Part shown: positions 1-48,888 of the stretch, piece after piece
Layout of the letters: each line of letters begins with the position of its first letter
Numbering within the stretch: position 1 is the stretch's first letter
Assembly (NCBI GenBank): GCA_964650645.1
Contig: CAZYUH010000001.1
Location: 705,202-754,089 of the forward strand
Origin: an uncultured Candidatus Saccharibacteria bacterium
Lineage (GTDB): Bacteria > Patescibacteriota > Minisyncoccia > Phycocordibacterales > SBAW01
DNA: 48,888 bases
Reading direction: 5' to 3'
The notes under the pieces: model-generated
Told to the model about the DNA's origin: nothing
The model's input: the letters and a program-made list of their open reading frames with translations, nothing else
The model's database searches: none
Program-made: the position numbers and the translations under genes

Positions 1-223
1 TGCATTCAAGCACGTTGACGCTTTCCCGGTGCCAAAGCGGGGTGCAGTCGTCGACCACCACGACGCTGAGCTTCGGGTTGTGCGCCAGGAGATCCTCTAC
101 CAAACGAAGCGCCGTCGCCCCCGGCTTGTACGTAGGGACGACGGCGCTTGCGTTCGGCTCAAAAATCCCCTGCTTCACCTGCGGCCGGGCCGGAATGAAG
201 AAGTTTTTGAGCGACAGCCTCAT
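1..223 (-). CDS. Glycosyltransferase family 2 protein, N-terminal part (runs off left edge)
   Basis: Hand translation from ATG at 223: MRLSLKNFFIPARPQVKQGIFEPNASAVVPTYKPGATALRLVEDLLAHNPKLSVVVVDDCTP..., with GT2-type S-x-V-V-P-T-Y and VVVDD motifs. Open to the edge; absent from the ORF track. Confidence 0.7.
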   Translation of the reverse strand, partial: MRLSLKNFFIPARPQVKQGIFEPNASAVVPTYKPGATALRLVEDLLAHNPKLSVVVVDDCTPLWHRESVNVLEC

Positions 224-230
224 TCTCGGG

Positions 231-1790
231 TTACCTCCCGAAGAGCCAGTTGACGAACCTCCCGAACCAGCCCGGGGACGACGCGGCAGTGCTCGTGCTC
301 GTCGAGGCTGTCCCCTGCGAGCTCGTCGCGCTGGCCGCGTTCTCGTCCGCCTGAATCGAAGGGAGCGTGACAGAGCCCGCAGGGCCGGAAGCCTGGCCCA
401 CAGCGGCGCTGCTGGCGTCGCCCGCGCCGCCCACGCTTGCCGCGCCTTGCGCGCGCAGCTGCGGCTGGATCTCGCGTACGTAGGCTATCTCTTCGAGCTG
501 GGCCGCCGAGAGCGGGAAATCCTTCTGGAACTTGCAGAAGATGGTGTTCACCTGCTTCTGGGTCGTGTAGTACACGTAGCCGGTCACGCCCTGGAGCCCC
601 CACGGCGCGAGCACGTCCTGCGCATACTTGCGCTGGAAGGAGTTGACCGCGGCGAGCGTGGCCTGGTCGTAGGTGCCCGTCACCTGAAGGTTGTTGGCTT
701 CGTAGGCGTTAAGGAACACCTGGAGCTTCGCCACCTCCTCTGCGTCGTTGTCGGCGCCGTACTTGATGTAGCCCGTCAGGAACATGGGGCACATCTCGGT
801 CTGCGCGCCCAATACCTCGCCCGGGCCGCTCGGGCCGATAAGCCGGCCGGAGCCGCCGTTGCGGCGGTTGCGCCCGCCGCTAGAGCCGTTGCCCGAAGAG
901 GCCGGAGCCTCGCTATCGTCGTCCATGTTGGCGCAGTCCGAATCGGCCGGGTAGTCGATGTCCCCGTCGCCGTCGTTGTCCTGGCCGTCGGAGCACTCGG
1001 GAGCGTCGCCGCCCCCGCCCTGCGTATCGGCGGTCGAGGTGAACGACGCCTCGGCGCTGTTGTTGCCGCTGTTTGCGTCGCCGCTGTCGCTATGGGTAAT
1101 GGAAGCCGCATTCGTTACCACGAGGCCCGATACCGCCTCGTTCGTCACGGTAATGACGAGCGTCGTCGTAGCGCCGGAGGCCACCGCGCCTACGGTCCAC
1201 ACGCCGGTTGAGGACGCGTACGCGCCGCCCGCATCGTCGGACACGTACATGGCGCCGAGCGGAAGCATGTCCGTTACCGTCACGTTCTGCGCCGCATCGG
1301 GCCCGGCATTATGCACCGCTATGCTGTAGGTAATGGTAGAGCTCGGCGTCGGGCTCGCATCGCTTACCGTTTTGGAAAGCGAGAGGTCCGAGCTGGCGCT
1401 TCCGCCGTTTCCGCCCCCGTCTTCATCAACGCACTCGCCGTTCTCAAGCACCTTGCCGTCTGGCACGGTGGCCTGGAGGCCGTCGATGTTCGAGCACACG
1501 TCCGTCTCCGGCGGTATGCACGACTCGCCCCGCTCCTGATCGCCCGGAATATTCGGGCACCAATCTACAATCGGAGAACTATCGCTGCAATCACCCAGCC
1601 TGAACACCGGGAACGTGCCAGTATCTCCATCGAGAGCATTACCTGCTTCGTCGACAAAGCAGAGAATCTGCTCCACATCGACAACCTGTGCCTGAACGTG
1701 ACGCTGGTTTCCCCAAACAAACGCGGTGAGCACCATGAGCGCCGCGATAACCAATGCGGCGCCTGTGCGCACTTCCCGAGTCAACGTCAT
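231..1790 (-). CDS. Secreted modular surface protein (DUF11 domain, Ca-binding DxDxDG-type repeat, peptidoglycan-binding-like domain)
   Basis: Signal/TM helix; two Cys motifs (DWCPNIPGDQ, DVCSNIDGLQ); DUF11-like SDLSLSKTVS...ITYSIAVHNAGPDAAQNVTVTDMLP; ECSDGQDNDGDGDIDYPADSDC; PG-binding-like EVAKLQVFLN...TGTYDQATLAAVNSFQ. Confidence 0.8.
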   Translation of the reverse strand: MTLTREVRTGAALVIAALMVLTAFVWGNQRHVQAQVVDVEQILCFVDEAGNALDGDTGTFPVFRLGDCSDSSPIVDWCPNIPGDQERGESCIPPETDVCSNIDGLQATVPDGKVLENGECVDEDGGGNGGSASSDLSLSKTVSDASPTPSSTITYSIAVHNAGPDAAQNVTVTDMLPLGAMYVSDDAGGAYASSTGVWTVGAVASGATTTLVITVTNEAVSGLVVTNAASITHSDSGDANSGNNSAEASFTSTADTQGGGGDAPECSDGQDNDGDGDIDYPADSDCANMDDDSEAPASSGNGSSGGRNRRNGGSGRLIGPSGPGEVLGAQTEMCPMFLTGYIKYGADNDAEEVAKLQVFLNAYEANNLQVTGTYDQATLAAVNSFQRKYAQDVLAPWGLQGVTGYVYYTTQKQVNTIFCKFQKDFPLSAAQLEEIAYVREIQPQLRAQGAASVGGAGDASSAAVGQASGPAGSVTLPSIQADENAASATSSQGTASTSTSTAASSPGWFGRFVNWLFGR

Positions 1791-1930
1791 ATGTTTCTAT
1801 GCCCTGTTACAAACGCTGGTAAATGATTATTAACACTTCAAAGCATATACACCCCCTTTACGTTGTCAAACGAACCTGAAGAAAAAGTGTATCTCGCAGG
1901 ACTTCCGGATCCGGGCTTATACTTAAGGCC

Positions 1931-2731
1931 ATGCGAGCCACAAAGCGCGCCATCTTGCCGTTCGTCCCCTGGGCGCTTGCCGCATGTCTTTTATGTCCTT
2001 TATACGCCGGCGCGGCGCAATTCGCCCCGAGCGCCCTCTTCCTCTCCAAGGAAGGAGTCTCTGAAGGCGAGACGGTGCTCATCCACGCCGTGGTGCAGAA
2101 CGACTCGGCGGCACGGTTTCCGGGCACGGTCGTTTTCCGCGACGGCGACGCGCAGATAGGCTCCGTGCCCGCCACCCTTGAGCCGCACGAGGTGCGCGCC
2201 GTTTCCCTGTCCTGGACCCCGGGCCCGGGCGACCACGAGATAACCGCCGCTCTGGAGGATGCCGAAGGGAAAGCGGTCCAGAGCGAGACCGAGCGCTTCA
2301 GCGTAGCGGCAACGCCCAAAGCGAAAGGGGAAGATGCGCGTAGCGCCTCCTCAAGCATTGCGGCGGCGATAGAATCCTCGGCGGATATCCAAGAGAAGAT
2401 AGAGGGCGTATCCCCCGCGGCAAGCGGCGCCTTGGAGCCCGTGTTCAGGCTGGTGGACGGCTCGCGCACCGCCATAGCCGATGTGCTGGACGCGCAGATC
2501 GCCGCCACCAAGCCCAAGCTAGCCCCGACGCCGGGCGTGGTAGCCGGGACCAGCACCGCGCTGCGGGCCCCGGAGCAAGGGCACTGGTTCAGCTCAGCAT
2601 TCACGACGGCCTACTATTACATCCTGACCGCCTTGCGCGCCGTAATCGGCTCCGCTGGAGCCTTCTACCCTATCCTGGCGCTCGCATTCCTCTTCATCCT
2701 CTGGAGGGCGTTCAAGCGGTTCCGGAGATAA
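1931..2731 (+). CDS. Exported CARDB/Ig-like domain protein with C-terminal membrane anchor
   Basis: Signal peptide; GETVLIHAVVQND...VSLSWTPGPGDHEITA Ig-like pattern; C-terminal TM and basic tail; TATACT 7 nt before ATG. Confidence 0.65.
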   Translation: MRATKRAILPFVPWALAACLLCPLYAGAAQFAPSALFLSKEGVSEGETVLIHAVVQNDSAARFPGTVVFRDGDAQIGSVPATLEPHEVRAVSLSWTPGPGDHEITAALEDAEGKAVQSETERFSVAATPKAKGEDARSASSSIAAAIESSADIQEKIEGVSPAASGALEPVFRLVDGSRTAIADVLDAQIAATKPKLAPTPGVVAGTSTALRAPEQGHWFSSAFTTAYYYILTALRAVIGSAGAFYPILALAFLFILWRAFKRFRR

Positions 2732-2756
2732 TACGATACGACGTGCCGGAAGAAAA

Positions 2757-2777
2757 AATCCCCCGTACAGGGGGATT
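2757..2777. terminator. Hairpin between convergent genes (putative bidirectional terminator)
   Basis: AATCCCCC-GTACA-GGGGGATT preceded by an A-run, between stops at 2731 and 2787. Confidence 0.5.
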
Positions 2778-2786
2778 CTTTGCGCG

Positions 2787-3212
2787 TCAGCGCGCGCGCC
2801 AGTGCCAGACAGAGGATATGAACAGCAGGAGCGTCACCACGGCCGATATCGCGCAGAACTGGCACAGCGCCTGCAAAACAGTGAGCTGGATGTAGAAAAT
2901 TGCCCACGCAGAATACAGCACGCCGACGCCAGTGTAGGCCAGTGCGCCGATTTTGAGCCCGCGCGAATGCGGGTCGATTATGAGCAGGACCGAAAGGCAC
3001 AGCATGTACGCGTAGTACACAAGGCCGATATAGGACCACGGCACGCCGAAGAATTTCGAATGGTCGCTCGTAAGCACCACCTCGCACCCGCCTATGGCGC
3101 AGGTGGGGATAAGGTTGAGGTACTGGAAGTAGGACAGGTAAAGCGTGTCGCCCAGGCCCACCAGGGCGAGCGCGAGCAGGATAAACGGGGCGAGTGGCGG
3201 TTTGGAAGGCAT
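2787..3212 (-). CDS. Vitamin K epoxide reductase (VKOR) family protein
   Basis: Loop cysteines C-x4-C (TCAIGGCEVVLTS), GVPWSYIG, active-site CQFC, four TM helices. Confidence 0.85.
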   Translation of the reverse strand: MPSKPPLAPFILLALALVGLGDTLYLSYFQYLNLIPTCAIGGCEVVLTSDHSKFFGVPWSYIGLVYYAYMLCLSVLLIIDPHSRGLKIGALAYTGVGVLYSAWAIFYIQLTVLQALCQFCAISAVVTLLLFISSVWHWRAR

Positions 3213-3214
3213 AA

Positions 3215-3781
3215 TTAGTTGAAGGTTACGGTTTCAAGTATAGCCCGCAGATCGGCGCGCGTCCGGTCGTTCGCCTGCAGCCATCCGGCCGCGAACACGT
3301 ACACCTTGCCGTTCGCCGCCACCGCCACCGCGTCATTCTCGTAAAGTCCGCTGTACGTATAGGCGAGCGCCGGCTTGCCGCCCACGGTTGCCTGCTTTAC
3401 GCGCTGGTCGGAAAGGGCGAAATTGGCTTTCGACTCAGTCCGCAGGAACTGCTCGAGCGGCAGGCTCTCGGCGTTGCTAAAGCTCGATACGGTTATGCCC
3501 GGCGGGCCTTCGCCGCCCCGCGGCAATTCGTGGTCGCGAGGCATGAGCGCCGTCGTATGCCACACCTCCCCGCCCACAGCCTCGGTGCGCGCGGACAGCT
3601 CGTACGCATCCGGGTACTTGAACGAGTAGCCTTCGCCCGAGGAGTAGCTCAGCATACGGTCATCCTGGGGCGCGCCCGTGACCATGCCGCCAATCCAGCT
3701 GAAATCATACCCGGAAAAGTACAAGTAGCCCCCAGCGGCGAGCGCGAGGACTAGCACCCCCGAAAACAGCGCGTTGCGCAT
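3215..3781 (-). CDS. Membrane-anchored hypothetical protein (PsbP-like fold possible)
   Basis: Start reassigned to MRNALFSGV (TACACT 8 nt upstream); N-terminal TM then YSFKYPDAY and TVGGKPALAY patterns. Confidence 0.6.
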   Translation of the reverse strand: MRNALFSGVLVLALAAGGYLYFSGYDFSWIGGMVTGAPQDDRMLSYSSGEGYSFKYPDAYELSARTEAVGGEVWHTTALMPRDHELPRGGEGPPGITVSSFSNAESLPLEQFLRTESKANFALSDQRVKQATVGGKPALAYTYSGLYENDAVAVAANGKVYVFAAGWLQANDRTRADLRAILETVTFN

Positions 3782-3785
3782 ATGC

Positions 3786-4208
3786 TTATAGTGTACCATC
3801 GGGCCGGGCGTCCTCGCGCCCGCGCACCTGGTCTTCGTCGTAGCCCATGTAGTGCGCGACCTCGTGCCACACGGTTTCGCGCACGGCGCGGCGCATCGCC
3901 TCCTCTTCAGAAAGGCCGCATTCCACGGCCAGGTGCCGCGCCTCCTCTTCAAGCGGCCCTTGGTAGAGGGTTATCGTGTCGGGCAGGGTGTTGCCCACGC
4001 CGTAGTAGCCGCCGCGCGCAGTGTGCGGTATGCCCTGGTAGAGCCCCAGCAGGGTCTCCTGCGGCAGGAGGCCCTCGCGCTCGCGCACCTGCGCGCTCGG
4101 CTCCCATTCGGCCAGGAACGCGACATTGCGCAGGAGATGGTGGAACTTCTCCGGCACCGCCTTGGGGAATTCCTCCGCTATCAGTTTTCCGAACTCTTCA
4201 CGGGTCAT
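3786..4208 (-). CDS. Zincin-like metallopeptidase family protein
   Basis: LLGLYQGIP, PDTITLYQGP and ETVWHEVAHYMG (HExxH). Confidence 0.8.
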   Translation of the reverse strand: MTREEFGKLIAEEFPKAVPEKFHHLLRNVAFLAEWEPSAQVREREGLLPQETLLGLYQGIPHTARGGYYGVGNTLPDTITLYQGPLEEEARHLAVECGLSEEEAMRRAVRETVWHEVAHYMGYDEDQVRGREDARPDGTL

Positions 4209-4750
4209 TTGAGGAGGGGTTTGAACTTGGCCCGCACCTTATCGACCTTGGGCGCTATTACGAGCTGGCAGTACCCCGCGCCCTTGTTGTTCTCGTAGTA
4301 CTTCTGGTGGTAGTCCTCGGCCTTGTAGAACTCCTGCAGGGGCTCTACGGACGTCACGACCTTCCTCTCGCCCGTATACGCCAGCAGGTTGAGGTTGCGT
4401 ATGTAGTGCTCGGTCATCTCCTTCTGCCTCTGCGTCGTATAGAACACCGACGAGCGGTACTGCGGGCCGATGTCGCTCCCCTGACCGTCTACCTGGGTCG
4501 GGTCGTGGCTGCCGAAGTACACCTGGAGGAGCTCGGGGAACGAAATGGCGTCGGGGTCGTACTCGATTTTTGCCGATTCGACGTAGGGCGTCGTGCCGGT
4601 CGATACTTCCTCGTAGCTCGGGCCCTTCGCGGTCTTGTACGCCGGCCCGGCGTAGCCCGGCTCGACCGACTGCACGCCCTTTATCATCAAAAACACCGCC
4701 TCCGTGCACCAGAAGCACCCGCTGCCGAAGACTATCGTTTCGCGTCCCAT
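4205..4750 (-). CDS. msrA: Peptide methionine sulfoxide reductase MsrA
   Basis: GCFWCTE active site, HDPTQ, QYRSSVF, FYKAEDYHQKYY. Confidence 0.95.
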   Translation of the reverse strand: MGRETIVFGSGCFWCTEAVFLMIKGVQSVEPGYAGPAYKTAKGPSYEEVSTGTTPYVESAKIEYDPDAISFPELLQVYFGSHDPTQVDGQGSDIGPQYRSSVFYTTQRQKEMTEHYIRNLNLLAYTGERKVVTSVEPLQEFYKAEDYHQKYYENNKGAGYCQLVIAPKVDKVRAKFKPLLK

Positions 4751-4759
4751 ACCGCCATA

Positions 4760-5917
4760 TTACTTCAAATACCTCTTTCCCTTTAATTTGTCGGGCAGGT
4801 ACGGCTCCTTGTCGTAGAGCTTGTAGCCCTTGTGGTAGCCGAGCGCCTTCATGAGCTTCGTGGGCGCGTTGCGCACCTTAAGCGGGACAGGCAGGCTCCC
4901 GTGCCTCTTCACGTCCTCTAGAGCCGCAAAGTACGCGTCGTAGCTCGCGCGGCTCTTCTTCGATTCCGACAAGTACGCGACGCCGTGCGCCAGGCTTATG
5001 GCGCACTCGGGGTAGCCGATTTTCGAGCACGCATCGAACACCGCATTGGCGACCACCAGCGCCGTCGGCTGCGCGAGCCCCACGTCTTCCGAGGCGAATA
5101 TGACCATGCGCCGCGCGATGAACAGCGGGTCTTCGCCGGCCTCTACCATGCGCGCCAGGTAGTACAGAGCCGCGTCGCCCTGCGAAGCGCGCATGGACTT
5201 TATGAATGCGCTCACGGTGTCGTAGTGCCCCTCGCCCTTCTTGTCGTAGCGCAGGTGCGCCGACTGGACAGTGTCCTTGAGCGCCTCCACATCGAGCCTG
5301 CCGTAGAGCCGGTGCGCGTTCTCAAGCGCGGTTATAGCTTGGCGCGCGTCACCCTGCGCCATGCGTACCAGCCACTCCCGCGCGCTTTTAGGCAGCTTCG
5401 CTTTCAGCTCCTTGGCGGCGCGTTCGCAAATGCCGCCGACATCCCCGTCCGACAGCTCCTGCAAGGCGAACACGCGCGCCCTGCTTAAAAGCGCCGACAC
5501 GACCTCGAAGCTAGGGTTCTCCGTCGTCGCGCCAACGAGCGTAATGTCGCCGCGCTCGACAAACGGCAGGAGGAAGTCCTGCTGGGCCTTGTTAAAGCGG
5601 TGTATCTCGTCGATGAAGAGCACTTTTGGCGCACCGAGCCCGAGCGTGGGGCCCCGCCGGCTCTCTCCCAACACGCTCTTTATGTCATCCTTGCCCGAAT
5701 CGACCGCCGACAGCTCGTGGAACTCCGCCCCCACCGCGGCGGCGTACATGCGCGCCAGCGTCGTCTTGCCGCTCCCCGGCGGGCCCCATAGCAGGAAGGA
5801 GAAGAGCTCCCCTTTTTCCATCGCGACGCGCAGGGGCTTTCCCTCGCCCACCAAATGCTCCTGCCCCGCGAATTCATCGAGCGATTTCGGGCGTATCCTG
5901 CTTGCGAGCGGTTCCAT
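4760..5917 (-). CDS. rarA: Replication-associated recombination protein A (RarA/MgsA AAA+ ATPase)
   Basis: MEPLASRIRP, GPPGSGKTT, FIDEIHRFNKAQQD, GATTENPSF, SEDVGLA, YDKKGEGHYD. Confidence 0.95.
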   Translation of the reverse strand: MEPLASRIRPKSLDEFAGQEHLVGEGKPLRVAMEKGELFSFLLWGPPGSGKTTLARMYAAAVGAEFHELSAVDSGKDDIKSVLGESRRGPTLGLGAPKVLFIDEIHRFNKAQQDFLLPFVERGDITLVGATTENPSFEVVSALLSRARVFALQELSDGDVGGICERAAKELKAKLPKSAREWLVRMAQGDARQAITALENAHRLYGRLDVEALKDTVQSAHLRYDKKGEGHYDTVSAFIKSMRASQGDAALYYLARMVEAGEDPLFIARRMVIFASEDVGLAQPTALVVANAVFDACSKIGYPECAISLAHGVAYLSESKKSRASYDAYFAALEDVKRHGSLPVPLKVRNAPTKLMKALGYHKGYKLYDKEPYLPDKLKGKRYLK

Positions 5918-6005
5918 TTAATCAGTCTACCCTTTTAAGGGATGCGCGGTACACAAGTACGCGCGCGCCGGAAGGCCCCGTAACGGGGCCTTCCGGCGCG
6001 CATTC

Positions 6006-6317
6006 CTAGTGCATGTCGCTGTCGCGCTCGTCGGCGTCGCGGCTCATGCGCCCGCCGCCGTGGCTGTTCTGCCCTCCCTTCTGCCCCGCCGCCACCGCCT
6101 TCTCGCGGTTGTTGGCGAAGTTGCCGGGATTGTTCTCCTTGCCCTGCGACTGCCCGCCCTTGCTGGCGATGGCGCGCCGCTTCTCCTCGCTCATGCCCGC
6201 GAACCCGCGGCGGCTGCGGCTGGGCATCTCAACGCTTTTCGCGTCGCCCGCCGTATCAAGCGCGTCGCGCTCCGGGTCGAACTGCGGCTGCTCGTAGTCG
6301 TCGTATCGTTGCGTCAT
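6006..6317 (-). CDS. KGG-repeat stress-induced protein (GsiB/YciG-like)
   Basis: RRGFAGMSEEKRRAIASKGGQ and NFANNREKAVAAGQKGGQNSHGGG; start taken at MTQRYDD. Confidence 0.85.
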   Translation of the reverse strand: MTQRYDDYEQPQFDPERDALDTAGDAKSVEMPSRSRRGFAGMSEEKRRAIASKGGQSQGKENNPGNFANNREKAVAAGQKGGQNSHGGGRMSRDADERDSDMH

Positions 6318-6416
6318 ACGGGTGTCGATTAACGCCGGTAATCGCACACCGCCAGTCTAGCCGGTACCGCCTGAACTCCGGGTTAAGCGCCGCAAAGCGG
6401 CAAAGGGGCGGCGCGC

Positions 6417-8090
6417 CTACGCGCTCGGGCTTCCCGGAAGGTCGAGCTTGGAGAGCGCCTGCGAGTACGTGAGCCCCACCTTCTTCCCCGGATTGAATAT
6501 ATCGTGCGGGTCGAATATCTTCTTCACCTCGAGGAAGAGCGCGTACATGTCGCTCCCGAACATCTTCTCGACGTAGGGCGTGCGCACCAGGCCGTCGTTG
6601 TGCTCGCCCGAAATGGAGCCGCCATACTCGAGCACGAGGCCGTACACCGCGCGGCTCAGCTCGTCTATCACGCGGCCTATGCCCGGGTCCTTGGGGTCTA
6701 TGAGCGGGATGATGTGGAAATTGCCGTCGCCCACGTGGCCGGCGACGGTGTAGGTGAGCTCCGGGTACCGCGCCATTGCGGCCTGGAGCTTGGGCAGGAA
6801 CTCGGGCAATACGGCGGGCGGCACCACGAAGTCGTCTATGAAGGGCGCCGTGCGCTTGCCGCGGATCTTCTTGCGCAGGAGGTTGAAGCTCTCGCGGCGC
6901 ACGGCCCAGTACTTGCGCGCCTTCTCCTCCGTTTCCGCGATGCGCACGCCGACCCGGCTCTTGCCCTGCGCGATTCTCGCCGCGAGCGCGCGGGCGCGCT
7001 CCAGCGCCTCTTCCTGCGTATCGCCGCGGAATTCTGCCAACAGGACGAGCTTGGGGACGCCCCCCGTGAGCGCCATCCACATCTCCGGCAGGAACGACAG
7101 TCCGATGCCTATAAGCCCGGTCTTCATCTGCGCGGCGAGCTCGGGCAGGTACTTTACGGCGATGGAGAAGGTGTGGTCGTCGTAGCTCTCGAAGCTGTCG
7201 GGGCAAAAGCCGAGCACTTCCGGCACCAGCTCGCCCAGCTGGGAAAGGTCGTTGACGAACATGACCGCCATGGACGAGAACCTCTTGGGGCGCACGAGCC
7301 CGACCTTGATGCGGGTGACGATGCCGAGCGTGCCCTGCGAGCCGACCATGAGGCGCGCCAGGTCAAGCGAGCTCCTGCCGTCGCCGATGTCCCACAGCGC
7401 GTAGCCTGACGAGTTCTTCTCGACGCGCGGCTTGTGCGCCTCGATGATTTTCGCGTACGCGGGAGTGGAGACGAGCTGGGCCACCTTCCGGTAGATATCG
7501 CCCTCGAACCCGGGCTCTTGGAGCTTCTGCGCCAGCTCGCCGCCTTCGAGCTTCCTGAGCGCATGCTCCCGGCCGTCGGCGAGCACGACGCCGAGCTCCT
7601 GCACGTAGCGCGCGGTCTTGCCGTACTTGAGGTTCTTCTCGCCGCCCGAGTTGTTGCCCACCATGCCGCCCACGGTGTTGAGCTCGCGGCTGGCGGTGTA
7701 GCTCGGCAATTCCAGTCCCTTCTTCTTCGTCTCGCGGTCGAAGTCGCGGAAGAACATGCCCGGCTCGACGACCGCGTACGCATCGCCAAGCTCGATGAGC
7801 CTTCCCAGGTGCGCGGTGGTGTCCAGGATGATGGAGGTGTTGAGCGGCCCGCCCGACATGTCGGTGCCCGCGGCGCGCGCCGTTATGGACAAATCGAGCT
7901 TGTGGTTGGCGGCCTTCTTCGCGGCGACAAAGGACACGAGCGCGCAGACGTCCTGCGCGTCCGCGGGGCGCACCACCGCCTGCGGCACGACCCGAAACAG
8001 GCTCGCGTCGCGCGAGTACGCGTCGAGGCTCGCGGCGTCGTCGAGCACTTCCCCGCGCACGGCCTTCCTCAGTTCCTCGGCAAGCGGCAT
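6417..8090 (-). CDS. FAD-binding oxidoreductase (GlcD/D-lactate dehydrogenase family, no Fe-S domain)
   Basis: ARAAGTDMSG, VVEPG, GSQGTLGIVT, GHVGDGNFH, GSISGEHNDG, IFNPGK. Start placed at MPLAEE because TGC-TACCAT lies 7 nt upstream. Confidence 0.9.
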   Translation of the reverse strand: MPLAEELRKAVRGEVLDDAASLDAYSRDASLFRVVPQAVVRPADAQDVCALVSFVAAKKAANHKLDLSITARAAGTDMSGGPLNTSIILDTTAHLGRLIELGDAYAVVEPGMFFRDFDRETKKKGLELPSYTASRELNTVGGMVGNNSGGEKNLKYGKTARYVQELGVVLADGREHALRKLEGGELAQKLQEPGFEGDIYRKVAQLVSTPAYAKIIEAHKPRVEKNSSGYALWDIGDGRSSLDLARLMVGSQGTLGIVTRIKVGLVRPKRFSSMAVMFVNDLSQLGELVPEVLGFCPDSFESYDDHTFSIAVKYLPELAAQMKTGLIGIGLSFLPEMWMALTGGVPKLVLLAEFRGDTQEEALERARALAARIAQGKSRVGVRIAETEEKARKYWAVRRESFNLLRKKIRGKRTAPFIDDFVVPPAVLPEFLPKLQAAMARYPELTYTVAGHVGDGNFHIIPLIDPKDPGIGRVIDELSRAVYGLVLEYGGSISGEHNDGLVRTPYVEKMFGSDMYALFLEVKKIFDPHDIFNPGKKVGLTYSQALSKLDLPGSPSA

Positions 8091-8175
8091 CCGCTTCATG
8101 GTAGCACGCAAAAGCCCGCGCCCTCTGCGGGGCGCGGGCTCCGCGCGGCGCCGGTCATTGAGCGGGAATCGCGGG

Positions 8176-8328
8176 CTACGCTATCGGATTGCGTCCCTGT
8201 ATGAGCCTGATGAGGATCATGATGACGGCAATCACGAGCAGGAGATGGATAAAGCCTCCTATCGTATAGGACGTAACGAGGCCAAGGAGCCACAAGATGA
8301 GCAATACCGCCGCGATGGTTACAAGCAT
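8176..8328 (-). CDS. lmo0937-family small membrane protein (50 aa)
   Basis: Hand translation: MLVTIAAVLLILWLLGLVTSYTIGGFIHLLLVIAVIMILIRLIQGRNPIA. Below the ORF-track cutoff. Confidence 0.8.
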   Translation of the reverse strand: MLVTIAAVLLILWLLGLVTSYTIGGFIHLLLVIAVIMILIRLIQGRNPIA

Positions 8329-8368
8329 ATCTAAATTGATTAAGGATTAATGCTCCCGACCTCCTCCA

Positions 8369-9661
8369 TTAAACCGTTCCTGCCTGATGATTGGGTGAAG
8401 CGACTGAAAGCAGGGCGGCGGCCGACCACGCCTGTATGCGGCACGCGCCGCCGGTGCCGTTCTGGTGCTGGTACTCGCGGAAGCCCCGCTCGTAGCCGAA
8501 CAGCTCTATGGGGGTCCTGAAATGCAGGTACGCCTGGCGCAGGGCGTCGCGCACGCGCTCGGCGTCCGCGGCGAAGCCGAAATTGTCCAGGCCGTCGGCG
8601 AGCATGGCCGTATCGTGCGGCCATATGGAGCCGTTGTGGTAGGACACCGGGTCGTAATGCGCCGAGCGGTCCGAAAGCGTGCGGATGCCCGCTTCCGGCA
8701 CGAAGAGGTCGGGCTCCATGAGCCGGTCGCGTATGCCCGCAACGTAGCGCTCCTCGAGTATCGACTCGCCCCCGTGCGTCGCCCACAGCACGTGGCCCAT
8801 GGTCGAGCGCGCCGAATCAAGGGTCTTCCCCGACCCGTCGAGCGCGTACGCGAGCGCCACCTGTCGCCCGCCTTCAAGCACGAAGGTCTCGTTGAACCGC
8901 GCCTTCAGCTCGCTCGCGCGCGACAGGTAGCGCTCGCCCAGCGCCTGGTCCACCTCGGTGTGGAGCCGGCTGAAATACTCGCCCCACACCTTAAGCGCGA
9001 CCCACGCGTACGCCTGCACCTCCACGGGCGCCAGCGGGTACGGGGGGCGCTCCGGCGAATCCTCGTAGAACACGGACTCCGTGCTGTCCATCCAGCTCTG
9101 CACCGAAAGCCCGCCGAACGTGCGCTCCGGATGGAGCGAGTAGTCGAGGAACGCGTCCCCGTTCTGGTCGCCGAGCTCCATCACCCATTTAAGCGCCGCG
9201 CGCACGCTCGGCAGGAGCGTGACGGAGAACGATTTGTCGGGGCTCAGCCGCTTGTACTCCCCCGCCGCGATGAGGAACAGGGGCGTCGAGTCAACCGAGT
9301 CGTAATTGCGCATCTCGCCGGTCGGGTAGACGAACCACGGACTCTCGGAGAGCGAGGTGAGGTGCGCGTGGTTGTCCGGCCGGAACTCGTGGACTATCTT
9401 GCCCGGCTGCTCGCCCGACTCTATCTGGTGCGAGCGCCCCTGCAGGTTGCCGAGCGTGCGCAGTATCTTCTCGGTTATGCGCAGGAAGTACTCGTCGCGC
9501 GTCCGCTCGTACGCCTTGAGGAGCCCGAGCACGGTGATGAGCGAGTCGCGCCCGAATATGCATCCGTAGGCCTCGCCGCGGCTCGAGGCGAGTATGCCCT
9601 CGCTGGTCTCAAGCTCCCGTATCGATTTGAGTCCCAGCTCCCAAAGGGCGTCCCGTTCCAT
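8369..9661 (-). CDS. Amylo-alpha-1,6-glucosidase / glycogen debranching-like (alpha/alpha)6 glycoside hydrolase
   Basis: IFGRDSLIT, EQPGKIVHE, YDSVDSTPLF, QSWMDS, SYHNGSIWPHD, PIELF, QAWSAAA. Confidence 0.85.
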   Translation of the reverse strand: MERDALWELGLKSIRELETSEGILASSRGEAYGCIFGRDSLITVLGLLKAYERTRDEYFLRITEKILRTLGNLQGRSHQIESGEQPGKIVHEFRPDNHAHLTSLSESPWFVYPTGEMRNYDSVDSTPLFLIAAGEYKRLSPDKSFSVTLLPSVRAALKWVMELGDQNGDAFLDYSLHPERTFGGLSVQSWMDSTESVFYEDSPERPPYPLAPVEVQAYAWVALKVWGEYFSRLHTEVDQALGERYLSRASELKARFNETFVLEGGRQVALAYALDGSGKTLDSARSTMGHVLWATHGGESILEERYVAGIRDRLMEPDLFVPEAGIRTLSDRSAHYDPVSYHNGSIWPHDTAMLADGLDNFGFAADAERVRDALRQAYLHFRTPIELFGYERGFREYQHQNGTGGACRIQAWSAAALLSVASPNHQAGTV

Positions 9662-9700
9662 GGGGCTATTATCCCAAAGCCTTTATGAAGGGCAAGCGAA

Positions 9701-10753
9701 TTAAGCCGCGGCGCCCTCTTCCTCGCCTTCGCTCATGGCGAGCTTGCCGTATATGGCCTCGTAGCCGTCGGTCATGCGCCCCACGTTGAAGTGCTCGAGC
9801 ACGTGGGCGCGGCACGCGGCGCGGCTTATCGCGTCTATGTTGTGCATCGCGTCTATCATGCCCTCGACGTCCTCGACCACGTAGCCCGTGACGCCGGTCT
9901 TTATAATCTCGGGTATGGCGCCGCGGTTGAATGCGATGACCGGGCAGCCGCACGCGCCCGCCTCGATGAGCGTCAGGCCGAACGGCTCGCGGAACACCAC
10001 CGGGTGCAGGAAGGCACGCGCGCGGCTCATGAGCCGGTTGCGCTCCTCCTCGTCCACCTCGCCGACCCACTTGATGCGGTCGGAGAGGCGCGGCTCGATG
10101 TACTGCTTGAAGTACGGCAGGTCGTACGGCTCGACCTTTGCTGCCAGGATGAGCCTCTTGTCGAGCACCTGGGCGACGTCTATGGCGAAATGCACGCCCT
10201 TGTCGGCGCTGATGCGCCCGACGTACAGGAGGTAGCCGTCGTGCTCCTCGGAGAACGGGTAGTCCTCCATGGCAAGGCCGTGGTGCACCGTGCCCGCATG
10301 GTTGATGTTGGGCAGGGGGTAGAGCTGGGCCTGGGAGATGGTCACGATGTTGGGCGTGCGCAGCATCTCGAAGAGCTTGCGATTCTGCGCCGAGAAGGGC
10401 CCGTGCATGGTCGAGACGACCGGCGTCGTGGCGAGGTTCGCTATCGGCATCGAGACGGGCGCCATATGGTCGTGGATGACGTCGAACTCGTCCTGGAACT
10501 CGTACGCGAGCCCCATGTGGAGCATCGTGAGGTCGTTAGTGCCGTATATGTCCTTTATCTTCGCCTCGCGCAGGGCGCGCGGGTAGACGCTCTCGAGCCG
10601 CGCGGAGGTCTCCGAGTCGCCCGAGGCGAACAGGGTCACGTCGTGGCCGCGCCGCACCAGCTCTTCGGTAAGGGCGTGCACGACGCGCTCGGTGCCGCCG
10701 TACTTCTTCGGCGGCACGCGCTCTGCCATGGGGGCTATTTGCGCAATTTTCAT
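9701..10753 (-). CDS. Glycosyltransferase family 4 (GT-B)
   Basis: VPPKKYGGTERVV, GHDVTLFASGDS, GRISADKG, EPFGLTLIEAGACGCPVIAF. Confidence 0.9.
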   Translation of the reverse strand: MKIAQIAPMAERVPPKKYGGTERVVHALTEELVRRGHDVTLFASGDSETSARLESVYPRALREAKIKDIYGTNDLTMLHMGLAYEFQDEFDVIHDHMAPVSMPIANLATTPVVSTMHGPFSAQNRKLFEMLRTPNIVTISQAQLYPLPNINHAGTVHHGLAMEDYPFSEEHDGYLLYVGRISADKGVHFAIDVAQVLDKRLILAAKVEPYDLPYFKQYIEPRLSDRIKWVGEVDEEERNRLMSRARAFLHPVVFREPFGLTLIEAGACGCPVIAFNRGAIPEIIKTGVTGYVVEDVEGMIDAMHNIDAISRAACRAHVLEHFNVGRMTDGYEAIYGKLAMSEGEEEGAAA

Positions 10754-10812
10754 AGTTTTATTCTTAGCAACGCATAAAGCCGCCCCTTCCTTTAAAAGAG
10801 ACGGCGCCGCGC

Positions 10813-11235
10813 TTAGATCTTCTTGAGCTCCACGAACGAGGTGCGGCTGACGCCCGAATCGTCCTTATGCACGACACCCTGCTTGAGCACGAGCCTGCCG
10901 CCCTCGCTGAAGACGCCTATCTCCTGGCCGTCGCCGCTCTTCGTGCAGATGACGCCCGAGACTTCGCCCGGCAGGAGCTCGGCGATATCGCCGTCAATGA
11001 GGTTGCAGGAGCCCGCGTAGGTGCCTATAGGAACCGCCACGCCGGCGACCACGAGCGCCACCTCGTTCTGGGGCGTCGTGGTGGCCATCGCCTCGGTCAT
11101 GTCGGTTATCTTCCACTGGAGCTGGTCGACCACGACCGGGTCGACCTTCGCTGAGCCCAGGTGCCTGACCAGCGCCCACGCGGCAAGGGCCAGCACGAGC
11201 AAAGCGGCTATGATGAGTATTCGCTTCTTTTCCAT
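10813..11235 (-). CDS. Hypothetical protein with N-terminal membrane anchor
   Basis: Basic N-terminus plus TM helix, two Cys; fills the gap between neighbours. Confidence 0.55.
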   Translation of the reverse strand: MEKKRILIIAALLVLALAAWALVRHLGSAKVDPVVVDQLQWKITDMTEAMATTTPQNEVALVVAGVAVPIGTYAGSCNLIDGDIAELLPGEVSGVICTKSGDGQEIGVFSEGGRLVLKQGVVHKDDSGVSRTSFVELKKI

Positions 11236-11330
11236 AATTTCGTGTAGGGGGCTAAGGGGATAAAGGGCCGCGTCTTGTCCCGCGTGAGGGCCGGAGGCAC
11301 AGTCCCGCTCACCTGGTGTAGTATAGCAAA

Positions 11331-12011
11331 ATGCGCATAAATAAGTACCTGGCAGACGCCGGACTGTGCACGCGCAGGGAGGCGGATAGCTATATAGCGC
11401 AAGGCCTGGTGCTCGTAAACGGCAAGCGGGCCCTGCTCGGAAGCCAGGTTCATGAAGGCGACAGGATAGAAACGCGCTTCCCGGCGCGCCGGTACCGCTA
11501 CTTCGCGTACTACAAGCCCGCGGGCGTGGTCACCCATTCCCCCGCTGAAGGGCAGAAAGGCATCAAGGACATCGCCGGCATAGGGGGTGTCGCGCCCATG
11601 GGCCGCCTGGACCGCGCGTCGCACGGACTCATCATACTGACCGACGACGGCCGCGTGACGGAAAAGCTCCTGGGGCCCGAAGCCGGCCGCGAGAAAGAAT
11701 ACGTAGTCGTGACAAAGGAGCATCTGCCGCCGAGCTTCAAGGCGCGCATGGAAAAGGGCGTGGACATAGAAGGCTACCGCACGAAGCCGGCGAAAGTGCG
11801 CCTGCTCGGCGATTCGAAATTCTCGATAATCCTCACCGAAGGCAAGAAGCACCAGATACGCCGCATGTGCGCGGCGTGGGGCTATACCGTGGCAGACCTC
11901 AAGCGCATCCGCGTCATGAACATCCGCCTGGGGACGCTCAAGCCCGGGCAGTACCGGGTCATACAAGGAGCCGAGCTCAAGGAGTTCCTGCGCGGGCTCG
12001 GGCTTTCGTAA
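11331..12011 (+). CDS. RsuA/RluB/E/F-family pseudouridine synthase
   Basis: S4 domain (MRINKYLADAGLCTRREAD), catalytic GRLD, GLIILTDDG, LTEGKKHQIRRM. Confidence 0.9.
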   Translation: MRINKYLADAGLCTRREADSYIAQGLVLVNGKRALLGSQVHEGDRIETRFPARRYRYFAYYKPAGVVTHSPAEGQKGIKDIAGIGGVAPMGRLDRASHGLIILTDDGRVTEKLLGPEAGREKEYVVVTKEHLPPSFKARMEKGVDIEGYRTKPAKVRLLGDSKFSIILTEGKKHQIRRMCAAWGYTVADLKRIRVMNIRLGTLKPGQYRVIQGAELKEFLRGLGLS

Positions 12012-12020
12012 CGCGCGCTA

Positions 12021-12048
12021 AAAACGCCAGCCCGAAGGCTGGCGTTTT
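12021..12048. terminator. Bidirectional intrinsic terminator
   Basis: AAAACGCCAGCC-CGAA-GGCTGGCGTTTT, perfect 12-bp stem between convergent stops at 12011 and 12051. Confidence 0.75.
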
Positions 12049-12050
12049 CA

Positions 12051-12176
12051 TTAGGCTGCCGCCTCCTGGGAAGGCTCTGCAGGCTGCGCTGCGGGCTCGG
12101 CTGCGGGCTCTGCCGCAGGGGTCTCGACGACCGGCTCCACTGCAGGCACCTCTGCCGGATTGTTCATGTCATCCAT
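12051..12176 (-). CDS. Small acidic Ala/Pro/Glu-rich protein (41 aa)
   Basis: MDDMNNPAEVPAVEPVVETPAAEPAAEPAAQPAEPSQEAAA; stop directly abuts the terminator; TAGCAT 9 nt upstream. Confidence 0.55.
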   Translation of the reverse strand: MDDMNNPAEVPAVEPVVETPAAEPAAEPAAQPAEPSQEAAA

Positions 12177-12308
12177 GGTGTGCATATGCTAGCGGATAAA
12201 AGGGCACGTTTCCACCATACCACGGCGGAATGCGGAGCGGAACCGCAAAGGAAAGCGCCGCCCCTCCCGGGGCGGCACTTCTCCAGAGCCCGTCGCCTGG
12301 CGGCGCGC

Positions 12309-12506
12309 TTACGCGCGCTGCACGTTGACGGCGTTGAGGCCCTTGGGGCCTTCAGCTACCTCGAAGGTGACCGTGTCGCCCTGGCGGAGGTCATCGAACA
12401 TCACGCCGTTGAGGTCCTTGGAGTGGAAGAAGAGATCCTTCGCCTCCCCCTCGCGGGAGATGAATCCGAATCCGCGGTCCGTCAAAGTCTTTATGGTTCC
12501 AGTCAT
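12309..12506 (-). CDS. Cold-shock domain protein
   Basis: RNP1 RGFGFI, RNP2 LFFH, GPKGLNAVNV. Has a leader (TGG-TATGCT at 12569-12574) and a downstream GC hairpin at 12257-12276. Confidence 0.95.
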   Translation of the reverse strand: MTGTIKTLTDRGFGFISREGEAKDLFFHSKDLNGVMFDDLRQGDTVTFEVAEGPKGLNAVNVQRA

Positions 12507-12579
12507 TGGTTTTGTTTTGCTACTGCTCGAAACTCCGACCCTCGTTTCTTAGTCTTTTAGACCCCCCCAGCATACCACA

Positions 12580-13203
12580 CTATTGCGCGACAGTCCCGTC
12601 CCCCATGAATTCGGGCAGCCTGTGCACAACCACGTCCCAGACCGCCTTCACGCGGGCCAGCGATTCGCGCACCTCGTTGCGCGCCAGGAGGTGCACGTTG
12701 TCCGCGCGGTACCCCACCGCATCTATGCCCGCCGCGCGGGCGATGAAGAGCGAGCGCGGCAAATGGAAGGTCTGCGTCGCCACGACGGCCGAGCTGACGC
12801 CGAAGACCGTGCGCGCCCGGTACATCGTGCTGTACGTGTCGAACCCGGCATGGTCGAGGTAAATATCGCCCTCCGGAATGCCCAGGCTCTCCAGGTACCT
12901 GCGCGCGGGCTCCACCTCGTCGTGATCGGCCGAGCCGTTGCCCGACACCAGTATCCGCTTCACAGTACCCGCCTCGTACAGCTTTGCGGCCGCATCGGCG
13001 CGGTCCTTGAACACGGCCGACAGCGCGCCCGAGCGCAGGACCGCGGCGGCGGGCACTATGGCGGCGTCGCGCGCCGGCACGTCGCCGGCACTCGCGTACA
13101 TCCGCTTCTGCTCGAGGCCGACCATGAGCGCGTTGAGCGCCACGAAGAAGGCGACGCATGCGAGCGCGGCAATCACGCCCCATTGGAAAATCCGTTTAAC
13201 CAT
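12580..13203 (-). CDS. SanA/YdcF (DUF218) family protein
   Basis: AAIVPAAAV, ILVSGN, IYLDHAGFDTYSTMYRA, VATQTFHLPRSLFIA, REVLAR-like ending. Confidence 0.85.
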   Translation of the reverse strand: MVKRIFQWGVIAALACVAFFVALNALMVGLEQKRMYASAGDVPARDAAIVPAAAVLRSGALSAVFKDRADAAAKLYEAGTVKRILVSGNGSADHDEVEPARRYLESLGIPEGDIYLDHAGFDTYSTMYRARTVFGVSSAVVATQTFHLPRSLFIARAAGIDAVGYRADNVHLLARNEVRESLARVKAVWDVVVHRLPEFMGDGTVAQ

Positions 13204-13212
13204 TCCTATTGA

Positions 13213-13722
13213 TTATGCCTGATCGTACGCCGCCTGCAGTGCCGCGATGTCCATCTTCTTCATCGGCATGAACGCCTTTACGACCGCCCGCACCTTGGCG
13301 GGGTTCGGGTCGCTCATGAGCCTGCCCATGAGCTCGTTCGGCGCCACCTGCCAGGAAAGCCCGTACGTGTCCTTGAGCCAGCCGCACTGCTCGCTTTCCG
13401 GATGCGCCGAGAGCTTCTCCCAGAAGTAATCTATCTCCTCCTGCGTGCCGCACTCGATGAGGAGCGACACGGCCTCGTTGAATTTGAACACCGGCCCGCC
13501 GTCGAGCGCCATGAACCGCTGCCCGGCAAGCTCGAACACGCCGGTGAGCACCTTGCCGTCCATGCCGGCCATGGGGCCTTCCCCGCCCTCGGGATAGCGC
13601 GTTATGCTCACTATTTTCGACTCCTCGCGCGCGCCGGGAGCGCCGTTGAATACGCCGACGTAGGCCTGCATGGCCTCTTCAGCCTCTGTGTTAAACCACA
13701 GGTGCGGGGTTATCTTTTGCAT
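13213..13722 (-). CDS. VOC family protein (PhnB / 3-demethylubiquinone-9 3-methyltransferase-like)
   Basis: MQKITPHLWF, FMALDGGP.FKFNEAVS, QCGWLKDTYGLSWQV; TGC-TATACT 7 nt upstream. Confidence 0.9.
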   Translation of the reverse strand: MQKITPHLWFNTEAEEAMQAYVGVFNGAPGAREESKIVSITRYPEGGEGPMAGMDGKVLTGVFELAGQRFMALDGGPVFKFNEAVSLLIECGTQEEIDYFWEKLSAHPESEQCGWLKDTYGLSWQVAPNELMGRLMSDPNPAKVRAVVKAFMPMKKMDIAALQAAYDQA

Positions 13723-13818
13723 AGCGTTAAGTATAGCAAAAGCCCGGATGCGCCCGCTTCCTGCCGCGCTCATGAATTTCTTGGACAAACGCGCTCACCC
13801 TGCCTACACTTAAGCCCG

Positions 13819-14535
13819 ATGCAAAGAATACTCGCATTCGCGGCCGTTAGCGCGCTCGCGTCCCTGCCTGTCATCGCCGGCCTGCGCCCGCAAGCGGGCG
13901 CCCAGGCGCCCTTCATGCCGGTTCCTGCGGCGCGCGCCGCGCCCCGCTCCTTCCCCGAAGCGCCGGCTGCGCCCGCTTCCGCGGAATCCGCGGCGGCTAA
14001 AACCGTCTCCGCACCCCCCTCTCCGGCAAAAGCCGCGGCGACGCAGGCAGCCCCGCTGGCCGCCGCGGCGCCGGCCGGCGCGCCTCCTCCCAATAAGCCG
14101 GATGCGCGGGCTCCCGCGCGCCTCTCCATCCCTTCCATCGCGCTCGACAGCCGCGTAGTGCCCGTGGGAGTCGACAGCTTGGGCGACATGGACGTGCCTT
14201 CCGGCTCGACAAGCGACGTGGGCTGGTACGCCGGCGGCACCGTGCCCGGCGACGCGGGGAGCGCCGTCATGGACGCGCATGTCTTCGCGGCGTTCGCGCG
14301 GCTTAGCGAGGTGAAGGAGGGCGACAGCATCTACGTGCGCATGGCGGACGGTACGGCAAAGCGGTTCGTCGTGACGCGCGCGCAGGTCTATAAAACGGGC
14401 GAACTGGCGCCTGAGGAGCTGTTCAGCCGCGCCGGCGGCCGGTTCCTGCACCTCATAACCTGCGCCGGCGAGCCCACCCCCGACCGCGCGAGCTACACGC
14501 ACCGCCTGGTGGTATATGCGGCGCTCGCCGGATGA
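13819..14535 (+). CDS. Class F sortase
   Basis: RLSIPSIALD, VGWYAGGTVPGDAGSAVMDAH (His), LHLITC (Cys), HRLVVYA (Arg); Ala/Pro linker after signal; TACACT 8 nt upstream of ATG. Confidence 0.85.
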   Translation: MQRILAFAAVSALASLPVIAGLRPQAGAQAPFMPVPAARAAPRSFPEAPAAPASAESAAAKTVSAPPSPAKAAATQAAPLAAAAPAGAPPPNKPDARAPARLSIPSIALDSRVVPVGVDSLGDMDVPSGSTSDVGWYAGGTVPGDAGSAVMDAHVFAAFARLSEVKEGDSIYVRMADGTAKRFVVTRAQVYKTGELAPEELFSRAGGRFLHLITCAGEPTPDRASYTHRLVVYAALAG

Positions 14536-14979
14536 TCAGGCATGATGGTACTTGCCGCCGCTTAACAGCGAGTGCGCGCGGTAGAGCTGCTCGGCCAGTA
14601 TGAGCCGCGCGAGCATGTGCGGGAACACGAGCGAGGAGAGCCTGAGGACGAGGTCGGCGCGCTCCCTCACCTCGTCGCTCGCGCCGAATGCTCCCCCGAT
14701 GACGAATACGAGGCGCTTCGTCCCTTCCCGCTGGCGCGTTTCCAAAAGCCGCGCCACGCCGGGAGTGTCTATATCGCGCCCGCGCTCGTCGAGCAGGACC
14801 ACGCAGTCGCCCTCTTTCACGAGCTTCAGTATGGCAGCGCCCTCTGCGTCCTTGGTCCCGGCCCTGGGGTGCGCCCACTCAAGCGGCATCGCCCGCGACA
14901 GCCGCTTCCCGTATTCGGCAATGCCCGCGCTTACCGTCTCGTCATGCGCTTTCCCGGGCGAGATGATGAAAATCTTCAC
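14536..14979 (-). CDS. rlmH: 23S rRNA m3Psi1915 methyltransferase RlmH
   Basis: GTG start VKIFIISPGK; VVLLDERG, FVIGGAFG, LSSLVFPHMLARLILAEQLYRA, YHH. Confidence 0.92.
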   Translation of the reverse strand: MKIFIISPGKAHDETVSAGIAEYGKRLSRAMPLEWAHPRAGTKDAEGAAILKLVKEGDCVVLLDERGRDIDTPGVARLLETRQREGTKRLVFVIGGAFGASDEVRERADLVLRLSSLVFPHMLARLILAEQLYRAHSLLSGGKYHHA

Positions 14980-15347
14980 AGGGGGGCGCGCCCGTCCTGC
15001 GGCTTTTCCATGGCGCCGTTCTCTATGCGCGACAGGGCGTCCGGCGTCGCGGGCTCCTTGCGCGCGAAATGGGTCAGCTCCTTCTGCTTCCTCAGCTCCT
15101 CCTGAAGGCGCGCATTCTCCCTTATGAGCGCGCGGTGCCTGAAGTAGCCGCGTACGCTCCCCGGCAGCAGCATGAGGAAGGCGATAATCGCGCCCGTAAG
15201 CGTCGCCATCATGAGCACGAGCGACAGCGAGCCTTCGAGCCGCCACGAAAAGAACGATACCGCGACTATCTCTATGTTCTGCAAGGAGAACACGACCGTC
15301 AGGCCGCCGAGGACCACGCCGAGCGCGAAAAGGATGAATACGAGCAT
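14976..15347 (-). CDS. LapA/DUF1049-family small membrane protein
   Basis: VFSLQNIEIVAVSFFSW motif, two TM helices and a coiled tail; TATACT 6 nt upstream. Confidence 0.75.
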   Translation of the reverse strand: MLVFILFALGVVLGGLTVVFSLQNIEIVAVSFFSWRLEGSLSLVLMMATLTGAIIAFLMLLPGSVRGYFRHRALIRENARLQEELRKQKELTHFARKEPATPDALSRIENGAMEKPQDGRAPL

Positions 15348-15361
15348 GCGCAAAGTATACA

Positions 15362-15616
15362 CTACCGCCGCCCAGGCGCCGCCCCGGCAAGCGCGAGCTT
15401 CTGCGCCCTCGTGAGGCGCTTGATGTGCGCCTCGCGCCTGAGCGCTGACGGGCGGTCGGGGTGGCGCTCGCTATACAGCATCTTCCTGGCGCCGCGCGCC
15501 CGCGTGTACCGGCTTCCCGCGCCTTCTTTGTGCTCCTTAAGCCGCCGCGCGAGGTCGGTTGTGATGCCGGTATAGACCGAGCCGTCGCCGCACTGGAGCA
15601 GGTATACGAAATACAC
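15362..15616 (-). CDS. GIY-YIG nuclease family protein (UPF0213-like)
   Basis: YFVYLLQCGDGSVYTGITTDLARRLKEH, GSRYTRAR, ALRREAHIK; GTG start. Confidence 0.88.
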   Translation of the reverse strand: MYFVYLLQCGDGSVYTGITTDLARRLKEHKEGAGSRYTRARGARKMLYSERHPDRPSALRREAHIKRLTRAQKLALAGAAPGRR

Positions 15617-15641
15617 GATACGGCCGATTATACCAGCGCGG

Positions 15642-15950
15642 CTAGCTGCCCCAGTTCGTGAACACTCCCACCGCAAGCTCGGCCCACAGCCACAGGAACA
15701 GGAACAGGAATACGAGCGCCGCGCAGCCAAGCACGCGGTACCGGCCCGCCTTCCTCCAGATAAGGTCGAGCGCCACGCCGACGCCGAACAAGAGCGCGCC
15801 CATGACGGCGAAGTCGCCCGGCATCCAGTCGAAGCCGCCTCCCCCGCCGCCGCTCAGGTGCGCGGCGGGGTTCATGAGCGTAAGCGCCAGCGGCGCGAGC
15901 AGGAGCGCCAGCGTGCCGAGCCCAATGCATGAAATGCGCCTCAGTTCCAT
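15642..15950 (-). CDS. Hypothetical membrane protein
   Basis: Three hydrophobic helices, FDWMPGDF and WAELAVGVF motifs. Confidence 0.6.
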   Translation of the reverse strand: MELRRISCIGLGTLALLLAPLALTLMNPAAHLSGGGGGGFDWMPGDFAVMGALLFGVGVALDLIWRKAGRYRVLGCAALVFLFLFLWLWAELAVGVFTNWGS

Positions 15951-15980
15951 GCCGCTTATAACCGCGCAAGCAAGCGGAAG

Positions 15981-16280
15981 TTACCGGCCTTTGCCGAGCG
16001 CCCATTTAACCGAGGCGCTCATGGGCTTGTCCGCGCGGTGGATGCACCCTATCCAGCAGCAGGGGCGGCGCATGCCGCCTTTCATTTTCGACACCGCTTT
16101 TTGGATTCTCGCGCCGCGCGTCTCGGCCTTTTTGCCGGACGTGACCCAGCATATCCACTCGTTGCGCGCCAGGGGCGTAATGTCCTGCCACAGGCTAGCG
16201 ACCGCCTTATTCGACGCGATAGCCTCTTTGAGGTCTTTCGGCAGCGGGTGCACGGTGCCGCCGGCAATGCTCGCACTCAT
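15981..16280 (-). CDS. YdeI/OmpD-associated family protein
   Basis: LPKDLKEAI, WQDITPLARNEWICWVTSGKKAETR; TGG-TACTAT 6 nt upstream. Confidence 0.8.
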   Translation of the reverse strand: MSASIAGGTVHPLPKDLKEAIASNKAVASLWQDITPLARNEWICWVTSGKKAETRGARIQKAVSKMKGGMRRPCCWIGCIHRADKPMSASVKWALGKGR

Positions 16281-16299
16281 GCGCTTATAGTACCAAACC

Positions 16300-16653
16300 T
16301 TACCGCTTGAGGAACCGCATGAGCGTCGGCACATGGGAATGTTCCACGTCCTTTGCCGCCGTCACGAGCGTCACCCGCCCCTTGCCCTTCAACTCCTTCC
16401 TTGCCTCCCTGAGCGCCGCCGAGCCCTTGAGCTCGGCCGCGTACTTTTTTGAGAATTCCCTGAACCGGGCCTCTTTATCCGCATGGAACCAGGTTCTCAG
16501 CGCCGCCGAGGGTGCCGCCTCTTTCGCCCACGAATCTATCTTTGCCGACTGCTTGGACACGCCGCGCGGCCACAGCCGGTCGACGAGCACGCGGTGCCCG
16601 TCCACCTTCGCCGCCTTTTCGTATGCCCGCTTAACCTCGATGCGCATAGCCAT
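16300..16653 (-). CDS. DUF488 (YeaO-like) family protein
   Basis: IEVKRAYE, DGHRVLVDRLWPRGVSK, APSAALRTWF, F.EF.KKY, VTLVTAAKD. Confidence 0.88.
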   Translation of the reverse strand: MAMRIEVKRAYEKAAKVDGHRVLVDRLWPRGVSKQSAKIDSWAKEAAPSAALRTWFHADKEARFREFSKKYAAELKGSAALREARKELKGKGRVTLVTAAKDVEHSHVPTLMRFLKR

Positions 16654-16670
16654 ATGCCAAAGTATAGCGC

Positions 16671-16967
16671 TTAGCGGCGGGTCTTTATAACGAGCCCCAC
16701 CGCCGCGAGCGTCACCGCGGCAATGGACAGCGCCATCGCCCACGCGCCCTCAGAAGCGTCGCGCGGAGTATCCGAGGGCGCGGGCGCCTCGGGGAGTCCG
16801 GCGCTCGCGCTCGTGCCCGTACTCATGCTCGTACTCGCATTCGGCAATTCGACCTCTGCGCGCGCCCAGGCGCCAGGCGCCAGGACGGATAAGGAGAGAG
16901 CGAAAAGGGCAACGGATGCTTTCGTTGCGGCCAGGCCTCCCGTCTTATCGCGCATATGCTCGCCCAT
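16671..16967 (-). CDS. Small exported protein with C-terminal TM and basic tail
   Basis: Signal-like N-terminus, Ser/Thr/Pro linker, TM then KTRR; TATACT 6 nt upstream. Confidence 0.5.
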   Translation of the reverse strand: MGEHMRDKTGGLAATKASVALFALSLSVLAPGAWARAEVELPNASTSMSTGTSASAGLPEAPAPSDTPRDASEGAWAMALSIAAVTLAAVGLVIKTRR

Positions 16968-17001
16968 GGGTACAGTATAGCCAATCGCGCCGGCCCCGCG
17001 C

Positions 17002-17352
17002 CTACTTGCGCAGTATCGCTTCCATCGCCTTGCCGCGGGCAAGCTCGTCTACCAGCTTATCCAGGTAGCGTATCTCGCGCATGACAGGGTCTTTAATCTC
17101 CTCGACCCGCACGCCGCACACCGCTCCCTTGATGAGCGCCCGCGACGGGTTCGGCTTGGGAGCGTCGTTAAAGAACGTCTCCATGTCCGTCCCCTTTTCT
17201 AGCTGCGCCTCGAGCGCTTTCGGCGCGTATCCGGTCAGCCAGCGGATAATCTCATCAACTTCCGCCTTCGCGCGTCCTTTCTTCTGCGCCTTGGCGACGT
17301 ACAGCGGATAGACGCTCGCGAAGCTCATCGTGTATATCCTGTGCTTTGCCAT
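17002..17352 (-). CDS. DUF2200 family protein
   Basis: [50 protein letters not shown]. Confidence 0.88.
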
Positions 17353-17370
17353 AAATACTGGTCGGCCGGC

Positions 17371-18264
17371 TCACGCCTCTTTTAGCTTGGAAGGGCGCTC
17401 CTTCTTGCCCGGCGCCTCGGCGGCGTGCACGACCCTCTGCGGGAGCGGGATAGCGATGCCCTCCCTGTCGAACGCCATCTTTATCCGCTTCCTGAGCTCG
17501 CCGGCCACGTCCCACTGCTTTATAGGGGCCGTATCGCCGAGGATCTTTATCATCACCGCGGAATCCGCGAACTCGTTCACGCGCAGGAACGCCGGCGGCG
17601 TCAGCACGTGCTCCTTCCATTCCGGGTCCTGCGCAAGCTCCTCGCCGACGCGGTTCACCACTTGTATGACATGCTCAAGGTCCGCCGAGTACGGCACGCC
17701 AACGTTGATGTTCACGCGCGAGAAATCCTTCGACAGGTTCGAGACCGTCTTTATCTCGCCGTGCGGGACGTGGTGCACCGTGCCGTCGAGGTCCCTCAAG
17801 GTGGTCATCCTGAGCGTTATGCGCTCGACGAGGCCGCATGTAGCGCCGAAGCACACCACGTCTCCCGCGCGGTACTGGTTCTCGAGTATGACGAACGCGC
17901 CCGAGATGAGGTCGCGTATGAGGTACTGCCCGCCGAAGCCCACGGCGATACCCGCGACGCCCGCCGCCGCGAGCACGGGGCCTATGGCGACCCCGAATTC
18001 CGAGAGCAGCATCATGCCCGCGACGAGCCACACGAGTATCGATACCGCGCCGACGATGACCTGGATGAGCGTATCCTCGCGCTTCTCTTCCGAGAGCTTC
18101 GAGCTGCTTCCCTGGCGCACCAGGCGGCGCACGGCGCGCCCGATGAGCCTGCGCGACAGCAGCTGCGCGAGAACCGCCCCTATGATAATGGCGACAATGC
18201 GCACGAGGTGCTCGCTCGCGAAGACGCGGGCCGATTCATAGAATTGCGGAAAGAATGCCTCCAT
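17371..18264 (-). CDS. mscS: Small-conductance mechanosensitive channel (MscS family)
   Basis: AGVAGIAVGFGGQ.LIRDLISG, ENQYRAGDVV, GLVERITLRMT.LRDLDG, AFDREGIAIP. Confidence 0.9.
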   Translation of the reverse strand: MEAFFPQFYESARVFASEHLVRIVAIIIGAVLAQLLSRRLIGRAVRRLVRQGSSSKLSEEKREDTLIQVIVGAVSILVWLVAGMMLLSEFGVAIGPVLAAAGVAGIAVGFGGQYLIRDLISGAFVILENQYRAGDVVCFGATCGLVERITLRMTTLRDLDGTVHHVPHGEIKTVSNLSKDFSRVNINVGVPYSADLEHVIQVVNRVGEELAQDPEWKEHVLTPPAFLRVNEFADSAVMIKILGDTAPIKQWDVAGELRKRIKMAFDREGIAIPLPQRVVHAAEAPGKKERPSKLKEA

Positions 18265-18330
18265 CTATCCACCATACCCCGCACGGCACTGAAGGCAACC
18301 CCGTTATGCCCGTTTTGCCGCCGAGTTCCC

Positions 18331-18621
18331 TTATTCACCCTCTTTATCCTTAGGAGGCCCCCATTGCCAGCGGGGCTTCTCGCCCTTCGCGTACCCGAAG
18401 CCAAGCAGGAGCGCGCACGCGAGAAGGATGCCGAGCAGGGCCGCGCCGGGCGCGTCGTCAGCCTGCCCTATAGTGAAGCCCGCGGCGATGAGCGCGACCG
18501 CGGCGCCAACGACCAGCCACCCCTGCCATTTCACCGGAACCCAGCCCCAGCCGTACAGCTTGGCTTTGAACCAGCGGCCCTCGGGATTGTCTTTCAGATA
18601 TTGCATACAGCTTCTCATCAT
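18331..18621 (-). CDS. Small Trp-rich membrane protein
   Basis: WFKAKLYGWGWVPVKWQGW, two TM helices, GEKPRWQWG; ATGA overlap with the upstream gene. Confidence 0.65.
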   Translation of the reverse strand: MMRSCMQYLKDNPEGRWFKAKLYGWGWVPVKWQGWLVVGAAVALIAAGFTIGQADDAPGAALLGILLACALLLGFGYAKGEKPRWQWGPPKDKEGE

Positions 18622-18809
18622 TTCCTTATGGTAGCGGAAAAGGCGCGGCAAGCGAGCGCATAGGCCGCCCACGATACGGCGAATATGACCGCCGCCCATG
18701 CGACGACTATCAAAAGATTGGGGCCCTCCGGGTCGTTAACGAGCATGAACGACGCCCTTGAGGCGATAAGCGACAGGACGCCCAGGACGATGAGCGGTAT
18801 CTTTTTCAT
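18618..18809 (-). CDS. Small membrane protein
   Basis: Two TM helices around DPEGPNLL; coupled to the next gene by ATGA. Confidence 0.55.
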   Translation of the reverse strand: MKKIPLIVLGVLSLIASRASFMLVNDPEGPNLLIVVAWAAVIFAVSWAAYALACRAFSATIRK

Positions 18810-18859
18810 GGCGCTTATAAAACCCGCCGCCGCCCTTTGAAGTTCCAGCCGGCGCGGCG

Positions 18860-19783
18860 CTACCTGAACGTCGCCGTTCCGCTGTCGAACTTGAGGTCAA
18901 GGACAAGCTCCCCGCGCGGCGTGAAGTGGTACCCCGCAGCCCCTTCGAGTATCCGGGCGAACTCGCCCTCCCGCGAGCCTTCGCAGAACATCAGGGTCGC
19001 GGCTATCGGGCCGAACGAAAGCGAGCCTTCGTGCGCGGCATACTTCCCGCTCACGCTGTTGCAGTCCGTCTTCGCGGAGAAAGCGCCGTCGCCGGCGAAC
19101 GTGAGCACGAAATCGCCAGGCTTGTCCGGTGCCACCTTCCTCCCGTCGTTATACAGCGCCGAGACCCATATCCACTCCTTCATGGAAAGCGACATGGCGG
19201 AGGGGTCGGCCTCCCCCTCGAAGCCCTGCTCGACGGTGCCGAACCGCATCGTCTGCGGGTCGAGCTTGAGCCACGCGCTCTTGCCGACCGACGGCCGCAC
19301 GGTCATCGGCTCGCCGGGAGCGCGGTCCGCGTAATTCACCACGATGACGTTCTCGTGGCCCGGGTCGCGGCTGAGCTTAACCGTTTGCGGAGCGATGCGG
19401 TCGCCGAGAAGATACCCTTCTGAGCCGACATACCCGTCTTCCGTATTGAGCGCCGCAACAGCATAGAAGAACGTGCCGCTGCCGCCGGTTTCCTGCGTGA
19501 GGATGAACACGGCGTCCTCGCGGCCATCGTCATTGAGATCGGCCCTGAGCTCATTGCCGAAATAGCGGGTAGTGATCTTCGACGCGGAGCCGGGAGCCGC
19601 TTCCTCTTGCGCGAAGCCGTTATCCAGCTTCACCTTCTTCCCGCCGACGCCGTACTCGATGCTCTTGTACCCCGCCGCGGCGGCATCCGGCCCGCCACCG
19701 CGCTCGTAAGATGCGAGCGCGAAGGCGCCTCCGGCGATTACGGCGAGGGCGCAGAGCCCGAGCGCACTCCGTTTCATATCCAT
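18860..19783 (-). CDS. META-domain (HslJ-like) exported protein
   Basis: C-terminal META motif (FSAKTDCNSVSGKY...FGPIAATLMFC); N-terminal TM; GSGTFFY motif; TGG-TATACT 7 nt upstream. Confidence 0.85.
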   Translation of the reverse strand: MDMKRSALGLCALAVIAGGAFALASYERGGGPDAAAAGYKSIEYGVGGKKVKLDNGFAQEEAAPGSASKITTRYFGNELRADLNDDGREDAVFILTQETGGSGTFFYAVAALNTEDGYVGSEGYLLGDRIAPQTVKLSRDPGHENVIVVNYADRAPGEPMTVRPSVGKSAWLKLDPQTMRFGTVEQGFEGEADPSAMSLSMKEWIWVSALYNDGRKVAPDKPGDFVLTFAGDGAFSAKTDCNSVSGKYAAHEGSLSFGPIAATLMFCEGSREGEFARILEGAAGYHFTPRGELVLDLKFDSGTATFR

Positions 19784-19883
19784 ACGGATAAGTATACCAA
19801 TCGGCGGGATAGGTACGAGAGTTCGCTCGCGGGACATTAGCCGGTTCTCATTATTGAATCAGCAACCAGGAAGAATTTGAATG

Positions 19884-19915
19884 AAAAAAACAGGCCGGCA
19901 CTAAGCCGGCCTGTT
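19884..19915 (-). terminator. Intrinsic terminator of the phosphagen kinase gene
   Basis: Minus strand AACAGGCCGGC-TTAGT-GCCGGCCTG followed by 7 T. Confidence 0.75.
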
Positions 19916-19931
19916 AGTCTTCCTTTTGCGC

Positions 19932-21080
19932 TTAGTGCGCTTTCTCAAGCTCGATGAGCTTTTCCAGGCCTTCGAACAACCGCTTGGTCACTTCGGCTTC
20001 CGTTACGCCGAATCTTGCCAGTGGCGATATATCAGCCGTGCCCGCAGCGTCCATTTGCGAATGCTCCCCTGACAGGCCGCGAGCCTGGAGGCCGAAGCCT
20101 TTAGCCGCAGCCTTCAATCCGCTCTCGTCAGTTCCCTGCTTTGAGAGGCTCGGAAACTGGAGGAGCACCGATTGCCTCTTGCCAGTGCCCATATTGGTCG
20201 GGCAGGTCGTGATGAACCCATACTTCGGATCCGTGGCGAACTCAACGCCCGCCTCCGCCATTGCGGAAAGGAGCGCTGAAAGCGACCGGTCGACAACGCC
20301 AAGATCGCTTCCATGGACGATGCTGATTATCCTGAGATGGTCTTCTTCCCCCACCCACACCATCATCTTCTTGTCCGAGCTCAGCCATATCCCCCTTCCG
20401 TGCGGCCAATCGGAAGCGATGCCGCTGCTTGTCAGGTGGTTATCGCTTGTCATATCGTTGAAGAGGTAGTGGTCCCGCCTCATCTCATCAGCTTGGGCTG
20501 CCGGAATTTCGCACGGGTGTCCGGGAGTCAGGCTATAGTATTTCCCAGCGAAAGGAAGCTTGTTGAAAACCGATCCGACCATGAACTCCTCGAACTTCAC
20601 CCGCTCCGATTTGTCCATTGAGCTCGGGAGGTTCCAGCCCGAGACGTTCCTCGCAACGCGGGCCCGCATTGAGACATCGGACAGACTCGGATCAACCAGC
20701 CGGAGGTCGTATACGCCTACCGGGATATTCCAGTCGTGGGCCTGTGCAACATCTCCCGCGATGTTGTGGTATTCGCGGATGATCGGCTCCAAATACCTTC
20801 CCAGCTCGGAGTAATCTGAAGGGCGGGTTGCGTAGACGCCGACACTGGCATCTTCATTTGAAAGACCGCCGACCATTACGTCGAGCAGCCGCTGCTGCTG
20901 GTCCGGAGACAGGTTTTCCGCCCATTCCCTTACCCGGGGAGTGAAGTGCTTGTTCCCGAGCGAAACTTTTACGCCCCTGAGAGCGCGGAAGCGGTCGGAG
21001 ACTTTTCCCCAATCAACATTCCCTTCCTTTACATACGGAGCGCGGGCCTCATCCTTGAAGATGACTTGGTTGTTGTGCAT
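19932..21080 (-). CDS. ATP:guanido phosphotransferase (two-domain phosphagen kinase)
   Basis: N-domain GLSNEDASVGVYA...PIIREYH; RARVARN; DHYLF; WPHGRG; WVGEEDHLRIIS; TCPTNMGTG.R; RGLSGEH; DISPLARFGVTEAE. SD-like AAAGGGA upstream. Confidence 0.93.
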   Translation of the reverse strand: MHNNQVIFKDEARAPYVKEGNVDWGKVSDRFRALRGVKVSLGNKHFTPRVREWAENLSPDQQQRLLDVMVGGLSNEDASVGVYATRPSDYSELGRYLEPIIREYHNIAGDVAQAHDWNIPVGVYDLRLVDPSLSDVSMRARVARNVSGWNLPSSMDKSERVKFEEFMVGSVFNKLPFAGKYYSLTPGHPCEIPAAQADEMRRDHYLFNDMTSDNHLTSSGIASDWPHGRGIWLSSDKKMMVWVGEEDHLRIISIVHGSDLGVVDRSLSALLSAMAEAGVEFATDPKYGFITTCPTNMGTGKRQSVLLQFPSLSKQGTDESGLKAAAKGFGLQARGLSGEHSQMDAAGTADISPLARFGVTEAEVTKRLFEGLEKLIELEKAH

Positions 21081-21257
21081 TTTGATCCCTTTATCAATAG
21101 GCTAAGGATCGTTTGTACGGATCCGAAGTAAAAATACTACATTTGCTTGAAAAGTCTATTTCATGCCTTATTGCAGCCCCGCCAGGACGCCGCAGACCGG
21201 TAAAGGCGGCGCACAAGCACGAGCTGCTTGGATGAGTGGGCGACATTGAAACACATC

Positions 21258-21584
21258 TTATTTCTTAGCTTTCTTTTTCTTCGCCGGCAAAGACTTGGCA
21301 ATATCAAGCAAGATGTTTGGCAGGCTCTCCATCCTGGACAGCTGGCCTTCTTCCACCAAGTAATGGGGTTTTGCGCCGGGATACGGCTCGTCTTTTTCGC
21401 ATACGGATTCAAGATCCCGGCTTGCAGGCAAAACTTTTACGTACAACTGGTCGTCGCAAATAAGGGCCACTGCTTTGCCGTCTGCGTACAGCGCATACTC
21501 ACCGAATATTGCGAGAACAGAAAAATTCTTGGGATGCCGGAGCTTTTCCAAGATAAATTCGACTGCTTCTTTCCGGGTAGACAG
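21258..21584 (-). CDS. TfoX/Sxy N-terminal domain protein (start uncertain)
   Basis: FGEYALYADGKAVALICDDQLYVK and PYPGAKPHY. Family-like start (L)STRKE begins at CTG 21584; the track uses TTG 21608. Confidence 0.75.
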   Translation of the reverse strand: MSTRKEAVEFILEKLRHPKNFSVLAIFGEYALYADGKAVALICDDQLYVKVLPASRDLESVCEKDEPYPGAKPHYLVEEGQLSRMESLPNILLDIAKSLPAKKKKAKK

Positions 21585-21626
21585 AGACGATTCAAGAAAT
21601 TTCAGCAAATGACGCTAGGCCGCAAT

Positions 21627-21773
21627 GACGATATTGCAGTCAAGGAAATAGATATACGAAATTACGCTAAGTATTTATTACGAGAAGGAACAGATCTAGA
21701 AAAGCGAGAATTGCTTGGATGTTTGAAAGGTAATATTTTGTTATCTGAAAAAAAGATTCTATTAACAAAATAA
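21627..21773 (+). pseudogene. Probable 3' remnant of a large serine recombinase
   Basis: DDIAVKEIDIRNYAKYLLREGTDLEKRELLGCLKGNILLSEKKILLTK resembles, from recall, C-termini of Patescibacteria recombinase-family proteins. No own start; GC drops here; terminator follows. Confidence 0.5.
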
Positions 21774-21800
21774 AAACCACTCGACTGAGTGGTTTTTATT
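21769..21800. terminator. Bidirectional intrinsic terminator
   Basis: AATAAAAACCACTC-GACT-GAGTGGTTTTTATT, perfect 14-bp stem. Confidence 0.8.
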
Positions 21801-21836
21801 TCATATTCCTATGTTACTTATATCGCGAACTTAATG

Positions 21837-23363
21837 TTAGTAACTCATAAACTCCGTCACTTCACCATCATTACCGATTGCATAGATGATCCATTTCTCT
21901 GTCTTTGGTCCTGGCATTCCTGGAGAACCTGAAGGCATTCCAGGCAAGGCGATACCTTTGATGGCTGGTTTTTCTGCGAGCAACTTTTCTATTACCTCCA
22001 GTGGTATGTGCCCCTCAACTACATAGCCTCCAACTATAGAAGTGTGGCAGCTCTGTAGATTAGTTGGAACGCCGTACTGATCTTTGATAGCAGTAAGGTC
22101 TTCAACGTCTATAGCCTTTACTTTTACATCTTCACGTTCAAGGTACTCCACATAAACGTGACAGCAACCACACGTTTTTGTTTTATATACCGTCATCTCC
22201 TCACCCATAAGGGCAGTCTTCTCTTCGGAAACGCTTTGACCTTTCCAGATGCTTATACCATTCGGCTTACTGCCTACCGATATTTGAGTTATTTCCTTAC
22301 CTGTTTTTGTATCGACTACAGAGACAGTATTTCCTTCGAGGTTTGTGACATATGCCTTGCTATTATCGTCATTAATAACGACTCCGTGAGGGGCTTTCCC
22401 AACAGCAATGCTTTCAGTTATTTCTTTCGTTTTAAGATCCAGTTTGTACAGCTTGTTGTTTGCAGGTCGGTTCTGTAGAACCCCTTGATCTGCAATATAG
22501 ACGTAACGAGAATCTGAAGTCGGATAGAGTTGCACTGGTCCCTCTGAACCCTCTGGCAATGCTACATACGATACTGATTCGAGAGCAGTATCGTACAGAG
22601 CAACGCTGCGAGTCTCATACACAGACGCAGCTACATATTTACCATCAGGAGTAACCGCTGTCTGGACAACCGAACCGTTGAGAATTTTTACTTCTGTCGT
22701 TCCACTTGCGAGATCGACGACACCAAGACCCTTCCCGTCCATAAAGGCAACATAGGCAGTTTTTCCATCAGGAGAGAGTCGCATACCATGGGGACCGCTT
22801 CCTTCGGGTAGACTAATCTCTGTTTGTAGGAAATTGCTCGTATCTACTTTGTAGAGCTTATTTGTCTCCTGCGCCGCGATAAGTGCTATAGATCCGTCTG
22901 GGGTAAACACGACATGCGCCAGATGCTGACCACTTCCAAGCGGTATTCGTTTGACTATGGCGTCCTCTTGAGGGTCAATGACGATAACCTGATCCCCAGT
23001 GTCCATCTTCATTTCCTCATGTCCCTCATCGGCATATGCGGTAGGAATGAAAAGTGAAGTATGTACGTCATGCTCCTCCATTCCAGCATTAGCTGTTACC
23101 CAAACACTTTTTCCGTCGGGGGACGCCTGGACATTGTGCGGAAGATATTTCGTCTCAGTTTCTTGCTCAGTAAGATCAATGACTTTGATTGATTTGTTTG
23201 TGGCAGGGTCAATCACATTCACAGTGCCTTCTTCTTCGACTGCCACATAGATTTTCTCTGTAAGTGCATTTCCTGTTGAGGAAATGGGGTTATTCTTTGC
23301 AAGCAACGTAATGCCTACAAGTGCAAGGATTACAATCCCGCCTAATAGATATGCTTTCTTCAT
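21837..23363 (-). CDS. YVTN/YncE beta-propeller fused to a C-terminal DUF411 (CopG-like) domain
   Basis: Blades PHNVQASPDG, AHVVFTPDG, PHGMRLSPDG, APHGVVIN; C-terminal TCGCC, SCHTSIVGGYVVEGH, GIALPGMPSGSPGM. Confidence 0.85.
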   Translation of the reverse strand: MKKAYLLGGIVILALVGITLLAKNNPISSTGNALTEKIYVAVEEEGTVNVIDPATNKSIKVIDLTEQETETKYLPHNVQASPDGKSVWVTANAGMEEHDVHTSLFIPTAYADEGHEEMKMDTGDQVIVIDPQEDAIVKRIPLGSGQHLAHVVFTPDGSIALIAAQETNKLYKVDTSNFLQTEISLPEGSGPHGMRLSPDGKTAYVAFMDGKGLGVVDLASGTTEVKILNGSVVQTAVTPDGKYVAASVYETRSVALYDTALESVSYVALPEGSEGPVQLYPTSDSRYVYIADQGVLQNRPANNKLYKLDLKTKEITESIAVGKAPHGVVINDDNSKAYVTNLEGNTVSVVDTKTGKEITQISVGSKPNGISIWKGQSVSEEKTALMGEEMTVYKTKTCGCCHVYVEYLEREDVKVKAIDVEDLTAIKDQYGVPTNLQSCHTSIVGGYVVEGHIPLEVIEKLLAEKPAIKGIALPGMPSGSPGMPGPKTEKWIIYAIGNDGEVTEFMSY

Positions 23364-23367
23364 AGGC

Positions 23368-23763
23368 TTAATTGTTGAACCACGTTTGTCGCCATTCTCT
23401 CATCATTTCAATTTCACTTGTCTGTGCGTTAATAATGTCATTTCCAAGTTTTACGAGTTCAGGGCGCTTAGTCTTTTGAAGAAGCATCTCTGCCATATCT
23501 ACAGCTCCTTCGTGGTGAACAATCATCTCGTCAATAAATGCCTTCTCAAATTCTTCTCCTGATTTACCTTCTAAACCTGCTGTCATATTAGTCATTGTGT
23601 TTCCCATTTCGTGTGAGTTACCCATCATATGACTGCTTGTGTCGGTTATACCTGACATCATTGGGTAATCCATTTTTCCTGTTCCTAAGAAATATCCAAG
23701 AACAAGTCCCAGAATGAGGGTAATGATGCCGATAATAAGTAGATGTATATTTTTTGTTTCCAT
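23368..23763 (-). CDS. DUF305 ferritin-like (CopM-like) protein
   Basis: Met/His-rich linker; FIDEMIVHHEGAVDMA...IINAQTSEIEMM. Confidence 0.88.
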   Translation of the reverse strand: METKNIHLLIIGIITLILGLVLGYFLGTGKMDYPMMSGITDTSSHMMGNSHEMGNTMTNMTAGLEGKSGEEFEKAFIDEMIVHHEGAVDMAEMLLQKTKRPELVKLGNDIINAQTSEIEMMREWRQTWFNN

Positions 23764-23803
23764 AATTTTGTTTAATAGTTGCTAATAAAAGAAGTAGGAA
23801 AAA

Positions 23804-24211
23804 TTACGGGGCTTTGGGATGCAAAATACCTTGAGAGAATAGCTCTGTATATAAATCGGGAATATGGAACGTGAACCTGCGAGGTAATTCTTGAGAGTTG
23901 GATATTTTGGGCGGATCCAGTATGTCCTTTTTTATATACGTGTGGAGGGCAAGTCCAAGAGCTATAAGTAAAAGCAAGTAGGAAGCGATGAGTGTTAGAG
24001 GAACACTGAACATGCTTTGCCATACAGAAAGGTACTCAAACGGGTTCATTGCACAAATGACATGCTCTCCAAGCGTTATGGTGCATCCAGCTTGGTGTTC
24101 ACCGTGCGACATTTGAACCGCCGACAAAATGCCAAACCCACCTACCCATACAAATGCCACTAAGAGTATGCCGAGGAGGAGATATTTTGCTTTGTTAGTA
24201 AAAAATGACAT
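23804..24211 (-). CDS. Hypothetical membrane protein in the copper operon
   Basis: Two TM segments, MSHGEHQAGC...HVIC motif, C-terminal ELFSQGILHPK; 2-nt gap to copB. Confidence 0.7.
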   Translation of the reverse strand: MSFFTNKAKYLLLGILLVAFVWVGGFGILSAVQMSHGEHQAGCTITLGEHVICAMNPFEYLSVWQSMFSVPLTLIASYLLLLIALGLALHTYIKKDILDPPKISNSQELPRRFTFHIPDLYTELFSQGILHPKAP

Positions 24212-24213
24212 AC

Positions 24214-26259
24214 TTACATTCTATAATTTTTCAGGAGGGTTGCGTTAATCGCCACGACCACCGTACTTACTGACATCAGTACGGCTCCTACGGCAGGAGA
24301 TAAAACAATTCCGACACCAGCGAGTACTCCCGCTGCCAGTGGCAGGGCAAGAATGTTATAACCGCTTGCCCACCAGAGATTTTGGATCATCTTTCGATAG
24401 GTAGCTTTGGCAAGAGAAAGAATTACAACCACATCTCTTGGGTCGCTTTTTACCAAGACCACATCAGCGCTTTCTATAGCCACATCGGTTCCAGCGCCGA
24501 TAGCGATGCCAACATTGGCCTGTGCAAGAGCTGGTGCGTCATTGACCCCGTCTCCGACCATCGCCACCTTATACCCTTGAGCTTGGATTTCTTTTATTTT
24601 CTCTGTCTTCTCGTGTGGCAATACCTCTGCGTAATAGGTTTTGATACCGAGCTCCTTTGAAACACGTTCTGCAACACGCTTTGCGTCCCCGGTAAGCATA
24701 ATGGGTTCAATTCCCATTGCTTGAAGTTTTTGGACCACCTCCTTTGCTTCATCGCGAACCAAATCATCAAGAGCAATAGCACCTATAGGTAATTCGTTAA
24801 CCAAAACGAACACGACAGTCCGTCCCTCATCAATCAAACGTTCAACATTTTTGTTGTTTACCGTTATGCTCTTTCCATTCAAATACCCTGGACTTACGAC
24901 TTTGATTTGTTTTCCTTCTACAGTGCCCATTGCACCTTTACCTGGTATTGAGGAGAAGTTATTTACAGCAAGCTTTTTGCTTACCCGTTCTGCTATAGCT
25001 TTGGCTATCGGATGTTCGGAGTGTGCCTCTATTGCGGCAGCATAGGCAAGGATTCGATCCTCCTGTTCATTTCCCAAGGGCACAACTTCGGTTATACCGA
25101 ACTTTCCTTTAGTAAGAGTGCCTGTCTTATCAAAGACAACAGCTGTTATATTCCGTGCTTCTTCAAAAGCGGTTCTGTTGCGTATAAGCAAGCCTTTGCG
25201 AGCAGAAAGAGCTGTTGAAACCGAAACCACAAGCGGTATAGCAAGACCGAGTGCGTGAGGACAAGCTATGACAATAACAGCAATGGTTCGCTGAAGGGCA
25301 TACGCGAGATTTTCTGACGTAAAAAATGTCCAACCAAAGAATGTAAGTATCCCTGCGCCTATCGCAACAAACGTTAGCCACATCGCTGCACGATCAGCGA
25401 GTTTCTGGGTCTTTGACTTTTCTGCCTGTGCTGATGACACAAGCTCTATAATTTGCGAAAGATATGTGTCTTTTCCTACTTTCTGTATCTCTACTACGAT
25501 TGAGCCATCACTGTTTACAGAGCCTCCAATAACGGATTGTCCAGCAAACTTTTCTATGAGCTTGGTTTCTCCTGTAAGCATTGCTTCATTTACAGAAGTT
25601 CTTCCTTCAACAACAATGCCGTCAACTGGAATCTTCTCACCAGGCTTTACAAGAACTCTATCTCCGAGGGACAGATCGGCAACCTGAACATCTTCTGTCT
25701 CTCCGTCTTTTCCTAGCCGATGTGCTGTTGAAGGCATTAGCTTTGCTAGCTCTTCCAAAGCCCGAGATGCACCCATGACCGACCGCATTTCGATCCAGTG
25801 CCCAAGAAGCATAATGTCCACGAGCGTTACCAGCTCCCACAAAAGCTCCTCGCCGGGCAGGCCCGCAAACACAGCAATGCTATATCCATAAGCGGCAGAA
25901 ATAGCCAAGGCGACGAGCGTCATCATCCCCGGCTGTCTTGCTTTTACTTCATCATATAAACCTTTGAGAAAAGGATAGCCCCCATAAAAGAAAATGATTG
26001 AGGCGAGAATAAACCGAACATATACATCTCCTGAAAAGCCGATACCCTCTATACCAAAAAACATCTGGACCATCGGCGAGAGAACAAGTACAGGAATGGA
26101 GAGAATTAGAGAAATCCAAAACTTCTTTCTGAAATCCTCAACCATATGGGCGTGATGACCTTGATGGTTGTCGTGTGAATGTTTCTCTTGGTGGCTACTG
26201 TCCGTATCAGAGCAAGAGTGATCAGCAGGAGAATGTTTGTGATGAGAAGTATCGTGCAT
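24214..26259 (-). CDS. copB: Copper-translocating P1B-type ATPase, His-rich N-terminus (CopB-like)
   Basis: His-rich N-tail, CPH, DKTGTLT, TGE-type actuator motif (MLTGE), GDGVNDAPAL, YNILA, MSVSTVVVAINA. Confidence 0.92.
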   Translation of the reverse strand: MHDTSHHKHSPADHSCSDTDSSHQEKHSHDNHQGHHAHMVEDFRKKFWISLILSIPVLVLSPMVQMFFGIEGIGFSGDVYVRFILASIIFFYGGYPFLKGLYDEVKARQPGMMTLVALAISAAYGYSIAVFAGLPGEELLWELVTLVDIMLLGHWIEMRSVMGASRALEELAKLMPSTAHRLGKDGETEDVQVADLSLGDRVLVKPGEKIPVDGIVVEGRTSVNEAMLTGETKLIEKFAGQSVIGGSVNSDGSIVVEIQKVGKDTYLSQIIELVSSAQAEKSKTQKLADRAAMWLTFVAIGAGILTFFGWTFFTSENLAYALQRTIAVIVIACPHALGLAIPLVVSVSTALSARKGLLIRNRTAFEEARNITAVVFDKTGTLTKGKFGITEVVPLGNEQEDRILAYAAAIEAHSEHPIAKAIAERVSKKLAVNNFSSIPGKGAMGTVEGKQIKVVSPGYLNGKSITVNNKNVERLIDEGRTVVFVLVNELPIGAIALDDLVRDEAKEVVQKLQAMGIEPIMLTGDAKRVAERVSKELGIKTYYAEVLPHEKTEKIKEIQAQGYKVAMVGDGVNDAPALAQANVGIAIGAGTDVAIESADVVLVKSDPRDVVVILSLAKATYRKMIQNLWWASGYNILALPLAAGVLAGVGIVLSPAVGAVLMSVSTVVVAINATLLKNYRM

Positions 26260-26263
26260 ATAG

Positions 26264-26533
26264 TTATTTGCTTTGGGCTAACTTATATACCTTAAGAATT
26301 TCATTGATTGCTTTCCCTTCTTCTTTGCCTCGCATTTGATGCACAACATGCGTAGATAAGTGATGTTCCAGCATCACATTTTCTACGCTTCCCAATGCCT
26401 TTTTGATGGCATTGGATTGAGTGATGATATCTACACAATATTTCTCGCTTTCCACCATTTGCTGTAAACCACGCACCTGACCCTCGATGCGGCGCAGACG
26501 ATTTTGCAACTGCTTTTTTATGTCTTGCTTCAT
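26264..26533 (-). CDS. csoR: CsoR/RcnR family metal-sensing repressor
   Basis: RLRRIEGQVRGLQQMV, YCVDIITQ, MLEHHLSTHV; a CsoR-type operator sits directly upstream. Confidence 0.88.
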   Translation of the reverse strand: MKQDIKKQLQNRLRRIEGQVRGLQQMVESEKYCVDIITQSNAIKKALGSVENVMLEHHLSTHVVHQMRGKEEGKAINEILKVYKLAQSK

Positions 26534-26539
26534 ATCTTA

Positions 26540-26567
26540 AGTATACCCCTGTGGGGTATACGGTCAA
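26540..26567 (-). promoter_or_regulatory. Sigma70-type promoter overlapped by a CsoR-type operator
   Basis: Perfect palindrome GTATACCCC-TGT-GGGGTATAC (26541-26561); minus strand TTGACC-N16-TATACT-N6-ATG. Confidence 0.85.
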
Positions 26568-26728
26568 GCTCAGTTTCGTTAGTTGATACTGTACCTTATT
26601 CATTCTCCTCCACAGGAACGTGTAAAAGCAAAAAGCGCCCAAACCAGGCACTTTTTACCTATAAAAACCTTCCTTAGTTAATATAAGGCTATCGACGCGT
26701 CTCGTGCGCGATAACCTATCACGAGTTG

Positions 26729-26743
26729 GCTGGGAGACATGGA
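26729..26743. repeat. att core, distal copy of the tRNA-Gln 3' end
   Basis: Identical to 31418-31432; on the minus strand it continues ...TCTCCCAG-CCA. Confidence 0.85.
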
Positions 26744-26880
26744 ACCTCACTGCTCGCTTCGCTGCGCTTACGAAACCCTCGGTTTCGTAGACTTCCGACA
26801 CGGGGAACTCCCATTCCCCGACCCCCTCCCGGTTCAAATCCATGCCGCGGGCAACCCCGTTGCCCGCTTCTCCCAGCTTC
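26744..26880 (-). other. tRNA-linked palindromic module with a split antisense copy of the tRNA-Gln 3' end
   Basis: GCTGGGAGA-A-[GCGGGCAAC GGG GTTGCCCGC]-GG-CATGGATTTGAACC, followed by further hairpins (GGGGAA/TTCCCC, TACGAAACC/GGTTTCGTA). Confidence 0.7.
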
Positions 26881-26924
26881 AGCGCTTCGTATTCTAGCTG
26901 GGTGTATGGGACGATGTTGGAACC

Positions 26925-27431
26925 TTACTTTGTGCTTAAGCCCATTACCCGAGAGTAGTATGGCAAAATCTCTTGGGCTAGAGGCGCAAGATTTACTTTA
27001 TCAGCAGATTCAGCAAAAAGTTGGAATATAGGCCACAACTCTTGGGTTAGAGTTTTTACATCCCAAACTTTACTTTTTGGAGTACCGCTTTGTCTTGAAG
27101 TGGTAAGATGACCAACTTCCTTATCAGCCCGGGTCTTTGCCTCTGTCAAAACTTCACTTAATTGCGGCCTTACTTTATCCCAGGAGTCTTCCTTGTTAAA
27201 GAAGTCTTTCGCACATACGTCAGTGTCTCTAGAAGAGGCTGGATATAGGAAAGTAATCAGATTCCGCAAGTGTATTGCGTAAGATTCAACAGGCATATGT
27301 TGCAATCCGTTAGGAACTTTAAGCCCACGAATTATTGCATCAGTACCATTGAGTAACATTTGAACCTCATACCGTACATGTTCAGAAAAGTACTCGACAA
27401 GTTGTTTTTCCGTTAGGTCTTTTGTTTTCAT
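26925..27431 (-). CDS. Hypothetical protein, HEPN-like
   Basis: ESYAIHLRNLITFL and RADKEVGH (R-x6-H); all-helical appearance. Confidence 0.6.
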   Translation of the reverse strand: MKTKDLTEKQLVEYFSEHVRYEVQMLLNGTDAIIRGLKVPNGLQHMPVESYAIHLRNLITFLYPASSRDTDVCAKDFFNKEDSWDKVRPQLSEVLTEAKTRADKEVGHLTTSRQSGTPKSKVWDVKTLTQELWPIFQLFAESADKVNLAPLAQEILPYYSRVMGLSTK

Positions 27432-27781
27432 TGCTGAAGCGTAAAATTAAGACATCCGCAACCAGATTTGCATGGTATTTCCTTATTAAAGACAGGGATA
27501 CTTTGTCCTGGTTCAATCTTAGAAAATCCTTCTTTGTGCATAAACTTGGAGTGACCACACTGGCATTGTTGTTTCAAGGACTCTAAGTATTCATCTTGCA
27601 CAGATACATCTATCTCAACTATCTTTTCATTGTTCTCGCACACTTCGTTTACACATTGAAACTTTCTTTTACCGTCAAACTTTTGAGAAGGCTCTCCTTC
27701 AAGTTTTCGCATAGCAAAAGGGCCAATTTCTCTCATTACCTCATGGCAAACTTCGCAGGGCATTTCTTTCATAAATTTCAA
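27428..27781 (-). CDS. Double zinc-finger-like small protein
   Basis: CEVC...CVNEVC and CQCGH...H...CKSGCGC; ATGA-coupled to the next gene. Confidence 0.7.
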   Translation of the reverse strand: MKFMKEMPCEVCHEVMREIGPFAMRKLEGEPSQKFDGKRKFQCVNEVCENNEKIVEIDVSVQDEYLESLKQQCQCGHSKFMHKEGFSKIEPGQSIPVFNKEIPCKSGCGCLNFTLQQ

Positions 27782-27786
27782 TAACT

Positions 27787-29019
27787 TTAGGTTAACTTTT
27801 CGAATTTACTCGAGAGACTCTTTAGGTTATCTAGCAACTCGTCAAATGTAATAAACTCTATATTCTTGAACGACCTACGCAACAATCTAAAGTCTCTCTT
27901 TTTGTTATCGTTACTCTCCCACTCTTGAGTCTTCCCTATTATTAAAAAGGCTTTTGGCTTGAGAACTGAGAATGGAACCTTAGTTTGCTTTTGTAGGTAC
28001 TTTTCGAATCCCTCAACATTTTTTTCAAGAAAGAGAATGTATTTTTCAATCTGAGAAATTGCCTGCGAAGAGCTTCTTGAAAGGAAATAGTTATCATGAC
28101 TGGTGTCTATCCTTCTCGCAAAAATTTCAGTGAATGGTGTCTTTATTTCAAACACATCCAGGAATCCATATAAATCTATCCAGACAAAATCTGGTTTTTT
28201 AGCACCTTCTTCCGTTTTGGCGAAATTAACATCTGCTTCCCTTATCGACTCAATGTAATTTGAGTTAAAGAAGAAGACTTCCTCATGCAGAAACTTTTGC
28301 CACTGTTTTTCCGAGAAGTTTCTGTTTTTGATATGTCTTTCAAACTTCTTTATCACTTGGTCAAGAGTCTTCTTTCTTCCCTCAATGACAAGGTTCTCCT
28401 GCAAATACTCCAGAACTTGGTCATTTTCTGAGTTTATAGAGATGTATCTTTTAATAAAACCAGCGACAGCCTCATGATCGTCTTTATCAAGAGTGTTTAG
28501 GTTAATCTCAGTTAATTTCTTATTTGCACTTTCGTCACTTGATGCACTCTTGAATTCGTTAGGCAAAAAACGAGCAAGACGCTCTTGCACAACAGAATCT
28601 CTTCCTTTTTTTACCTCAGTTCCAAGGTCTTCAAGTAACTCTCTAAAATCTTTAAAAGAGAGACTGAGCGAAACATACTTAGGCTGATTCTTAAAGTAAG
28701 TCGAGCCATGACCACTCATAAATACACTTAGTCTGGTTTCTTTACCAAACTTATTTTTAAGGAAATCCAAAACGTGACTTCCACCAACTTTATTGACCTG
28801 TCTCTGATTAAAACCTCCTCCTGTCTTGTATAAAAATAGTCCTACCGGCTGCTGAGAAAATCCTTTAAAAGTTATTGTCTTTATACTAAACCTTTTAGCT
28901 ACAGACGGTTTGAAGTAGTAAATGAAGTTATCGTCTTGTTTTTTCCAGCCAGCAAGAATCCTCTTAGCCCTCTTTTTGGCTTTCTTTTTTGAGGACTTCT
29001 TTTTCTTCTTGGCTACCAT
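27787..29019 (-). CDS. sduA: Shedu (SduA, DUF4263) anti-phage nuclease
   Basis: EKQWQKFL, KPDFV, VFEIKTP, SQAISQIEKY, KPKAFLIIG, FRLLRRSFKNIEFITFDELL; TATACT 6 nt upstream. Confidence 0.9.
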   Translation of the reverse strand: MVAKKKKKSSKKKAKKRAKRILAGWKKQDDNFIYYFKPSVAKRFSIKTITFKGFSQQPVGLFLYKTGGGFNQRQVNKVGGSHVLDFLKNKFGKETRLSVFMSGHGSTYFKNQPKYVSLSLSFKDFRELLEDLGTEVKKGRDSVVQERLARFLPNEFKSASSDESANKKLTEINLNTLDKDDHEAVAGFIKRYISINSENDQVLEYLQENLVIEGRKKTLDQVIKKFERHIKNRNFSEKQWQKFLHEEVFFFNSNYIESIREADVNFAKTEEGAKKPDFVWIDLYGFLDVFEIKTPFTEIFARRIDTSHDNYFLSRSSSQAISQIEKYILFLEKNVEGFEKYLQKQTKVPFSVLKPKAFLIIGKTQEWESNDNKKRDFRLLRRSFKNIEFITFDELLDNLKSLSSKFEKLT

Positions 29020-29135
29020 GCGGGTAGTATACTCTTGTTCCTGAAAACTTCATCCGCCGGCGCGGGCGGCCATCCGAGGCGCCCTGCGGAGCTTCGTGCC
29101 GCGCCTAGCGGCATGAAGGGGCGGGGCTGCCCGCG

Positions 29136-29357
29136 CTAGCTAAAGGGTCCTTTGCGGATAAGAGTCTCTGCTTCTTTTTCTGCTCCTGGCTTCCGTGTAT
29201 TTTCTTCTATCTTCTCAAGCAAATTTACTATTCGATTTTGTTTCCAGTACCAAGTAAATATCTCTCGAACTAACAAAAAACCAATGAGCCAAAGAAATAG
29301 AATCGGCCAGTTATCAAAGAAGCTAATGATTTGTCGCGGCAATTCTAGGCTGTCCAT
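29136..29357 (-). CDS. Small single-pass membrane protein
   Basis: TM helix then REIFTWYWKQNRIVNLLEKIEEN. Confidence 0.65.
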   Translation of the reverse strand: MDSLELPRQIISFFDNWPILFLWLIGFLLVREIFTWYWKQNRIVNLLEKIEENTRKPGAEKEAETLIRKGPFS

Positions 29358-29389
29358 ATCTTAAAAAGTTACAGATAAAGCCGTGGACG

Positions 29390-29530
29390 CAAAAAGCCCG
29401 CCACGGGTAGAGACCGAAGTCTCTCGTACCAGTTTCCCGATACGGCAGGTAATGCAACCCCATGACGGGTTCTTTATGCATTACCTGACTTGTCGACCTT
29501 ACCTGGGGTTGCCAGGGTTAGGCCCTTTTT
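29390..29530 (-). promoter_or_regulatory. Putative structured RNA leader / attenuator
   Basis: GAAA-loop hairpin (29425-29444), UUCG hairpin (29409-29424), closing stem CCTGCC/GGCGGG plus T-tract, and an 11-bp stem (29446-29456/29477-29487) that overlaps the closing stem. Promoter TTGAAA-N18-TATAGT at 29547-29576. Confidence 0.5.
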
Positions 29531-29719
29531 ATTCAGTTGTGGCCCCACTATACCATCAGTTTTGCCAACATTTCAAAAAGCGTTTCCGAATACAAAAAGT
29601 GCTTGCCGGGGCGGTTTATGAGCGTAAAATTGTTAGTAAGTTCTGGAATAAAAGTCCCGTAAACACGCCTCCTTCGAGGGCAGAGGCAGAACCCACATTA
29701 AAAGCTCGTCTTTTCTTTT

Positions 29720-29932
29720 GTGGTTTATTCTGCCCCTCTAATACAAGAGACTATTTTCGTCTTTCAAGAAGAAAACGGCATACTTCTCACACCCGAGGAG
29801 GCTGTTATTGTTTTGGATGGCCTTTCTGGGTTGTTTTTGGCATATGCAGACCGAGCTGAGGCGACTCCACCCGCTTTAGCGGTGGAGTCGCACTCTATAG
29901 ACTTGATACTCCACACACTTAATGCTACTTAA
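29720..29932 (+). CDS. Small protein directly upstream of the recombinase
   Basis: GTG start; LIQETIFVFQEENGILLTPEEAVIVLDGLSGLFLAY; TTGCCG-N16-TAAAAT promoter at 29603-29630. Confidence 0.55.
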   Translation: MVYSAPLIQETIFVFQEENGILLTPEEAVIVLDGLSGLFLAYADRAEATPPALAVESHSIDLILHTLNAT

Positions 29933-29969
29933 ATTTATTTACTTTTAATTTCAGTGTATTTTAGAGCTT

Positions 29970-31478
29970 ATGAAATACTTCATTTACTGCCGCAAAAGCA
30001 CTGACACGGAGGACCGGCAGGTATTGTCCCTGGACTCGCAGGAAAACGAGCTTAAACGGCTCGCAGAGGCCCAAGGGCTCAAGGTTGCGGGGGTACTTCG
30101 GGAGTCTATGTCGGCTAAGGCTATAGGCCGTCCTGTCTTTACCCAGCTCCTCAAAGCTCTATCCTCTGGTAAAGCCGATGGAATTCTCTGTTGGAAGCTA
30201 GACCGTCTCGCCCGCAACATGGTGGATGGCGGCCAAGTCATGGATTTGCTCCAAAGGGGTGTAATCAAAGAAATTCGCACTTACGAATCAACCCACCTCT
30301 CCTCCGACAATGTCCTCATGCTCGCCGTCCACTTCGGCATGGCAAATCAGTACATCCGCGACCTGAGCATAAATGTTAAGCGTGGACTTAGAGCAAAACT
30401 AGAGCGTGGCGACTGGCCCAACAAACCCCCTCTTGGATATTTCAACGACAAAAACACAAAGCAAATAGTTATAGACCCCATTTCCAGCAGATATGTCGTG
30501 CGCGCATTTGAACTCTACGCAACAGGGAGCTATGGCATAGAAGACTTGGCAGACAAACTGTACGCCGAAGGACTACGGAGCAACCGAGGAGCAAAGATTC
30601 ACAAGTCCACTCTACACAAAGTTCTTCTTCGCTCGTTCTACACAGGGGTCATGGAGCGCGACAATCGCTTTTACAAAGGCAACCATGCTCCCCTCATTTC
30701 AAAGCAACTTTACGATAAGGCCCAAACCGTACTCTCGGGCAATGCACATCCCAAGCCCCAGCGTTTGTTCTTCCCTCTCAGAGGATTCCTGAAATGCGCT
30801 TCCTGTGGCTGTGCGCTTACTGCCTCTCTCAAGAAAGGCCATCAGTATTACTATTGCACCAATGGCAAGGGTAAATGCGACCAGCACAAGAGCTACCTGC
30901 GCGAGAACACCATAAACGCTATGGTGGCTGATTTGTTCGACTCCCTGCACTTCTCTGAGCGCAAGATTGAACTTATGTATAAAGCCGCTAAGGAAAGGTC
31001 AGAGCAGGAGGGCGGCCAAGAAAGACAGAACCTAAACCGCCTCCAGAACCTCTTAAACGCCCTCTCAGAGAAAGAAAGTCGCCTGTTAGATACTTTCGTA
31101 GCCGGTCAGATTCCTAAAGAGCTTTACGACCGCAAGGCGGGCGAAATACAGCATGAACGTCTAGACCTTACCCGCCAGATTCGGGAGGCTGAAAGTAAGG
31201 GAGATGTTTCTACTTTGGAACCGACTAAGCAAGTCTTTTTACAAGCCAGTAAAGCCAAAAAAGAGTTTTTGGATGGCGATGATACTAAAAAGCGCACTAT
31301 CGTAGAAAATCTACTTTGGAACCTTTCTATCGAAAACAAATCCGTGGCTCAAACACAATATAAAAGCCCATTTCACTTACTAGCAAATATCCCTAAAAAC
31401 GCCTCACTTTCAACAATGCTGGGAGACATGGATTCGAACCATGATTCACGCCTCCAAAGGGCGCTGTCCTACCATTAG
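29970..31478 (+). CDS. Large serine recombinase (resolvase + recombinase + Zn-ribbon + coiled coil)
   Basis: YCRKST (catalytic Ser), WKLDRLARN, PPLGY, CASCG...YYYC...C. The last ~20 codons are antisense to tRNA-Gln. Confidence 0.95.
   Translation: MKYFIYCRKSTDTEDRQVLSLDSQENELKRLAEAQGLKVAGVLRESMSAKAIGRPVFTQLLKALSSGKADGILCWKLDRLARNMVDGGQVMDLLQRGVIKEIRTYESTHLSSDNVLMLAVHFGMANQYIRDLSINVKRGLRAKLERGDWPNKPPLGYFNDKNTKQIVIDPISSRYVVRAFELYATGSYGIEDLADKLYAEGLRSNRGAKIHKSTLHKVLLRSFYTGVMERDNRFYKGNHAPLISKQLYDKAQTVLSGNAHPKPQRLFFPLRGFLKCASCGCALTASLKKGHQYYYCTNGKGKCDQHKSYLRENTINAMVADLFDSLHFSERKIELMYKAAKERSEQEGGQERQNLNRLQNLLNALSEKESRLLDTFVAGQIPKELYDRKAGEIQHERLDLTRQIREAESKGDVSTLEPTKQVFLQASKAKKEFLDGDDTKKRTIVENLLWNLSIENKSVAQTQYKSPFHLLANIPKNASLSTMLGDMDSNHDSRLQRALSYH
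31418..31432. repeat. att core, tRNA-proximal copy
   Basis: GCTGGGAGACATGGA inside the tRNA-Gln 3' half and the recombinase 3' end. Confidence 0.85.
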
Positions 31479-31489
31479 ACGATCTCCCA
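31419..31489 (-). tRNA. tRNA-Gln (TTG)
   Basis: TGGGAGA/TCTCCCA acceptor, GCGCC-CT-TTG-GA-GGCGT anticodon arm, GGTTCGAATCC T-arm; CCA not encoded. Confidence 0.95.
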
Positions 31490-31537
31490 ATACGGTGAGG
31501 ATAGCAGGAAAACGGCCTTTTTGCATGGCAAGAGAAA

Positions 31538-31559
31538 GCCCCGCGGTACTCCGCGGGGC
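31538..31559 (-). terminator. Putative terminator
   Basis: GCCCCGCGG-(4 nt)-CCGCGGGGC followed by TTTCTCTT on the minus strand, downstream of the 31569 stop. Confidence 0.55.
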
Positions 31560-31568
31560 GCTGGCGCC

Positions 31569-32087
31569 CTATATCCAGCACAGGAGCTTGTTGGAATCAG
31601 CGAGGATGTGGTTCGGCTCGAAGACGAACACCCACGCGTCATGGGCGCGCCGCGCCGTTTCCAGCAATTCATGGAGCTCGTCATGCCGGGCGAACCGCAG
31701 CGGGGCGCACGGATCCTCCTCTACGGCGATATCCTTTCCGTTCAGGGCCGCATGCCCGAGCCTGTCGAGCGCGGTTTCAGCTAGGCGCGCCTTTGCTCGC
31801 GCGCACTTGCGCCCGAGCATCCTTCTGTGCCGCGCCATGCGCCAACGGCGCAAAAACCACGCACGGCCCGATTCGCGGCATTCATACTGAAGATAATCCT
31901 CGAACGCGTCTTTCCCGGCTACGGCTTCCATAGCCCGCGCCGTTATCTCCCCGCCGGCATCGACGATCCTTACGACCTGCTTGATGCGCATGTCGTCCTT
32001 GGCGCGGGCCAGCGCTTCCCAGAGGACGCTCGCCGTATCCCGGGCCTTATAAAGAAAGAACTCAAGCTGCACGATATTCCCAGGCAC
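31569..32087 (-). CDS. Hypothetical protein
   Basis: GTG start with AGGAGG SD; fills the interval between dnaX and tRNA-Gln; no motif recognised. Confidence 0.5.
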   Translation of the reverse strand: MPGNIVQLEFFLYKARDTASVLWEALARAKDDMRIKQVVRIVDAGGEITARAMEAVAGKDAFEDYLQYECRESGRAWFLRRWRMARHRRMLGRKCARAKARLAETALDRLGHAALNGKDIAVEEDPCAPLRFARHDELHELLETARRAHDAWVFVFEPNHILADSNKLLCWI

Positions 32088-32125
32088 GCCGCCCTCCTAT
32101 AAACAGGTACGTATCTGACAAGACC

Positions 32126-33181
32126 TTACGCCAGCGCCCGGTACAAGGCAAGCTCCAGCGGGAGCTGCGGCAGGGGCGCCTTGCCCGTTTCCAGAAGCGC
32201 GGTGATGAGCTCCGCGAGGAGCGCGGCGTTTATCGCGGCGCCGTCCTTGCCCGCGAGCTCCCTGAGCAGTTTCACGTCGTCCTCGCCGAACTGCCCCGCA
32301 AGCTCGCCCTCCGTCTTGGGCGCGAATCGCAGAAGAAGGACTGCGCGCGCCTTCGCCAACGCGAGCAAAATGAACGTCTTAGCCTCCGAGCCGCTCTCAA
32401 GCGCGGCATGGAATTTTTCCACGGCCGCGCCGATGTCCTTGGCGGCCACAGCCTTTAAAAACCCGTTGACCGTCTGCGCCGCAGGCGCGCCCACCACGCG
32501 GGCGACCTCCTCTTCGGTCAGCTTCGCGTCTTCGCTTATAGTCAAGACCTTCTGCAGGATGCCCAGCGTGTCGCGGAACGAGCCATCACCCATGAGCGCC
32601 ACCAGTTCGGCCCCCGCCGGCGCCATGCCCGCGCCCTCCTGCTTCGCAACGTCCATGACGAGCGACTTGAGCGTCTCGTGCGAGGGCTTCTTGAAATTGA
32701 ACACCTGGCAGCGCGACACTATCGTCTCGGGCACGCGGTCGAGCTCGGTGGTGGCCAGCACGAACACCGCGTGCGCCGGCGGCTCTTCCAAGGTCTTCAG
32801 GAGCGCGCCCCACGCGTCTTTCGTAAGCGCATGCGCCTCGTCTATTATGTAGAACTTGTACTTTGAAGCGAACGGCAGGGTCGCCACTCCCTCGCGCAAT
32901 TCGCGTATCTCGTCGATGCCGCGGTTGCTCGCGGCGTCCATCTCGTAAATGTCCTGCCCGCTGGTGCCCAGCGCGTTCGCCAATATGCGGGCCATGGAGG
33001 TCTTGCCCGTGCCGCGCCCGCCCGCGAACAGGTAGGCGTGCGCGATTTTCCCGCCCGCCACGGCGGCCTCAAGCACGCGCACCACGTGCTCCTGGCCGCG
33101 CACCTCGCCGAATGCCGCAGGACGGTAAGCGCGGTACAGGGCCGTATGGGCGCGCGCGGGAGCGTCTGACTTGTTCGCCAT
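32126..33181 (-). CDS. dnaX: DNA polymerase III subunit gamma/tau (short form, 351 aa)
   Basis: ALYRAYRP, HAYLFAGGRGTGKTS, EMDAASNRGIDEIR, IIDEAHAL, LLKTLEEPP, SRCQ; TATACT 6 nt upstream of MANK. Confidence 0.93.
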   Translation of the reverse strand: MANKSDAPARAHTALYRAYRPAAFGEVRGQEHVVRVLEAAVAGGKIAHAYLFAGGRGTGKTSMARILANALGTSGQDIYEMDAASNRGIDEIRELREGVATLPFASKYKFYIIDEAHALTKDAWGALLKTLEEPPAHAVFVLATTELDRVPETIVSRCQVFNFKKPSHETLKSLVMDVAKQEGAGMAPAGAELVALMGDGSFRDTLGILQKVLTISEDAKLTEEEVARVVGAPAAQTVNGFLKAVAAKDIGAAVEKFHAALESGSEAKTFILLALAKARAVLLLRFAPKTEGELAGQFGEDDVKLLRELAGKDGAAINAALLAELITALLETGKAPLPQLPLELALYRALA

Positions 33182-33190
33182 ACGGACAGT

Positions 33191-33400
33191 ATACCCGAGG
33201 ATAGTGAGCAAAATAAACTTGTTTATTTTAGCGAACGACGCAGGATATATGAGCTCCTGACTCATATACCCGAGGATAGCGAGTAAAAACACACGCTTGC
33301 GTGTGTTTTTCGCGAGCGACGCAGGATATATGTGCTTTTGGCTCATATACCCGAGGATAGTGAGCAAAGAAAAAGCCGGCAGATTCAAGTATCTGCCGGC
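33191..33400. repeat. Tandem 57-bp repeat (2 full copies + 1 partial) separated by unique perfect hairpins
   Basis: 33231-33287 vs 33312-33368 match at 50/57; 22-bp partial copy at 33191; hairpins at 33210-33229, 33285-33310 and 33375-33400. Confidence 0.9.
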
Positions 33401-33416
33401 CAAAAGACGCTTTTCA

Positions 33417-33689
33417 TTAGAACCCCCGTTCGCGCTCCATCTCCATAAGCAGTTCTGCCGCTTCACGGAGCGGATTGTGCTCGGGGCGCTCCAAGCCCTC
33501 CATCTGCCACATGAGCCGCTTCTTATCGAAAAGCTCGATGTAGCGCTCCAAAGTAACGCCGTCCGAAACATAACGGCCGTTCTCGTGGAAGAAATTGACC
33601 GACACTTCGACGGTGCTGTCCATGCGCCGGCGCGGCTCCCAGCCGAACGCCGCGAAAGCGGCCATCCTCCTATTAGGCATATCGTCCAT
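33417..33689 (-). CDS. Hypothetical protein
   Basis: Start MDDMPNRR with GGAGG SD; 90 aa; no family recognised. Confidence 0.5.
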   Translation of the reverse strand: MDDMPNRRMAAFAAFGWEPRRRMDSTVEVSVNFFHENGRYVSDGVTLERYIELFDKKRLMWQMEGLERPEHNPLREAAELLMEMERERGF

Positions 33690-33799
33690 GGAATCCTCCC
33701 TCCATTGAAGCCCGGGCACATGCCAGGGCGCGCCTCTGCGGGCACTATAGGACAAAACCCCCGGGAAGGAAAGCGGGACCGCAGGGAGGTGCGGCCTTG

Positions 33800-34207
33800 C
33801 TATTTCTTGGAAGCCTTCTTCGTCGCCTTCTTAACGCTCTTCTTTACCGCCGCGGCGCGCTTGGCTACCGGCTTCTTCTGCGACTGCAGATACGCCCAGC
33901 CCGCCTTCAAATCCTGCACCAGGCGCTTGGATTCGGCAGTGGTCACGCCCGCAACGGCGCTGTAGCGCTTGGCCACCTCGCCCGCCAACTGCATATAGGT
34001 TTCCTTGTCTATGTCCTGCGCCTTCTCCACCAAATCCATCATTTCAGCGCGAGCCTTGAGCATCCAGCTCTTGGCGAGTTTGCGGTGCTTCTTCGCGTCC
34101 TTCGCGCCGTACAGCCAGTACGCCCCAGCCGCAGCGGCCGCTGCTGCCGCAGCCACTCCCGCTGCCGCCCCTACCGTCTTCGCATCGATGCTTGATTTGC
34201 CCGCCAT
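33800..34207 (-). CDS. Hypothetical protein (hydrophobic N-terminus, Lys-rich tail)
   Basis: Ala-rich helix, AYWLYG, amphipathic middle, KKA-rich end. Confidence 0.7.
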   Translation of the reverse strand: MAGKSSIDAKTVGAAAGVAAAAAAAAAGAYWLYGAKDAKKHRKLAKSWMLKARAEMMDLVEKAQDIDKETYMQLAGEVAKRYSAVAGVTTAESKRLVQDLKAGWAYLQSQKKPVAKRAAAVKKSVKKATKKASKK

Positions 34208-34249
34208 ATCGTATTTCGTGTTAGTTAATCTGATTAGTGCGTATTGAAA

Positions 34250-34564
34250 CTACTCCCCGTCCTCCCGCCCGCGCGGCTCGCGCTTGGGCGCCCGGCGCCT
34301 GGGCGGCGCGAGCCGCCCCATGACGAGCGCCGCGAACATGTCCCACGCCGAGGCTATCCTGCCCCCGCCCGCGATGACGCTTTCCCGGAGCGCCTGCAGG
34401 TCGGCCGCCGCCACCTCGCCCGCCTCGTGCAGGCGGCGGGTAATGACCGTCACCTCGGCGATGAGCTTGGAGAGATACCACGCCACCGCCCCGATGCCCG
34501 CCGCGATGATGACGAGCGCGAGCGCGACGAGGCCGATAAAGACCATGAGCAGGGTATTCTCCAT
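34250..34564 (-). CDS. Hypothetical membrane-anchored protein
   Basis: TM helix plus coiled segment; TACACT 7 nt upstream. Confidence 0.65.
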   Translation of the reverse strand: MENTLLMVFIGLVALALVIIAAGIGAVAWYLSKLIAEVTVITRRLHEAGEVAAADLQALRESVIAGGGRIASAWDMFAALVMGRLAPPRRRAPKREPRGREDGE

Positions 34565-34605
34565 GTCCCCTAGTGTACCGCACGCCGGCACCTCTGCACT
34601 GTGGA

Positions 34606-35583
34606 TTATCGCCCTGAAGCGGCTATGAAATCCTCTACGAGCGCCTCGATTTCCGCGGCGCTGGAAGCGTCCATCATGCGCATCCGGAGCTCCTTGGCGC
34701 CCTCAAACCCCTCGACGTACGCCTTAAAGTGCTTTTTCATGAGCGCGAAGCTCTTGATGTCGCCGAGCGCCTCCTCGAAGAGCCTGGTGTGCTCGACCGC
34801 GATGCGCAGGCGCTCTGCCAGCTCGGGCTCCGGCTTTCCGGAAAACATCCACGGCCGGCCGAATATGCCGCGCCCTATCATGACGCCGTCGCAGCCGGTC
34901 TCCTTGGCGCGCGCCCGCGCGTCGCGCACGTCCTTCGCGTCGCCGTTGCCTATGATGAGCGCGCCGCTCTTCATTTCGTCGCGTATCTCGACCGCGCGCC
35001 TGACGCGCTCCCAGCGCGCGGGCACTTTGGACATTTCTTTTCGCGTGCGCGCATGCACCGTTACCGCCGCAGGCTCCGCCTCCAAGAGCTTGGGCAGCCA
35101 CTCTTCCAATGAATCCTTGTTGTAGCCCAGGCGCGTCTTGACCGACACAGGCAAATTGGGCGCGCCGCGCTTTGCCGCCGCGATAAGCTCCTGCGCCAGC
35201 GCGGGCGTCGTGATGAGCTTGGCGCCCGCGCCCTGCTTCTCAATGGCCCTGTCCGGACAACCCATGTTTATGTCGACGCCGTCGAAGCCGAGCTCGGCCG
35301 CCAGGGCGGCCGCCTTCTCCATATGCGCGGGCACGGCGGTGAACAACTGCGCGACTATCGGGCGCTCGGCCTCGCCGAATACGAGGTCGCGCATCAGCTT
35401 CTTCTTCCCTTCTTCGTTCGCCAGACACAAGCCGTCGGCCGAGACGAACTCGGTCCAGAAGACGTGGGGCCCCGCGGGCCGCGAATACTTCGCGATAGCG
35501 GCGCGGAAGGGCGCGTCGGTCACGTTCGCCAAGGGCGCGAGCGCGAAAAAGGGCTTCGGCAGGGCAGTCCAGAAATTCTTCAT
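34606..35583 (-). CDS. dus: tRNA-dihydrouridine synthase
   Basis: LAPLANVTD, WTEFVSA, GVDINMGCP, VSVKTRLG, TVHARTR, IGNGD, GVMIGRG. Confidence 0.93.
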   Translation of the reverse strand: MKNFWTALPKPFFALAPLANVTDAPFRAAIAKYSRPAGPHVFWTEFVSADGLCLANEEGKKKLMRDLVFGEAERPIVAQLFTAVPAHMEKAAALAAELGFDGVDINMGCPDRAIEKQGAGAKLITTPALAQELIAAAKRGAPNLPVSVKTRLGYNKDSLEEWLPKLLEAEPAAVTVHARTRKEMSKVPARWERVRRAVEIRDEMKSGALIIGNGDAKDVRDARARAKETGCDGVMIGRGIFGRPWMFSGKPEPELAERLRIAVEHTRLFEEALGDIKSFALMKKHFKAYVEGFEGAKELRMRMMDASSAAEIEALVEDFIAASGR

Positions 35584-35649
35584 ACCAACTTATTGACAAG
35601 TTTATTAAAACTTTGCATTGTAGTCAACAGAACAGAAAGGGGCTTCCGC

Positions 35650-35811
35650 ATGACGACTCCGCAGGACGAAGAATGCCGCACCAACTCCGTCACCGTGTTC
35701 TGGGCGCGCGTGCGCTTCGACAGGGAGCGCGGGTATGCGCCGGCAGGGCAGGTGCGTCCTCCGCCCCAGCCGAAGAATGCGCCCTCGCAGGCTCCGCATG
35801 AAAGAGCATGA
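35650..35811 (+). CDS. Possible small protein (53 aa)
   Basis: ATG after GAAAGGGG; TTGACA upstream near 35594; followed by a 13-bp GCAA-loop hairpin (35815-35844). No homology recognised. Confidence 0.3.
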   Translation: MTTPQDEECRTNSVTVFWARVRFDRERGYAPAGQVRPPPQPKNAPSQAPHERA

Positions 35812-35870
35812 AAACGCGCGCCCCGCCGCAAGGCGGGGCGCGCGCAAAGCCCGCCTTACGGCGGGCTCTC

Positions 35871-36671
35871 CTATTTCAGCATGTAGTACAGCTTGTCGCC
35901 GAAGCGCAGGTCAAGGTACTCGAATTCTGCCAGGGAATGCTCCATGAACGGCTCGGAAGCGAGCGCGAGCGAGAAGCGCTCGAACACGTCCCCTCCCGCG
36001 TCGCCCAGGGCGAACTTCAGCACGAACCCGTTGCCAAGCGCCGCTTCCGCGTCGTTGTGCGCGTCGACCGTCACTTTCTTCACGGGAGTGTCGGGGAGCT
36101 TCTGCGACACGGCGTCCGCGAGCGCGAAGAGCGCCTCGAACCGCGCGGGGTCAAGGTACTGCCGCGGCAGGGACGCGCCCTCCGTCGGCCCCGCGTACAT
36201 GACGAACGGGCTCTCGCCCGCGGGCGCGTAGCCGTATACCACGCCCTCCTGGTCCATAAGGAAGCACTGCCCGCCCTCGCACCACAGCGCCTTGGGCTCG
36301 CGCTCAACGACGTCGGCCGCTATGGAATGGAAGCTGGCGGCATGCACGTCGGCCGCGCGCAGTTCGGGAAAAGCCTTGAGCAGGCCCGCGGACAGCGCGC
36401 GCTTCGGGTACAGGAATATGTTGCGCTTGGGGAATACGAAAAGGTACGAGCCGGCGATGCGCTCCTCTATATAGTTCGCGATAGTGCTCGTTGCGAGGGT
36501 CTTGGCCCCAGACACTTCCACGGCGCGTATCTGCAAAAACGGCAGGTGCGAGAGCCCGGCCGCTATTGCGAAAAGGAGCGCGAGCGCGCACAGCGCCACG
36601 AGCGCGAGGCGCCTGCGCATGCGCTTGCGGCGCGCGCGGAGCCTCGACTGCGGCAGGGTGACCCGGGACAT
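35871..36671 (-). CDS. FtsQ/DivIB-like cell division protein (POTRA)
   Basis: Basic N-tail, TM, IRAVEVSGAK POTRA, VVEREPKALWC, EYLDLRFGDKLY. Confidence 0.8.
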   Translation of the reverse strand: MSRVTLPQSRLRARRKRMRRRLALVALCALALLFAIAAGLSHLPFLQIRAVEVSGAKTLATSTIANYIEERIAGSYLFVFPKRNIFLYPKRALSAGLLKAFPELRAADVHAASFHSIAADVVEREPKALWCEGGQCFLMDQEGVVYGYAPAGESPFVMYAGPTEGASLPRQYLDPARFEALFALADAVSQKLPDTPVKKVTVDAHNDAEAALGNGFVLKFALGDAGGDVFERFSLALASEPFMEHSLAEFEYLDLRFGDKLYYMLK

Positions 36672-36680
36672 TGCCTTATC

Positions 36681-37946
36681 TTACCCTTTTTTAATGACGT
36701 CCTTGCCCAAGTACGGCACAAGCGCGGGAGGAATCTTAATGGAGCCGTCTGCCTGCTGGCAGTTCTCCACCAGCGATACGAGTATGCGCGGCGTGGGTAT
36801 TGCGGTCGAGTTGAGCGAGTGCGCGTACTGCATCCTGCCCTCGGCATCGCGATAGCGGATATTGAGCCGGCGTGTCTGGAAATCATGGAAGTACGATGCA
36901 GAGCTTATCTCGCGATACGTGTTCTCCTTCGGCACCCACAGCTCGATATCGTACTTCTTGACCTGCCCCAATCCCAAGTCCCCTCCGCAGTTAAGCACCG
37001 TGTGGTACGGAATCCCGAGCGATTCGATCAGCTCCTCGGTGTTGCGGTTGAGCCATTCATGCCATTTGACCGACTCCTCATGGCTCGCTTCGCACAGCAC
37101 CACCTGCTCCCACTTGAAGAACTCGTGCACGCGGATAAGGCCCTTAACGTCCTTGCTGTGGCTACCGGCCTCGCGCCTGAAGCACGGACTGAACGAAAGG
37201 TACTTCAGCGGCAGCTCTTTCATATCGAGCACTTCGCCCATATGGTAGCCCATGGTCGCCACCTCCGCCGTGCCAGCCAAAAAATCGCCGTCCTGCGTCT
37301 TGTACAAATCCTCTTCGCTTTGCGGAATGTAGCCGGTGCCCAGAAAGTTGACCCGCCTTACAAGCGACGGCACGACCATGGGCGAAAACCCCTTCTTAAG
37401 GAAGAAATCCTGCGCATAGCGCCAGATGGCAAAATTAAGGAGCGCGCCGTCGTTCTTTAAAAAATATCCGCGGAAACCGGCGACCTTCACGCCGCGCTCA
37501 AAGTCAGCCATGCCGAGAGATTCCATGATCTCTATATGGCTCTTCGGCTCGAAATCAAACGCAGGCTTCTCTCCCCACGCGCGCACCTCCTGATTGTCGG
37601 AATCAGAGTCCCCTTCGGGCACGGACGGATCGGGCACGTTGGGCACGGATACCATAAGGAGCTGCCATTCCTTTTCTATAGGCTCCAGCTCCCTCTCATG
37701 CCCGCCCATCTCCTCCTTAAGGACCTTCATGTCGGCAAGCAGAGCCTCCTTTCTCTCCGGAGCCGCGGAGGGTATCTCTTGGCTTGCCTGATTTTGGCGC
37801 GTACGGGCAGCCTCGACGGCAGCAATGAGCTCCTTGCGCCTTGTATCAACGACCAGGAGCTTATCGACATCGACGTCTAGGCGCTTTTTTTTGGCGCCCG
37901 CCTTTACCAGATCGGCATTCTCGCGGATGAACTTGATATCAAGCAT
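36681..37946 (-). CDS. serS: Serine--tRNA ligase
   Basis: MLDIKFIR, FLAGTAEV, FRREAGS, GLIRVHEF, YREISSAS, HSLNSTAI. Confidence 0.96.
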   Translation of the reverse strand: MLDIKFIRENADLVKAGAKKKRLDVDVDKLLVVDTRRKELIAAVEAARTRQNQASQEIPSAAPERKEALLADMKVLKEEMGGHERELEPIEKEWQLLMVSVPNVPDPSVPEGDSDSDNQEVRAWGEKPAFDFEPKSHIEIMESLGMADFERGVKVAGFRGYFLKNDGALLNFAIWRYAQDFFLKKGFSPMVVPSLVRRVNFLGTGYIPQSEEDLYKTQDGDFLAGTAEVATMGYHMGEVLDMKELPLKYLSFSPCFRREAGSHSKDVKGLIRVHEFFKWEQVVLCEASHEESVKWHEWLNRNTEELIESLGIPYHTVLNCGGDLGLGQVKKYDIELWVPKENTYREISSASYFHDFQTRRLNIRYRDAEGRMQYAHSLNSTAIPTPRILVSLVENCQQADGSIKIPPALVPYLGKDVIKKG

Positions 37947-37970
37947 ATAGTCGCGTATGAATATCCTACA

Positions 37971-38840
37971 ATGCAATTCCCCATCCGCCAACTGCGCCAG
38001 CAAGAGCACCCTCCGCTCCTAGCCGAGCTACCGCCTAGCCTCCGGCCCGCTCATTTATATATGCGCGGGGCGCTCCCCGGCCCCGAACGCGCTTACGTAT
38101 GCGTGGTGGGCTCGCGCGCCACGAGCGCGTACGGCCGCCGCGCGGCCCAGCGGCTTATCGCGGGACTTGCCCGGTACCCCGTCGCCATCGTATCGGGGCT
38201 CGCGCTCGGCATCGATGCCGAGGCGCACCGCACAGCGCTCGACGCCGGCCTGCCCACCGTCGCCGTGCTTCCTTCGTCTTTGGACGACGCGAGCATCTAC
38301 CCCGCCACCAACCGCGCGCTCGCGGAGCGCATCCTCGCGCGGGGCGGCGCGCTCATTTCCGAGCACCCGGAGCCGTACAGGCCCGCGCCGTACGACTTTC
38401 CCAAGCGCAACCGCATCGTCGCGGGCATGAGCGCCGCGGCGCTCATCATCGAGGCCGGCGAGAAGTCGGGCACGCTCATTACCGCGCGGCTCGCCCTCGA
38501 TTACAACCGCGAGGTGCTCGTCGTGCCGCACGAGCTGTGGAAGGAGACCGGCGCCGGCGCCAACCGGCTCATACGCGAGGGCGCTACGCTGGTGCGCGAC
38601 GCCGACGATATTTTGCAGGCGCTCGGCTTCAAGGTCGCCGACGCGCCGGAGCAGATGACGCTCCCCGCCGACCTGACCGCGCCCGAAGCCGCCGTGCTCG
38701 GCGCGCTCAGCGAAGCCCGCGAGAAGGACGCGCTCATCGAGGCCGCGGGCCTGAGCGCCCAGGACGCCAATATCGCGCTTTCCTCCTTATTATTGCGCGG
38801 GCTCATTATTGAGCGCCTGGGAAGGATCGAGCGCGCGTAG
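37971..38840 (+). CDS. dprA: DNA-processing protein DprA
   Basis: VVGSR.TSAYG, VSGLALGIDAEAH, FPKRNRIVAG, EAGEKSGTLITA; C-terminal winged helix. Confidence 0.95.
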   Translation: MQFPIRQLRQQEHPPLLAELPPSLRPAHLYMRGALPGPERAYVCVVGSRATSAYGRRAAQRLIAGLARYPVAIVSGLALGIDAEAHRTALDAGLPTVAVLPSSLDDASIYPATNRALAERILARGGALISEHPEPYRPAPYDFPKRNRIVAGMSAAALIIEAGEKSGTLITARLALDYNREVLVVPHELWKETGAGANRLIREGATLVRDADDILQALGFKVADAPEQMTLPADLTAPEAAVLGALSEAREKDALIEAAGLSAQDANIALSSLLLRGLIIERLGRIERA

Positions 38841-38927
38841 CGGGCGGCTCAGCGTTCATTGCCGCGTCAGGAGTTTTATTGTAGAGTGCCAAGCGGTCAA
38901 TTCAGGCCTATACATGGGGAGACTGCG

Positions 38928-39110
38928 ATGAACCTGATTGAGAAGACGGGGCATTCGGGGCTGTACGAGGAACTGAGCGCTTCCGACCAGTCGTTCATAA
39001 GCCGGATAAACACGGCGATAACGTCTGTTCTGTGCGGGGTTCCCGAAGAGCTGCAGATAGAGCTTATGGACCGGCTGGTCCGGGGCGAATTAAACTTCGA
39101 GCTTCAGTAG
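38928..39110 (+). CDS. Small hypothetical protein (60 aa)
   Basis: MNLIEKTGHSGLYEEL... with GGGGAG SD; sits between dprA and topA. Confidence 0.45.
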   Translation: MNLIEKTGHSGLYEELSASDQSFISRINTAITSVLCGVPEELQIELMDRLVRGELNFELQ

Positions 39111-39250
39111 TATCAGTCAGTTGCGTTGCGTAAGCCTCCACCATATGGAGGCTTTATTCTTACTACGCGCATTTGACATATGGTACTGTAGTACGGTATC
39201 ACTCTGTCTTGTCCGCACGGCGCCCTTTTGCGCGCGTGCGCGCACCCCCA

Positions 39251-41470
39251 ATGAAACTGGTAATCGTAGAATCCCCGGCGAAAGCAAAGACGATAGAGAA
39301 GTACCTCAAGGACATAGACACGTCCGGCGATTTTACCGTGCGCGCCTCGGTGGGCCACGTGCGCGACCTCCCCAAATCCAACAAGAAGGCCATCGACATC
39401 CCCGCGGGCTTCGTCCCCCACTACGAGGTGGTGCCCGGAAAGGCGCACGTCATTTCAGAACTCAGGGAGCTGGCGCATAAGGCCAAGGCGGTCCTGCTCG
39501 CGACCGACCCCGACCGCGAGGGCGAGGCCATCGCGTGGCATATAAAGGAAGAGCTCAAGCTCAAGAAGCCCGCCCGCATCGTATTCCACGAGATCACCAA
39601 GGACGCCATCGCCGAGGCGCTGGCGCATCCGCGCCTCATAGACGAGAACCTGCGCCTGGCGCAGGAGGCGCGCCGCGTGCTCGACCGCCTGGTGGGCTAC
39701 GACCTCTCCGGCCTCATCTGGAAGAAGGTGCGCTACGGGCTCTCGGCAGGGCGCGTGCAGTCGCCGGCGCTTCGCATACTCATGGAGCGCGAGCGCGAGA
39801 TACGCGCCTTCATACCCGAGACCTACTGGGTCATCACCGCCGACACGCGCACGAAGGCGAAGGCCGCCCTCCTCTTAACCTGCGCCGACGAGCCGCGCGA
39901 CAAGAAAGTTGCCGACCATATCATACGCGCCGTTGAGAAGGACGGCCTCACCGTATCCGACGTTTCAGAGACCGAGGCTAAGCGCTCGGCGCGCGCGCCG
40001 TTCACCACCTCGACCCTGCAGCAGTCGGCCTCAAGCAGGCTGGGGTACTCGCCGTCCAATACGATGCGCATCGCGCAGAAGCTGTACGAGGCGGGCCACA
40101 TCACCTACATGCGCACCGACTCGACGAACCTCGGCAAGCCGGCGCAGGCCGCGATACTCGCGCACGTGGAGAAGAAGTACGGCGCGCAATACGCGCAGGC
40201 GCATACCTACGCCACCAAATCGAAGAACGCGCAGGAGGCGCACGAGGCCATACGCCCCACCACCATCGCAAAGGAATCGGCCGGCACCACGCCCGAGCAG
40301 AAGAAGCTCTACGAGCTCATCTGGAGCCGCGCGATGGCAAGCCAGATGGCCGACGCCAAGATCCTGCGCTCGAAAATAGAGGCGAAGACGAAAGACGCGA
40401 CCGTGCCCGCGTTCGCAGCCACCGGCTCGCGCGTCGTATTCGACGGCTGGCTCAAGGCCGACCCGGCGGCGCGCGGCGAGGACGTCGAGCTGCCCAAGGT
40501 CTCTCCCGGCGAAGATCTGGACGTAAAGGACGTCTCTGCCGAGGAAAAGCAGACCACGCCGCCGCCCCGCTACACCGAGGCCGGGCTCATTAAAGAGCTC
40601 GAGAAGCGCGGCATCGGCCGCCCCTCTACCTACGCTTCGATCATGCGCACGCTCGACGCGCGCGGCTACGTTGAGAAGGAGGGCCGCTCCCTCAAGCCCA
40701 CCGACACCGGCGACGTCGTCTCGACCTTCCTCGAGGAATACTTCCCCACCTACATATCGGACACCTTTACCGCCGAGATGGAGGACGAGCTCGACCAGAT
40801 AGCCTCCGGCGACCGCGAGTACGAGAAGACGCTCAAGGATTTCTATACCCCGTTCCTGAAAGAAGTGAAGCTCAAGGACAAAGAGGCCGGCAAGATAACC
40901 GACCTCGGCCCTGCTCCCGCGGAATTCCCCTGCCCCGTATGCGGCAGCCCGATGGTCTACAAGCTCTCGCGCGGCGGCAAGTTCATGTCGTGCTCGCGCT
41001 TCCCCGACTGCATCGGCGCGCGCACGGAGGCCGGCGAAGTCCTGAGCAACGACCCCGCCAAGCCCATAGGCCAGCATCCCGACTCCGGCGAGAACATCTA
41101 CGTCCTATCGGGCCGCTTCGGCCCCTACGTTCAGCTGGGCGAGATGCCCGAAGGCAAAGGCAAGACCAAGGCGAAGAAGCCCAAGCGCGCGAGCATACCG
41201 AAGGAAAAGGATCCGGCCACGGTAACCGTTGAAGAAGCCGCGCACTACCTCGCGCTCCCGCGCGAGCTCGGCAAGCATCCGGACACCGGCCTCGACATCG
41301 TCGCCAACACCGGCCGCTTCGGTCCCTACATCGCGCACCACACCCAGCCCAAGGCCGACTTCCGCTCGCTTAAGACCGACAGCCCGTACGACATAACGCT
41401 CGAGCGCGCGCTCGAAATACTGAAAGAGCCCAAGAAGCCCCGGGGCTTCGCAAAGAAAAAGAAGGAGTAG
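39251..41470 (+). CDS. topA: DNA topoisomerase I
   Basis: MKLVIVESPAK, ATDPDREGEAIAW, SAGRVQS, ITYMRTD (catalytic Tyr), GIGRPSTY; one Zn ribbon plus C-terminal GRFGPY repeats. Confidence 0.97.
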   Translation: MKLVIVESPAKAKTIEKYLKDIDTSGDFTVRASVGHVRDLPKSNKKAIDIPAGFVPHYEVVPGKAHVISELRELAHKAKAVLLATDPDREGEAIAWHIKEELKLKKPARIVFHEITKDAIAEALAHPRLIDENLRLAQEARRVLDRLVGYDLSGLIWKKVRYGLSAGRVQSPALRILMEREREIRAFIPETYWVITADTRTKAKAALLLTCADEPRDKKVADHIIRAVEKDGLTVSDVSETEAKRSARAPFTTSTLQQSASSRLGYSPSNTMRIAQKLYEAGHITYMRTDSTNLGKPAQAAILAHVEKKYGAQYAQAHTYATKSKNAQEAHEAIRPTTIAKESAGTTPEQKKLYELIWSRAMASQMADAKILRSKIEAKTKDATVPAFAATGSRVVFDGWLKADPAARGEDVELPKVSPGEDLDVKDVSAEEKQTTPPPRYTEAGLIKELEKRGIGRPSTYASIMRTLDARGYVEKEGRSLKPTDTGDVVSTFLEEYFPTYISDTFTAEMEDELDQIASGDREYEKTLKDFYTPFLKEVKLKDKEAGKITDLGPAPAEFPCPVCGSPMVYKLSRGGKFMSCSRFPDCIGARTEAGEVLSNDPAKPIGQHPDSGENIYVLSGRFGPYVQLGEMPEGKGKTKAKKPKRASIPKEKDPATVTVEEAAHYLALPRELGKHPDTGLDIVANTGRFGPYIAHHTQPKADFRSLKTDSPYDITLERALEILKEPKKPRGFAKKKKE

Positions 41471-41485
41471 TACACTGGCCATACC

Positions 41486-43030
41486 ATGCCCACGCTCAAG
41501 GACATACTCGACCGCATGAGCGCTCCCACCAAGGCCGACAAGGCCCTGGTCGAGAAGGCGTACAACTACGCCGCGCACGCGCACCGCGACCACAAGCGCT
41601 TCTCCGGCGAGCCGTACCTCGCGCACCTCGCGGAAACCGCGAAAGGCCTTGCCGAGCTCGGCATGTCGGCAAAGACCGTAGCCGCAGGGCTCCTGCACGA
41701 TTCCATCGAGGACGTCGGCGTCACCCCCGAGCAGATAGAGGCGCAGTTCGGCAAGGAAATCCGCTTCCTGGTGGAAGGCGTCACCAAGCTCGGGCGCTAC
41801 AAGTACCGCGGCGCCGAGCGCCACCGCGAGTCCCTGCGCAAGCTCCTGGTCGCCACCGGGCAGGACGCGCGCGTGCTCATCATCAAGCTCATGGACCGCC
41901 TGCACAACATGCGCACGCTTGAGCATGTCCCGCAGGAGAAGCGCCGGCGCATCGCGCTCGAGACGCTCGAGATTTACGCGGCCATAGCCCACCGGCTGGG
42001 CATGGGTCTCGTGCGCAGCGAGCTGGAGGACCGCGCGTTTACGTACGCCTACCCCGAAGAGTACGCGGAAGTAAAGAAGCTCATCGCGGAACGCAGCCGC
42101 GAGACCGCGGAGCGGCTCGAGAGCATGACCCGCACCCTGCGCAAGGAGCTCGCGAAGAACGGGCTTTCGAAATACCGCGTCGACAGCCGCGTGAAGGGCC
42201 TCTGGAGCCTCGCGCAGAAGCTCAAGCGCAAGGACGGCGACATCTCCAAGGTGCACGATATCGCGGCGGTGCGCGTCATCGTGGAGAGCGTGGAGGACTG
42301 CTACCGCGCGCTGGGGCTCGTGCACAACTTCTGGCAGCCCCTGCCCAATAAAATCAAAGACTACATCGCCTTCCCCAAGCCCAACGGCTACCGCGGCCTG
42401 CACACGACCGTCTTCGCGGGCGACGGCGGCATCGTCGAGATACAGATACGCACCAAGGAGATGCATAGCGATTCGCAGAACGGCATCGCCGCGCACGTGG
42501 CGTACAAGGAGGGCGGCAAGGGCTCGCACGGCGGCGGGCAATCGAGCTTCGACTGGATAAAGAGCCTCATACCCTCGTTCCGCCGCGACAGGAAGGAGGC
42601 GCACGGCGACGCCCCCGAATTCTCGCGCGCCACCCAGAGCCGCTACGGCGGCCCGGCGGCGCCCGAGTGGCTCGCGGAGCTGGGCGAGGAGGCCGAGGAC
42701 CCGGAGTTCGAGAGGACGCTCAAGACCGACATATTCACGCACCGCGTGTTCATATTCACGCCCAAGGGCGACGTGGTGGACCTTCCCTCCGGATGCACGC
42801 CTCTGGATTTTGCCTACGCGATACACTCCGACATCGGCGACAAGGTATACGCCGCGAAGGTCAACGGCAAGCTGGTGCCTCTGGACACCGTGCTCCACAA
42901 CGGCGACATCGTCGAGATTCAGACGAAGAAGACCGCGCACCCCACCAAGAAATGGCTCGATTCCGCCAGGACCACGCTGGCGCGCCGCCACATCCGCCTC
43001 GCGCTCGAGCGCGAAGAGAAGGGCTCCTAG
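41486..43030 (+). CDS. rel: RelA/SpoT homologue (HD + synthetase + TGS; no distal regulatory domains)
   Basis: RFSGEPY..H, LLHDSIED, IKLMDRLHNMRTL, DYIAFPKPNGYRGLHT, VEIQIRT, FTPKGD...DFAY.IHS. Confidence 0.9.
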   Translation: MPTLKDILDRMSAPTKADKALVEKAYNYAAHAHRDHKRFSGEPYLAHLAETAKGLAELGMSAKTVAAGLLHDSIEDVGVTPEQIEAQFGKEIRFLVEGVTKLGRYKYRGAERHRESLRKLLVATGQDARVLIIKLMDRLHNMRTLEHVPQEKRRRIALETLEIYAAIAHRLGMGLVRSELEDRAFTYAYPEEYAEVKKLIAERSRETAERLESMTRTLRKELAKNGLSKYRVDSRVKGLWSLAQKLKRKDGDISKVHDIAAVRVIVESVEDCYRALGLVHNFWQPLPNKIKDYIAFPKPNGYRGLHTTVFAGDGGIVEIQIRTKEMHSDSQNGIAAHVAYKEGGKGSHGGGQSSFDWIKSLIPSFRRDRKEAHGDAPEFSRATQSRYGGPAAPEWLAELGEEAEDPEFERTLKTDIFTHRVFIFTPKGDVVDLPSGCTPLDFAYAIHSDIGDKVYAAKVNGKLVPLDTVLHNGDIVEIQTKKTAHPTKKWLDSARTTLARRHIRLALEREEKGS

Positions 43031-43034
43031 ATAG

Positions 43035-44102
43035 TTATATAGAAAAGCTCCCCGGGTCGAAGGTGTTCTCGTCGCGCTCGCGCTCCTCGCGCGTGCGGTC
43101 GTCAAGCTCGGGGACGAGCTGCTCGGGCGCGGCGGGCGCGAGCAGGAGCACGGGAGCGCCTACAATGGGCGCCGCCTGCCCTGCGGCAGGCGCCGCGGAT
43201 GAGGGCGCTTCGCCCGCGCCGTTCTGCACCGGCGCGCTTTCTTGCGCGGGCGCGGCGCCCGCCTTCCCGTGCGCGAACCGGCTCGCCAGGCTCGCGAATA
43301 TCACGCGCAAGTCCTCCTCGCCCATGAAGTCGATAACGAGCTTGCCGCCGTTCTCCTTCGTCTCAATGGCCACGCGCGTGCCCAGCGCCTCGCCCAGCTC
43401 TTTCTCCATGTCCAAAATCTCGGGCGAGTACAAGTACTCCTTCTTGCGCACGCGGTCGGTGGCGATGCGCCGCGCAATGGCCTCCGTGTCGCGCACCGTG
43501 AGCCGCTTGAGCATCACCTCCCGAAAGAGCGTGTTCTGCTCCTGCGGCCGGTCGTTGAGCATGAGGAGCGGACGGGTGTGGCCCTCGTTTATGCGGCCCT
43601 CGGTAAGCGCGTCGAGCATCTCCTGCGGAAGCGCGAGCAGGCGGATGGAGTTGGAGACGTACTCGCGGCTCTTGCCCACCTTCTCGGCCACCTCGACATG
43701 CTTGAAGCCAAACTCCGAGACGAGCTGCTGGAACGCCTTGGCGCGGTCCACCGGGTTGAGGTCCTCGCGCTGGAGGTTCTCGACTATAGCGAGCTCGAGC
43801 TTGGTCTTGTCGTCATCCTCGGCCTCGCGGATGAGCGCGGGGACCGTGGCGACGCCCGCCAGCTTGCTGGCGCGCAGGCGGCGCTCCCCCGCCACCAGCT
43901 CGTACTCGGTCGCCAGCCCGCCGTCAGGCTTCTGCACCTCGCGGCGCGTCACGGTAAGCGGCTGGATGACGCCGTACTGGCGTATCGAGCGCGCCAGGTC
44001 GTTCAATTTCGCCTCGTCGAACTCGCGCCTAGGCTGGAACGGGTTAGGCTTTATCTTGTCGACCTCGACCCAGAAGATGGCGTTATTGTAAAACTGCGAC
44101 AT
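43035..44102 (-). CDS. parB: ParB/Spo0J chromosome partitioning protein
   Basis: NPFQPRREF, GVIQPL, AGERRLRA, ENLQREDLNP; TGC-TAGAAT 7 nt upstream. Confidence 0.93.
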   Translation of the reverse strand: MSQFYNNAIFWVEVDKIKPNPFQPRREFDEAKLNDLARSIRQYGVIQPLTVTRREVQKPDGGLATEYELVAGERRLRASKLAGVATVPALIREAEDDDKTKLELAIVENLQREDLNPVDRAKAFQQLVSEFGFKHVEVAEKVGKSREYVSNSIRLLALPQEMLDALTEGRINEGHTRPLLMLNDRPQEQNTLFREVMLKRLTVRDTEAIARRIATDRVRKKEYLYSPEILDMEKELGEALGTRVAIETKENGGKLVIDFMGEEDLRVIFASLASRFAHGKAGAAPAQESAPVQNGAGEAPSSAAPAAGQAAPIVGAPVLLLAPAAPEQLVPELDDRTREERERDENTFDPGSFSI

Positions 44103-44148
44103 TGGCGATATTCTAGCACGCATAGCCCCTTTGTTGGAAACGGGCGAT

Positions 44149-44229
44149 GCCGGAGTGGCGTAATGGTAGCCGCGCTCGACTCAAAATCGAGTCCCGCAAG
44201 GGGTGTGGGTTCAAGTCCCACCTCCGGCA
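44149..44229 (+). tRNA. tRNA-Leu (CAA)
   Basis: GCCGGAG/CTCCGGC acceptor, CTCGA-CT-CAA-AA-TCGAG, long variable arm, GGTTCAAGTCC; CCA not encoded. Confidence 0.95.
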
Positions 44230-44466
44230 CAGAGGGTAGCGATGTGCCGGAGAAGGCCATGCCGGTGCATGGCCTGCGGGAGGCTTGAAGGGCGGAGCGA
44301 TGTTTTGCACTTGCAAAACCGCGAGCCGGGGATGAAAGGCAAACTGCTTTGCCTTTCATCCGGTGCCGAAGGCAAGCGCCGATGCCGCCTTGCGGCAGGC
44401 GCTAGGTGGACGCGGCGCTTGGCTGGCGAGCAGGGCCGACTTGTGGTCAAGTCCCACCTCCGGCAC
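44211..44466 (+). mobile_element. 236-bp non-coding mini-element duplicating the tRNA-Leu 3' end
   Basis: TCAAGTCCCACCTCCGGCAC at 44211-44230 and 44447-44466 flanks a hairpin-rich insert. Confidence 0.7.
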
Positions 44467-44548
44467 TAAGCGAAAAGCAAAGAAGAAGGCGATTTCCATA
44501 ATCCGTGGTAATCTGCGCTCAGACGCAACCGGTTTGAAAGGGCTACAG

Positions 44549-45268
44549 ATGACCAAGCTCGTATTCGCATGCGACGTGAGCGACCTCTCCCTCGGGGAGA
44601 TGCTCATACGCAAGACCGCCGGGCATATCGATATAGTGAAGATAGGCCTCGAAGCCATGACTGCCGAGGACGGCGACGGGACGACCCTCGCGTCCAAGCT
44701 GCGCCGCTATGCCATCGGCAGGCAGCACCCCGTCATGTGGGACATGAAGCTCCACGATATAGAAAGCACGATGGCCAAGGCGGCGCGCAACATCGCAAAG
44801 CTCGGCTCGGATTTCCTTACCATCCACGCCGCAGCATGCGACAAGGCGCTCGCTGCCGTCGCTGCGGCCGCGGATGGGGTCGGGGGCGGCGCCATGCCGC
44901 TTGCCGTCACCGTACTGACCGATCTCGATGAGAGCCAGTGCTACTCGCGCTTCCACGCGACGCCCGATACCGCGGTCAGGCATTTCGCGAAGAACGCGCA
45001 CCGCCTGGGCATCCGCGGCTTCGTCTGCTCGGCCAGGGAGGCCCGCATCATCCGCGACTCCCTGCCCGATGCCTACATCATGACGCCCGGAATCCGCCCC
45101 CTGTGGGCGGTCGCCCGCGACGAGCAGAAGCGCGTCACAACGCCTGCGCAGGCGAAACAGGCCGGCGCCGACGCGATAGTGGTAGGCCGGCCGATATCGA
45201 AGCCGCCACCCTTCCACACCGAAGCCTCGGCGGCGCAAGCGATAAAGGAAGAGCTCGAGGCGGCGTAG
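44549..45268 (+). CDS. pyrF: Orotidine-5'-phosphate decarboxylase
   Basis: VFACD, VKIG, WDMKLHDIEST (DxKxxDI), LTIHA, AVTVLT, MTPGIR, IVVGRPI. Confidence 0.93.
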   Translation: MTKLVFACDVSDLSLGEMLIRKTAGHIDIVKIGLEAMTAEDGDGTTLASKLRRYAIGRQHPVMWDMKLHDIESTMAKAARNIAKLGSDFLTIHAAACDKALAAVAAAADGVGGGAMPLAVTVLTDLDESQCYSRFHATPDTAVRHFAKNAHRLGIRGFVCSAREARIIRDSLPDAYIMTPGIRPLWAVARDEQKRVTTPAQAKQAGADAIVVGRPISKPPPFHTEASAAQAIKEELEAA

Positions 45269-45287
45269 CCGCGAGCATTCAGAAAAC

Positions 45288-45315
45288 AAGGCCCGGCGGA
45301 GTACCGCCGGGCCTT
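45288..45315. terminator. Bidirectional hairpin between pyrF and pyrE
   Basis: AAGGCCCGGCGG-AGTA-CCGCCGGGCCTT, 12-bp stem. Confidence 0.7.
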
Positions 45316-45319
45316 TATC

Positions 45320-46006
45320 TTATCCGCCCGCCCTTTGGGGCAGCTCCCACCCTTCTTTTGACCACGATTCGTCCCGCGGATCCTTGAGCCAGCGCCGCAC
45401 GATGCGCTCGACCCCCTCGTCGAGCATGCCGTTTTGCGCGGCATAGTCCACTATCATCTCGCCGGTGCACAGCGCGTGCACGGAGTGGCCGACGATGTTC
45501 GCGTGGAACTCCGGCAGGCCCCAGGTATTGAGGATGAGCGTGTGCGCGACGCGCGCGCCCGCCGCCTCGAGCGTTTTCATGGCGGCCAGCGCGCTCTCGA
45601 AGGTAGAGGACATGTCCTCTACCAAGAGCACGCGCATGCCGTCGAGCAAGGCGGCGTCCCCGTCTATGAGGCCCCCGAGCCCGTGCCCCGTCTTCTCCTC
45701 CTTCTTTACCGTAAAGTGGGGCATTCCCATCTCGCGCGCCAGCGCGACCCCGTGCGGCACGCCGCCCGATGCGACCGACGCGACGGCGCCGTAGTCGTGC
45801 ACGAGGTCTTCCGTTTGGAACAGGAGCAGCTCTATGATCGCGCCCCATTCATCGGGATGCGACGGAAGCACGCGGTTGTTAATGTACGCGCCCGGCGACA
45901 GCACGCCCTGCTTGAAGCGTATAGCCTTGGGCGGCCTGATGCGCACCGCGCCCGCCTTGAAGAAGTACTCTGCGCTTGATAATTCTCCGAACACCGATAA
46001 GGGCAT
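45320..46006 (-). CDS. pyrE: Orotate phosphoribosyltransferase
   Basis: FKQGVLSPGAYINNR, VASVASGGVPHG, VKKEEKTGHG, PRPP loop LLVEDMSSTFES; GGGAG SD. Confidence 0.8.
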   Translation of the reverse strand: MPLSVFGELSSAEYFFKAGAVRIRPPKAIRFKQGVLSPGAYINNRVLPSHPDEWGAIIELLLFQTEDLVHDYGAVASVASGGVPHGVALAREMGMPHFTVKKEEKTGHGLGGLIDGDAALLDGMRVLLVEDMSSTFESALAAMKTLEAAGARVAHTLILNTWGLPEFHANIVGHSVHALCTGEMIVDYAAQNGMLDEGVERIVRRWLKDPRDESWSKEGWELPQRAGG

Positions 46007-46084
46007 CAAATATCTCCCTGTTTGCCCGACAGACTCACACGAAACTACCTTTATTTTTACTCGAAAGCAAGCTACAACTGAGGC

Positions 46085-46972
46085 GTGCAGAAGCCGAAAC
46101 TCATCGCCATTGTGGGCCCCACCGCCTCGGGCAAGACCGCCCTTGGCATTTATCTCGCCCAGGCACTCGGGGGCGAGGTCATTTCGTGCGACTCGCGGCA
46201 GGTATACAAGGGGCTCGACATAGGCACCGGCAAGGTTACGAAAAAAGAGGCAGCTGGCATTCCCCACCACCTCATAGACGTCGCCTCGCCCAAGCGGCAG
46301 TTCACGGTAGACGAGTTCGTCCGCCTCGCCGAAAAAGCCTATGCTAGTATTTTGCAAAAAAACAAAATAGCTATCGTCGTCGGAGGCACCGGGCTGTACG
46401 CCGACATGCTCCTGGGCCGCATGAGCTACCCCAGCGTGCCGCCCAACGAAACCCTTCGCGCGCGGCTTGCCAAGAAGGCGCCCGCAGAGCTGTTCGCGAT
46501 GCTCCAAAAGGCCGACCCCGCGCGCGCGAAAACGATAGACCCGCGCAACCCGCGCCGCCTGGTGCGCGCGCTCGAAATCGCAGACGCCCTGGGCGCCTCC
46601 CCCGCCCCGGCCCCCGCTCCCGCATACGACGTGCTCTGGCTGGGCATCAACCCGGGGAAAGAAGCGCTCGAAGCGAACATCGGCGCGCGGCTAAAAAGCC
46701 GCATGAAGGCCGGCATGCTCGCCGAGGCCAGGCGCCTGCACGGGCGGGGGCTTTCCTACAAGCGCATGGAGGAGCTGGGGCTCGAATACCGCTACCTGGC
46801 GCGGCTTTTACAGGGAAAGCTCGCGCGCGAGACGTTCATGACGGAGCTTGAGCGCGCCATACGCGGCTACGCCAAGCGCCAGCTCACCTGGTTCAAGCGC
46901 AATAAAGACATCCATTGGGTCCGCTCGGACGCACAGGCCCTGCGCCTGGCAAAAGCCTTCCTTTCGCGCTAG
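46085..46972 (+). CDS. miaA: tRNA dimethylallyltransferase
   Basis: GPTASGKT, SCDSRQVYKGLDIGTGK, PHHLID, VGGTGLY, YAKRQLTWF. Confidence 0.96.
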   Translation: MQKPKLIAIVGPTASGKTALGIYLAQALGGEVISCDSRQVYKGLDIGTGKVTKKEAAGIPHHLIDVASPKRQFTVDEFVRLAEKAYASILQKNKIAIVVGGTGLYADMLLGRMSYPSVPPNETLRARLAKKAPAELFAMLQKADPARAKTIDPRNPRRLVRALEIADALGASPAPAPAPAYDVLWLGINPGKEALEANIGARLKSRMKAGMLAEARRLHGRGLSYKRMEELGLEYRYLARLLQGKLARETFMTELERAIRGYAKRQLTWFKRNKDIHWVRSDAQALRLAKAFLSR

Positions 46973-46984
46973 TATTCTGTCATC

Positions 46985-47055
46985 GGGCGATTAGTTTAAT
47001 GGTAGAACAGCGGTCTCCAAAACCGCTAGCGAGGGTTCGATTCCTTCATCGCCCG
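46985..47055 (+). tRNA. tRNA-Trp (CCA)
   Basis: GGGCGAT/ATCGCCC acceptor, GCGGT-CT-CCA-AA-ACCGC, GGTTCGATTCC; CCA not encoded. Confidence 0.95.
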
Positions 47056-47255
47056 CATAAGACGCAACAACCTCCCCTGCGGGAGGTTTTGCGCTTATGC
47101 GGGAGGCAGAGCGATGTTTTGCACTTGCAAAACCGCGAGCCGGGATCGCGAAAGCTTTTTGCGACGGCAAAAAGCTATTCGTGATCGCAATAGGCATCCC
47201 GCGTATGCGAATTTCCAGCAGGAAATTATGCGTGGCCGATTCCGCCCCTCATGTC
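47052..47255 (+). repeat. tRNA-linked palindromic module sharing a 36-bp core with the tRNA-Leu element
   Basis: GAGCGATGTTTTGCACTTGCAAAACCGCGAGCCGGG is identical at 47109-47144 and 44295-44330; nested hairpins. Confidence 0.8.
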
Positions 47256-47262
47256 ACATACG

Positions 47263-47290
47263 AAAAAACCGCCCTGATGGGCGGTTTTTT
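47263..47290. terminator. Bidirectional intrinsic terminator
   Basis: AAAAAACCGCCC-TGAT-GGGCGGTTTTTT. Confidence 0.85.
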
Positions 47291-47291
47291 A

Positions 47292-47447
47292 TTATTTCTT
47301 GCTCTCCTTGAAAATGACGTGCTTGCGGAGCTTCTTGGAGTACTTTTTAAGCTCTATCTTGCGCGTAACGAGCTTCTTGTTCTTGCTCGTCCAATACACC
47401 TCCCCCGTGGCGGCGTGCTTGAGCTGTATGAGGCGTTCCTGCGACAT
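47292..47447 (-). CDS. rpmG: 50S ribosomal protein L33 (Cys-free form)
   Basis: Hand translation: MSQERLIQLKHAATGEVYWTSKNKKLVTRKIELKKYSKKLRKHVIFKESKK. Missing from the ORF track. Confidence 0.93.
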   Translation of the reverse strand: MSQERLIQLKHAATGEVYWTSKNKKLVTRKIELKKYSKKLRKHVIFKESKK

Positions 47448-47485
47448 TGCCCCTTCACCTTACCAAATAGGGCTTTTTTTGGCAA

Positions 47486-48058
47486 CTAGAGCCGGGTGGC
47501 CCCCTCGCAGAAGCTGAAGCCGAGGTTCTCTCCGCCGTATACCTGGTTGACCCGCACCGGCACGACGAGCGTATACCGCAGACGGCACATGTCACCCTCG
47601 GAAATGCCGAGCGTTCTCATAAGGTACTGCTCTGCCTGCGCGCGAACCGAGTCGATGGGCTCTTGGAGAATGGTGATAGAGAAGAAGCTCGAAGCGCTGA
47701 CGTAGCTTATGACGTACGGGACGCTCGGCGCGTCCGGACTGCCCGGGTCGATGGAGTTCCCGATGTAGTAATTGCCCGGATTGTTCGCATCCGCAGACGT
47801 CTCGGGGCTGGAAAGGAAGTCCTTCACCGCCAACGTACTGCCGTCCTGCAGAAGGACGGTCGCGGACGCACTGCTCCCCGGCTGCTGCTCGCTTGGCGTC
47901 GCGTACACGTCGGTCTGCGAAAGGCCGCCGAAGGAGCCGGACGGCTCCTGCGCTTGGGGCGCGGGCTTGTCGCGCAGGAGTCCCGCCGCGATAATCGCGA
48001 CCGACACGACGGCGATAACGAGCCCCAGCACCCACTGTATGCGGTTATTCATAGTCAC
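47486..48058 (-). CDS. Hypothetical membrane-anchored protein
   Basis: N-terminal TM; C-terminal MCRL...NLGFSFC Cys pair; 4-nt overlap with the upstream gene. Confidence 0.65.
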   Translation of the reverse strand: MTMNNRIQWVLGLVIAVVSVAIIAAGLLRDKPAPQAQEPSGSFGGLSQTDVYATPSEQQPGSSASATVLLQDGSTLAVKDFLSSPETSADANNPGNYYIGNSIDPGSPDAPSVPYVISYVSASSFFSITILQEPIDSVRAQAEQYLMRTLGISEGDMCRLRYTLVVPVRVNQVYGGENLGFSFCEGATRL

Positions 48059-48888
48059 TTGTCCAGGTTAGCGGCGTCATAATTCGAAACGCACGTGCGC
48101 GCGGCGGTATTCCAATATACGCCGTTGTTGTTTCCCGTCCACGGCTGGTATCCCTGGGAACGGACCATGGCGGCGGCGGTCCTGAGGTTGCACTCGCCGT
48201 TGTTCTGCGCGGCCGTAAGGTTGCCGCCGAAATTGGACGCGCGGCACTCGTAAGGCGCGTAGATGCCCCAGTTGGTCCTTGAGATCTGGAAGGTCCCGCA
48301 CGGGCCGGTACCGCTGCATCCCACGGGGTTGCCGCTGTTCTCCGTTATAGCGATGCACGACATCGCCCGCGCCTGCGTCTCGCTAAGCCCGGTTTGCTGG
48401 AGCGCGCTTATGCTGCAGTACGGATTGCCCTCGGGGCATACGGCGCTGCCCCGCGTGCCCTTTCCTATGGGGATATGCGAAGGGGCTGAGGGCACCTTCG
48501 AGTACGCGTCAAGCAAATCGCAGCTGTTCTGGTCCCCTTCGTCCTTGCAGTTGCGCTGGAGCTCGCTCCTTTGCGACTGGGTCAGCGTGGCGCCGCCATT
48601 GTAGCCGGTATCCAGGTACGAATTAAGAAGCTTGCACGAGTTTGCATTCCCCTCCTCTTCGCAGCTGTACTGAAGGGCGTCCTGCTGTGCGTCGGTAAGC
48701 ACGACCTGGCTTGAACGCAGGGCGGGGCCTACGACGGCATTATTGCCGTCAACGCACTGCGTACCCTCAAGATGGATGCTCCCGCCGTACGCCGAAGCGT
48801 ACTGGCCGCAGCCCAAACTTCCCCCGCCGCCGGCGCCTCCCCCCGCCCCGCCATTCACGGGCGCGTTGTTGGTCTCGTACTTGACGCT
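48055..48888 (-). CDS. C-terminal part of a secreted protein with an SLT/lysozyme-like domain (starts beyond right edge)
   Basis: Frame open to 48888; SCIAITENSG (putative catalytic Glu), GTFQI, CNLRTA, GYQPW; Cys-rich with an internal ~28-aa duplication. Confidence 0.7.
   Translation of the reverse strand, partial: SVKYETNNAPVNGGAGGGAGGGGSLGCGQYASAYGGSIHLEGTQCVDGNNAVVGPALRSSQVVLTDAQQDALQYSCEEEGNANSCKLLNSYLDTGYNGGATLTQSQRSELQRNCKDEGDQNSCDLLDAYSKVPSAPSHIPIGKGTRGSAVCPEGNPYCSISALQQTGLSETQARAMSCIAITENSGNPVGCSGTGPCGTFQISRTNWGIYAPYECRASNFGGNLTAAQNNGECNLRTAAAMVRSQGYQPWTGNNNGVYWNTAARTCVSNYDAANLDK

Follow-up and report, generated by a model that had tools for sequence, protein, structure and literature searches.

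The window, as we call the whole analysed stretch of 48,888 bp, carries a tRNA-Leu(CAA) gene whose last 20 nucleotides, TCAAGTCCCACCTCCGGCAC, occur a second time 216 nt further downstream (Table 1). The two copies are identical, and the tRNA itself is intact. With inexact matching this direct repeat (D1) extends to 25 nt ungapped at 92% identity, or to about 26 nt with a 1-nt deletion. When its 18-mer was searched with up to three mismatches, only these two sites were found in the 48,888 bp, against 0.01 expected by chance, and none of the shuffles reached two. The 216 nt between the copies folded far beyond shuffled sequences, with -112.7 kcal/mol on the + strand (z -4.2) and -94.9 kcal/mol on the - strand.

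A first-pass annotation had described a small ORF-less insertion between duplicated tRNA 3' ends, a description borne out by ARAGORN, Rfam and the repeat analysis. Its statement that there is no credible ORF was accepted because only spurious high-GC ORFs overlap the insert and a public gene call there (47 aa, minus strand) has no Pfam match on record. The palindromes that it named were all found; the GTTTTGCA/TGCAAAAC pair lies inside inverted repeat I8 (44293-44328) and the GCCGC/GCGGC pair inside a 25-nt imperfect hairpin (I2, 44370-44424). Its repeats and palindromes thus stand, but the repeats bracket more than the 'only palindromic DNA' it saw, the hairpins being conserved, covarying parts of a recurrent module. 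Two features went unmentioned in it, I14 (a 10-bp inverted repeat of the tRNA-Leu 3' end with 44243-44252) and I23 (a 9-bp hairpin, 44254-44275), and it missed the most unusual feature of the insert, an antisense copy of the tRNA end.

Table 1. Features of the tRNA-Leu insert and of its sister modules in the window
Feature	Position	Strand	Basis
tRNA-Leu(CAA)	44149..44230	+	ARAGORN; Rfam tRNA, 59.7 bits; last 20 nt (44211-44230) are direct-repeat copy 1
Spacer between tRNA and antisense arm	44231..44242	+	Sequence; no terminator hairpin in this copy, by comparison with the family
Antisense acceptor 3' strand and discriminator, TGTGCCGGAG	44243..44252	+	I14, 10/10; perfect complement of 44222-44231
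Hairpin H1, 9-bp stem	44254..44275	+	I23; exactly at the junction of the acceptor and T-stem parts of the antisense arm
Imperfect antisense T-stem 3' strand and T-loop	44277..44289	+	Observed CGGGA-GG-CTTGAA, expected GTGGGACTTGAA
Conserved core	44286..44333	+	Model R1, 66.9 bits, E 5e-13; pattern match, 0 expected by chance; covariation
Perfect 14-bp hairpin with CTGC loop, GCAAACTGCTTTGC	44330..44361 (44330-44343/44348-44361)	+	I5
Second, degenerate unit	44363..44446	+	I22, I2; assigned by eye and not from a model score
Sense arm (direct-repeat copy 2, displaced tRNA-Leu 3' end)	44447..44466	+	Sequence; repeat analysis
tRNA-Trp(CCA), followed by sister module	46985..47056	+	ARAGORN, Rfam
Second core copy	47100..47147	+	R1, 68.2 bits; blastn 39/40, E 1e-14
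Rest of the Trp module	47144..47258	+	Sequence; homologous parts in L003, L037 and L021
Third module, behind tRNA-Gln (31418-31489, -)	26729..26876	-	Arm layout as at tRNA-Leu

The segment behind H1 is read as antisense because the non-palindromic T-loop TTCAAG appears in it as CTTGAA. The core of the Leu insert consists of P1 (44291-44293/44325-44327), a 3-nt junction GGA and P2 (44297-44308/44313-44322), and ends in GAG followed by GGGG. The CTGC loop of the perfect hairpin is the H1 loop motif elsewhere (consensus AACTGCTT in L064, L144, L157, L109 and others). In the degenerate unit, an antisense-acceptor-like GTGCCGAAGG (44363-44372, 9/10) is followed by the long imperfect hairpin I2 and a core-3'-like GCGAGCAGGGCC (44426-44437); the unit resembles the tRNA-Leu modules of loci L029 and L034, with which it has the motifs GAAGGCRAGCGC and GCGAGCAGGGYCGA in common.

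Sister modules and a wider family

Blastn of the Leu insert against the window matched only the core behind tRNA-Trp. The 40-nt cores at the two sites (47105-47144 and 44291-44330) are 97.5% identical, although the arms differ. The Trp core is followed by a hairpin with a GACG loop (47144-47186), a second with an AGCA loop (about 47202-47235), a degenerate sense arm GATTCCGCCCCTCATGTCACA (47238-47258) and a terminator (47263-47290). The module behind tRNA-Gln is composed of an antisense acceptor CTGGGAGA (26876-26869), H1 (26868-26847), an antisense T arm GGCATGGATTTGAACC (26846-26831), an 86-nt interior of a different type and a sense arm TTCCATGTCTCCCAGC (26744-26729). Between this module and its tRNA there is now a low-GC recombinase island of 4.5 kb. 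The module is GC-rich like the host and is flanked by two low-GC islands. Directly after its sense arm starts a copper-resistance island.

A covariance model of the core, R1, gave 21 matches at E<=1 in the window and 80 related loci. The 18 matches examined lay downstream of a same-strand tRNA-Leu, -Trp or -Tyr, and one more about 1.1 kb after a tRNA-Glu. In 100 sources the model had 82 matches. One subfamily pattern occurred in at least 120 metagenome stretches, compared with one match in 2.9 million viral contigs; a phage origin was rejected, as two scans of viral contigs returned 1 and then 0 matches and the single match looks like cellular DNA. Among the 125 matches listed, 93 followed a tRNA of the same strand at a distance of up to 300 nt, with 43 anticodon types represented; five further ones, outside the 93, followed tmRNA genes, and the interval between tRNA and module was typically 45-90 nt. 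Family matches with enough flank have a tRNA or tmRNA gene of their own strand immediately upstream. One pattern match, L092, was discarded as a false positive in GC-rich coding DNA.

The cassettes are gene-less and 130-240 nt in size, and the order within the unit recurs: the tRNA comes first, then a short spacer that is palindromic or terminator-like, the tRNA 3' end in antisense with H1 splitting it, the core with a long hairpin, and finally the tRNA 3' end in sense. In most family members the spacer is a palindromic, terminator-like hairpin, and H1 sits at the same position. The antisense acceptor is also present in relatives (for example GTGCGCCGG in L004), and T-arm antisense copies are perfect in family members.

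Rfam 15 gave only tRNA at or above gathering threshold over the modules of the window and 20 loci, with no consistent sub-threshold family. In the window region and 32 module-bearing loci, neither tmRNA, Y RNA, a ribozyme nor any other Rfam family matched at gathering or relaxed thresholds. The sequence of the core gives no support to K-turn, hammerhead or retron msr/msd readings. A LOOT RNA inside the recombinase island (29409-29524) was considered as a common module and dismissed, as it has no similarity to the insert. A literature search found no description of these cassettes. In the tiny 'CPR' bacteria (Patescibacteria) the modules form a large family that is found in neither Rfam 15 nor the searched literature.

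Arms matched to the local tRNA and a structured interior

The 5' arm of a module is antisense to the local tRNA (typically 11-20 nt perfect) and the 3' arm is sense (17-20 nt perfect). As a control, unbiased loci were scanned, and arms were found downstream of 17 of 125 tRNAs (~14%); upstream of tRNAs, antisense matches occurred in 3 of 320 cases and sense matches in 2 of 320. The boundary repeat is 6-44 nt long (median 19) with a variable right edge. It starts at C56 in 61 of 61 scorable cases, a start fixed by the search pattern, and usually runs 1-7 nt beyond the discriminator into the flank. An encoded CCA was kept in the sense arm and absent from the gene copy in eight cases, with one case of the reverse; a sense arm that is the displaced original end would show such an asymmetry. 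The spacer palindrome prolongs the pairing of the tRNA end with the antisense arm.

Two other origins of the arms were examined and set aside. A retroelement primer-binding site or a copy of mature tRNA does not agree with repeats and an antisense arm that include genomic flank and follow the encoded sequence, not the post-transcriptional CCA. The 5' arm as a duplicated tRNA 5' half is disfavoured by the complemented T-loop (CTTGAA for TTCAAG); at non-Watson-Crick T-stem pairs, moreover, this arm equals the complement of the 3' strand 10 times versus 3. Arm mismatches show no G:U bias (14 vs 13), so that selection for RNA pairing between the two arms is not apparent.

The interior behaves differently. 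Across 80 distinct core sequences, 13 of the 14 pairs showed double-sided changes and 96.2% of cells paired, counts that rest on an R1 alignment fitted to the model; 0 of 500 shuffles reached the observed covariation score. A small hand alignment of the core had double-sided changes in 8 of 14 pairs. In 83 of 85 modules the more stable fold was that of the tRNA-sense strand, the mean advantage being 12.6 kcal/mol. G:U outnumbered A:C by 158:20 in P3, where wobble pairs fixed by the search pattern make up part of the excess, and by 33:18 in P2. This strand bias lies in the interior, not in the arms. Judged from these sequence patterns, the interior would act as a single strand in tRNA orientation, and this strand is most likely RNA from read-through of the tRNA gene. 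Terminators are often located 3' of the sense arm; transcription of the interior is uncertain because a terminator-like hairpin separates tRNA and module in most members.

High-GC DNA folds readily and short repeats are common, so that a chance repeat or a fixed local duplication of no wider meaning had to be considered. We rejected it as having next to no probability: expectation is 0.01 for the 18-mer and 0 for the core pattern, and the arrangement recurs with covariation at hundreds of loci.

The two-armed layout also allows the arms to be viewed as guides, by which a cassette RNA or single-stranded DNA would pair with both strands of the tRNA gene and a recombinase or nuclease supplied in trans would act there, targeting insertion in a bridge-RNA-like way or in that of the folded attP of CTX phage and the attC of integrons. 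Both arms match tRNA DNA nearly perfectly, their mismatches lack the G:U bias as expected of arms that match DNA and not each other, the structured and strand-specific interior is scaffold-like, constant arms with variable interiors resemble cassette arrays, and the spacer palindrome continues the pairing of tRNA end and antisense arm. Yet both arms fall on one target segment, not on adjacent segments as in IS110 bridge RNAs, and a 17-25-nt boundary repeat is not known from bridge-RNA-like and folded-attP-like systems. No partner enzyme was identified, no circular or single-stranded DNA form was seen, and the argument proceeds by analogy; we think such guiding quite improbable. The same low probability is attached to its extension, that the cassettes might be programmable guided insertion units with arms rewritten or selected for each tRNA, which would give CPR bacteria a guided mobile element of a new class.

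Distribution across relatives and the tRNA-Gln island

The tRNA-Leu site is empty in the four closest relatives and in about 85% of all relatives. The first-pass annotation had looked to such an empty site and to further copies at other tRNAs, and both were found, the copies at Trp and Gln in the window and, among the matches listed, at 43 anticodon types and tmRNA elsewhere; an identical insert in all relatives, which it had set against its own reading, was not observed. A Cys-Leu-Lys-Leu tRNA cluster is compact in L209 and L210, whereas in L105 each of its tRNAs is followed by a module. Tandem stacking of unlike cassettes that share their arms is seen in L161, L202, L064 and the window's own two Leu units. 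Twice, tRNA and module stand about 1 kb apart and an ORF lies in the gap (L057, NYN-like by eye; L110, 204 aa). The insert is present in all three near-identical contigs (99.3-99.6%); these strains revealed neither a polymorphism in its presence nor an excised form or a circle junction. The cassettes do not encode, or consistently adjoin, a reverse transcriptase, transposase or recombinase, and about 1 Mb of loci yielded no autonomous relative that has their ends. In different species, modules at the same tRNA are often of one interior subfamily, which fits long vertical inheritance with co-evolving arms as well as repeated insertion.

The modules might instead be resident, vertically inherited non-coding RNA genes, each a tRNA-scaffolded small RNA that is co-transcribed with the tRNA and serves a cellular function. 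The arms would pair as a helix like that of acceptor and T-stem, with H1 where the tRNA body would branch, and RNase P and RNase Z could release the interior RNA and make it stable. A fixed short distance, the constant tRNA orientation, the strong interior covariation and tRNA-sense bias, the placement of H1 exactly at the acceptor/T junction, the frequent terminators after the sense arm and the presence of modules inside tRNA clusters would all agree with this, as would the use of one interior subfamily per tRNA across genera (for example at tRNA-Tyr of L004, L042 and L055). A generic acceptor-like helix, however, need not copy the neighbouring tRNA, and arms without G:U bias are not what the pairing would lead one to expect. 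The arms accompany only ~14% of tRNAs in unbiased loci and are patchy among orthologous loci; tandem stacks, interchangeable interiors and the ~1 kb gaps look cassette-like; the non-tRNA flank bases in the repeat and the CCA asymmetry point to insertion at the DNA level; and a terminator-like spacer often precedes the module. We regard a resident RNA as possible, though rather unlikely.

A direct repeat of a tRNA 3' end is the classic mark of island integration, and the insert had been likened to the tRNA-Gln island with recombinase and cargo removed, or to a deletion scar. A recombinase island does adjoin a similar module at tRNA-Gln, both in the window and in L208. However, the serine-recombinase island has only a ~5-nt core (CAGC) in common with the very 3' end of tRNA-Gln, and in L211, its closest homologue, host DNA follows the island end without a module between, so that the likening to the island was dropped. 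By tblastn, the window's recombinase matched only 29970-31475 and L011, with no homologue near other modules; all six of the recombinase homologues fetched overlap tRNA-Gln. The serine-recombinase island is independent of the cassettes. The Gln module is read as a separate mini-cassette that would have been there, behind tRNA-Gln, when the island came in between. The Leu insert has no similarity to the island except in the layout of the arms, and independent random deletions cannot produce one compact covarying architecture at more than 100 loci. The deletion scar is excluded because of this strong covariation, the constant architecture and the target-matched antisense arm, and it is very unlikely that a conventional integrase island at tRNA-Leu decayed into the insert, whether as such a scar or as a CIME-like element.

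A candidate cassette family and its relation to known systems

The observed architecture, recurrence, covariation, strand bias, empty sites and tandem stacking lead us to propose a new cassette family, of miniature size, mobilised in trans and built around a structured, RNA-like core; we give this proposal an even chance. The Leu insert would be one locus, with two stacked units, of this gene-less family, whose members would insert at the portion of tRNA and tmRNA genes between the T-loop and the 3' end in Patescibacteria (Paceibacteria-type CPR bacteria). Each cassette would bring a replacement tRNA 3' end that reaches from C56 to the discriminator and a few bases into the flank, in general together with a spacer of palindromic or terminator-like character, and the original 3' end would be pushed downstream to become the sense arm. 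Between the two copies would lie the antisense tRNA segment split by H1 and the conserved interior, made of the P1-P2 core and the long hairpin P3. As the cassettes carry no enzyme, their spread and stacking would depend on an activity in trans, and the target-matched arms may tie each cassette to its tRNA; the interior may be transcribed and have a role of its own. The earlier wording 'non-autonomous, mobilised in trans' remains the best reading, with mobility itself and the trans-acting enzyme as the parts that we infer. We know of no mechanism for making antisense copies of the target at 43 tRNA kinds, which counts against mobile cassettes.

Mobile DNA classically lands in tRNA and tmRNA genes, and the users known there are kilobase-sized islands with their own integrase. 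Here a gene-less unit of 130-240 nt, whose fold is conserved and covaries, occupies that classic site in a large bacterial radiation that is still little understood, and carries both orientations of its own target. If mobile, it would be a new kind of miniature cassette that may point to a novel recombination or guide system and raises the question of how the antisense target copy is made or selected; if a resident RNA, it would add to CPR genomes an abundant and new class of structured RNA tied to tRNA genes. The sense arms are extra copies of tRNA 3' ends, and the modules will confuse island finders that rely on repeats of tRNA fragments.

A classification by Williams, dated 2002, of islands and prophages in tRNA and tmRNA genes is said to include a T-loop sublocation. 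Like such T-loop islands, the cassettes have a 3' target, restore the gene end and leave the displaced fragment as a direct repeat, which starts in the T-loop and may pass the gene end; tandem accretion at the regenerated site is also similar. The Leu insert has the direct repeat and the restored gene, but no internal integrase. Unlike the islands, the cassettes lack an integrase or any other gene, contain an antisense target copy and a structured core, and are spread over many different tRNAs of a genome.

MITEs and REPINs are non-autonomous, hairpin-forming repeats mobilised in trans, for instance by RAYT transposases. The cassettes resemble them in being small, ORF-less, multi-copy (three modules in 49 kb), intergenic, placed after genes and presumably trans-mobilised, and in having inverted-repeat arms about 100 nt apart that are able to form a long hairpin. 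MITE and REPIN arms, however, have one sequence per family and one enzyme, whereas cassette arms differ from tRNA to tRNA and equal the target; in place of a short fixed target-site duplication there is a variable 17-25-nt boundary repeat. Conserved terminal inverted repeats and a fixed short duplication were accordingly not found.

The bridge RNAs of IS110 elements recognise adjacent target segments (left and right halves) around a 2-nt core. As structured non-coding RNAs of ~150-200 nt with segments matching both target strands, they are comparable to the putative cassette RNA. The cassettes differ in having no DEDD recombinase gene, for which there is no room at other loci because the intervals between tRNA and module are so short, and in having long boundary repeats instead of the 2-nt core.

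With tRNA-like RNAs (the tRNA-like domain of tmRNA, the bacterial Y RNA YrlA, mascRNA and viral 3' structures) the cassettes would have in common a closing helix with the sequence of acceptor and T stem and a side branch in place of the tRNA body, and a discriminator, sometimes with CCA, at the 3' end. They match no Rfam tRNA-like family, and their 5' strand complements the 3' strand exactly and is no copy of the tRNA 5' strand. The helix has no T-loop because the ~100-nt interior replaces it.

The attC motifs of integron cassettes are discussed in PMC5737381. The present cassettes may be compared with attC and with the CTX-type folded attP for a strand-specific fold, here with the bias in the interior and not in the arms, for cassettes that are short, form arrays and may be gene-less, for a stem that imitates the double-stranded target, and for an extrahelical feature on one strand, here H1. 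They are distinct in that the anchor is a tRNA gene, not attI or dif, and that the arms are copies of the target.

The insert behind tRNA-Leu(CAA)

The first-pass annotation described the 236-bp stretch behind tRNA-Leu(CAA) as an integrase-less mini-element; the observation is confirmed and its interpretation partly supported. The insert most likely belongs to a family of miniature non-autonomous cassettes residing in the T-loop-to-3'-end part of tRNA and tmRNA genes. The last 20 nt of the tRNA, TCAAGTCCCACCTCCGGCAC, recur exactly as the sense arm (a forward copy of the tRNA 3' end), and the repeat grows to ~26 nt if one base is deleted. Even with up to 3 mismatches allowed, an 18-mer of the repeat matches nowhere else in the window (chance expectation 0.01). 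Folding of the 216 nt that the repeats enclose is far stronger than that of shuffled sequence, with an energy of -112.7 kcal/mol on the plus strand versus -94.9 kcal/mol on the minus strand. All previously named hairpins were found (inverted repeats I8, I5 and I2), together with two missed elements: a perfect 10-bp inverted repeat of the tRNA 3' end, forming the antisense acceptor arm (I14), and the 9-bp hairpin H1 (I23). The claim that the insert lacks a credible ORF also held: the overlapping ORFs are all spurious and high in GC, and the public 47-aa gene call within it has no Pfam hit on record.

Features of the window at the tRNA-Leu, tRNA-Trp and tRNA-Gln loci
Feature	Position	Strand	Remark
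parB	43035-44123	-	chromosomal flank, upstream of insert
tRNA-Leu(CAA)	44149-44230	+	ARAGORN and Rfam
Leu spacer	44231-44242
Leu antisense acceptor arm	44243-44252
Leu H1	44254-44275
Leu antisense T arm	44277-44289		imperfect
Leu core	44286-44333
Leu H1-type hairpin	44330-44361
Leu second unit	44363-44446		degenerate; motifs like L029/L034 tRNA-Leu modules; assigned by eye
Leu sense arm	44447-44466
pyrF	44549-45268		chromosomal flank, downstream of insert
Second core copy	47100-47147		43 nt past tRNA-Trp; one base off pattern
Island A	~26897-31417		low GC, at tRNA-Gln
Large serine recombinase	29970-31478		Island A; 3' end overlaps tRNA-Gln on opposite strand
LOOT RNA	29409-29524	-	Island A; Rfam RF03000, 73.7 bits vs 46.4 gathering score
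Shedu SduA defence gene	27787-29019		Island A
Gln antisense acceptor arm	26876-26869	-
Gln H1	26868-26847	-
Gln antisense T arm	26846-26831	-
Gln interior		-	86 nt; different type
Gln sense arm	26744-26729	-
Second low-GC island	~21100-26728		starts immediately past Gln sense arm; copper/metal genes
CsoR-like repressor	26264-26533		second low-GC island
P-type ATPase	24214-26259		second low-GC island
DUF305 and DUF411/beta-propeller protein			second low-GC island
ATP:guanido phosphotransferase (arginine-kinase/McsB-like)	19932-21080	-	edge of low-GC region

The flanks are chromosomal, with a phosphoribosyltransferase-like gene, miaA and tRNA-Trp following pyrF. In several relatives (loci L001, L004 and L031 were compared) miaA lies only a few bases after tRNA-Leu, whereas in the window (44467-46084) the module, pyrF and the phosphoribosyltransferase-like gene separate the two; the stretch behind tRNA-Leu is therefore a hot spot of gene content. 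Searching one genome per species with ParB yielded 79 loci, mostly from Patescibacteria/CPR assemblies (Adlerbacteria, Paceibacterota, Kaiserbacteria, Yonathbacteria, Zambryskibacteria and others), the best ParB matches having 77-83% identity. tRNA-Leu(CAA) is kept beside parB in nearly all of them; in eight (L003, L008, L016, L020, L027, L030, L041 and L046) it is inverted, lying on the parB strand immediately upstream of that gene. A repeat of the tRNA's own 3' end within 300 nt was found among other species only in L013, L042, L054 and L067, and in none of the four closest relatives (L001-L004). Empty sites thus exist, and presence of the insert in all relatives, named earlier as speaking against a mobile element, was not seen.

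A recurring unit behind tRNA genes

The inserts of the window and four other species share a motif, GAA-N-GSC-(GGA)-hairpin-GAG-SC-GGKG, with compensatory changes. The core pattern matches once in the window (chance expectation 0) and, unexpectedly, also 3' of tRNA-Trp in L003 and in L080, a strain 99.3% identical to the window's organism. The corresponding second copy in the window is 97.5% identical to the Leu core (47105-47144 against 44291-44330), and its arms and remaining hairpins differ. The window and L080 differ at 44 positions, two of them within the 40-nt Trp core (47108 and 47126); at one of these the window's Trp core matches the Leu core, a hint of gene conversion between these cores. 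R1, a covariance model of the core, scored 21 hits at E<=1 across the window and 80 loci; the 18 examined lie 3' of a same-strand tRNA gene, for Leu, Trp or Tyr, with one hit ~1.1 kb past a tRNA-Glu.

Clean units, such as those at tRNA-Tyr in L004 and tRNA-Ala in L089, consist of nine parts in the tRNA direction: the tRNA; a short spacer, mostly a palindromic terminator-like hairpin; the antisense acceptor arm, complementary to the acceptor 3' strand plus discriminator; the small hairpin H1, its loop frequently AACUGCUU; the antisense T arm, complementary to the T-stem 3' strand plus T-loop and ending in ...TCGAA; the core, made of P1 (3 bp), a 3-nt junction, the P2 hairpin, GAG, P1' and GGKG; the long hairpin P3, with loops frequently GACG or AGCA and the end GTGACC; the sense arm, which repeats the tRNA from C56 to the discriminator; and, in many units, a terminator. 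Mapped onto this scheme, the 236 bp of the Leu insert therefore look like two stacked units, the Trp-like core belonging to the tRNA-proximal one.

In public metagenomes, at least 120 stretches matched a two-gap pattern for one subfamily. The same pattern matched once in 2.9 million viral contigs, in a contig that looks cellular, and a second-subfamily pattern matched none of the viral contigs. A same-strand tRNA lies at most 300 nt upstream in 93 of the 125 listed matches, typically at 45-80 nt; for the rest, upstream sequence is mostly missing, and five follow tmRNA genes. The match in L092 was a false positive. Further copies at other tRNAs, for which the first-pass annotation had suggested a scan, occur at tRNA-Trp and tRNA-Gln in the window and elsewhere at 43 anticodon types (among them types for Pro, Ser, Ala, Arg, Val, Phe, Glu, Ile, Cys, Lys, His, Gly, Gln, Tyr, Asn, Trp, Thr, Leu, Met and Asp), both arms fitting the local tRNA in each case. 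Among the 125 tRNAs of the unbiased ParB loci, 17 (14%) are followed by one perfect arm or more; upstream controls gave 3/320 antisense and 2/320 sense matches. Rfam 15 contains no family for the module, and the literature searched does not describe it.

The module and islands at tRNA-Gln

A third module came to light on the minus strand in a search for other occurrences of the tRNA-Gln 3' end; it is as GC-rich as the host and bordered by a low-GC island on either side. Besides the tabulated genes, Island A holds small ORFs. Its recombinase has >3,600 homologues at E<=1e-20, and the overlap with tRNA-Gln is identical in all six distinct homologue loci fetched. In 4 of 5 distinct homologue loci a Rep-like gene (PF23343) precedes the recombinase; restriction/defence genes lie upstream. 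The Rep-like gene is absent from the window, and its place just upstream of the recombinase gene is taken by the LOOT RNA, which is not discussed in the main text of the 2017 paper holding the motif set.

The insert had been likened to this island with recombinase and cargo removed. The layout is truly shared; the derivation fails. In L211, the closest homologue, the island ends in ...GGGTTCCAATTTCGTACCAGACGGCCAGC and host DNA follows directly, with no module. Island A ends in ...GGTTCCAACATCGTCCCATACACCCAGC, with the same motif, and is followed by the Gln-module spacer and antisense arm; GGTTCCAAYWTCGT...CCAGC is common to both ends. The recombinase island, with a core of only ~5 nt at the extreme tRNA end, is thus independent of the modules, and Island A probably entered between tRNA-Gln and a module already present. 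L208 has the same arrangement. Neither a recombinase nor a tRNA fragment at the far end turned up in the second low-GC island; the Gln-module sense arm may be its secondary attachment site.

Signs of insertion, strand and the probable nature of the cassettes

Several features point to insertion at the DNA level. The left edge of the repeat is C56 in 61 of 61 scorable cases, an edge partly fixed by the search pattern; the right edge is variable, mostly 1-7 nt past the discriminator, in non-tRNA flank. An encoded CCA is present in the sense arm but not in the gene copy in 8 cases, and the reverse in 1, the asymmetry to be expected of a sense arm that is the original 3' end pushed downstream and of a gene whose current end arrived with the cassette. 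Tandem stacks combine different interiors with near-identical spacers and arms (L161, L202 and L064). In L057 and L110 an ORF separates tRNA and module, which are ~1 kb apart; by eye the L057 ORF looks NYN-like, and that of L110 is 204 aa long. Other interior types with the same arms and H1 occur in L169, L178 and L208; a second type, in these loci and in L057, ends in ...ACTGTYCCYGTARGGAAAGAT directly before the sense arm, and the tRNA-Gln module of the window has yet another interior. The interiors behave like exchangeable parts. L209/L210 have a compact, module-free Cys-Leu-Lys-Leu tRNA cluster, whose Cys-Leu and Lys-Leu pairs have internal gaps of 1 and 29 nt; the same cluster in L105 (7100-8470, minus strand), Cys-Leu(UAA)-Lys-Leu(UAG), has a module behind each of its four tRNAs, and AT-rich promoter-like stretches lie ahead of the next tRNA. 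Neither an excised form nor strain-level presence/absence polymorphism was seen.

Other features indicate a functional single strand. Across 80 distinct core sequences, in an alignment fitted to the model with which a small hand-made one agrees, 96.2% of cells pair and both-sided changes occur at 13 of 14 pairs, a score unmatched by any shuffle. In 83 of 85 modules the tRNA-sense strand forms the more stable fold, with a mean advantage of 12.6 kcal/mol over its complement. Under a strand-neutral pairing rule, G:U and A:C stand at 158:20 in P3, where some wobble pairs are set by the search pattern, and at 33:18 in P2. The arms are without such bias (14 G:U, 13 A:C) and therefore seem to be held by identity to the tRNA rather than by mutual pairing. 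Where a T-stem pair is not Watson-Crick, the 5' arm complements the tRNA 3' strand in ten instances and copies the tRNA 5' strand in three.

The chief alternative, a resident small RNA scaffolded on the tRNA, would have arms that form an acceptor/T-like helix for processing by RNase P and RNase Z. It accounts for the orientation, H1 position and covariation, and leaves unexplained the patchiness, the stacking, the flank-inclusive repeats and the missing G:U bias of the arms. The cassette reading is the simplest account covering all observations. A cassette would insert into the T-loop-to-3'-end portion and restore the tRNA or tmRNA gene, contributing a spacer, often terminator-like, and a strand-specific structured interior, most likely RNA; spread and stacking would depend on an activity supplied in trans. 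Mobility, the trans-acting enzyme and transcription are what we infer from these patterns.

The antisense arm is the central puzzle. We know of no integrase, transposase or MITE mechanism that yields an inverted target copy at 43 kinds of tRNA. It could arise by fold-back synthesis at the palindromic spacer; it could, by analogy with the CTX phage attP or integron attC, be a folded single-strand mimic of the target; or, as in bridge RNAs, it could be part of a guide pairing with both target strands. That the cassettes constitute a new guided system is improbable, with a modest chance of being right. Among known systems they belong with small non-autonomous insertions at tRNA genes, yet their architecture is far from that of the described families.

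What the first reader, a model, noticed from the sequence alone, without database searches (positions are those of the whole stretch)
47052..47255. Third tRNA-linked module at tRNA-Trp shares an identical 36-bp core with the Leu element
Seen: GAGCGATGTTTTGCACTTGCAAAACCGCGAGCCGGG is exact at 47109-47144 and 44295-44330, each shortly downstream of a tRNA. CCCGCATAAG (47052-47061) and CTTATGCGGG (47094-47103) would pair across the tRNA 3' end, enclosing AACCTCCC/GGGAGGTT; AGCTTTTTGC/GCAAAAAGCT follows. No att duplication was found here. Inference: an eroded or differently derived member of a genome-wide tRNA-trailer repeat family that could affect tRNA 3' processing or mark integration sites.
Basis: partly seen in the sequence, partly recalled or inferred. 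Interest (0 to 1): 0.6.

Follow-up and report, generated by a model that had tools for sequence, protein, structure and literature searches.

The report
Structured insertion module behind tRNA genes
The shared 36 bases are one hairpin of an 83-base folded DNA module that sits just after about half of the tRNA genes of this tiny-genome bacterium and after tRNA genes in many related uncultured bacteria, comes and goes between close relatives, and matches no described RNA or mobile-element family.

Summary
The 36-mer is exact at both sites. It is the 5' hairpin domain (D1) of an ~83-nt two-hairpin module, M.

- **Own genome (775 kb):** a covariance model finds 42 copies. 39 lie within 312 nt downstream, on the same strand, of 25 tRNAs and the tmRNA. 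One more follows an intron-split tRNA.
- **Relatives:** M occurs in 83 of 100 relatives searched, at 0-25 copies each.
- **Structure:** 25 of 27 pairs show compensatory changes. A conserved G-U pair shows that the tRNA-sense strand is the one that folds.
- **Unit layout:** tRNA 3' end, then a hairpin, then an antisense copy of the tRNA end, then a CCGSAGC core, then M. A subclass adds a direct copy of the tRNA 3' end.
- **Inserted DNA:** a congener lacks the whole unit at tRNA-Trp, and nearly all its other tRNAs lack it too.
- **tRNA-Trp site:** one complete unit followed by the 3' half of a second.

Best reading (0.5): a non-autonomous, structure-dependent insertion and recombination module that targets tRNA 3' ends. 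The enzyme is unknown. No link to RAYT-like, large serine recombinase or RT genes was found. The main rival is a cis-acting pre-tRNA trailer RNA. Rfam and the literature searches gave no match. Earlier notes of this scan describe the same family on other DNA.

The parts
46985..47056 (+). tRNA-Trp(cca). No CCA is encoded. Its last 5 bases (47052-47056) form the outer end of the clamp hairpin.
   Evidence: ARAGORN; Rfam RF00005 69.3 bits at 46985-47055
47052..47103 (+). Clamp hairpin. Outer stem: CCCGCATAAG (47052-47061, tRNA end plus trailer) pairs with the antisense segment CTTATGCGGG (47094-47103). Inner stem: AACCTCCC/GGGAGGTT with loop CTGC, followed by only 4 T.
   Evidence: Sequence; MFE fold; not called terminator-like by the scan
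47104..47186 (+). Module M, complete: core AGGCAGAGC, domain D1, junction GAGCCGGG, domain D2.
   Evidence: Covariance model R1, 97.4 bits, E 2e-18, model positions 1-83
47109..47144 (+). The 36-mer, which is domain D1. Stem GTTTTGC (47116-47122) pairs with GCAAAAC (47127-47133), loop ACTT. It is flanked by a GCG/CGC helix, an AT bulge and the GAG junction.
   Evidence: All 7 pairs of this stem show compensatory changes in 53 distinct copies.
47145..47186 (+). Domain D2, a long hairpin. Base stem ATCGCG/CGTGAT contains the conserved G-U. Upper stem AGCTTTTTGC/GCAAAAAGCT, loop GACG (47163-47166).
   Evidence: All 14 pairs of the two D2 helices show compensatory changes; G-U in 47 of 53 copies.
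47187..47194 (+). Degenerate direct copy (GCAATAGG) of the tRNA end plus trailer start (GCATAAG).
   Evidence: Sequence. For this class of sites such copies are not above chance.
47204..47243 (+). 3' half of a second, truncated module (D2-like hairpin GCGAATTTCC-AGC-AGGAAATTATGCG, then TGGCC) plus a T-loop-like CGATTCC. Nearly identical to the unit behind tRNA-Ile(tat).
   Evidence: Pairwise alignment A4. A contig of run X1 that carries the tRNA-Ile(tat) unit joins here (loose end at 47210). A strain in run X12 has 17 other bases in place of 47194-47259.
47263..47290 (+). First strong intrinsic-terminator-like hairpin after tRNA-Trp (12-bp stem, T6; A6 on the other side).
44149..44230 (+). tRNA-Leu(caa), anchor of the sister element.
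44231..44466 (+). Sister unit of the long-repeat class. Antisense GTGCCGGAG (44244-44252), extra hairpin (44255-44274), antisense T-loop piece (44276-44289). M carries an extra ~95-nt insert between D1 (36-mer 44295-44330) and D2. It ends in a 20-nt exact copy (44447-44466) of the tRNA 3' end (44211-44230).
   Evidence: R1 hit 44290-44361, 53.6 bits; fold

Best explanation
The 36-mer is the 5' hairpin domain of an ~83-nt two-hairpin module (M). M is the conserved heart of a family of gene-less, non-autonomous insertion units that occupy the DNA just behind tRNA and tmRNA genes in Patescibacteria. A unit reads: tRNA 3' end, hairpin, antisense copy of the tRNA end (so the hairpin clamps the tRNA's last bases), core CCGSAGC, then M (D1 + D2). 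In one subclass a 13-20-nt direct copy of the tRNA 3' part follows.

Shown:
- The unit is extra DNA that is present or absent at the same tRNA in close relatives.
- Copies at different tRNAs exchange parts, giving mosaics such as the Leu/Trp 36-mer.
- Units stack in tandem.
- What is conserved is the fold of the tRNA-sense strand, not its sequence.

Inferred: the fold is the cis-acting site of a recombination reaction that inserts or swaps units at tRNA 3' ends. The reaction is carried out in trans on single-stranded or extruded DNA, as with integron attC sites, REPINs or the folded attP of phage CTX. That last mechanism would yield exactly the observed order: tRNA end, hairpin, antisense, M, tRNA end. 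The enzyme is not identified. The tRNA-Trp site holds one complete unit of the short class plus the 3' half of a second unit.
For: 1. tRNA linkage.
- 9 of 9 near-exact 36-mers and 39 of 42 model hits lie within 312 nt downstream, same strand, of 25 tRNAs plus tmRNA. 1.6% of strand-positions qualify.
- One further hit follows a tRNA split by a group I intron.
- In other genomes 26 of 29 loci and 17 of 20 loci show a tRNA or tmRNA upstream on the same strand.

2. Inserted and dispensable.
- Congener G013 has tRNA-Trp followed after 4 nt by the neighbouring gene's stop.
- Its 37 distinct tRNA trailers lack the hairpin, antisense, core and M. One antisense-like piece is the exception.
- G006 lacks M at tRNA-Trp; G025 has it.
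- Occupancy differs between G000 and G025: Ile-gat and Glu-ttc are filled in G000 only, Gly-ccc in G025 only.
- Copy number is 0-25 among 60 congeners, against 37 in this genome under the same filters.

3. No orthology signal.
- Identity to the module at the same tRNA in another genome averages 0.758 (n=17), against 0.728 at other tRNAs (n=357).
- In-genome pairs reach 0.98.

4. Structure.
- 91.9% of cells are paired, against 31-50% when partners are slid. 25 of 27 pairs show compensatory change. 0 of 500 shuffles reach the observed values.
- G-U occurs in 47 of 53 copies at one pair.

5. Long-repeat class (n=23).
- The antisense run to the cognate tRNA has median 11, against 5 for non-cognate. 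The direct repeat has median 13, against 5. 16 of 23 exceed the non-cognate 95th percentile for each measure.
- The outer helix around M is 86% paired, against 25-56% when slid.

6. Tandem units, and a repeated [hairpin arm + antisense + AGCCGGAGC] at the far end of several sites.
Against: - No enzyme is linked. Across 60 congeners, M copy number does not track homologues of the genome's large serine recombinase (rho 0.00) or of its RAYT-like Y1 gene (rho 0.10). M-rich G025 (21 copies) has neither.
- The RAYT-like gene is flanked by its own, different palindrome, which has 4 copies genome-wide.
- No RVT_1 was found.
- Only 2 of 29 serine-recombinase loci hold M.
- No excised circle or clean empty-site junction was seen. 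The public runs were available only as contigs.
- For the short class, to which the tRNA-Trp unit belongs (n=38), neither the antisense run into the tRNA proper nor a direct repeat exceeds non-cognate controls by the longest-run test (median 5 vs 5 and 4 vs 4). So there is no clear target duplication at this site.
- The conserved G-U, the strict co-orientation with the tRNA on both replichore senses, and the fact that the first strong terminator lies after the unit fit an RNA role equally well.
Confidence: 0.5

Rival explanations
1. M is a cis-acting RNA in the pre-tRNA 3' trailer. It is transcribed with the tRNA. The clamp hairpin and M would guide or time 3' end processing, termination or quality control. 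Copies spread and homogenise by gene conversion rather than by transposition.
For: The fold is specific to the tRNA-sense strand, with a conserved G-U. Co-orientation with the tRNA is strict whatever the replication direction. The hairpin after tRNA-Trp has only 4 T and is not terminator-like, and the first strong terminator lies after the unit. The antisense segment pairs with the tRNA's own 3' end. These tRNAs lack an encoded CCA.
Against: The unit is dispensable. It is absent from 8 of 60 congeners and from individual tRNAs in others. Tandem and truncated copies occur. In the MFE fold the clamp competes with the acceptor stem, which would hinder tRNA folding rather than help it. There is no Rfam family. 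No RNA evidence could be obtained.
Confidence: 0.25
2. The units are inert scars: decayed end pieces or att regions of larger tRNA-integrating islands (serine- or tyrosine-recombinase elements) whose genes were deleted.
For: The long-repeat class carries direct repeats of the tRNA 3' part, as islands in tRNA genes do (Islander abstract, PMC4383910, seen in the listing). Serine-recombinase elements do dock at tRNA genes in this lineage: 25 of 30 loci show it. Earlier notes of this scan report M next to integrase-less cargo islands (not rechecked here).
Against: Scars would not keep a covarying fold across an order and beyond. Only 2 of 29 recombinase loci hold M within about 1.5 kb. The recombinase island in this window has no M and no tRNA-end repeat. 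There is no copy-number correlation.
Confidence: 0.12
3. M is a self-cleaving ribozyme that trims the tRNA trailer, in analogy to the HDV-like theta ribozymes found beside phage tRNAs.
For: tRNA-linked ribozymes exist (PMC10879173, title and start of abstract seen in the listing). M is a conserved compact fold in a tRNA trailer.
Against: No ribozyme family matches, even at E<=10. The supported fold is two independent hairpins in a three-way frame. It shows no nested pseudoknot and no hammerhead core; that comparison rests on my recall of those consensus folds. M starts 44-100 nt from the tRNA end rather than at it.
Confidence: 0.04

Closest known systems
REP/REPIN elements mobilised by RAYT (Y1 HUH) transposases (PMC3116915 and PMC3337134; titles and abstract starts seen)
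   Same: Short, gene-less, hairpin-forming, multi-copy extragenic repeats thought to depend on an enzyme supplied in trans. Within-genome copies are nearly identical. A RAYT-like gene is present in this genome.
   Different: M is tied to tRNA 3' ends and co-oriented with them. It is a two-domain 83-nt fold, not an inverted REP doublet. The RAYT-like gene is flanked by a different palindrome with 4 copies. Its presence does not track M.
Integron attC sites and integrase-less attC arrays (PMC2727003 and PMC5027507; abstract starts seen)
   Same: The sites are conserved in structure rather than sequence. One strand folds. A short conserved core bounds successive units, and tandem arrays occur.
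   Different: No IntI-type integrase was found nearby; the chromosome holds one Xer-like tyrosine recombinase. Most units carry no gene. The anchor is a tRNA end with an antisense clamp, not attI. The fold is two hairpins rather than one imperfect palindrome.
Genomic islands integrated in tRNA/tmRNA genes (Islander, PMC4383910; abstract start seen)
   Same: The target is the 3' part of a tRNA or tmRNA gene. In the long-repeat class the gene is regenerated and a displaced 13-20-nt fragment marks the far end. Units stack in tandem.
   Different: Units are 150-320 bp with no integrase and usually no cargo. They carry an antisense copy of the tRNA end and a covarying fold. The short class, including the tRNA-Trp unit, lacks a significant displaced fragment.
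Folded single-stranded attP of phage CTX integrated by host XerCD (recalled; no paper read)
   Same: One strand exchange with a stem made of two inverted arms would leave this order: target, loop, inverted arm, element, target. That is the order seen here.
   Different: The stems here copy each tRNA's end rather than a dif site. The elements are tiny and gene-less. No test of Xer involvement was possible.
HDV-like theta ribozymes beside phage tRNAs (PMC10879173; listing)
   Same: A structured RNA-like element in the 3' flank of tRNA genes.
   Different: No sequence or structure match. The topology differs, and M is separated from the tRNA by a hairpin.

Membership tests
   window 47104-47186, 97.4 bits, model 1-83; Leu copy 53.6 bits
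   48 nt after tRNA-Trp; 39 of 42 hits in the genome are tRNA-linked
   47052-47061 pairs with 47094-47103
REP/REPIN-RAYT | The RAYT gene is flanked by the repeat it mobilises | tested here: not met
   The RAYT-like gene (G000:C1:448172-448888) is flanked by a different palindrome. No R1 hit lies near it.
REP/REPIN-RAYT | Repeat and RAYT co-occur across genomes | tested here: inconclusive
   32 of 52 genomes with M and 2 of 8 without M have a homologue. Copy numbers give rho 0.10. The genomes are related, so the test is weak.
Integron attC | An IntI-type integrase and attI beside the array | tested here: not met
   Only a Xer-like tyrosine recombinase at 250 kb and one on contig C2, neither near the units. 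IntI's extra domain was not specifically tested.
Integron attC | Sites bound gene cassettes | tested here: not met
   The units at tRNA-Trp and tRNA-Leu, and most others, contain no ORF-sized spacer.
tRNA-integrated genomic island (Islander sense) | Integrase gene inside the element | tested here: not met
   The tRNA-Trp flank up to the terminator is about 235 nt and non-coding.
tRNA-integrated genomic island (Islander sense) | A displaced tRNA 3' fragment as a direct repeat at the far end | tested here: not met
   At tRNA-Trp only a degenerate 8-mer and CGATTCC are present. The feature is met at tRNA-Leu (20 nt exact) and in 16 of 23 long-repeat-class sites.
HDV-like / other self-cleaving ribozymes in Rfam | Match to a curated ribozyme model | tested here: not met
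   No ribozyme family at E<=10 on 44100-47400
Large-serine-recombinase integrative elements | Recombinase gene abutting the occupied tRNA | tested here: not met
   None at tRNA-Trp or tRNA-Leu. The window's only such gene (29970-31478) abuts tRNA-Gln(ttg). 2 of 29 homologue loci hold M.
Intrinsic terminator | GC-rich stem followed by a run of at least 5 T | tested here: not met
   The clamp hairpin is followed by TTTTGCG and is not called. The called terminator is at 47263-47290.

The most novel reading that the evidence does not exclude
The units form a recombinase-less, structure-guided capture platform that is specific to stable-RNA genes. The antisense segment would act as a built-in guide, pairing with the tRNA's 3' end in single-stranded DNA or RNA and thereby choosing the target. 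M would be the scaffold read by a host enzyme. Insertion would then be addressed by base pairing, and the platform would be an integron-like system anchored on tRNA ends across a whole phylum.
Probability: 0.18. Interest if true: 0.9.

Novelty: new variant of a known kind. Interest (0 to 1): 0.7.

Why it matters
Patescibacteria have very small genomes, yet this one devotes dozens of sites, behind more than half of its tRNA-type genes, to one folded non-coding module. The same module recurs across many lineages of the phylum.

If it is a mobile or recombination site, it marks the docking points where these bacteria gain and lose DNA. It would then be a new tool for finding their accessory islands, and a candidate for a structure- or pairing-addressed insertion system.

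If it is an RNA, it would be a widespread unknown player in tRNA maturation.

Either way it explains why assemblies of these genomes break behind tRNA genes, and it gives annotators a model with which to mask or label the sites.

Tried and rejected
- **Rfam.** At gathering thresholds on the whole window and at E<=10 on 44100-47400 nothing fell on the element.
- **Known ribozyme or K-turn folds.** I compared hammerhead, HDV-like and box C/D layouts by eye, from recalled consensus, with the covariation-supported fold. None fits. The GAUG and GUGA/CUGA letters lie inside supported helices.
- **Small ORF starting at the ATG in the 36-mer.** The frame differs between copies (11 codons at the Leu site; my reading). 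The ATG is ATA or CTG in other families.
- **RAYT-like Y1 gene as mobiliser.** No co-occurrence was found, and the gene has its own flanking palindrome.
- **Large serine recombinase as mobiliser.** Copy numbers give rho 0.00, and M is absent from 27 of 29 recombinase loci.
- **Reverse transcriptase.** No RVT_1 in a genome that is 99% complete.
- **Public reads.** All four runs laid were Logan contigs. The 'RNA' run X1 shows flat depth, and its contigs break at the repeat, so it says nothing about transcription or RNA ends. The single X1 contig skipping 44200-44331 has only 30 letters on its shorter side, so I drew no conclusion from it.
- **Viral contigs.** A 17-base motif gave 5 loci, of which 1 holds M. 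That one is a tandem array at a contig end with no recombinase in view.
- **Genome contigs motif scan.** About half of the 80 loci I passed to the model, all the high-GC non-Patescibacteria among them, were chance hits that the model did not confirm.
- **Lost test.** A register-based test of how far the short-class antisense segment pairs into the tRNA was lost when the script machine failed. Only the cruder longest-run test stands.
- **Literature.** Searches listed no paper describing such elements. Supplements were not consulted.

Full report
**1. What is at the coordinates**

The 36-mer is exact at 44295-44330 and 47109-47144, with no match in 100 shuffles. It starts 65 nt after tRNA-Leu(caa) (44149-44230) and 53 nt after tRNA-Trp(cca) (46985-47056). 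They form in the minimum-free-energy fold of 46985-47300 (z = -9.0). Rfam finds only the tRNAs here, both at gathering thresholds and at E<=10.

**2. The family in this genome**

The window lies in a 775-kb, 62% GC, 4-contig genome.

- Within 3 mismatches the 36-mer has 9 copies. All 9 lie 50-185 nt downstream of a tRNA on the tRNA's strand.
- Reading all 45 tRNA trailers showed a recurrent layout with very different sequences. I aligned 19 units (A1).
- RNAalifold gave 24 pairs, 16 of them with compensatory changes, and an invariant G-U.
- A covariance model (R1) finds 42 hits at E<=1 in the genome.
- 39 of these lie within 312 nt downstream, same strand, of 25 tRNAs and the tmRNA. Such positions make up 1.6% of the genome's strand-positions.
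- Of the 3 exceptions, one follows a tRNA that ARAGORN missed because it carries a group I intron (Rfam RF00028).
- The other two follow an unidentified hairpin-shaped sequence. The antisense segment there again matches that sequence's 3' end.

**3. Anatomy**

A unit reads, on the tRNA's strand:

- the tRNA 3' end;
- a hairpin;
- an antisense segment that extends the hairpin stem into the tRNA's last bases;
- a core, RGCCGSAGC;
- D1, a hairpin with a 3-bp lower helix and an AU bulge;
- a GAG-NC-GGG junction;
- D2, a long hairpin, often with a GACG loop and a G-U in its base.

The 36-mer is exactly D1 plus the junction. That is why it is shared by two units whose D2 and flanks differ.

On 58 hits from 51 sources (53 distinct sequences; A2):

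| Measure | Observed | Control |
|---|---|---|
| Cells forming a standard pair | 91.9% | 31-50% when partners are slid |
| Pairs with compensatory change | 25 of 27 | - |
| Shuffles reaching the observed values | 0 of 500 | - |
| G-U at the D2 base pair | 47 of 53 | - |

One pair that I added by hand never forms. The alignment was fitted to the model, which leans towards the structure. The G-U would be an A-C mismatch on the other strand, so the tRNA-sense strand is the one that folds, as RNA or as single-stranded DNA.

**4. Two classes of site**

- **Short class.** M starts no more than 52 nt after the tRNA (38 sites examined, the tRNA-Trp site among them). The hairpin is mostly the unit's own sequence. 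By a longest-run test, neither pairing into the tRNA proper nor a direct repeat after M exceeds non-cognate controls (medians 5 vs 5 and 4 vs 4; 8 of 38 and 3 of 38 exceed the 95th percentile).
- **Long-repeat class.** M starts at least 59 nt after the tRNA (23 sites, the tRNA-Leu(caa) site among them). The antisense run to the cognate tRNA has median 11, against 5. A direct copy of the T-loop-to-3'-end part has median 13, against 5. 16 of 23 exceed the 95th percentile for each. These two pieces enclose M in an outer helix that tracks tRNA identity: 86% paired, against 25-56% when slid, with 6 of 8 pairs showing changes on both sides.

A finer register-based test for the short class was lost with the script machine.

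**5. The tRNA-Trp site in detail**

- 47052-47103 is the clamp hairpin.
- 47104-47186 is a complete M (97.4 bits).
- 47187-47194 is a degenerate copy of the tRNA end.
- 47204-47243 is the 3' half of a second module plus CGATTCC. It is almost identical to the unit behind tRNA-Ile(tat).
- 47263-47290 is the first terminator-like hairpin.

A related strain in run X12 carries 17 other bases in place of 47194-47259 (one contig, depth 7.2).

**6. It is inserted, dispensable DNA**

- In congener G013, which has no R1 hits, tRNA-Trp is followed after 4 nt by the stop of the convergent gene.
- In G013, 37 distinct tRNA trailers lack the hairpin, antisense, core and M. One antisense-like piece behind tRNA-Ser(gct) is the exception.
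- G006 has other filler and no M at tRNA-Trp.
- G025 has a unit there. Its end, GCCGCAG, repeats the tRNA end.
- Occupancy differs between G000 and G025 at several tRNAs.
- The module at a given tRNA is no more like its counterpart in another genome (0.758, n=17) than like modules at other tRNAs (0.728, n=357). In-genome pairs reach 0.98.

So parts move or are converted between sites faster than species diverge.

**7. Distribution**

- R1 hits occur in 83 of 100 relatives searched: 52 of 60 in the genus and 31 of 40 other families of the order. The stricter filters used for that many genomes lose weak hits.
- The same architecture is seen in five other families.
I searched those 80, and the model confirmed 44.
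- The confirmed records' titles name Paceibacterota, Adlerbacteria, Kaiserbacteria, Nomurabacteria, Taylorbacteria, Niyogibacteria and Saccharibacteria, among others. The high-GC non-Patescibacteria hits were not confirmed.
- 17 of 20 confirmed loci that I checked have a tRNA or tmRNA upstream on the same strand; in most of them M starts 46-100 nt after it.

**8. Search for the enzyme**

The genome holds the following:

- one Xer-like tyrosine recombinase, and one integrase domain on contig C2;
- one large serine recombinase, at window 29970-31478;
- one RAYT-like Y1 gene;
- no RVT_1.

Homologues of the serine recombinase abut a tRNA or tmRNA convergently in 25 of 30 loci. Such elements therefore do dock at tRNAs in this lineage. 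But only 2 of 29 of those loci hold M, and copy numbers are uncorrelated (rho 0.00).

The RAYT-like gene has its own flanking palindrome, with 4 copies genome-wide, and shows rho 0.10 with M. The genomes are kin, so these tests are descriptive only.

**9. Reading**

Shown: a conserved single-strand fold, strict tRNA linkage, insertion polymorphism, mosaicism and tandem stacking.

Inferred: the fold is a cis site for insertion or exchange of units at tRNA ends by a trans-acting enzyme. One strand exchange with a folded stem, as recalled for phage CTX, would give the observed order of parts.

The co-orientation holds on both replichore senses (GC skew). That points to the target or its transcription as what sets the orientation, rather than the replication direction.

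The RNA reading stays open, because the unit probably lies inside the tRNA-Trp primary transcript.

**10. Literature and earlier notes**

Searches listed no description of such elements. I saw only titles and abstract starts of the papers cited.

Earlier notes of this scan describe the same family in this genome and in others. Several attribute it to serine recombinases. My co-occurrence and locus tests do not support that link.

Noticed in passing
window 21600-31500; recombinase ORF 29970-31478 (+); tRNA-Gln(ttg) 31418-31489 (-): A low-GC island (37-52% against about 62%) next to tRNA-Gln(ttg) carries a large serine recombinase (Resolvase + Recombinase + Zn_ribbon_recom). Its last ~60 bases are antisense to the tRNA. 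25 of 30 homologue loci in relatives show the same convergent abutment to a tRNA or tmRNA. No tRNA-end direct repeat and no M lie in the island.
   Followed up: partly
window 29409-29524 (-): A LOOT RNA (RF03000, 73.7 bits) lies inside the low-GC island, just upstream of the recombinase gene.
   Followed up: no
L026 640-990 (-) = G000:C1 about 553.6-554.0 kb: A tRNA is interrupted by a group I intron (RF00028, 56.9 bits) and was missed by ARAGORN. Its 3' end matches tRNA-Asn(gtt) of congeners. It is followed by a long-repeat-class unit.
   Followed up: partly
L025 720-980 = G000:C1 about 416.7-417.0 kb: Two module hits follow a ~75-nt self-complementary sequence that is neither a tRNA nor any Rfam family. 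The antisense segment again matches that sequence's 3' end, so it may be an unannotated stable RNA.
   Followed up: no
window 44331-44425; also behind tRNA-Pro(ggg) and in the second unit behind tRNA-Ala(tgc) of G000: A nearly identical ~95-nt extra block of hairpins is inserted between D1 and D2 in three units. It also occurs behind tRNA-Arg(tcg) in G025. It looks like an element within the element.
   Followed up: no
L097 554-1345 = G000:C1:448153-448944: The RAYT-like Y1 gene is bracketed by copies of a 21-nt palindrome (GAGCAAGGTTSAACCTTGCTC). There are 4 copies in the genome, three of them at this gene. This is a REP/RAYT-type layout unrelated to M.
   Followed up: partly
G025 tRNA-Gln(ctg) trailer (among loci L169-L198): The same frame is present (antisense T-loop piece, inner structure, direct copy of the tRNA 3' end) but with a different inner module. 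M may therefore be one of several interchangeable cores.
   Followed up: no
G000 contig C2:8650-9123 (-): A 1058-aa open frame on a 13.5-kb, 57% GC contig carries a partial Phage_integrase match. It may belong to an extrachromosomal or mis-binned element.
   Followed up: no
window 44322-44332 and 47103-47138: Contigs of all four public runs laid break at the 36-mer and its neighbourhood. The family therefore fragments assemblies behind tRNA genes.
   Followed up: no
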